IMG/VR virus record: IMGVR_UViG_3300009776_000631
DNA length: 23,789 nucleotides
Strand: one strand, 5' to 3'
Origin: a virus
Positions 1-23,789 of the stretch are shown one piece after another (the first letter of the stretch is position 1; each line of letters opens with the position of its first letter). The position numbers and the translations under genes are program-made. A model generated the notes under the pieces. That model saw nothing but the letters and a program-made list of their open reading frames with translations. It did no database searches and was not told the origin of the DNA.

Positions 1-867
1 CGCTGCGTTGGTGGCTGTCAGGTTCGCCAGATACGTGCCGGTTGACAGGTACGTGTGCACGGGGTTCTGTACCGTTGAATTGGTGCTGTTGCCATCCCCG
101 AAGTCCCAGAGCCAGCTTGTCGGAGTGTTGGTGCTGGTGTCGGTGAAGGTGACGGTGAGAGGAGCGGTGCCGTTCGTTGGAGTGGCGGTGAACTCTGGTA
201 CTGGCGGCTGTTCGTAGGTCACGAGGACACGCCCGGCGTACTGCGCTCCGGCCTCCGCTGTACGGAATATCAGTAGCGACTGGCATCCGGATCCCCATTC
301 GGGTTCAGCGTTCATTATGTCGCTGTCAAGAAGGATCGCAAACCCGATATCTCCACTTGAAGGGATTGCTGTGAGATTCGTGATGTGGAAGGTATTGTTT
401 CCGGTTGAGACTGAAGACAGGATCCGGCTGTCGGACGCATTGGCGAAATCAAAGTTGTCATAATCGTCAGGCGAGATCGCGCCGTCAACATGAAACATGA
501 CGACGTTTATCCAGGCGTCCCTAAGGGTAGTCGTTGCTGCCGAGTTCACGTTTACGATCAGGTCCAGAGCCGTAATCGTCGCGTCACTTGGAATGACTGC
601 AGGATCCCTCTGGAAAATCCAGATCGGACGGTAATACCGATACCATTTCCCGGTTTTTAAGTCTCCTGATACCCAGGCATTACTTGTCGTCCCGGTCGCC
701 CCGCCGGTAGTAGCTGTAGAGTTGTCCCTATCCTGCGTCCACGTCAGGTTATGGACGTTCATGCCAAGCTGCCCATCGCTTGATTCATTGACGACAACTG
801 TTACCGTTGTTGCACTTACACCAGAAATCAGGAAAAAGAGGAGAAGTGCTAAAAGAACTCGTCTCAT
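1..867 (-). CDS. Secreted PKD-domain surface protein (partial, runs off window start; not in ORF track)
   Basis: Manual translation from ATG 867 (ATGA overlap with upstream stop): MRRVLLALLLFLISGVSATT signal peptide, open to base 1, with PKD motif PEFTATPTNGTAPLTVTFTDTSTNTPTSWLWDFGDGNSTNSTVQNPVHTY; many N-x-S/T sequons. Confidence 0.9.
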   Translation of the reverse strand, partial: MRRVLLALLLFFLISGVSATTVTVVVNESSDGQLGMNVHNLTWTQDRDNSTATTGGATGTTSNAWVSGDLKTGKWYRYYRPIWIFQRDPAVIPSDATITALDLIVNVNSAATTTLRDAWINVVMFHVDGAISPDDYDNFDFANASDSRILSSVSTGNNTFHITNLTAIPSSGDIGFAILLDSDIMNAEPEWGSGCQSLLIFRTAEAGAQYAGRVLVTYEQPPVPEFTATPTNGTAPLTVTFTDTSTNTPTSWLWDFGDGNSTNSTVQNPVHTYLSTGTYLANLTATNAA

Positions 868-1154
868 GTATCACCAAACCTTGCAAAGACAACTCTGTGC
901 GTCTGATTGCATCCGAAGCTATTACAGCTTTCAAGATTGACAATGAAATATCCGGGACTACGATAGTTGTGTGTTGCTGATAGAGACGTTGAATTCGCGG
1001 TCATATCCCCCCATGACCAGTTCCTCCGAGTAATTGATCCGGAAGAAGTGTCGTTAACGTAGACTCCCTGCGGGATCGTGACGTAGTTCCTGGAGATCGA
1101 GAGCAGACACAGCGCTACCAGCAGGATCAGGATTATGCTGCGGTGTGGGGTCAT
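864..1154 (-). CDS. Small secreted protein with single PKD-like domain
   Basis: Hydrophobic N-terminus IILILLVALCLLSI; PKD-like WSWGD...THNYRSPGYFIVNL; overlaps neighbours by 4 nt on both sides. Confidence 0.75.
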   Translation of the reverse strand: MTPHRSIILILLVALCLLSISRNYVTIPQGVYVNDTSSGSITRRNWSWGDMTANSTSLSATHNYRSPGYFIVNLESCNSFGCNQTHRVVFARFGDT

Positions 1155-2185
1155 GGGAGGACTACCCCCAGATTCCCGACCCGCAGCCTGTCAGCCGGGA
1201 TGCCGATCAGGTTGTTCTTGATCACTGCTTTGTCGAGCGTCGCCTTCTGGGTAACCTTCACCGGCGGCGTCCAGTCGGTTGACCATTCAAAAACGTTGTT
1301 GTAAATCCAGATCCCATATTCAGGAGGTGTGCCTCGGATGGCGATATCAAAGTTGGCGTCCTGCGTCCCGTTCGCGGAAAGGAACGTGTTGTGGTGGATC
1401 TTGTAGGAATACCCGGAATACGGCAGCGCTAGCGGGTTGTTGTGGACGTCGATATGGTGAGAGGAGGGGTCGTCGTGCCCCAGGATCACGTTATACCGCG
1501 CTTCGTACCGTTCCCCGACCTTCCCGGCGCCGGTGATGGAATGCCCATTGTAATCGAAGATATTGGCTTCAATCAGGGCGTTGCCGCCCGAAACAGCGAT
1601 GCCGTAGCCGTTCCCGATGCCGTAATTGTCATGGACGAAGTTGTGATGAGCCCAAAGGGTGCCTGTCGTCAGAATGCCACCGTAGGTGAACCCCCGGATC
1701 TCGCAGTTGTCAACCTCTAAATTCCCGTACGAGCGGATCCCGACCATGTTGAACGCTGACGGGATGGCGAAATTGAACTTCCCCGCCATGGGGCCCTGGA
1801 GCCTGATGCCGGTAACCCTCGCGCCATCGTTCGCATGAAAGAGGATGTTATAGGCGCTTCCCGTCGAACTGTCCCGCTTGATGAGAGCGCCTTCAGATCC
1901 ATCCGCCCCCCGATTACTGGCGAGCGTGACGCCCGCGGGAATGGTGAGTTTCGGGGTGCCCGTCAGGTCTATGGTCGCGCTCCCTTCGATGAAGATGGCA
2001 TCTCCGGGCTTGGCGCCTTTCAGTGCAGTAACAAGGTCCTCTTTTGTCTCCACAAGATACCGGACGATCGGGTCTTCCCGCAGGATCGTTTTTCGGTAAT
2101 CGTTTCCGCCCCCGACCGGGCTCCCGGTAGGGTTGCAATCCGCACCGTAACGGCAGTCTGTAATCACTGTTGTATCCTTATCCAT
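1151..2185 (-). CDS. Right-handed parallel beta-helix (pectin lyase-like) protein
   Basis: Repeated beta-helix strings EVDNCEIRGF, WAHHNFVHDN, LIEANIFDYN, IHHNTF, IYNNVF; N-terminal AKPGDAIFI motif; no obvious signal peptide. Confidence 0.85.
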   Translation of the reverse strand: MDKDTTVITDCRYGADCNPTGSPVGGGNDYRKTILREDPIVRYLVETKEDLVTALKGAKPGDAIFIEGSATIDLTGTPKLTIPAGVTLASNRGADGSEGALIKRDSSTGSAYNILFHANDGARVTGIRLQGPMAGKFNFAIPSAFNMVGIRSYGNLEVDNCEIRGFTYGGILTTGTLWAHHNFVHDNYGIGNGYGIAVSGGNALIEANIFDYNGHSITGAGKVGERYEARYNVILGHDDPSSHHIDVHNNPLALPYSGYSYKIHHNTFLSANGTQDANFDIAIRGTPPEYGIWIYNNVFEWSTDWTPPVKVTQKATLDKAVIKNNLIGIPADRLRVGNLGVVLP

Positions 2186-2188
2186 AAG

Positions 2189-2505
2189 CGCCGCTTGGGG
2201 AGTCGAACCCGCTTACTGACCCGAAAGTGTGGCTGACAGGTCAGGCCCGGCCGACGGGCGTGGGCGGCATGATGTTCCCTGCCTGGAGAGATCGATGAGA
2301 TTTCCAGTTCGTAGAGACGTGTATGTACCGGGGTTGAACAAACGCGAACGTTGAGAGGAAGCTGCTGTTCGGTCTATTGGTGCGATACCTGTCTCTCCGG
2401 CAGGGTGATCGGGCCGGGCGGATTGAACCGCACCTTTGACAGGCTTCGCTCCGTGCCGCAGGACAGTGTGCAGACGGCAGGCGAACGCAGGCCCGGGGGC
2501 GATCA
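2189..2505 (-). ncRNA. Candidate structured ncRNA with tRNA-like 3' domain
   Basis: Three abutting stem-closed domains (2406-2505, 2277-2405, 2189-2269), a UUCG-loop hairpin and two T-loop-like hairpins found by manual pairing; see findings. Confidence 0.45.
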
Positions 2506-2601
2506 TGGCTGCGGTACGTTGAGGCGGATCCAGATCAGGGCGGTGGCTATCAGAACAGCGGCACCCCCGGCGATCAGGAAGAGTTTTGCCTCGTAGCTCA
2601 T
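2503..2601 (-). CDS. 32-aa single-TM membrane peptide
   Basis: MSYEAKLFLIAGGAAVLIATALIWIRLNVPQP; ATG 7 nt after the upstream stop; longer ORF-track version overlaps the upstream gene. Confidence 0.6.
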   Translation of the reverse strand: MSYEAKLFLIAGGAAVLIATALIWIRLNVPQP

Positions 2602-2608
2602 GGCCGGC

Positions 2609-3310
2609 CTATTGGGATTGCACCTCGATCTCGCAGCAGCGGCCGGTGGTGGCAGTGTTAAACTCCTGGACCGTTCCGTCTGCCTGGACGACCCGGAAGA
2701 GCGGATAGAAGGACTTGCCGGTATATTTCGAGTCGCCCTTAACGTAGGTGTAGGTGTGCGAGAGCGGGGCGATGCCGGTCTTTTCTTCAACCTTGGCGGT
2801 TTCAACAGGCGATCCGTCCTGCCAGTCGACCTGGAGGGTGGCCCGGGTCTTGGCATCGGAGTTCATGCCGACAACGGCCTGCAGGTTGGCAGCGAAGGGG
2901 GAGAGGCCGGCGTTGAAGGCTGGCGTGACGGTGAACCCGACGCTCCATTTCTCCTCTTCCTTGGGGGCTGTGATGGCGGCTGCGGCCGTGGCTGTAGCTG
3001 TCGTTTTGGGCTTCAGGATATACTGGTTGATCAGCCCGAAGATGACGGTTGCGCCAAGGGTGATAAGAGCCCGGCTTTCAGGGATCCCCGCTTCAATCTG
3101 GGTGAAGATCGTTGTCAGTTCCGGGACGGTACCTGTTGAGATATACGCTGCGAGCGCGAGGAGGACCCCGTACCCGAGCGTGCGGGCGAATTTGTCCCAG
3201 TCGAATGTTTCCCCGCTTTCCGACTGAACTTTTCGGTAGACATACCCTATGAGGGAGAAGATGAACGCCCCCCCGAGGATGACAAGACTGATTGCGAGCT
3301 GTGTGTCCAT
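2609..3310 (-). CDS. Membrane protein, about 3 TM helices plus C-terminal PKD-like domain (possible holin-like/lysis-region gene)
   Basis: Hydrophobic segments LAISLVILGGAFIFSLIGYV, TLGYGVLLALAAYIS, ALITLGATVIFGLI; C-terminal LQVDWQDGS...LSHTYTY. Start could be 3322 or 3310. The holin role is inference from position only. Confidence 0.7.
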   Translation of the reverse strand: MDTQLAISLVILGGAFIFSLIGYVYRKVQSESGETFDWDKFARTLGYGVLLALAAYISTGTVPELTTIFTQIEAGIPESRALITLGATVIFGLINQYILKPKTTATATAAAAITAPKEEEKWSVGFTVTPAFNAGLSPFAANLQAVVGMNSDAKTRATLQVDWQDGSPVETAKVEEKTGIAPLSHTYTYVKGDSKYTGKSFYPLFRVVQADGTVQEFNTATTGRCCEIEVQSQ

Positions 3311-3369
3311 TTTCCAAAACATCTCCCGCCCGCTCTCCGGGCAGTGGTATGCGGGAAAAATAGGGGATA

Positions 3370-3468
3370 GGGGGTTATGCGGTTTTAGAACGGGCAGAGA
3401 AGGCAGGGAATACAGAGAATACAGAAAAGCGCGATTGTCCGGAAAAGCGGGGAAATCGGGGGGTTATG
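3370..3468 (+). repeat. Cluster of short direct repeats in purine-rich intergenic region
   Basis: GGGGGTTATG at 3370-3379 and 3459-3468; tandem GAATACAGA at 3408-3416 and 3417-3425; GAAAAGCG at 3424-3431 and 3442-3449. Confidence 0.6.
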
Positions 3469-3877
3469 GGCAGCCCTCGCGCTTTGTTTTTGTTATCGGA
3501 AGGTTGCCAGCTGCAAATTCCGTGACCTCATCAACGGTTGATTTTACTAGCTTTCGGAGATACTCAGAATCGCGGTGAATGTTGATCTTCATCTCACCGC
3601 ACAGAATACAACACATGCGGGGATGAAGAACCATCGCGGTGATCGTGGTGTTCCCCTCAGAATCTACGCAATCTTTTTGATATTCTTCATCAAACTCCAA
3701 ATCATCAAGGGTAGTATAACTCCCATGTACTCCGCTTGTCGAAAGAAAACACCAGTTCATTTCGTCGGCTTTCCCATCGGGGAATAAGGTTTTTAGATCC
3801 TCAATGGTTTGAAGCGCACGGAAAACGTGATAGTGTTTTGTTTCCGCCCAGTTACCTGCTGCGTCTTTTATCGTTCT
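3464..3877 (-). CDS. Hypothetical viral protein; frame is open 39 codons upstream of the tracked ATG (3760)
   Basis: Stop-free frame from 3877 (RTIKDAAGNWAETKHYHVFRALQTIEDLKTLFPDGKADE-MNWCFLSTSGVHGSY); true start unresolved. Confidence 0.55.
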   Translation of the reverse strand, partial: RTIKDAAGNWAETKHYHVFRALQTIEDLKTLFPDGKADEMNWCFLSTSGVHGSYTTLDDLEFDEEYQKDCVDSEGNTTITAMVLHPRMCCILCGEMKINIHRDSEYLRKLVKSTVDEVTEFAAGNLPITKTKREGCP

Positions 3878-4120
3878 TCATTCCTCCGCGCCGGGTACAA
3901 ATTCCCCATATTCAGTATGGCACACTACATTTTCTTTCGAGACTGTTATTTTACGCTCTCTATTATATAGTTCGTAGAGCTTGCCGTCGAATGCGAGAAC
4001 ATCCCCGATGAATGTCCCCCCACTTTCAAATAGGACCAACACGCGCTCTCCAATACGAAATTCCCGGTCTTCCCGCGGGATTTCACTGAGCGGGGTCCAC
4101 TTTGCCACTCTGAACTTCAT
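3878..4120 (-). CDS. Hypothetical protein (small beta-rich)
   Basis: MKFRVAKWTP start preceded by GGGGTGA RBS; EFRIGERVLVLF resembles SH3/KOW-like strands. Confidence 0.7.
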   Translation of the reverse strand: MKFRVAKWTPLSEIPREDREFRIGERVLVLFESGGTFIGDVLAFDGKLYELYNRERKITVSKENVVCHTEYGEFVPGAEE

Positions 4121-4219
4121 TTTTATCACCCCTCGTTCTCATTGAATGGTGCCTGTCATACAGGAGCCACTTTCTTTTTACCTTTGTTGTATAGATGAAT
4201 CTCATTTGTTATCGCCGCC

Positions 4220-4510
4220 TCACACCTTCGCTTTCCCGTTTCTCTTTGCCAGCTCATCAACCTTCGGCAGCACACCCTCGTCCCGCAGCATCTGAAGGCA
4301 CACCGGGCAGAGTTCCGGATCGTCGAGGTGCTGCATGATATCAAAGTCCTGCAGCTGGTAGAGCATGTGCCCGTGACCTCCGTGCGGTCCCCGGCATTTC
4401 CGGCGTTTCGCCTTGCCCTGCTCGACGAAGTTGTGGATATGCCGCCGTTCTTTCGGCCCGGTGACATCGCCACGGCACCGGCCCCAGATGAGTTCGCGCT
4501 CTTCTTTCAA
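4220..4510 (-). CDS. Hypothetical protein with CPVC motif
   Basis: TTG start overlapping upstream TGA (TTGA); C-terminal part of the 174-aa tracked ORF. Confidence 0.6.
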   Translation of the reverse strand: MKEERELIWGRCRGDVTGPKERRHIHNFVEQGKAKRRKCRGPHGGHGHMLYQLQDFDIMQHLDDPELCPVCLQMLRDEGVLPKVDELAKRNGKAKV

Positions 4511-4719
4511 TCCACCACCCTCCGCAGATAAAATTCCGTGGCCGGTCGCTCCAGGCTGCCATTGCTGGTGAGGAGGAGGGCGATCCGGGGATCCTTCGCG
4601 AATGCCTCCTCCACCATCATCCGGACCAGCGGGAAGTTCGTGATCGCGGGCCGCATCGGGTCGAGCGGGACCGAATGCTCCGGGGGGGCCCGGGGCGTGA
4701 AGTCGTCCAGGGTTGTCAC
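4507..4719 (-). CDS. Hypothetical protein (70 aa)
   Basis: GTG start overlapping upstream stop (GTGA); MTTLDDFTPRAPPEH. Confidence 0.65.
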   Translation of the reverse strand: MTTLDDFTPRAPPEHSVPLDPMRPAITNFPLVRMMVEEAFAKDPRIALLLTSNGSLERPATEFYLRRVVD

Positions 4720-4895
4720 GGCCCCGCCTCTTTTTCCGGCGCATTCCCCTCGACCCACGTCCGGACGGCGAGGATCTGCATCGGCGTGAGGGTCGTGCAG
4801 GTCACATACGCGTCATAGAGGTAGAGGGGGCACCGGCCGGTTTTGCCGCAGTCCGGCTTGGTGGGATCGTGGTACGGGCAGGGGGCGAGGGTCAT
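4716..4895 (-). CDS. 59-aa Cys-rich hypothetical protein (not in ORF track)
   Basis: Manual translation MTLAPCPYHDPTKPDCGKTGRCPLYLYDAYVTCTTLTPMQILAVRTWVEGNAPEKEAGP; 4-nt overlaps on both sides. Confidence 0.7.
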   Translation of the reverse strand: MTLAPCPYHDPTKPDCGKTGRCPLYLYDAYVTCTTLTPMQILAVRTWVEGNAPEKEAGP

Positions 4896-5161
4896 AACGA
4901 TCTCCAGCAGTTCCTCTGCACCGGGACCTCAACCCGATCGCGGCATTCCCGGAGGCCCGGGCAGGTCCAGCAGAACGGCGGATCGTTCCGGAGCCGGAAG
5001 ACCCGGACGAACGCGGGCTCGTGGACGTGCTGCAGCTCGTGGTCGATGATGAAGATCTGGTCTTCAGCAGTCCGGATCTGATGGAGCAGGTGGTCCCTGC
5101 GGGCCTGGAGGCAGACACGGAGGAGGTTGCTGTCCTGGATGTCTGCGGTGCAGCCGGTCAC
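4892..5161 (-). CDS. Hypothetical protein with CxxC...C motif
   Basis: ATGA-coupled; short coiled coil then FCWTCPGLREC. Confidence 0.7.
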   Translation of the reverse strand: MTGCTADIQDSNLLRVCLQARRDHLLHQIRTAEDQIFIIDHELQHVHEPAFVRVFRLRNDPPFCWTCPGLRECRDRVEVPVQRNCWRSL

Positions 5162-5622
5162 TCGGCGGCCCCCTTGCCTTTCTTCCTGGCCTTCGCTGCT
5201 TTGATGATGTCTTCGGGCGGGATCCCGGTCCGGGCCGATACCTCCATGGTCTTCCGGGCGAGTTCCAGGGTCTTCATGTCGGTTTCAATCGGGGGGTTGT
5301 CGCCGTAGATGACCGTCAGCTTGGTGTCGTCCTCTCCTGTCGATGCCCCGGCCTCGAAGTCAGTCAGTGTATGATTGATGGGGCCGGATACATCGAAGGT
5401 GCAGGAGAGCGTGTATTTGACCAGTTGCACCCCGCACCGGGCGATGCCGAACTCTTCGGACATCTTCCGCCGGACCCTTTCCGTGAGCTCATCCATCATC
5501 TGGACGATATCGCCGGATCCTTCGGCCGTGATGCCGAGTTGCTTGACCGAGATCGTATATTCCGGGACGTCTGGCTTGACGTCCGGATCGAACTTGATCG
5601 TGCCCTTGGTTTCAAGCGACAT
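5158..5622 (-). CDS. Hypothetical protein (weak HicB-like segment)
   Basis: ATG 5622 directly after the PCNA stop; YTISVKQLGITAEGSGDIVQMMDEL loosely resembles the HicB fold. Confidence 0.65.
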   Translation of the reverse strand: MSLETKGTIKFDPDVKPDVPEYTISVKQLGITAEGSGDIVQMMDELTERVRRKMSEEFGIARCGVQLVKYTLSCTFDVSGPINHTLTDFEAGASTGEDDTKLTVIYGDNPPIETDMKTLELARKTMEVSARTGIPPEDIIKAAKARKKGKGAAE

Positions 5623-5623
5623 G

Positions 5624-6358
5624 TTACGGTCCCTCCTTTGCATCAATTCTCGGGGCGAGCAGGAATTCTACACTCATGCCCTCGACCGTGCACGCGAACT
5701 TAATCGGGTGATCAGTCGACAAACTGACCGTGATATCCCCGCTGGCGCCTTTCAGCACCCGGGCGATGTCCTTCAGGTAGTCGAGAGAGAACAGGGAGGT
5801 GAACCATTCGGATGTGTCCTTGACAGCCTTGCCTTCGATCTCCTTCTTCAGGTGATCCGTGTCGCCTTCCGTCTCGAACTTGAGGGTGCCGCCCTTCGCG
5901 CTGATGGTTACCTTGTCGTTGATCAGCGCCATGGCTTTGATGACCTCGTTCAGTTCTCCGGCGGGGATCTCAAGGACGGCCGGCAGCTGGATGTTCGGCG
6001 GGTTCGGGTCCTTCCGGATCGTGTTGACGTCCAGGAGCATGTTGCCGTAGTTGTACCGGCCGTCGCTCATCTGGATCCGGTTGCCGTTCTCGGCGATGGT
6101 GACCTGCCCGGTCTTGTCGAGGATGTTGAGCGCGGTTTTGGTCTTGCCGATGTCGAGCCCCATAACCTTGAGCCCTTCCCCGTCGCTCTTGTATTCCGCG
6201 AACGCTTCCTTGGGCAGCCGGGCGCTGACCATCGCGACGTTGGCGGTGTCGACCGCCCGGGTTTCGAGTCCTCCATCTTTCAGCCATACACGGCATTCCG
6301 GCGCGAGTGCGGCCACTGCGTCGATGAATGCCAGCAGTTTCTTGTGATCGATCTTCAT
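5624..6358 (-). CDS. pcn: DNA polymerase sliding clamp PCNA (paralog 1, close to canonical)
   Basis: 244 aa; archaeal PCNA motifs RAVDTANVAMV, GLDI, LLDVNTIRKDPNPP, SLFSLDYLKD, TDHPI, LLAPRI. Confidence 0.95.
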   Translation of the reverse strand: MKIDHKKLLAFIDAVAALAPECRVWLKDGGLETRAVDTANVAMVSARLPKEAFAEYKSDGEGLKVMGLDIGKTKTALNILDKTGQVTIAENGNRIQMSDGRYNYGNMLLDVNTIRKDPNPPNIQLPAVLEIPAGELNEVIKAMALINDKVTISAKGGTLKFETEGDTDHLKKEIEGKAVKDTSEWFTSLFSLDYLKDIARVLKGASGDITVSLSTDHPIKFACTVEGMSVEFLLAPRIDAKEGP

Positions 6359-8862
6359 GATTCGGGTTCCTCCTCCTTCTTTTTCGGCTTCCTGCTCGCG
6401 CTGCGTTTCTTCTCTGGCTTCTCCCCGATCAGGTGCTGCGTAGGGCAGTAATTCTGCTCGGTGAGTTTCTTGCCGGTCTTCGTGCAGATCCCGCCTTCCC
6501 AGTCAAGGGAGGGGCAGTTCCGGATCGTGCTGCACCAGGTGATGTTCGGGATCTTGTCCGCTTTTGAGATCCATGCCTCGCACTTCGTCCGGGCCGTCTC
6601 CTCCATCAGGACCTTGGCGCTCTTGTCGCCGCCTTTGAACAGCAGCTCGCCGAGCCGTGGGCAGGTCTCATGGAAGGTCTTCCTGCCCTTATGGTGCCCG
6701 CAGGTGCCGCAGGAGCCCGGAGTCGGACCGCCGCTCTTGACTGGTTGCTCCTTCGCGGCCTCAAAAATGAATTTGAAAACTCCGGTGTCGAGCTGCGAAT
6801 CTATCTGCAGAAGGGAGCGGCCGATCTTGACGTACTCCGGGTTAATCTCAATACCGACAGAGGAACGGCCCATATCTCGCGCCTTCCGTGTGACCGTACC
6901 GGTTCCCCAGAATGGATCCAGCACAACACAGGGAACGGGATCCCCGGCATTGCATTCACAGGTCGGTTTCCAGCCTTTGAACTCGCGCCGGTATCCTTTC
7001 GTCGGTGCCCCGCATATCGCCCCGATCACATCGTCTTGTTCATGCGGGGTCCATGAACCCTGACCAATGGATCCGCCGCTTGTCTCGATGATGCGCCGGT
7101 ATGGTGCGCCGCATTTCGGGCAGCAGCCATACTCGCTTGTACCGGCCGCAATGCATCGGCGTGGGATCTCATCGGGGAATGTTGCGAAATGCGCCTCCGG
7201 GCGGGCCTGCGTTGCGATGGTCCATACCGTGCGGGCGTTCCGGGTGATGCCATCACAAATCGGCTGCCCGTCAGATCCGAGATCTCCGGAATGGTTCGAT
7301 AGGCTCTTCGACCTCGCAGCAATCTTGTTTTTATACCGTTCGTTGAACCCGGTATATGTCGGATTCCCTGTCAGGTCTTGTTTTCTGATCGTCTTCTTCT
7401 CGGGGCTCGCCCATGTTGCGAGTGAAAAGGACCGGTTCTGCCGGATACCATTGCCCGGTGCGGTGACTTTCGGGAGCGGCCCTTTGTAGTTCCCGTGCGG
7501 ATGGGCGTTGCCGGATACTGGTTCCCGGGCACCATCGGCGTCATAGAAATATTTCCCGTTCTTTGTGAGCAGGAAAATATACTCATGGCTCTTGGTCGGG
7601 CGATCCGTGACGCTCTCCGGCATCGGGTTCGGCTTCGACCAGACAATGTCAGAGCGGAGATACCAGCCATCATCCTGCAGGGCGAGGGCGACGCGCCACG
7701 GCACGCCCATCATATCTTTTGATTTCAGGCCGTCGGGGACCTCCGTCCCCGGATCATGGAATCCCTGCCGTTTTGTCTGGTCGCCGATACCGTTCTTTCC
7801 GGTCGGTCCTTTCCCGCTGCCCGCGTAACAGTCTCCGATATTGAGGAACACCGTGCCGTCATCCCGGAGGACCCGCCGGACCTCCCGGAATACCTTAACG
7901 ATCTTATCAAGATATTCCGTAAGTGAATCCTCGAGGCCGATCTGCCCATCAATCCCATAATTCCGGAGCTGGTAATAGGGAATGCTCGTGATCACGCACT
8001 GGATGAGGCCGGACGGGATCCGCTGGAGGCCGTCCATAACATCGCCCTGAATGATCCGGTGGACCATCGCTGCAGGGGGCTGCGATGCTTCGGTGTCGGG
8101 ATTCTCCGGGGGGGCAGCCTTGATTTGTCGGGATTTTGTCGGGATTGCTGGGGCCGGGGATGGTGGACATGCCGGTTCCTGCGCTGGTGGCGAGGCCGGG
8201 GCCGGCAGCAGCTTCGCGGGGATCCGCCAGAGCGGGCAGACCGGCAGGTCCGCGAGCGGGACCTTGATCACCGGGCAGGTGGTTTCGCCGATCCCGCAGC
8301 GCTTGACACCGTCCGGGCAGAACTCGCCTCCGCATTTGAGCGGGGTGATCGTGTATCGATCGCGGTCCTGGACGATCTCCTGCAGGGCCTTGAGCTGGTG
8401 CTCCTGGTCCGGGTTCCCGAGAACATGGCAGAAGCAATATCCGCCGAGGCTCTGGCCGAGGATGTCGCCGGTGAAAGCGCACTTCCAGATGGTGCCCGTC
8501 TTCTTCTCGTATTGCCCCGCGCCGGTCTTACTGAACTTCTCCCCGATCTCGGAGAATTTATACGGACAGGTTGCCGGGCAGTTCTTCGGCCCGGGGACCT
8601 TGCTTTCATATTTCTGATCCTCGTCTCCGCGCAGATGCCAACCTCCGGTGTGGAGGAGGACCCACGGATCGATCGCGGGGTCCTGGATGCAGCAGGGCAG
8701 CGTGCCGGGCATGGTGTTGAATACCTGACATCGCTCCTGTGCGTCCTCTGGGTATGCCGTGTCCTCGTTCTTCCGGAGCTGGGGGCATTTCCGTTCCCGG
8801 CAGTTCTTAATTCCCCACTTCTTTTCCTTCGGGAGTTCTTTTCCCATGCAGGAGGAGCTCAT
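6355..8862 (-). CDS. Beta-class N4-C/N6-A DNA methyltransferase with Cys-rich N- and C-terminal extensions
   Basis: Core about 6775-8067: IIQGD, catalytic TSIPY, LRDDGTVFLNIGD, LRSDIVWSKPNPMPES, HEYIFLLTK, HFATFP, SAM motif VLDPFWGTGT, GIEINPEY; internal CPKC...CEC zinc insertion. Confidence 0.92.
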   Translation of the reverse strand: MSSSCMGKELPKEKKWGIKNCRERKCPQLRKNEDTAYPEDAQERCQVFNTMPGTLPCCIQDPAIDPWVLLHTGGWHLRGDEDQKYESKVPGPKNCPATCPYKFSEIGEKFSKTGAGQYEKKTGTIWKCAFTGDILGQSLGGYCFCHVLGNPDQEHQLKALQEIVQDRDRYTITPLKCGGEFCPDGVKRCGIGETTCPVIKVPLADLPVCPLWRIPAKLLPAPASPPAQEPACPPSPAPAIPTKSRQIKAAPPENPDTEASQPPAAMVHRIIQGDVMDGLQRIPSGLIQCVITSIPYYQLRNYGIDGQIGLEDSLTEYLDKIVKVFREVRRVLRDDGTVFLNIGDCYAGSGKGPTGKNGIGDQTKRQGFHDPGTEVPDGLKSKDMMGVPWRVALALQDDGWYLRSDIVWSKPNPMPESVTDRPTKSHEYIFLLTKNGKYFYDADGAREPVSGNAHPHGNYKGPLPKVTAPGNGIRQNRSFSLATWASPEKKTIRKQDLTGNPTYTGFNERYKNKIAARSKSLSNHSGDLGSDGQPICDGITRNARTVWTIATQARPEAHFATFPDEIPRRCIAAGTSEYGCCPKCGAPYRRIIETSGGSIGQGSWTPHEQDDVIGAICGAPTKGYRREFKGWKPTCECNAGDPVPCVVLDPFWGTGTVTRKARDMGRSSVGIEINPEYVKIGRSLLQIDSQLDTGVFKFIFEAAKEQPVKSGGPTPGSCGTCGHHKGRKTFHETCPRLGELLFKGGDKSAKVLMEETARTKCEAWISKADKIPNITWCSTIRNCPSLDWEGGICTKTGKKLTEQNYCPTQHLIGEKPEKKRSASRKPKKKEEEPES

Positions 8863-9188
8863 GGCGTACCCCCCGCCGCGCTCAGCTGGCCGCTTTCCTG
8901 CGGGCTGCCGGTACTGAGTGGCCGGGCAAACGACCGGTTGCCATTCCGGTTATGCCGCGCACCGCTGTAAGCTGTGAATCCCAGCCGGAGCAGCGCACAG
9001 GAGATCTCCATCTTGGCGATCCGGTCGGTCCTCCTTGCCAGCTCCGGGAAGTCTGCCGGGTGGTCCCTGACCCATATCAGCAGCGGCATGGTGCTGACGT
9101 ATGTCTTCTCTGCCGGGTAAGCGGCTGCCTGGAGCGCGAGGACTTCTTTGTCGACCGTTGATTTGTGCGGGGATGCAGTGGTTAGCAT
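8859..9188 (-). CDS. Hypothetical protein
   Basis: ATG 9188 overlapping the HNH-like stop; ATGA overlap with the MTase start. Confidence 0.65.
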   Translation of the reverse strand: MLTTASPHKSTVDKEVLALQAAAYPAEKTYVSTMPLLIWVRDHPADFPELARRTDRIAKMEISCALLRLGFTAYSGARHNRNGNRSFARPLSTGSPQESGQLSAAGGTP

Positions 9189-9700
9189 GCGACCATCGCC
9201 TCCCGGCCCACGAACCCGGTACACTCCCGGGCCCGGCGCCACGAGTAATTACAGGTGCCGCCGTTCCTGCAGCCCTGGTATTTCTCCCTGCGCTGACAGG
9301 GGTGGTGGACCGCGGCCTTCCGCCCGTGGTGGACCCGCTTGTGGTGCGACTTCTTGCCGCCGCGGCAATGCCAGCACTTCTCGGCGCCGGGCTTCATATA
9401 GTGCCGCTTGCACACCGGGCAGATCACGAACCCGCGCCGGTACATCCAGTGGCATTTCCCACAGGCCGGCGTGCCGTTCTCGTCGAGGTTGTAGTATGCC
9501 TCCTTGCTGTGATAGGACCGCGGATCGTCGTGATGCGCGAGGGTTGCCGGGCGCCCGCAGTACTCGCAGATGGGGTTCTTCAGCAGGAACTCGGCTTCGA
9601 TTGCCTGATACTCAGGATCTGCCCACCATGCTGCGGTCTGCTGCTTGTGGAGTTCGGCAGCGATGGCGCCGGGGTTGGTGGTCGTGATGGGGCTGATCAT
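9182..9700 (-). CDS. HNH-like nuclease with additional zinc fingers
   Basis: CEYCGRPATLAHH...NGTPACGKCH (HNH zinc/active-site pattern), then CPVC...CWHC and a C-terminal Cys cluster; start 9700 by ATGA overlap. Confidence 0.75.
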   Translation of the reverse strand: MISPITTTNPGAIAAELHKQQTAAWWADPEYQAIEAEFLLKNPICEYCGRPATLAHHDDPRSYHSKEAYYNLDENGTPACGKCHWMYRRGFVICPVCKRHYMKPGAEKCWHCRGGKKSHHKRVHHGRKAAVHHPCQRREKYQGCRNGGTCNYSWRRARECTGFVGREAMVAC

Positions 9701-9798
9701 GGGTGCGTCAGCCTCCACGCTACCGCGCCGGTGATGATCAGCAGGATGACGAGCCCGACCAGGAGCCGGACACGCCAGATGAGGTCGGAGCGCATCAT
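9697..9798 (-). CDS. 33-aa single-TM peptide
   Basis: MMRSDLIWRVRLLVGLVILLIITGAVAWRLTHP; 4-nt overlaps on both sides. Confidence 0.7.
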   Translation of the reverse strand: MMRSDLIWRVRLLVGLVILLIITGAVAWRLTHP

Positions 9799-10007
9799 AG
9801 GACCGGCCGCCCCCGTGCACTCTTCAGGTACGGGAGATCGCGCCGCCCCTTCGGGACCCGCATATCCGGGCGGCAATCGGTGACCCGGGCGCACGGGATC
9901 CCGGCAACCTCGCAATAGTCTTCCTTCAGCTCCGGGTACTTCGGCACCCTCACGAGGTGGTGATGGCCGCACCGCAGGCAGTACCGGCGGATTTCACTGG
10001 TATGCAT
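9795..10007 (-). CDS. Small Cys-rich (zinc-binding) protein
   Basis: CLRCGHHH...C...C...C; preceded by GGAGGG RBS. Confidence 0.7.
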   Translation of the reverse strand: MHTSEIRRYCLRCGHHHLVRVPKYPELKEDYCEVAGIPCARVTDCRPDMRVPKGRRDLPYLKSARGRPVL

Positions 10008-10010
10008 TGA

Positions 10011-10508
10011 TTAACCCTCCATGACGATGGCCGCCACAATCGGGTACAGATCCTTCCATTGGAGGTCCTGCCGGGTGGCGATGCTTACTTCATCTGCGAG
10101 ATCCTCGCGCTTCCGGGACCAGCACATATGATCGCGGTCCCGCAGGTACTCCCGCTTGAATTCGAGCTTCCGGACTGCTTCCCGGGTGGCCTGTTCGATG
10201 GCTGCCCGTTTCTCTGCCTCTTGTCGTTCCCGATCCGCCTTCCGGGTTTCCTCATCCTGGATGATCTTCCGCTGTGACATTTTTTCACGGCGGATCTTAT
10301 CGGCAAGCTCCCGGGCCTTCTGCCGGATTGAGGTTTCAGGAAGATCGTCACCTTCGAGAATGAACTCCTCAAGCATCTGGTTGACGAAGGCGGAGAGCAT
10401 CCGCTTATTGCCAGTCATTGCGGTGAGCTTACGGGTGGCGAGAAAAACGACCTCTTGATCGAGGTAGAGGTTTGTCTGCTTGAAATTGATATCCTTCAGG
10501 GGGAGCAC
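10011..10508 (-). CDS. RHH-like DNA-binding protein with coiled coil
   Basis: KQTNLYLD-QEVVFLATRKL-LSAFVNQMLEEFI strand-helix-helix pattern; charged coiled coil follows; GTG start. Confidence 0.7.
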   Translation of the reverse strand: MLPLKDINFKQTNLYLDQEVVFLATRKLTAMTGNKRMLSAFVNQMLEEFILEGDDLPETSIRQKARELADKIRREKMSQRKIIQDEETRKADRERQEAEKRAAIEQATREAVRKLEFKREYLRDRDHMCWSRKREDLADEVSIATRQDLQWKDLYPIVAAIVMEG

Positions 10509-10540
10509 CCCCGCTGGATTTTCTTTCCTGAAATGGAATT

Positions 10541-10578
10541 ATATAATATAATATAATCTTTTTTCTTAGTAGTAGTAG
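10541..10578. repeat. AT-rich microsatellite: (ATATA)3 and (TAG)4
   Basis: ATATA x3 at 10541-10555, T-run, TAG x4 at 10567-10578, in otherwise GC-rich DNA. Confidence 0.85.
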
Positions 10579-10590
10579 GAGGTGCAGGGA

Positions 10591-11730
10591 TCATTCATCC
10601 TCCCCCGCGCTCGTCAGGAACCAGTTCGCCGCTTTCTTCAGGAAGTCCGCCCGGGTCCGGATACCCTCGTATCGCGCCTGGATGAGTTCATCCACCATCC
10701 TGACCTCTTTCTCGGTGAAGAACCCGGACCGTTCGATCAGGTCATCGGCGCACTTGTTCAGCTCCTCGCAGGTCATCGGGGTTTTGACAATCCGGATGCC
10801 GCCGGGCCTGATGATCTTCGCGCCATCGAGCCGGGCGCTCGCTACGGCTGCCTGACCTTCCGGTGAGGCAAGATACTGCCGGCGAAGTACCGGACACTCT
10901 TTCTGGTTCACGATGAGGTTGCCGCTGCCGGCGCACTTGTTCCCCAGGACCTGCTGTTTGACCAGAAGATCGGTGGGTCCTGGGCACGGTTTGCCGGCCT
11001 TGCAGGGAGGTGTAAAGTCCGGGGCGGGCGGCAGGGTGGTTGCGGTCGTGAATGCCGGCTGGTTCTTTGCAGCTTCTGCGATCTCCTGTCTCCGGGCCTG
11101 CTCCTGATCGATCTGCGTTACGGTTTTGGGAGGATCGACCGGCTCGCCATCATGGAGCGGCGCGAAGAAGTGCTCGGGTTTCGCTGGCTCCGGATCCTTT
11201 TTTCCGATCTTGTCGGTTTTCATGCGCGAAACGGTGCCATGCTTAGTTGCATAGGTGCGCGTTTTCGTCGGTGGCTCTGAATCCTCACTACCGGATTTCC
11301 GGTAGTGAGAACGGTACTTTGACACGGTTTCCGGGTGGACGTTGCAGACTTCCGCGATCTTGTTGTCCGACCATTTCGACCATTCCTTGTCATTCAGCAG
11401 GCGCTCGACAGCCCGGCGTTTGTCCTCATTCGTCCTGCGGAGACCATGGGTAGCATTGACGCCGGAAGCAAACAGGATCGCGTCCCGCATCTTACCCTCG
11501 TGGATGTTACAGAGCACCTTCTTGATGCCGGAGGATTGTGCAGCCAAGAGCCGGTGATACCCATCCACTAAGACATACTCACCGTCAACCCGGAAGACTT
11601 CCAGCGGCGGGAATTTACCGCCCGCCTTCATGCTCTCCGAGTACTCATCAACGACCGCCATGTGCATGTTTACGCGGGGCTGCGTTGCGGCATCTTGTTT
11701 GATCTGCCCGATTGGGATAAGCTCTGTCAT
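10591..11730 (-). CDS. ParB/Srx N-terminal domain protein with HTH and C-terminal Cys module
   Basis: QPR, FPPLEVF, LVDGYHRLLAA (ParB arginine patch), HGLRRTNEDKRRAV, WSDNKIAEVCNVHPETVSKYR helix-turn-helix. Confidence 0.9.
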   Translation of the reverse strand: MTELIPIGQIKQDAATQPRVNMHMAVVDEYSESMKAGGKFPPLEVFRVDGEYVLVDGYHRLLAAQSSGIKKVLCNIHEGKMRDAILFASGVNATHGLRRTNEDKRRAVERLLNDKEWSKWSDNKIAEVCNVHPETVSKYRSHYRKSGSEDSEPPTKTRTYATKHGTVSRMKTDKIGKKDPEPAKPEHFFAPLHDGEPVDPPKTVTQIDQEQARRQEIAEAAKNQPAFTTATTLPPAPDFTPPCKAGKPCPGPTDLLVKQQVLGNKCAGSGNLIVNQKECPVLRRQYLASPEGQAAVASARLDGAKIIRPGGIRIVKTPMTCEELNKCADDLIERSGFFTEKEVRMVDELIQARYEGIRTRADFLKKAANWFLTSAGEDE

Positions 11731-11894
11731 GGACAGCCCGCCTCCCGCAGCCTGATGGCCCGGTGTTCATACAGCACCGGTACCGGCAGATCATAGATCG
11801 TCTGTACGTTATGCCGGGCCAGCTCCGCCCGGAGATCCTGCGAACGTTCCCGGGCCGGGACCATCCGCTCAAGCATGCGTTTTCGCTTGCCCAT
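11727..11894 (-). CDS. 55-aa hypothetical protein (not in ORF track)
   Basis: Manual translation MGKRKRMLERMVPARERSQDLRAELARHNVQTIYDLPVPVLYEHRAIRLREAGCP; ATGA overlap with ParB; GTGA RBS. Confidence 0.7.
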   Translation of the reverse strand: MGKRKRMLERMVPARERSQDLRAELARHNVQTIYDLPVPVLYEHRAIRLREAGCP

Positions 11895-11900
11895 GCCGGA

Positions 11901-12083
11901 TCACACTCTCTTGCTATCTGCTGTCAGATCCCCGTGTTCGACCCAGACCAGTCTTTTGCACTTCACACATTGCCAGAGCGATCCTTTGCTGATTATCTCG
12001 CCACCCGCTGAGATTATCGAATGCTCGTGGGTTCGGCAGATCTTCTCAAATTCGTGTCCGCAACATTCTTTACATATTGCCAT
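11901..12083 (-). CDS. Small zinc-ribbon protein
   Basis: CKECC...CVKC; GGGGTGA RBS. Confidence 0.75.
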   Translation of the reverse strand: MAICKECCGHEFEKICRTHEHSIISAGGEIISKGSLWQCVKCKRLVWVEHGDLTADSKRV

Positions 12084-12089
12084 GCCGGA

Positions 12090-12893
12090 TCACCCCTCGA
12101 CCGGTGCAGACAACGCCGGGTATCCCGTCTCCGGCTGTCGCTTCAGGCCGGATGCAAAGAGGATCGATTCCCGCCACCGGATCCTGATCTCCCGGTGCCC
12201 GCTGGTCGCTTCGAACCAGTACTCCTCACCGAACTCATCGCCCTTCGGCTGCAGCCGCCAGACCGGGCCTTCCGGGTACTGGTAGCCGTGATTATACAGG
12301 TACGAGTTGACCTCCCGGGCATTCAGGCCGCAGCGCTCTCCCAGCTGTGTAGGATTCAGCCAGGTGCCGCCCTCTCCATGGATGAGACACGGTGCCTTGA
12401 GCGCCTCGATGTATTCCGGCATGCCGCACTTTTTCAATGCAACCGCCTGGAACGCTTTCAGGTCGCCGCCAGTCAATCCGGCGAGGTTCCGGGCACGGTT
12501 CATCTCCGCCTCGATGGTCAGGACTGCCGGGCCAAGGGAAGGTGCCGCCGTCTCCCGGTCAGCGTCCATTTTCTCGAGGGCGATCTTCCGGAGATCCAGC
12601 AGCTGGTCCAGGGGCAGCTTGGATTTTGACGGATGGATGATCAGGAACAGGTAATCAACACCGGTCCGGTTCAGGCAGAGGAATTGCTGCTGCCCGCCGG
12701 GGGTCGGAAGGGATACGTAGGTTTTGTAAGGGCTCATTTTTTCCTTGAACCCCTCTATCGCGCTGTCGATCCCGCTCCGGCTGTACCCGATCATCTTGGC
12801 GATATCGAGTACCGGGATGACCGGCCCGATCGGGGAGTCCGCAATCCGGAGCCAGCTCTCCATGCCTTCGGGTTTGAGGATCCGGACGGTCAC
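12090..12893 (-). CDS. Phage antirepressor-like protein (BRO-N-like plus KilA-C/ANT-like)
   Basis: VIPVLDIAKMIGY...PTPGGQQQFLCLNRTGV (BRO-N-like); LNPTQLGERCGLNAREVNSYLYNHGYQ...WRLQPKG (KilA-C-like); GTG start via GTGA overlap. Confidence 0.8.
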   Translation of the reverse strand: MTVRILKPEGMESWLRIADSPIGPVIPVLDIAKMIGYSRSGIDSAIEGFKEKMSPYKTYVSLPTPGGQQQFLCLNRTGVDYLFLIIHPSKSKLPLDQLLDLRKIALEKMDADRETAAPSLGPAVLTIEAEMNRARNLAGLTGGDLKAFQAVALKKCGMPEYIEALKAPCLIHGEGGTWLNPTQLGERCGLNAREVNSYLYNHGYQYPEGPVWRLQPKGDEFGEEYWFEATSGHREIRIRWRESILFASGLKRQPETGYPALSAPVEG

Positions 12894-13954
12894 GCGCCCA
12901 CCTTCGCGAGGTTGCTGCGGTTGATCCATTCCATACCATTGTCGAATGAGACAAGCACTTCCGGCTGTCCCTGCGGGATGCGCTTGATCCTACCGGTGCC
13001 TTGGAAAATGACCGGGTGGCCGGTATGCCGGACCGTATCTCCAATCCTGAAGGAGCCGTCGTCCGATGGCGTCGGAGACGGTGCAGGTTGCGCGATCGCT
13101 TCCAGGGCTTCCCGTGCCTCCTCTGCAAGCGTTTTATCATCCGGGGTGCCCATCGATTCGAACGTGGTCCCGCCGTTCTCGGTGTCGACCGAATATTCCT
13201 GCCCGACTGCCGGACCGGGTGGAACTACGTTTTCCGCCGTTTTCTGCACCTTGGCGTCTTTTTTCTTCTGCTTCGCTTCCTTCTTCGCCTGCCGGTCGAT
13301 GGCATACCACTTCATGCCGACGGCGTTATCGTTCCGCTTGCTGTCAGGGAATGCCGCCCGGTACGCCTTGACGGCGGTCTCCCGGTCCTTGATTTCTGCG
13401 ACGGCCTTGATCTCGTCCGGGCTCCACTTGCCATTCTCCATATGGGCACCGCCTCTCTTCTCCCGTGGCTCTGGCTTCTTCGCCTTGGCTTTGATGATCT
13501 GCCGTGCGGTGGGCTTCTTCCCCGGAAGTTCCTCCCGGGCCTTCGCGGCCTGCCGGTCCGCCTCCTTTTCAGTTTCGGTCAGGAGGTCGCCCGATATACC
13601 CCCGGGCGGTGTATCCTTCGGAACCTCGTGGTACTGGTCCCACCACCGGGTCACCGTTGACTTGCCCCGGCTACTGTTCGGGAACGCTGCCTGATACCGC
13701 GTCCATGCGTCCTCCTTCGACTGTGCCACCCTGACGACGTCCTTCTCCGCGTCGCTCCAGGGCACCATCACGAAATGCTTTGGCGTCGTCGATGTCCGCT
13801 GCGGTGCTGCAACCCTCGCGAGAAACAGGTCGATCTCCTTCTCAACATGACGGGCGTCGGTCTGTGTGATCCCCTCGACAGAGAAGCCGAAGGAGACAGT
13901 GGCCTTGCCGTCCTTGATTTGCGTATCCCGGTTTGCGTTGTAGGTTTCGATCAT
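12890..13954 (-). CDS. Protein with two Myb/SANT-like repeats and a C-terminal SH3/Tudor-like domain
   Basis: Two 43-aa repeats WS..E...Y.AAFP.S.R....V...W; C-terminal FRIGDTVRH...GTGRIKRI...VLVSFDNG. Confidence 0.75.
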   Translation of the reverse strand: MIETYNANRDTQIKDGKATVSFGFSVEGITQTDARHVEKEIDLFLARVAAPQRTSTTPKHFVMVPWSDAEKDVVRVAQSKEDAWTRYQAAFPNSSRGKSTVTRWWDQYHEVPKDTPPGGISGDLLTETEKEADRQAAKAREELPGKKPTARQIIKAKAKKPEPREKRGGAHMENGKWSPDEIKAVAEIKDRETAVKAYRAAFPDSKRNDNAVGMKWYAIDRQAKKEAKQKKKDAKVQKTAENVVPPGPAVGQEYSVDTENGGTTFESMGTPDDKTLAEEAREALEAIAQPAPSPTPSDDGSFRIGDTVRHTGHPVIFQGTGRIKRIPQGQPEVLVSFDNGMEWINRSNLAKVGA

Positions 13955-13972
13955 GCGAAAAATTCCACCCTT

Positions 13973-14125
13973 TCAGTCATCCAATTCGACAAAATAGGCA
14001 GCCGCGGTCATCCCGCGGTTGAGATCGTTCGCGAGTTCTTCCGCATCCTTCAGAGCGACCGGGGTGCTATGCAGGTATCGGATTACCTGCCCGTTCACGG
14101 TCGCTCCGAGGTAAACAGGGGGCAT
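13973..14125 (-). CDS. 50-aa hypothetical protein (not in ORF track)
   Basis: Manual translation MPPVYLGATVNGQVIRYLHSTPVALKDAEELANDLNRGMTAAAYFVELDD; TGATG overlap with the PCNA-2 stop. Confidence 0.7.
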   Translation of the reverse strand: MPPVYLGATVNGQVIRYLHSTPVALKDAEELANDLNRGMTAAAYFVELDD

Positions 14126-14913
14126 CACAACCACCCCGCAGTATCAGTCAGCGTATCATCGGATTCTATTCGGGGGGCGAGCGCATATGCAACAGTCAGC
14201 CCCGGCGCCATCGCTGCCGTTATCCGGATCGGATGGTCGGTGCCCATCTCGACCGATAACTGGTGCCCGGCAAGCACCCGAGAAAGGTCTTTCAGGTAGT
14301 CGAGGCTGAACAGGGATGCCGCGATTGCGGAACCACCACAGATCGCGATCGGGATCTTGCACTGGGTCCGGGTGTCGCCCATCGCCGCCATGGTGACGAC
14401 CCCGGTCTTGAGGACCTCAATCCGGCACTTATCAGAAAAGACGCCGCAGATCCGGACGGCCCGGGCGAAGTCATCACCGCTGCAAGAGAATACCGCGGGG
14501 AGATCGGCTTTGAACCCGACCGTATCTTTCCTTATGGTCGTTTCGTCAAGCGTCTCGATACGGTACCGGTCCTTCCCGATTCCGTCGATATCAAGATAGG
14601 GGCGGACCGGATCCCTCCCGGCGCTCCATGAGAGGGTCACGGTGCCTTCCGGTGCCGGCTCTCCTTCCGTGATGCACCGGAGCGCCGAATCGAGCTGCGC
14701 GATGTCCAGGCCGAGGACTGCGCTGCCCGGGTAACCCTGGACCGCCATCCTGATATCGATCAGGCCAACATTCGCAGAATCAACGGTGAAGACCCGGGCC
14801 TCCCCATCTTTGATGTGGACGCGGCACTCACAGACCAGCGCTGCGAGGGCCCGGGTAAATTTTAGCAGCATCGGGTAGCCGATGGTGAATGAGCCGGGGT
14901 TGAAGGCGGGCAT
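14125..14913 (-). CDS. pcn: Divergent PCNA sliding clamp (paralog 2)
   Basis: 262 aa; ECRV, TVDSANVGLI, GLDIAQL, LDETTIRKD, SLFSLDYLKD, TDHPI, LAPRIE. Confidence 0.9.
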   Translation of the reverse strand: MPAFNPGSFTIGYPMLLKFTRALAALVCECRVHIKDGEARVFTVDSANVGLIDIRMAVQGYPGSAVLGLDIAQLDSALRCITEGEPAPEGTVTLSWSAGRDPVRPYLDIDGIGKDRYRIETLDETTIRKDTVGFKADLPAVFSCSGDDFARAVRICGVFSDKCRIEVLKTGVVTMAAMGDTRTQCKIPIAICGGSAIAASLFSLDYLKDLSRVLAGHQLSVEMGTDHPIRITAAMAPGLTVAYALAPRIESDDTLTDTAGWL

Positions 14914-14914
14914 C

Positions 14915-15316
14915 TCACAGCACCTCCTTCAGTGCCATGCGGATGGCCGCGTTCTGGCGCTCCAGCCCTTTGCAAGTCTCCCTCAAGAATAGGTTACCGA
15001 TCTCCAGTTTGCGGTGCTCCTTTGCCGTGTTCTGGATGGCCTCGGAGAGAAATTCACGATATTTTCCCTCGACCTCTTTTTCCTTTTCCAGTCGGGCTTT
15101 GAGTTCGAGGACCTCGCCGCCGAGCTGCTTGCATATCTCCCGCAGCTTGTCGCTCTCTCCTGCCTGCTGCTCAAGGGTTGCGATCTTCTCGGTCAGGGAG
15201 GCGATCTCAGCTCCGAACTGATTCCGTTCTTCCAGCACCCGGTCGAGCTCTCCCTGCGAGACTTCCAGATTCTTTCGGAGCTCGACCTCGAATCGGTTAG
15301 GCTTATGCGGGGGCAT
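14915..15316 (-). CDS. Coiled-coil protein
   Basis: MPPHKPNRFEVELRKNLE... heptad-rich; start at the TGATG overlap. Confidence 0.75.
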   Translation of the reverse strand: MPPHKPNRFEVELRKNLEVSQGELDRVLEERNQFGAEIASLTEKIATLEQQAGESDKLREICKQLGGEVLELKARLEKEKEVEGKYREFLSEAIQNTAKEHRKLEIGNLFLRETCKGLERQNAAIRMALKEVL

Positions 15317-16113
15317 CACGCACCCCCGAAAGTCCGCTGGATATACTTCTCGACGATCTCCCTGGTGACTGCCGACTGCGTGCCGAGTGCCCGGAGGCTG
15401 TCGATCAGGCAGGCGCGGGCGGTCAGGAAGTCGGTCGCCGTGGCCTCGATCCTGAGGTTCTCGTAGTTGTTGAGGTTGACCGTGGCGGAGAGGGTGATCT
15501 CCTTGACGGTACCGGTTGCCGCAGGGGACGTGCAAGGCTCTTGCGGTGCCGGCTGTTCTTCTTTCTTGAGTTCCGCCGCAGTCTTCAGGACCGGCGCCGG
15601 ATCCTGTTTCTGCGTCTCGATCCTCTCAATGCCGGCTGCTGCCAATCCGTCTCCCCGGCGGTCATCCAGCAGGCCGAGCCGGACCATATCACCGGGCTTA
15701 ATCGGGCAGTCCGGGGCATTCAGGTACTTCAGGAGCAGGTCAGAACCGCAGCTATAGGTATTCTTGGAGCCATCAACCTTCAGGACGACATTCTTACCGG
15801 GGGTCCCGACGAACTCCCCTGTCACATACTTCGCGTTCTCCGGCTCCTTTGCAGGGGCCGGGGGCTGGCCGGGAACCTGGCTCTTTGCCCTTGCCTCATC
15901 TGCCTCGGCCTGCGCGATCTCTGCCTTTGAAGGGGCGACCATGCTCCTGGCAGTACCCTTCTCGACTGTTACCTTCGCGAATGATCCGGGAGGGAAGTTC
16001 TTCTGTGCCGGTACCCGGTCCTCCGGGGGAACGAAGATGATCTTCCCGCCGACAATGACGTTTGAGGGGTCGTACTCGCTGACCCGGCCTACGATCGTTG
16101 CCATGGCGGTCAA
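15316..16113 (-). CDS. Hypothetical protein, two beta-rich (possibly OB-fold/ssDNA-binding) modules
   Basis: TIVGRVSEY...GSFAKVTV and YVTGEFVG...KPGDMVRL modules joined by Pro/Ala linkers; C-terminal VNLNNYENLRIE. Function is inference. Confidence 0.6.
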   Translation of the reverse strand: MTAMATIVGRVSEYDPSNVIVGGKIIFVPPEDRVPAQKNFPPGSFAKVTVEKGTARSMVAPSKAEIAQAEADEARAKSQVPGQPPAPAKEPENAKYVTGEFVGTPGKNVVLKVDGSKNTYSCGSDLLLKYLNAPDCPIKPGDMVRLGLLDDRRGDGLAAAGIERIETQKQDPAPVLKTAAELKKEEQPAPQEPCTSPAATGTVKEITLSATVNLNNYENLRIEATATDFLTARACLIDSLRALGTQSAVTREIVEKYIQRTFGGA

Positions 16114-16610
16114 GCCTCCTCTTTCGCGAGGAGGACGTAATCGGTGCGGACCGGGTCAGCTGGCGCATGAATGATCCGGTCGAGGTCCTTCTTTCCCTTG
16201 ATGATCGCCTTCACGTCGGACTGCGCGATGAACGTCCCGGCCTTCTCCAGCTGTGCCTTCATCTTCTCTTCGGCTGCTGCTTTCAGGTTCTCGCGGATCC
16301 GGGTGAGCTGGTCCGGGTAATGCTGCTCGAGGATGGCGATATCAACCGTCTTGTTGCCATAGACCGGTGTCGGGACGATCCGGTAAAAGTCATCCTCCAG
16401 GATGCACGTCTCAACGGCATGTTGCAGCAGTCCCTCGCGGTCCTCCGTGAGCTTCTGCTGCTTCTCCCGTAAGATCGTGATCTGGTTCTCCAGGTCCTCT
16501 ATCTGACCGTCGATGAAATGAATCTGCGTCGGGATGGTTCGGTCCTCCTTAACGACCAGCGTCGGGAGGGGGTCGGTCTTGAGGCTCGCGGCCTCGTCTC
16601 GTGCTTCCAT
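16110..16610 (-). CDS. Hypothetical coiled-coil protein (Gp157/Gam-like position and composition)
   Basis: N-terminal coiled coil IDGQIEDLENQITILREKQQKL; preceded by GAGGGGGTG RBS. Confidence 0.6.
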   Translation of the reverse strand: MEARDEAASLKTDPLPTLVVKEDRTIPTQIHFIDGQIEDLENQITILREKQQKLTEDREGLLQHAVETCILEDDFYRIVPTPVYGNKTVDIAILEQHYPDQLTRIRENLKAAAEEKMKAQLEKAGTFIAQSDVKAIIKGKKDLDRIIHAPADPVRTDYVLLAKEEA

Positions 16611-16613
16611 CGC

Positions 16614-17099
16614 CTACACCCCCTCGGCGAGGACCTGAATCTGGAGGAGCATGTCGTCGATGGTGCCCCGGCCATCGCCCCTCCGGATCCGGACCCGGGC
16701 CTCTTCCGCGATCGCGGCGATCTTCTGCATGGGCGGCTCAACGTATGGCACCTCGACGATGTCCATGCCATGGAACCTGAAGGTCGCGAGCGGCTCGTCC
16801 TGACGGTCCACCGTGGCGGCCGCCTGTGTGATCTTCTGCAGGTCCTCCGCGTCGACCACCTTGCCGGCCTTATAGACAACCTTCGGGTCCTCCACCCATA
16901 TCGGGCCGAACCCGCAGTCACGGCACCAGAATGCCCACCCTTCGCAGGGATCGTGGCTGCCGTACACGAGCTGCCCGCCACATTCCGGGCATACCTTGAT
17001 TTCATCGGACGATTCAGAATAGCTGGCAGTTCCCTTTCCCTCGTTTGAAGGCGCTGGAATCGGGCTGCCATTTTCAGATTTTGCTGTTACCTGATTCAT
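16614..17099 (-). CDS. Zinc-ribbon protein
   Basis: CPECGG...WCRDCG; likely ATG at 17099. Confidence 0.75.
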   Translation of the reverse strand: MNQVTAKSENGSPIPAPSNEGKGTASYSESSDEIKVCPECGGQLVYGSHDPCEGWAFWCRDCGFGPIWVEDPKVVYKAGKVVDAEDLQKITQAAATVDRQDEPLATFRFHGMDIVEVPYVEPPMQKIAAIAEEARVRIRRGDGRGTIDDMLLQIQVLAEGV

Positions 17100-17241
17100 G
17101 TGCCACACTTCCGATCTTTTCGACGATCTTAATCCTGCCGCTCTCCATGACGAGAAGCGCACCGAGCGGGTCCTCCTGCGCGAAGATATCGAAGGCTTCA
17201 CGGCTGACCTGTCTCGGGTACTGGGCTGCTGCAGAGGTCAT
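17074..17241 (-). CDS. 55-aa hypothetical protein (not in ORF track)
   Basis: Manual translation MTSAAAQYPRQVSREAFDIFAQEDPLGALLVMESGRIKIVEKIGSVAHESGNSKI; fills the operon gap. Confidence 0.6.
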   Translation of the reverse strand: MTSAAAQYPRQVSREAFDIFAQEDPLGALLVMESGRIKIVEKIGSVAHESGNSKI

Positions 17242-17247
17242 GCGCGA

Positions 17248-17622
17248 TCAGGCCCCCTCGCAGACCTTGGTTTCTGAGCTGACGATAGTCTTTGTACGAT
17301 CCATCAACCCTTCTCGTGCCGCGAGCGATCGGACGCCCTCATTTACGAAGTCATCATCGTCATATCCCTTCTCGCGGAGCGCGGCCTCCTCATCCCACAG
17401 GCCCGGTTTAAGCTCGCCGGTTATCAGGTGACAGTTGGGGTACAACCCCTCCTGTTTCGCAATGAACTCCACCCCGGCATTAGCAATGGGGACCTTCGAA
17501 AGCTTCTTGCCCTCTGAGATCCACTTCGCCAGAATCTTCCCAAGGAGATCGTCGTGGAATGGGTCCATACGGGCGCCGATGAAATCGGTTGTCCGCTCAT
17601 CCAGTGGTGTCTTGTTTCCCAT
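17248..17622 (-). CDS. First early gene, RHH-like regulator (Cro-like role inferred)
   Basis: FIGARMD-PFHDDLLGKILAKW-SKVPIANAGVEFI strand-helix-helix; first gene after the divergent AT-rich region. Confidence 0.6.
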   Translation of the reverse strand: MGNKTPLDERTTDFIGARMDPFHDDLLGKILAKWISEGKKLSKVPIANAGVEFIAKQEGLYPNCHLITGELKPGLWDEEAALREKGYDDDDFVNEGVRSLAAREGLMDRTKTIVSSETKVCEGA

Positions 17623-17753
17623 TGTTTACCACAATTAAACAATGTGCACAACTTGTTTAAAAAACTTTCTATCAACGTTCACTATTCGTAAACAAATATA
17701 AATTCGGTAATTTTGATATACTCAAGCACTCATTTGTTAACCGGTGTGGCACA
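17622..17753. promoter_or_regulatory. Divergent promoter region with repeated TAAACAA/TTGTTTA operator-like motifs
   Basis: AT-rich; motif at 17622-17628, 17636-17642, 17653-17659, 17689-17695, variant at 17734-17740; TATA-like TTTTAAA (minus, about 17657-17663) and AATATAAA (plus, 17695-17702). Confidence 0.7.
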
Positions 17754-18017
17754 ATGGGGACTGAACCGCTTATCCCTCATGGTTTTAAAATACCGAAATC
17801 GAAAAGTGATAAGATCGTTTCGTATGCAAAAGAGCGAGACGTGAAGATCTCGGTTATCCTGAACGAAGCTGTGACTGAATATATCAACCGCCGGGAGCAT
17901 CCGGAGCGCCAGATTGAGATGATCCAGCATGTCCTCCTCACTCATCCGGAACTTCTTGACGAGCCTCTACGTCGTTACAACGCTTGGAATTTATCAGGGC
18001 GGACCTCGAACCAATAA
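17754..18017 (+). CDS. RHH transcriptional regulator (probable repressor)
   Basis: PHGFKIP-KSKSDKIVSYAKERD-KISVILNEAVTEYI classic RHH/CopG pattern; divergent from the early operon. Confidence 0.8.
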   Translation: MGTEPLIPHGFKIPKSKSDKIVSYAKERDVKISVILNEAVTEYINRREHPERQIEMIQHVLLTHPELLDEPLRRYNAWNLSGRTSNQ

Positions 18018-18026
18018 GATTAATGA

Positions 18027-18052
18027 TTTTTTCATTTTCAAGTGCCTTTTTT
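18027..18052 (+). terminator. Oligo-T archaeal terminator candidate
   Basis: Two T6 runs and a T4 run directly after the repressor stop. Confidence 0.4.
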
Positions 18053-18198
18053 ATCAGCCCATAAAAATTGTCCACAAAGTGGTCACCCGCTCCTGCAGTA
18101 TCCATACAAACGCATGGCAGATATTAAGGACAGAGCATAGCGGGGGATGAAAGTGATAACCTAAAGGTTGTATGAATGTTAACCAGATCGAATAAACT

Positions 18199-19290
18199 CT
18201 ATTTAGGCTTTCCTACCTTCTCCCGGATCACGTCGTCCCGGACAGTCTTCAGCGTCTCGATATCCCGCAGGGCCTCAAGGGAGAGCGGCCTGCTGCAGCG
18301 CGAACAGAACCCGGACCCTGCAGCATTCTGGAACCCGCACCGCGGGCACTTGACCGGCTTCAGTGGGTCGGCCGGCTGATCTTCCGGGTTCAGGTCCACC
18401 CCCTCGATCTGCAGGATCTTGTTGTCGATATCCCGGCCGGACAGGTGCACGTAGACTGCTGCCATGCCGGACCGCTCGCTCCACCCGGCATACTTCCGGA
18501 GCTCCGATTCAGTGAGTTGCTTGCCTCGCTGGGTCAGTCTGCCGTGCCGGAAGGCATGGGGGTTCGTCTTCTTCTGCACCCCCGCAAGGTCCCGCAGGCG
18601 CTTGAAGAGGTTCTGGACGGTACGTTCATCTAGGCGTGAGTAGGTTGTGGTCCCCCGTTTCCGCGAGGTGACGAAAAGGGGAACGTCGGCGTCATGCTTC
18701 AGCGGATGGAACTTATCGATCCAAGTCTGGAGATCCGGGGCGGCGCTCACGATCCGGATCTGCCGCTGGCCGGTCTTGCCGGTGACGGTCAGGACCGCAC
18801 CGTACTGGTCAAACTTGACATGCCCGACATTACAGCCCAGGAGCTCGTTCAGCCGGGCGGCGCTGTCCCAGTACGTGGCAACGATCGCACGGTCCCGCTG
18901 GGTCTCGCAGACATCCAGGAGCTTTGCCACGTTCCCGGCCTGCAGGACCTTCTCGGGCGGGATCTCGTGCCGGGGCCTCGCTGGCTTGAAGGCGACGATC
19001 TTCTTCTCCGGCAGGAGCCAGCGATAGAAAAGTTCCAGCTCCTGGACATCATGGAACGCGGTGACCGGGGATTTTGTCTTCTTCCGGTGCAGGAAATAGT
19101 CCTCGATATCGTGCGGCTGCACGGCCTTCGCGTCCTGGAATTTATACCAGATCAGGAACGTATAGATTTTCCAGAGCTTGTTCTGGATTGTCAGTGCGCT
19201 CAGGTTCCGGAGCTCCAGCGATCGCAGGTAGCCCGATAAATATTCACGATTTTTATAATCAAGGTTTTTGAATTTGTGCCACACTTCCAT
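18199..19290 (-). CDS. Tyrosine integrase with C-terminal zinc ribbon
   Basis: Catalytic DSAARLNE (R), GKTGQR (K), HAFRH (HxxR), AGWS (W), AVYVH (Y); CPRC...CSRC tail; likely ATG 19290 with a TATA-like box at about 19313-19319. Confidence 0.95.
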   Translation of the reverse strand: MEVWHKFKNLDYKNREYLSGYLRSLELRNLSALTIQNKLWKIYTFLIWYKFQDAKAVQPHDIEDYFLHRKKTKSPVTAFHDVQELELFYRWLLPEKKIVAFKPARPRHEIPPEKVLQAGNVAKLLDVCETQRDRAIVATYWDSAARLNELLGCNVGHVKFDQYGAVLTVTGKTGQRQIRIVSAAPDLQTWIDKFHPLKHDADVPLFVTSRKRGTTTYSRLDERTVQNLFKRLRDLAGVQKKTNPHAFRHGRLTQRGKQLTESELRKYAGWSERSGMAAVYVHLSGRDIDNKILQIEGVDLNPEDQPADPLKPVKCPRCGFQNAAGSGFCSRCSRPLSLEALRDIETLKTVRDDVIREKVGKPK

Positions 19291-19336
19291 GATCTTTTGT
19301 TGGTGCAGGCCGTATATTACGCCATTGTCCTGTACA

Positions 19337-19349
19337 AGGTTGAGGGCCT
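19337..19349 (+). repeat. att-core-like 13-bp direct repeat of the tRNA anticodon stem-loop (AGGTTGAGGGCCT)
   Basis: Identical to 19424-19436 inside tRNA-Leu; AAGG-TTGAGGG-CCTT is a 7-bp spacer flanked by inverted repeats. Confidence 0.8.
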
Positions 19350-19392
19350 TCGACGAATGACTGGCACAATATCGTGGCGCAAGTGCAGATGG

Positions 19393-19477
19393 GCGAGGGT
19401 TGCCAAGACAGGTCAAAGGCGTCAGGTTGAGGGCCTGATCTCGTAGGAGTTCGAGGGTTCAAATCCCTTCCCTCGCA
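19393..19477 (+). tRNA. trnL: tRNA-Leu (anticodon GAG), complete, no encoded CCA
   Basis: Acceptor GCGAGGG/CCCTCGC plus discriminator A; D-arm GCCAAGACAGGTCAAAGGC; anticodon arm TCAGG-TTGAGGG-CCTGA; long variable arm; T-arm GAGGG-TTCAAAT-CCCTT. Confidence 0.95.
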
Positions 19478-19556
19478 TACTCATTTTTGATAATCTATAT
19501 CTCCATTTCTGGGTAAGGTTTATATTCCGAGAGGTTTTAGGTTAACCTAACAAATC

Positions 19557-19697
19557 ATGACCCGCTTCCATATCCGGGCCCGCGTCCGGAAAGCCCGGAA
19601 GGAGATTGACGAGAAAGCGCAGGCCGTCCTCTCCCATTACCCCGTGGCGGATCCCGGGGACCGGCGCCGGGCCGGTATGTGCATGTGCGTGCGGTAG
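19557..19697 (+). CDS. 46-aa basic peptide (not in ORF track)
   Basis: MTRFHIRARVRKARKEIDEKAQAVLSHYPVADPGDRRRAGMCMCVR; TTTATAT box at 19519-19525 upstream. Confidence 0.5.
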   Translation: MTRFHIRARVRKARKEIDEKAQAVLSHYPVADPGDRRRAGMCMCVR

Positions 19698-19711
19698 GGC
19701 TGCCGGCTCTC

Positions 19712-20014
19712 TTATTTTAACTCCATTCTCTCATCGATGGAGATCAGCGAGTCGTTGATCTTAAAGACCACCACGACGAACTCACAGAGCAGCCTCCAAA
19801 GAAGGTTGCCAAGGAATATTACCCCCAGACCCGCGATATATGCCTCCTGAGCAGTTTTGTATGACCAGGGAGAGGTCCGTCCCCAAACACAAATAGAGAT
19901 GCCGGCAAGTAGCAGGACGACGACCCCGAGGATGTAGACGATGCAGATCGTATATCTCGTTATGAATTCATCGAAGGTGAAGAAGTCCTCAATGGATTTC
20001 ATTATCGGTTTCAT
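19712..20014 (-). CDS. DUF4282-like two-TM membrane protein
   Basis: FFTFDEFITRYTICIVYILG...LLWRLLCEFVVVVFKINDSL matches the DUF4282 pattern as I recall it; ATGA overlap. Confidence 0.8.
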   Translation of the reverse strand: MKPIMKSIEDFFTFDEFITRYTICIVYILGVVVLLLAGISICVWGRTSPWSYKTAQEAYIAGLGVIFLGNLLWRLLCEFVVVVFKINDSLISIDERMELK

Positions 20015-20535
20015 GCGTTCGTAATCACCGCCTGCCATCCATAACAGCCACTGGAGACGATCTTATACTGCCCCGGGGTGATGATGTTAAATGTCACTTT
20101 ATTGGAATTCTTCCGGGTGGTTGCCAGGCCGCTCAATAACGTGAAGTCGATTGACTTCCCGGTGAGGGTAACCCGATAAGGGGCGGCGGAGCACCCGGTC
20201 ACGGACGGCGTGAGCGAGTTCCCGTATGCCGCATCTATTATGATCTTCCCTGGAGCAACGACCGTAAAGGATCCCGATGACGGGCCGGTTCCTTTTAGTG
20301 TCACGGTCTCCGCCAGCGGCTTGCTCGGCGCTGCGGTTGGTGCGGTTGCCGTCGGTGCCGGGGCTGTCGTCCGGGCGGTCGTGAGGACCGACGTCGTAGC
20401 CGGCACGGTGGTCCCGGGCGTCGCTGCTGTGAAGGAGGTTTGAGGAGGAGTTGCTGCAGGGAGCTGCGAGGCGGCAATGCAGCCGGCAGCGGCTACGATC
20501 AGGATTACGGCGCAAAAAAGAAGTCCCTTGTGCAT
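20011..20535 (-). CDS. Secreted lipoprotein with Pro/Thr linker
   Basis: MHKGLLFCAVILIVAAAGC lipobox-like signal; Thr/Ala/Pro-rich linker; small beta-sandwich C-terminus. Confidence 0.8.
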   Translation of the reverse strand: MHKGLLFCAVILIVAAAGCIAASQLPAATPPQTSFTAATPGTTVPATTSVLTTARTTAPAPTATAPTAAPSKPLAETVTLKGTGPSSGSFTVVAPGKIIIDAAYGNSLTPSVTGCSAAPYRVTLTGKSIDFTLLSGLATTRKNSNKVTFNIITPGQYKIVSSGCYGWQAVITNA

Positions 20536-20573
20536 AATCTCTTTTAAACTATCGCGGGAAATAAAGATATTCC

Positions 20574-21647
20574 TTAGCCGGTCGGTCCGTCGAACACCAA
20601 TGGCCACGTCGCCCCATCTGTAGTATTGAAGACATCATAGAGAAGCGAGCCGCCGGTGTTGATGCCGGAGATCACCCAGAGCTTGCTGTCGTAAACGAAT
20701 GATGAGTGCCCCCATCTCGCGGAGAACGCGGCGGAAGCGGTCGCCTGCGTCCATACCCCGCTGTCCAGATAGTAGACGTCATTATACGTCGCGCCTGCAG
20801 CGCCCCGGCCCCCGATCACCCAAAGTTTGCTGTCGTAGACTGTCGCGGTGTGCATCATCCTTGCGGAGAACAGGGCGGATGCTGTGATCTCCGTCCACGT
20901 CTGCCCGGTATCAGAGTACCACACGTCGTTATAGAAATTCGTGGCGTTATCCGTTCCGCCGATGATCCATATCCCCCCGGCATGGGAGGTCATGGTATGC
21001 CGCTGCCGGGTCGCATACGCCGCGTTCGTGGTCTCGGTATCCCACGTTATGCCGTCGGCTGAACTGTAGACCCTCTTATCGACGGAAATATACATCTTCC
21101 CGTTGTGGACACAGCCGGCGCAGCCCCAGCCGGAGAACGGGGCGGAACTGTTGACGAGTTGCCACGTGGTCCCGTTCGCTGACTTGTAGACTGTTGAGGT
21201 CCCACCCCCCGCGAGGACCCAGATGTAACCGCCAAATGAAAGGACGACGTGCCCGAACCGTTCGGAAAATGCGGCGTTCCGCATCTTCATGGTCCATTCC
21301 GTAGCGGTCAGGGTGTTCCAGATATCGTTCGATCCGCTGAAATCATGCCCGCCGATCCGCCAGATTTTGTCGTCATGGACCATGAAGGAGCGGTAGACCC
21401 CGCCCCACGGGGAGAAGTAGGATATGGCATCCGTAGGAATGGCGATCTTTTTGCCTCCCGCTGCCGGGAAGATCGCAACTTTATCCCCCACGGAGATCTG
21501 CGAGAGCTTGACGGCGACCCGCCTGCCGCCGGCTGTGGGGACGATTGCGACCCTGTCCCCGGCAGCCACCGGGGAGAGCGGGATGCTGACCCGCTTGCCG
21601 CCTGCCGCCCGGAAGGTCATCACCTTATCGCCCGGCGAGATTGTCAT
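20574..21647 (-). CDS. Kelch-like beta-propeller protein with triplicated N-terminal motif (candidate receptor-binding protein)
   Basis: About six blades W.....A.FS.R..H......K.WV.GG; three N-terminal repeats GD(K/R)V.....AGG(K/R)(K/R). Confidence 0.85.
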   Translation of the reverse strand: MTISPGDKVMTFRAAGGKRVSIPLSPVAAGDRVAIVPTAGGRRVAVKLSQISVGDKVAIFPAAGGKKIAIPTDAISYFSPWGGVYRSFMVHDDKIWRIGGHDFSGSNDIWNTLTATEWTMKMRNAAFSERFGHVVLSFGGYIWVLAGGGTSTVYKSANGTTWQLVNSSAPFSGWGCAGCVHNGKMYISVDKRVYSSADGITWDTETTNAAYATRQRHTMTSHAGGIWIIGGTDNATNFYNDVWYSDTGQTWTEITASALFSARMMHTATVYDSKLWVIGGRGAAGATYNDVYYLDSGVWTQATASAAFSARWGHSSFVYDSKLWVISGINTGGSLLYDVFNTTDGATWPLVFDGPTG

Positions 21648-23230
21648 GAGGCATCCCGGGAGAGGCTCGTGAGGCCCTGCTCGAGAGTCGCAGTCACCTC
21701 GTCGTCGGTCACGTCCGTGACAGTCCCGATCTCGACCTCCGGCTCGCCGTTCTTTATATCCCGGATCACCGCCCGCATCCGGGAGATATGCTCGGTGAAT
21801 GTCCGTTTGAGCTGGAGATACGCCCGGAACTGTGAGTCCGGGATCACGGTCACCTGCGTGCGGTTGACGGTGCCCGCTCGGTCGTAGACGTACCGGATAT
21901 CGACGATCCGGTAATCCCCGGATGTGATCTGCGTGAAGCCCGAGAACGCGAGCAGTTGCAGCTTCCGGAGGTCGGACCGGGCCCGCAGGGTTACGTCGTA
22001 TTTCAGGATCGGGGTGCAGTAGTAGTCGTAGAGGTCATCCGCCCGGTCGTCCGCGTCATCCTGTGAGGAGATATCCTCATTGATCTCCTTGTAGGTCCGG
22101 GGGGTCTTCCCATTAGTGATCTCGCTCGTCTCCTTGACCGACCTGTACCATTCAGATTTGGCAAGCGCCTTGCACTTGACAATGATCCGGTTGAAGTTCT
22201 GCCCCCCCTTCCGCTCGTACCGCGCCGGGGAGATAACTGCATACGAGGTCGGGGTGATGGTGACCTTCGCCGGCAGATCGAGGCCGTCCGTGGCGCTGTC
22301 GATATCGTCCTCCGGGATGAAGTACGCGGAGGGTTTCGGGCTGCCCGCGACCGTGACCCACCGGCGGTAGAAGATATAGTCCATGTAATCGGCAACCTTG
22401 TCGATCACCTGGATGATCGTCTCGAGGTCCTCAAAGAAGAATGTCTTCTGGATCGTATCCCACAACGTCGCGGAGTTCGCCATCCGGTACGCGTCAATCC
22501 CGGTGCTGCCCCCGCCGTCGACATTCTCCAGCAGCCGCTCGACCCAGTCCTCCGGGTAATAGTCTGACACCGTATAAACAACGGTCTGCCCGTCAGCCGT
22601 GGCGATGTTCGTGCCATTGACCTTCAGGTATTCCGTGTCAGTGAAATAGTCGCCGTCTCCATCAGGGGAACCGGAGATAATCGTGATAATGAGGTAGTGG
22701 TCGAACTGGTCGACCTCCCAGACGCTCGCAATGTGCCCGCTGGTTGCGCCGGTGATGATATCCCCAATCCCAAAGAGGCCGGTATAATTCGTGAAGTCCA
22801 GCCGGTAGTAGGTGATCTTGTCCTGGTCGATGATTGAGAGAAGGTTGCGGTCCGTGAGCTGCGGGTAGTTCATCGTGAGATACCAGGAGAAGTCGTACGC
22901 GATGCAGGTCGTCTGGTCCTTCTCTGCGCTATACGACGTCTCGCCGTCCACGAAGATCCCGACGAAAACGACCTGGCTTGTCCCGGAATAATCCGGGATC
23001 GCGTAGGAGAACTTCTCATAGTACGCCGGCTCGACGTTGCCGGAGAAGGTGAAGATCCCGCGCATCATCTTGTCGTTCAGGCTGTCAGTGATCTCAACCG
23101 ATACCAGCGAGTCCATGACATTCGCGGTGAAGGTGCTTACCGGCAGGTATCCCGCGCTGCCCCGCACTATTGCGTCGTCGCCGAGCTGCCCTTCCGTGAA
23201 AAGGTTGACGTCAGGCCCGGCGTCCGTCAT
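21644..23230 (-). CDS. Putative tail/baseplate hub-like structural protein
   Basis: 528 aa, acidic and beta-rich, in a coupled late operon upstream of the propeller; NRIIVK and C-terminal EIGTVTDV segments recall tail-tip proteins. Inference only. Confidence 0.5.
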   Translation of the reverse strand: MTDAGPDVNLFTEGQLGDDAIVRGSAGYLPVSTFTANVMDSLVSVEITDSLNDKMMRGIFTFSGNVEPAYYEKFSYAIPDYSGTSQVVFVGIFVDGETSYSAEKDQTTCIAYDFSWYLTMNYPQLTDRNLLSIIDQDKITYYRLDFTNYTGLFGIGDIITGATSGHIASVWEVDQFDHYLIITIISGSPDGDGDYFTDTEYLKVNGTNIATADGQTVVYTVSDYYPEDWVERLLENVDGGGSTGIDAYRMANSATLWDTIQKTFFFEDLETIIQVIDKVADYMDYIFYRRWVTVAGSPKPSAYFIPEDDIDSATDGLDLPAKVTITPTSYAVISPARYERKGGQNFNRIIVKCKALAKSEWYRSVKETSEITNGKTPRTYKEINEDISSQDDADDRADDLYDYYCTPILKYDVTLRARSDLRKLQLLAFSGFTQITSGDYRIVDIRYVYDRAGTVNRTQVTVIPDSQFRAYLQLKRTFTEHISRMRAVIRDIKNGEPEVEIGTVTDVTDDEVTATLEQGLTSLSRDAS

Positions 23231-23766
23231 GTGGAGGTCCCGACGAAGGTGCTCACCTGGTCGCTGCCGTCATACGTGGCGGTCTTGGTGAGGGTGTAGA
23301 TAACATTGGTGCCAGCTGCCCGGTCCGCCTCGGTGAGGTAGAACTTCTTGGTGGACCCGGTCATCTTGCCGCTCGTGCCGTCGTACGTGAAGGTGTTCTC
23401 GGTGAAGAACGGGCCTTCCAGCGCGAGGATCTTCTTCAGGGTATCGTTGAGGGCGTACTCGTACTCCTCGTGGACCTCCATCTCCTTAAAGAGCAGCAGG
23501 CAGTCGTCGATCTTGATCCGCATGATAAGCGAGCCCGCGGTGTTGGTGTCGGTCGCGTCGAGCGTGATGTAGTACCAGCCGTTGGCGATCTCGGTTGCGC
23601 CGCCGCTGTTCTTGTTAACGAACGACGTGCCTCCCGCCTTGAGGAACTGGATATCGGTATTCGCAATCGTGAGCCCGGTCTTCGGGGTGATCCCGTCGTC
23701 GTCGTCCAGGAACGGGCCGATCTGGATGACCTGGGATGCCGTGGATTTTTTCAGTTTCTGTACCAT
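23227..23766 (-). CDS. Putative virion structural protein
   Basis: Thr/Gly-rich; GPFLDDDDGITPKTGLT, NGWYYITL; ATGA-coupled; GGAGG RBS. Confidence 0.55.
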   Translation of the reverse strand: MVQKLKKSTASQVIQIGPFLDDDDGITPKTGLTIANTDIQFLKAGGTSFVNKNSGGATEIANGWYYITLDATDTNTAGSLIMRIKIDDCLLLFKEMEVHEEYEYALNDTLKKILALEGPFFTENTFTYDGTSGKMTGSTKKFYLTEADRAAGTNVIYTLTKTATYDGSDQVSTFVGTST

Positions 23767-23789
23767 GATTTCAGCCTCCTGTCACCAGC

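Follow-up and report, generated by a model that had tools for sequence, protein, structure and literature searches.

In our reading the present virus has two PCNA sliding clamps, each from a different old, virus-specific lineage, and these most likely form two separate homotrimeric rings and not mixed ones (probability about 0.5). The two rings most likely have different jobs. The source of both clamp genes is a complete tailed virus genome of 39,271 bp (39.3 kb) with terminal repeats at its ends; it belongs to a small temperate virus infecting methane-producing archaea. The window, that is, the whole stretch of DNA analysed, is 23,789 nucleotides long and contains both genes, 8.5 kb apart in one co-directional early gene block:

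5624..6358, minus strand: PCNA1, 244 aa, a canonical-looking viral sliding clamp (Pfam PCNA_N 1e-7 and PCNA_C 2e-10, both past the cut-off)
14125..14913, minus strand: PCNA2, 262 aa, placed by homology, predicted fold and family signature in an unnamed family of clamps found on archaeal mobile elements

The first-pass annotation had placed two full-length PCNA homologues here. Both are found, intact, at these coordinates, and all four motifs it quoted (VDTANV or VDSANV, SLFSLDYLKD, TDHPI and LAPRI) are present in both translations. It also held that the pair is not an assembly duplicate, and we agree because a BLASTP comparison of PCNA1 with PCNA2 gives only 33% identity over 257 columns (E 3e-35). 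Nor is PCNA2 a one-off assembly product, since the identical protein occurs on 16 contigs from several samples. Judged by homology, PCNA1 and PCNA2 are both PCNAs across both domains.

A Pfam search of all large ORFs of the virus finds an integrase, a ParB-like protein, a methyltransferase, a terminase, a portal and tail parts, and recognises no polymerase, clamp loader, primase or helicase. The integrase gene is the head of the early gene block and adjoins a tRNA gene, and the ParB-like gene lies between the two clamp genes:

18199..19416, minus strand: tyrosine integrase (Pfam Phage_integrase 6e-12; 363 aa as called in L025)
19393..19477, plus strand: tRNA-Leu(GAG) (ARAGORN)
10591..11730, minus strand: ParB-like, HTH-containing protein (Pfam ParB_N 1.2e-5 and HTH_23; phrog_1033, ParB-like, 3e-22)

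As the virus is without a loader of its own, host RFC would load each viral ring. Both rings would then recruit PIP-box enzymes, because both clamps keep the residues that line the PIP pocket and, for the most part, the interdomain loop.

PCNA1 is the more familiar of the two proteins, being of the type usual in this group of viruses. In the PDB it matches the A. fulgidus PCNA 1rwz (2e-31), and it shares 42-47% identity with cellular Methanomicrobiales PCNA and 44-87% with its viral relatives. In trees it falls inside a clade of Methanomicrobiales virus clamps (clade support 99 and 97), and its comparisons give dN/dS values of 0.38-0.51, which indicate purifying selection on PCNA1 as well as on PCNA2. 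Its gene is enclosed by the following two genes:

6355..8862, minus strand: DNA methyltransferase, 835 aa, an N6_N4_Mtase domain with long extensions (Pfam PF01555 1.9e-38)
5158..5622, minus strand: 154-aa gene directly after PCNA1 (gene call in L025)

The earlier description of a canonical-looking clamp that follows the methyltransferase is borne out: the PCNA1 start overlaps the methyltransferase stop by 4 bases (6355-6358). Besides the present window, all 14 related viral loci (14 of 14) have the PCNA1-type gene directly behind a homologue of this N6/N4 methyltransferase. Tree position and gene order thus place PCNA1 in a methyltransferase-linked PCNA clade of Methanomicrobiales viruses. 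In L004 and L005 (53% identity) and in L012 (36%; tblastn) the clamp gene is likewise followed by a homologue of the 154-aa gene, directly so in the first two; the 154-aa gene has no Pfam or PHROG match. The idea that a clamp acts as a processivity factor for the methyltransferase gains support for PCNA1 from the methyltransferase gene directly upstream in all 14 loci. It is gene order that suggests a functional link between the two, and no canonical PIP box is found in the methyltransferase or any early protein. In eukaryotes, DNMT1 is recruited by PCNA. In a comparable way PCNA1 would serve the adjoining large methyltransferase, perhaps along with host replication enzymes, and tether methylation to newly made viral DNA. 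The unvarying pairing of the two genes among viruses of Methanomicrobiales suggests that in archaea DNA methylation may be coupled to a clamp.

PCNA2 is more diverged, and its unnamed family escapes the standard Pfam and NCBIfam cut-offs. PCNA_N (PF00705) and PCNA_C (PF02747) reach E 0.04 and 0.27 (14.4 and 11.4 bits), both under the Pfam cut-offs, and NCBIfam NF002222 gives E 1.6e-28 with 99.9 against a cut-off of 207. The protein matches the Haloferax PCNA 3hi8 over its full length (2.6e-18). Its N terminus is extended, a segment is inserted at about residues 96-106, cysteines are conserved and the C-terminal tail is acidic (...ESDDTLTDTAGWL), all of them marks of its family. A clamp fold had been put forward as a check on PCNA2, and the predicted model (pLDDT 90.5, pTM 0.87) is indeed a clamp subunit, with two repeats of helix and strands and a TM of about 0.8 to archaeal PCNA (0.79-0.85 to 1rwz and 3ifv). 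Foldseek places only PCNAs among its top matches (TM 0.79-0.87, E as low as 5e-21). The protein is also under purifying selection and not in neutral decay: a comparison with a 59%-identical orthologue, on a contig of only 1.8 kb, gives a dN/dS of about 0.24, and the upstream gene is kept there too.

PCNA2 and its relatives make up a family that comprises at least 17 clusters when grouped at 50% identity. An exhaustive HMMER search retrieves this family separately (P0212 to P0227, with E-values from 4e-72 to 3e-30), and canonical PCNAs appear only from 1e-26. The family signature comprises G7, F9, W96, G99, P105, T121, F142, C144, C156, C163, R164 and Q184, all present in PCNA2, together with an acidic tail that closes the protein with W-[LIM] and is seen in 13 of 18 members. 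Several pocket and loop residues are common to this family and canonical PCNAs (V44, D45, N48, V49, R128, K129, D130, P131, P228, Y243 and L245-R248), and this conservation suggests that the PIP-box pocket keeps its capacity to bind peptides. The central interdomain loop reads TVGFKAD in PCNA2 and its two nearest relatives instead of the canonical PNPPNI; therefore the set of partners may have shifted unpredictably. Canonical interface residues are replaced in the PCNA2 family at Y115, Y117, E178, T182 and D183 (PCNA2 numbering) and kept in PCNA1.

By prediction, PCNA2 forms a closed ring on its own. Its homotrimer prediction scores 0.84 versus 0.02 for the best of three controls, a pass that solved PCNA trimers may explain; of 30 proteins solved as one-chain pairs 20 reach the score mark, and of 23 single-chain structures 1 does. 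At least 97% of the contacts agree between the runs, with a partner pLDDT of at least 87. The predicted contacts involve the canonical strands, 181-188 against 114-120, and in addition the tail residues 260 and 262. The acidic tail with its terminal Trp-Leu would either latch the subunits together at their interface or serve some partner as a docking peptide, and the family-specific interface would prevent mixing with PCNA1 or host PCNA.

These features bear on the alternative that PCNA2 is a decoy or poison, which enters host PCNA rings or soaks up host RFC and PIP-box enzymes and so blocks or redirects host replication. A polymerase-less virus must take over host enzymes, and with its retained pocket PCNA2 could compete for host PIP proteins (the host FEN1 ends in QKTL(E/D)(S/A)WF). 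The acidic tail with its Trp-Leu end is unusual, and PCNA2 evolves fast; its stem branch is very long. However, the altered interface residues speak against mixing with host subunits, and the predicted closed homotrimer has canonical geometry. Furthermore, genes for a Prim-Pol and a D5-like helicase precede the PCNA2-type gene of the locus L159, 1-3 kb upstream of it, as expected of a working clamp. We consider a decoy unlikely; none of the observations points specifically to it or to rings mixed from host and viral subunits.

Phylogenetic analysis recovers the PCNA2 family as one group (support 98) and the viral PCNA1 clade as another (97), with the two together split off from the whole of the cellular PCNAs (97); a careful tree agrees on the split of the two families from cellular PCNAs (97/97). 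The PCNA1 and PCNA2 families are sister lineages in these trees, in which long branches make attraction possible. Such a relationship would suit a virus-specific hetero-oligomeric ring in which each subunit has a different partner, as in Sulfolobales PCNA1-2-3, and so would the presence of two divergent paralogues with different interdomain loops within one early block. But the two genes are not side by side, the interface residues kept by PCNA1 are those replaced in the PCNA2 family, PCNA2 is predicted to close a ring by itself, and each family turns up alone in further elements. All 18 of the other related virus records have a PCNA1-type gene as their single clamp gene, and no second PCNA lies near the PCNA2-type loci L157 to L164 within the contexts covered, 10 kb either side or short contigs, from which a more distant second clamp could escape. 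Because each is found alone elsewhere, neither clamp family depends on the other. The PCNA paralogues of Sulfolobales, by contrast, always co-occur and need one another for ring formation. Their heterotrimer, likewise built of several divergent paralogues, has separate partner specificities (PMC3914693). An obligate form of the hetero-oligomeric clamp that had been suggested for this virus is therefore disfavoured by the separate occurrence of the families and the replaced interface, and we regard a ring mixed from the two viral clamps as very unlikely.

The possibility that paired clamps are routine in this virus group was raised at the outset, and it does not hold: two PCNAs occur in 1 of 19 related virus records, the present one, which is also the only one with both clamp families. 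Each of the 18 others has a single PCNA, and 7 of these 18 records are at least 90% complete. This rarity would fit a second clamp that is a redundant passenger, gained by recombination between mosaic viruses and kept for now without a separate role. The genomes of tailed viruses are mosaic, and each clamp family is evidently enough alone elsewhere. Against a passenger, PCNA2 shows the low dN/dS across the 59%-identical pair with local synteny kept, recurs as an identical protein on the 16 contigs and retains every residue of the family signature. A mere passenger is improbable, to about the same degree as a decoy.

The closest known systems share one or another feature of the present virus. 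Caudoviricetes sp. vir524 (BK063669.1, Methanomicrobiales host) and related IMG/VR viruses are likewise temperate tailed viruses with an integrase and a tRNA-Leu and without a polymerase. They share the methyltransferase-then-pcn order, and their PCNA is 46% identical to PCNA1, but they carry one PCNA only; tblastn and a profile search find no PCNA2-type gene in them. Haloarchaeal tailed viruses (phiCh1, phiH, CGphi46, HHTV-1, HFTV1 and others) also carry PCNA, 25-33% identical to either clamp, but a single one each. One record that appears to have two clamps, OP630575.1, was rejected because the record holds a duplicated genome, its genes listed once as A and once as B. In Thermococcus kodakarensis, also a euryarchaeal setting, a second PCNA (TK0582) lies on a mobile element, the integrated TKV3. 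This protein forms its own homotrimer, is not essential and differs from the host PCNA1 in the polymerase stimulated (PMC3914693; PMC3984812); the T. kodakarensis structures 3lx1 and 3lx2 are among the matches in our sequence and structure searches. The partner clamp of TK0582 is, however, the host's own, whereas in the present case both clamps are viral and share one 39-kb genome; the lineage differs as well. Chlorovirus PBCV-1 has two PCNA genes in one virus genome (PMC7019647), but it is a giant eukaryotic virus with its own PolB, RFC, primase and ligase, and the present virus is without all four. It is an acknowledged open question why a virus without a polymerase should have a clamp of cellular type (PMC4889955), and in the small genome of the present virus two such clamps stand naturally side by side for comparison. 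Its hosts are relevant to methane production in anaerobic digesters.

Within our preferred reading of two separate rings, PCNA2 would be the clamp of an early replication and regulation module. A tentative and rather unlikely extension is that the PCNA2-type family is an orthogonal clamp, with an interface of its own and the tail as latch or docking peptide. The virus would then have private rings for replication (PCNA2) and for methylation of new DNA (PCNA1), both used with the host loader and polymerases. If this is true, a polymerase-less virus runs two DNA transactions on two private tool-belts, which would be possible because PCNA2 would be unable to mix with host or PCNA1 subunits. The conserved terminal peptide and the altered ring interface of the family are features open to easy testing.

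The genes around PCNA2 are the following:

15316..16104, minus strand: 262-aa protein with low-complexity linkers (translation)
14915..15316, minus strand: coiled-coil protein, 133 aa, directly upstream of PCNA2 (translation)
13973..14125, minus strand: 50-aa ORF with its start at the stop codon of PCNA2 (called as a gene in L025 to L028)
12890..13954, minus strand: lysine-rich protein, 354 aa, that has two internal repeats and a small barrel at the C terminus (translation)
12090..12929, minus strand: 279-aa protein recurring downstream of PCNA2-type genes (phrog_29829)

The first-pass annotation had set PCNA2 amid putative recombination and ssDNA genes. This could not be upheld, as the neighbours match no such family and give weak leads only. 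The 262-aa neighbour is not a clamp; it has no Pfam, PHROG or NCBIfam match, and an Atlas structure search gives a weak OB-fold lead only (TM 0.28). The coiled-coil protein matches weakly only an SMC-related model (E 0.0011), and its gene is syntenic with the PCNA2-type gene in the 59% relative L003 (40-47% identity, dN/dS 0.44). The 50-aa ORF is without a Pfam match. The lysine-rich protein, with no family match in Pfam, PHROG or NCBIfam, is possibly DNA-binding.

Likely DNA-binding or regulatory proteins flanking PCNA2 are what might be expected if one clamp were repurposed outside replication, such as for late transcription with the clamp as a sliding activator, the role of gp45 in phage T4. 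No clamp-dependent activation is known in archaeal transcription, though, no homologue of a clamp-binding transcription factor is recognised in the virus, and the sequence holds no specific pointer to such a role. Repurposing is highly improbable, even with stand-alone viral clamps without a polymerase being an acknowledged puzzle (PMC4889955). The 279-aa protein may be a winged-helix regulator; its model has a pLDDT of 66 and a fold search gives no match. Homologues of it follow the PCNA2-type gene in two other elements, L158 (36.5% identity, adjacent) and L162 (24.5%).

The first-pass annotation claimed two full-length and divergent sliding clamps in this virus, and both parts of the claim stand. 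PCNA1 (5624-6358, minus strand) and PCNA2 (14125-14913, minus strand) are encoded by stop-free ORFs of 244 and 262 residues; all four motifs quoted for them are found in both, at 33% identity between the two proteins (E 3e-35). PCNA1 passes both Pfam PCNA domain cut-offs and matches the A. fulgidus and Haloferax PCNAs at 2e-31 and 4e-26. PCNA2 stays under the Pfam and NCBIfam cut-offs, with full-length matches to the Haloferax PCNA (2.6e-18) and the A. fulgidus PCNA (5.7e-16). Its AlphaFold2 model, built from a 40-row alignment, has the two-domain clamp topology (pLDDT 90.5, pTM 0.87), and every Foldseek match of this model is a PCNA (TM 0.79-0.87). In JGI, ENA and Logan samples, 16 contigs encode the identical PCNA2 protein. 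An orthologue with 59% identity, P0003, is encoded on a 1.8-kb contig, where the upstream coiled-coil gene is kept too. Comparison of the two by the Nei-Gojobori method gives dN 0.32, dS 1.34 and omega 0.24, the last being an upper estimate because dS is near saturation. Thus PCNA2 is not under neutral decay, an outcome that the first-pass annotation had named as refuting its claim; PCNA1 and three relatives give omega 0.38-0.51. That the second clamp is a passenger gene is possible at lower odds, and so is its use as a decoy. PCNA2 and its orthologue contain eight cysteines each versus two in PCNA1, and several of C28, C30, C144, C156, C163 and C185 of PCNA2 are conserved across its family.

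The window corresponds to the reverse strand of bases 6765-30553 of a 39,271-bp IMG/VR virus record, in which a 127-bp direct terminal repeat was detected by script. Its G+C content is about 0.6, and nearly all of its long ORFs lie on the minus strand. All large ORFs of the virus were scanned with Pfam and PHROG; the genes recognised, and one tRNA gene, are as follows:

864-1154, minus strand: PKD-domain protein, structural region (Pfam/PHROG scans)
6355-8862, minus strand: N6_N4 DNA methyltransferase, 835 aa (Pfam/PHROG scans)
10591-11730: ParB-like protein (Pfam/PHROG scans)
18199-19416, minus strand: tyrosine integrase (Pfam/PHROG scans)
19393-19477, plus strand: complete tRNA-Leu(GAG), adjoining the integrase gene
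20574-21647, minus strand: Kelch-repeat beta-propeller protein, structural region (Pfam/PHROG scans)
Outside the window: large terminase, portal and HK97-gp10-like tail part (Pfam/PHROG scans)

The Kelch and PKD proteins are probably tail or host-recognition parts, and the tRNA-Leu(GAG) gene is probably tied to the integration site. The closest named relatives are Methanoculleus virus Blf4, over a short methyltransferase stretch (86.7%), and Caudoviricetes sp. vir524 (BK063669.1), whose stated host is Methanomicrobiales; the integrase/tRNA-Leu arrangement of vir524 is the same as in the window. Among all large ORFs of the virus, the Pfam and PHROG scans recognised neither a polymerase nor a clamp loader, primase or helicase. 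The picture is that of a temperate tailed virus of Methanomicrobiales, obliged to use the replication enzymes of its host.

PCNA2 belongs to a distinct clamp family. When 1.84 billion representatives were searched exhaustively by HMMER with a two-sequence PCNA2 profile, 16 further PCNA2-type clusters came up (P0212 to P0227, E 4e-72 to 3e-30), well set apart by E-value from canonical PCNAs, which start at 1e-26, and from a PCNA1-type protein at 1.7e-22. In the alignment the family is marked by G7 and F9 within an extended N-terminus, an inserted stretch around W96, G99 and P105, and residues T121, F142, C144, C156, C163, R164 and Q184. In 13 of 18 members the C-terminus is an acidic tail whose last two residues are Trp and then Leu, Met or Ile. 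The canonical residues of the two interface strands are replaced at Y115, Y117, E178, T182 and D183 (PCNA2 numbering), and the lysine that is nearly invariant in canonical PCNAs at position 73 is replaced too. The family and canonical PCNAs have in common the residues that surround the pocket for the PIP peptide, and the greater part of the interdomain loop. A canonical PIP box, QKTL(E/D)(S/A)WF, forms the C-terminus of the host FEN1 proteins; the PCNA2 tail has only the terminal Trp-hydrophobic pair in common with it. PCNA2 alone gave no matches in the IMG/VR pattern search, the family alignment proved too divergent for searches of that kind in viral or metagenome contigs, and a word-indexed search with the family profile returned mostly cellular PCNAs and no added members. 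No PCNA2-type gene was detected in 401 Methanomicrobiales genomes (best 196 bits versus 296-339 bits for family members), and none turned up among the 80 best genome loci. The HMMER search also returned metagenomic proteins of 375-697 aa with a full C-terminal PCNA (P0239, P0249, P0251, P0263, P0268 and others). They were rejected as methyltransferase-clamp fusions: their N-terminal parts of 130-450 residues have no family except DUF6884 in one.

In an LG+C20 tree in which PCNA2 and its orthologue alone stand for their family, both join the viral PCNA1 clade (97/97), beside the cellular Methanomicrobiales PCNAs. With the whole family included, the viral PCNA1 clade (20 rows, 97) and the PCNA2 family (19 rows, 98) each form one group, and a further split (97) parts the two from every cellular sequence. 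That the two groups are sisters is likely and not certain, because of long branches and the long-branch warning of the program. Constraint tests on the unrooted tree were uninformative, since both splits are already in the best tree.

The pairing itself is rare. A pattern search of IMG/VR with the clamp alignment gave 18 loci, and a profile search of their whole records, seven of them at least 90% complete, found exactly one PCNA each; among these and the window's own record, only the latter has two. No second PCNA lies within 10 kb in any of 80 cellular Methanomicrobiales loci. In OP630575.1, the sole public record where two PCNAs were hit, the genome is entered in duplicate, and the hits are not divergent paralogues. 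The literature searched, with a 2023 methanogen-virus compendium outside its coverage, yielded no description of two PCNAs in a methanogen virus. Known cases of a second PCNA on a mobile element include TK0582, in the TKV3 element of T. kodakarensis. Haloarchaeal tailed viruses commonly carry a single PCNA, and chloroviruses are known to carry two, together with a full replisome of their own. New here are the co-occurrence of two viral clamp lineages in one small virus without a polymerase, the recognition of the PCNA2-type family and its tail, and an invariant methyltransferase-clamp pair. At least two PCNA matches occur in seven cellular genomes of the phylum (G268, with six, and G415, G042, G050, G053, G061 and G085); these matches may be proviruses, fragments or true paralogues.

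Three copies of PCNA2, run with the family alignment, reached a predicted binding score of 0.84 versus 0.02 for the best of three controls. Of the proteins whose solved structure is a pair of one chain, 20 of 30 reach this mark; of those solved as a single chain, 1 of 23 does. At least 97% of the contacts agree between the trimer runs, with partner pLDDT of at least 87. Since solved PCNA trimers exist, this pass may reflect no more than likeness to them. The predicted contacts set the canonical strand 181-188 against 114-120, with the flanking helices also in contact, and the model places tail residues 260 and 262 on the same side. On the partner side it lists, among others, residues 99-100 and 106, within the family-specific insertion; the predicted tail contact is a lead and not a result. 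Because both families occur singly in other elements and their interfaces have diverged in sequence, the simplest account is that the two clamps form separate homotrimers, each needing host RFC and host enzymes. A heterotrimer of the two clamps is possible, at lower odds.

In 14 of 14 viral loci, the gene immediately upstream of the PCNA1-type clamp encodes a methyltransferase homologue, and in the window the two genes share a four-base overlap. PCNA2-type genes elsewhere lie in virus-like early regions, one of them with genes for Prim-Pol and a D5-like helicase 1-3 kb upstream of it, and another 2.5 kb upstream of a methyltransferase; no second PCNA was found within 10 kb of these loci. From gene order we infer that PCNA1 would be tied to the methyltransferase, and that the early module for replication and regulation would have PCNA2 as its clamp. 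A transcription role for a clamp is possible, with lower odds than two separate homotrimers. Two metatranscriptome runs from two studies contain short contigs, at depth 2-3, that match parts of the block exactly, PCNA2 among them; this is no proof of transcription because RNA libraries may hold DNA.

Three elements that otherwise differ encode a protein of 275-280 aa downstream of their PCNA2-type gene (12090-12929, minus strand, in the window; L158:3039-3872; L162:9033-9860); this protein could be a partner of these clamps. The model of the window copy (279 aa) is poor (pLDDT 66) and gave no fold match; for the neighbours of 262 and 166 aa, Atlas look-ups led no further than weak likeness to an OB fold and to Gam. 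A PIP-box scan of all viral ORFs found five matches versus about three by chance, none in the methyltransferase or the clamp neighbours. A portal-like protein outside the window (466 aa, G000:C1:34173-35573) carries QTNLMDWF at residue 420, a match to the canonical PIP box that is similar to the C-terminus of host FEN1; chance alone would give about three matches of this kind in the proteome. Residues 723-813 of the methyltransferase (6355-8862, minus strand) are 83-88% identical to homologues in three loci (L012, L013, L014) whose clamps, unlike this stretch, are only 42-44% identical to PCNA1, and may be a mosaic or strongly constrained module. One contig with a PCNA2-type gene, L159, also encodes a 131-aa ORF with a Cas12f1-like TNB domain (17438-17833) and a MazE-like antitoxin (347-571).

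Follow-up and report, generated by a model that had tools for sequence, protein, structure and literature searches.

Probable replacement of a host tRNA-Leu(GAG) gene by an adjacent cargo tRNA upon integration of a tailed archaeal virus

Comparison with integrated relatives indicates that the attP of the virus studied here is very probably a short core at 19335-19350, and not the tRNA gene next to it; upon integration the host tRNA-Leu(GAG) gene would be split and replaced by the complete cargo tRNA that the virus carries adjacent to the core. Positions are those of the window, the whole stretch of 23,789 nucleotides that was analysed, from IMG/VR virus record IMGVR_UViG_3300009776_000631. The features of the module are:

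18199-19290, - strand: tyrosine integrase gene, 363 aa (Pfam PF00589 and PF13495 plus a zinc ribbon; PHROG integrase)
19291-19334, no strand assigned: predicted P arm of attP, which aligns with the P arms kept beside the integrase at attR of integrated relatives
19335-19350, + strand: predicted attP common core, 16 nt, on the crossover column of the relatives and identical at 16/16 positions to the candidate host tRNA arm
19351-19392, + strand: predicted P' arm and spacer, from the core to the cargo tRNA, homologous to the P' arms at attL of the relatives (CCTT-S-GAC-RR-GG motif)
19393-19477, + strand: complete cargo tRNA-Leu(GAG) (ARAGORN; Rfam tRNA 48.9 bits, full length)

The window belongs to a viral genome of 39.3 kb that is complete and not integrated, and that is represented by a single contig of 39,271 bp with a 127-bp direct terminal repeat. 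A tail completion gene on a matching contig in a JGI sample identifies a tailed archaeal virus; a methanogen of the Methanoregulaceae is its probable host. The stretch from the integrase through the core to the tRNA is base-for-base identical in five independent assemblies, which excludes the misassembly that a first-pass annotation of this DNA had raised as a concern. A related virus (L085) has an integrase, core, spacer and complete tRNA-Leu(GAG) in like order and is syntenic with the window virus on both sides of the module; it too is therefore a free form. Just 3' of the cargo tRNA lies a 46-codon ORF (19557-19697) that is called as a gene in other assemblies and is without a family match. 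Comparison to PHROGs gained little annotation beyond the integrase.

The sequence AGGTTGAGGGCCT occurs on the + strand at 19337-19349 and at 19424-19436, and no other exact copy is present in the 39,271-bp genome. The duplication reported in the first-pass annotation is thus real, with the second copy forming the anticodon arm of the tRNA, and the call of a complete tRNA-Leu(GAG) is likewise borne out by ARAGORN and Rfam. For one given 13-mer the chance expectation of a second exact copy is about 7e-4 in 2 x 23.8 kb, and repetition of the layout in the second virus rules out chance. The 7-nt overlap (19340-19346) has the sequence of the anticodon loop and lies between CAAGG and CCTT. Behind the upstream copy, which reads AAGG-loop-CCTT, comes a 43-nt spacer (19350-19392) that, as had been noted earlier, is unlike the 3' half of a tRNA. 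The best TATA match in this spacer scores 4 of 8 on a crude consensus score that is not discriminating, as host promoters and cargo spacers have means of 5.0 and 5.05 of 8, respectively. An ATCCCTC motif is found in the spacers of some relatives; a decayed tRNA 3' half was considered for the spacer and is not claimed.

The integrase has a SAM-like N-terminal domain, a catalytic domain (Phage_integrase) and a C-terminal zinc ribbon, as identified by Pfam matches. Its ATG is at 19290 on the - strand, 46 nt from the upstream core, and the tRNA is divergent from it. Homologues of about 60% identity are found in Methanoregula/Methanoregulaceae and of 43-45% identity in Methanosarcinales. A query with the single integrase protein returned no close relatives in genome or viral contigs; an alignment-based integrase scan was needed, and gave chromosomal loci and one viral contig. 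A TATA-like box at 19313-19319 in the P arm, whose centre is about 26 nt before the integrase ATG, is kept in the relatives and from its spacing may be the integrase promoter. This arrangement suggests that the integrase mRNA would be leaderless, with the promoter abutting the core, so that integrase bound at attP could control its own gene. An imperfect inverted repeat flanks the core asymmetrically, with CATTGTC at 19323-19329 in the P arm and GACGAATG at 19352-19359 in the P' arm, and these arms are possible extra integrase-binding sites. At the same places the relatives have CCTTTGT and ACAAGG, and the two arms co-vary.

Eight integrated relatives were identified, seven in Methanoregulaceae genomes and one in the cultured Methanohalophilus halophilus, and in all eight the overlap of attB with a host tRNA gene is directly visible. 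At the integrase-side end the order is integrase, a P arm of about 45 nt with a TATA-like box, tRNA-Leu loop, host 3' half and host DNA. At the far end a host promoter region is followed by a tRNA-Leu 5' half extending to the loop, a few stem bases, a spacer, and a complete tRNA-Leu of the same anticodon; the spacer is 45-96 nt across the relatives and 45-67 nt in the Methanoregulaceae loci read. Neither junction rebuilds a tRNA, attL having the orphan 5' half and then the spacer and attR the orphan 3' half, and the common cores of 11-16 nt are too short for rebuilding a functional one. Both junctions were read in the Methanoregulaceae loci L005, L006, L013, L008, L010 and G005, as well as in L137/L138 of M. 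halophilus (CP017921.1). The arrangement predicted in the first-pass annotation for an integrated form (host 5' half, core, spacer, full tRNA) was found in every relative with both ends readable, and the survey of related integrases that it had called for revealed that the cassette layout is kept across relatives of 44-60% integrase identity in two orders. Element sizes are about 7.7 kb for L005, L006 and L013, about 11 kb for L008, 14.4 kb for L010, and about 34 kb, with a 96-nt spacer, in the closed M. halophilus genome. The small, plasmid-like L005 codes for a D5-type primase-helicase and for a serine resolvase. The integrase-side junction is alike in Methanococcoides burtonii.

Two further properties of these loci bear on the mechanism. 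At the L009 junction the P arm of an L085-type attP is followed by the loop and then by the host 3' stem, which places strand exchange inside the 7-nt loop. The anticodon-stem strands of the orphan 5' and 3' halves are mutually complementary and unlike the stem of the complete tRNA between them, and it follows that a host gene was split and a separate full gene brought in. Targets in the relatives are Leu(GAG), Leu(CAG) and Leu(UAG); the cargo anticodon is always that of the target and always co-varies with the attP overlap.

The origin of the cargo is touched upon by its flanking sequences. The 30-40 nt after the cargo tRNA are alike in L005, L006, L013 and L010 despite different anticodons, and the cargo 3' flank resembles the host 3' flank at the attR side of L006 (9840-9900). 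These similarities hint that a tRNA-Leu locus of the Methanoregulaceae was the source from which cargo tRNA and flank were captured. M. halophilus has a further isolated tRNA-Leu 3' half (G402:C1:1384000-1384038), possibly the junction of another element. In addition, the end of Archaeoglobus profundus pleomorphic provirus 1 (BK065154.1, 14645-14696) is a tRNA-Leu 3' half that starts in the anticodon loop. It is 86.5% identical to window positions 19427-19478 and was the only INPHARED match; the A. profundus provirus appears to target the same tRNA sublocation.

We aligned eight attP regions, reconstructed for the integrated elements and direct for the window and L085. The upstream core of the window falls on the crossover column, with P and P' arms kept on either side: a GCC-TTGT motif accompanies the TATA-like box in the P arm, and the CCTT-S-GAC-RR-GG motif marks the P' arm. 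On this alignment the upstream core is positionally orthologous to the crossover of the eight integrated relatives.

Among 401 sampled genomes of the order Methanomicrobiales, the best match to the viral tRNA is the tRNA-Leu(GAG) of G378, a Methanoregulaceae MAG by the annotation of a neighbouring protein. In the viral tRNA the anticodon arm spans 19422-19438, with the loop at 19427-19433, the anticodon at 19429-19431 and a TCAGG/CCTGA stem. The comparison with a host tRNA-Leu(GAG) suggested in the first-pass annotation shows the two genes to be the same save for four positions, which together are two compensatory pair changes in the outer part of the anticodon stem (CAAGG/CCTTG in G378 versus TCAGG/CCTGA in the virus). 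The upstream core has 16 consecutive nt in common with the G378 anticodon arm and 13 with the virus's own tRNA; the viral and G378 arms match without interruption over 11 nt. The G378-type tRNA-Leu(GAG) gene is thus a candidate attB target. As a close integrase homologue is absent from G378, its locus would be an empty site, and the target locus was intact in 10 of 10 metagenome contigs of the candidate host, found via the host neighbour gene P0121. The alignment with the relatives' crossover and the 16-nt match to the candidate target both support the earlier proposal that the upstream core is the real attP, and do so by comparison, not from the virus's own junctions.

Host and virus also have 43 nt in common; this stretch begins at the 3' border of the anticodon stem and runs 2 nt beyond the tRNA 3' end. 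Several contigs end in this region: one virus contig (L002) breaks exactly 2 nt past the tRNA 3' end (19479), another (L004) breaks within the common stretch (19468), and a candidate-host contig (L184) stops 1 nt before its end. These breaks of virus and candidate host, in different samples, fit circumstantially with a 43-nt stretch common to both in the assembly graph.

We searched for the junctions of this virus as well. Exact scans found neither its P' arm in JGI metagenome contigs nor its predicted attL in metagenome contigs, and neither its P arm nor its predicted attR in IMG/VR; the P' arm pattern, at up to 3 mismatches, had no match in 11 genomes of the candidate host's genus, with the reservation that records very near the window may be missing from the material scanned. 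The integrated form foreseen in the first-pass annotation is thus present in the relatives, but contig scans did not find the virus's own attL and attR. Since identity to the nearest integrase relatives reaches only about 60%, the reading of the window virus is one by homology. By this homology the virus would itself integrate, and its cargo tRNA would be both expressed and needed.

To gauge prevalence, we searched for two copies of the tRNA-Leu D-arm motif 70-100 nt apart. The tandem half-plus-full layout was present in 19 of the 401 sampled Methanomicrobiales genomes, and a reversed control pattern gave 0 matches. At least three P' arm families occur among the genomes with the tandem layout, and other integrase lineages probably use the half-plus-full strategy as well. 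One P' arm family, seen in six genomes (L157-L162, e.g. G057:C1:1272742-1272841), has a 48-nt spacer and a TATA-like CCTATATC before a Leu(UAG) cargo; in a further family (L156 and L163) the junction comes directly after the loop.

The cargo anticodon stem is unlike the split host stem in 17-18 of the 19 genomes. Pair 27:43 is compensatorily changed in all of the eight fully reconstructed cargo/target pairs and pair 28:42 is changed as well in five; in four of the eight, anticodon-stem pair changes are the only differences across 85 nt. Such compensatory changes may serve to keep the integrase off the cargo tRNA. The protection is not absolute, since in L164 (G086:C1:1979049-1979163) the half that was split already has a cargo-type stem. 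At L174 (G253:C1:503998-504107) the orphan 5' half is heavily decayed and the "cargo" has a host-typical stem. Together, L174 and L164 suggest that cargo genes may become resident tRNA genes and be targeted anew, which would amount to tRNA gene turnover.

A closed chromosome (G001, OY969564.1) carries two elements. In its tRNA census the genes for Leu(CAA), Leu(UAA) and Leu(UAG) are native; Leu(GAG) and Leu(CAG) are represented by intact genes only in the form of the two cargo genes, besides one decayed cargo-like relic. This census offers indirect support for the view that viability of the lysogen would require the cargo tRNA. The relic (L139, G001:C1:187357-187441) is a decayed tRNA-Leu(GAG) beside a tRNA-Ser, with a cargo-type anticodon stem, a broken T stem and an Rfam score of 39 bits. 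It looks like the remains of an older element's cargo.

Other explanations of the duplicated core were weighed against these data. The attP could be canonical, with recombination through the anticodon arm or 3' part of the viral tRNA itself, a chimeric tRNA being rebuilt and the upstream 13-mer acting as an accessory integrase-binding or regulatory site. The 43-nt identity of host and viral tRNAs has a length typical of canonical common cores, assemblies break at its boundary, and a regulatory role is conceivable for a core beside the TATA-like box of the integrase. The breaks, however, are equally explained by plain sharing of sequence between host and cargo tRNAs; the P and P' arms flank the upstream core and not the tRNA, and the candidate host arm fits the upstream core (16 nt) better than it fits the viral tRNA arm (11 nt uninterrupted). 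None of the integrated relatives shows a site of this kind: each has its junction at the core next to the integrase, with the full tRNA at the far end behind the orphan 5' half. We consider a canonical attP very unlikely. Slightly less likely again is the switchable or captured state that the first-pass annotation had offered as its own alternative, in which recombination between the cores would delete 87 bp to give a canonical attP (P arm, core, tRNA 3' half), the two forms alternating or the host tRNA having been recently captured. This deletion finds no support in the five independent assemblies, all of which have both cores and the 87 bp, and it would take out the conserved P' arm. The cores are indeed direct repeats that have the 7-nt overlap and 3 nt on each side in common, and the host-like cargo 3' flanks of several relatives make a past capture plausible. 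Nevertheless, a layout kept at 44-60% integrase identity in two orders is old and stable, not transient, and the differences between cargo and target stems in 17-18 of the 19 genomes are the opposite of what frequent core-core exchange would produce.

An integrase gene that is intact and identical in 15 contigs is difficult to reconcile with the least likely of the readings considered, that the upstream core is what is left of an older, now dead site, that no integration takes place now, and that the tRNA serves only translation during infection. The scans did not find a lysogen of the window virus, and many viruses carry tRNAs for reasons of codon usage, as such a reading would have it. Yet the core is 16/16 identical to the tRNA arm of a living host, the P and P' motifs are conserved, and in the relatives the cargo anticodon never departs from the attP overlap.

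With the upstream core as attP, integration can be envisaged as follows. The tyrosine integrase would exchange strands in the 7-nt sequence that forms the anticodon loop of the host tRNA-Leu(GAG) gene. As attP has only about 16 nt in common with the target and lacks a tRNA 3' half, the host gene would be split and not rebuilt, with its 5' half staying at one provirus end and its 3' half beside the integrase at the other. The loss would be covered by the complete viral tRNA-Leu(GAG), 43 nt behind the core, which after integration would come to lie immediately after the host tRNA promoter and the orphan 5' half. It could be transcribed from the host promoter through the orphan half and spacer, or a weak promoter belonging to the cargo itself could drive it. 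If the element excised precisely, the host gene would be whole again; were it lost in any other way, the cell would be left without a source of that tRNA.

More tentatively, and with considerably less confidence than we place in the location of attP, the unit of about 1.5 kb comprising integrase, attP and tRNA may be a portable "tRNA hostage" cassette. Such a cassette would split a single-copy isoacceptor gene and supply the sole replacement, leaving the host dependent unless excision is precise. Its cargo would be deliberately recoded at 27:43 and 28:42 so that the integrase passes it over, it would retarget among Leu isoacceptors by joint change of overlap and cargo anticodon, and its cargo genes would over time turn resident, driving tRNA turnover and the scattering of tRNA halves in methanogens. 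If true, this could be one way in which split or interrupted tRNA genes of archaea arise in nature.

As judged from the integrated relatives, replacement-tRNA integration appears to be common in methanogens. Several practical points follow for work on these genomes. Mapping of proviruses has to allow for direct repeats of only 11-16 nt, with orphan 5' halves marking one end, and in tRNA annotation a host's sole copy of an isoacceptor may be viral. Dependence of the host would favour retention of the element and hence its stability. The compact cassette of integrase, attP and tRNA could be developed as an integration vector for methanogens, as has been proposed for mycobacteria. A testable system is available in Methanohalophilus halophilus, which is cultured and has a closed genome with a 34-kb element of the cassette design.

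tRNA-dependent lysogeny has been established experimentally for the actinobacteriophages Fionnbharth/K4, cluster L, Gaia and others (Guerrero-Bustamante and Hatfull 2024, PMC10865867). Their common cores measure 8-17 bp, and lysogens are viable only with a phage tRNA of the same isotype (PMC10865867). The attributes of this class are found in the archaeal elements: an integrase beside attP, a short core, and a complete cargo tRNA of the same isotype and anticodon. As in the actinobacteriophages (PMC10865867), a tyrosine integrase acts on a host tRNA gene through a core too short to rebuild it (8-17 bp in the phages and 11-16 bp in the archaeal elements); the actinobacteriophages also have related integrases whose cores are long and canonical (PMC10865867). 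Unlike these phages, the present elements have archaeal hosts, from two orders, and an integrase with a SAM-like N-terminus and a zinc ribbon in place of a lambda-type arm-binding domain. The actinobacteriophage cargo tRNA lies elsewhere in the genome and has its own proven promoter, whereas here it lies 43-96 nt behind the crossover, following the host promoter and the orphan 5' half. The archaeal cargo often equals the target save for the anticodon-stem changes, while the Fionnbharth tRNA is not close to that of its host. The archaeal cassette, known here from sequences alone, also differs in being carried by viruses and by small plasmid-like elements.

Canonical integration at the anticodon loop (the Williams 2002 class; SSV1, PMC8371274) likewise involves exchange within the 7-nt loop, with the anticodon stem providing dyad symmetry. 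A canonical attP, however, carries the 3' part of the tRNA and rebuilds the gene, whereas here nothing is rebuilt and 5' and 3' fragments are left. In SSV-type elements attP lies inside the integrase gene (PMC8371274); here it is outside the integrase ORF, and the integrase genes are intact in the integrated relatives. The elements also differ from pTN3-like ones with a tRNA 5' half, as the P arm is unlike tRNA 5' sequence and the tRNA is not rebuilt. According to a review of archaeal tyrosine recombinases, the target tRNA is restored in all archaeal integrations described (PMC8371274). Contrary to this and textbook accounts, a widespread family of methanogen elements brings a spare tRNA instead of restoring its target.

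In the literature on methanogen proviruses we did not find the half-plus-full cassette layout described. The precedents found in the searchable literature are bacterial ones (PMC10865867; Lj965, PMC3714127) and one loosely similar archaeal locus (PMC3293823). In the Lactobacillus johnsonii prophage Lj965 the tRNA is reported not to be rebuilt at the junction, and cognate tRNA genes are carried (PMC10865867; PMC3714127); going by these descriptions, it resembles the archaeal cassette in both respects but is bacterial. At a tRNA-Thr locus of Caldiarchaeum subterraneum, a complete tRNA is preceded by a 5' fragment of the same tRNA identity, with a recombinase-bearing insert between the two (Sugahara et al. 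2012, PMC3293823), an arrangement interpreted as tRNA disruption driven by a mobile element (PMC3293823). With a length of 1.8 kb, that element separates the fragment from the full gene, and no cassette of short-core attP and cargo, or complementation logic, is described for it (PMC3293823). What appears to be new beyond these precedents is the close linkage in cis between cargo tRNA and crossover, the presence of this arrangement on a tailed virus as well as on small plasmid-like elements, and the co-variation of overlap and cargo anticodon together with the compensatory stem changes.
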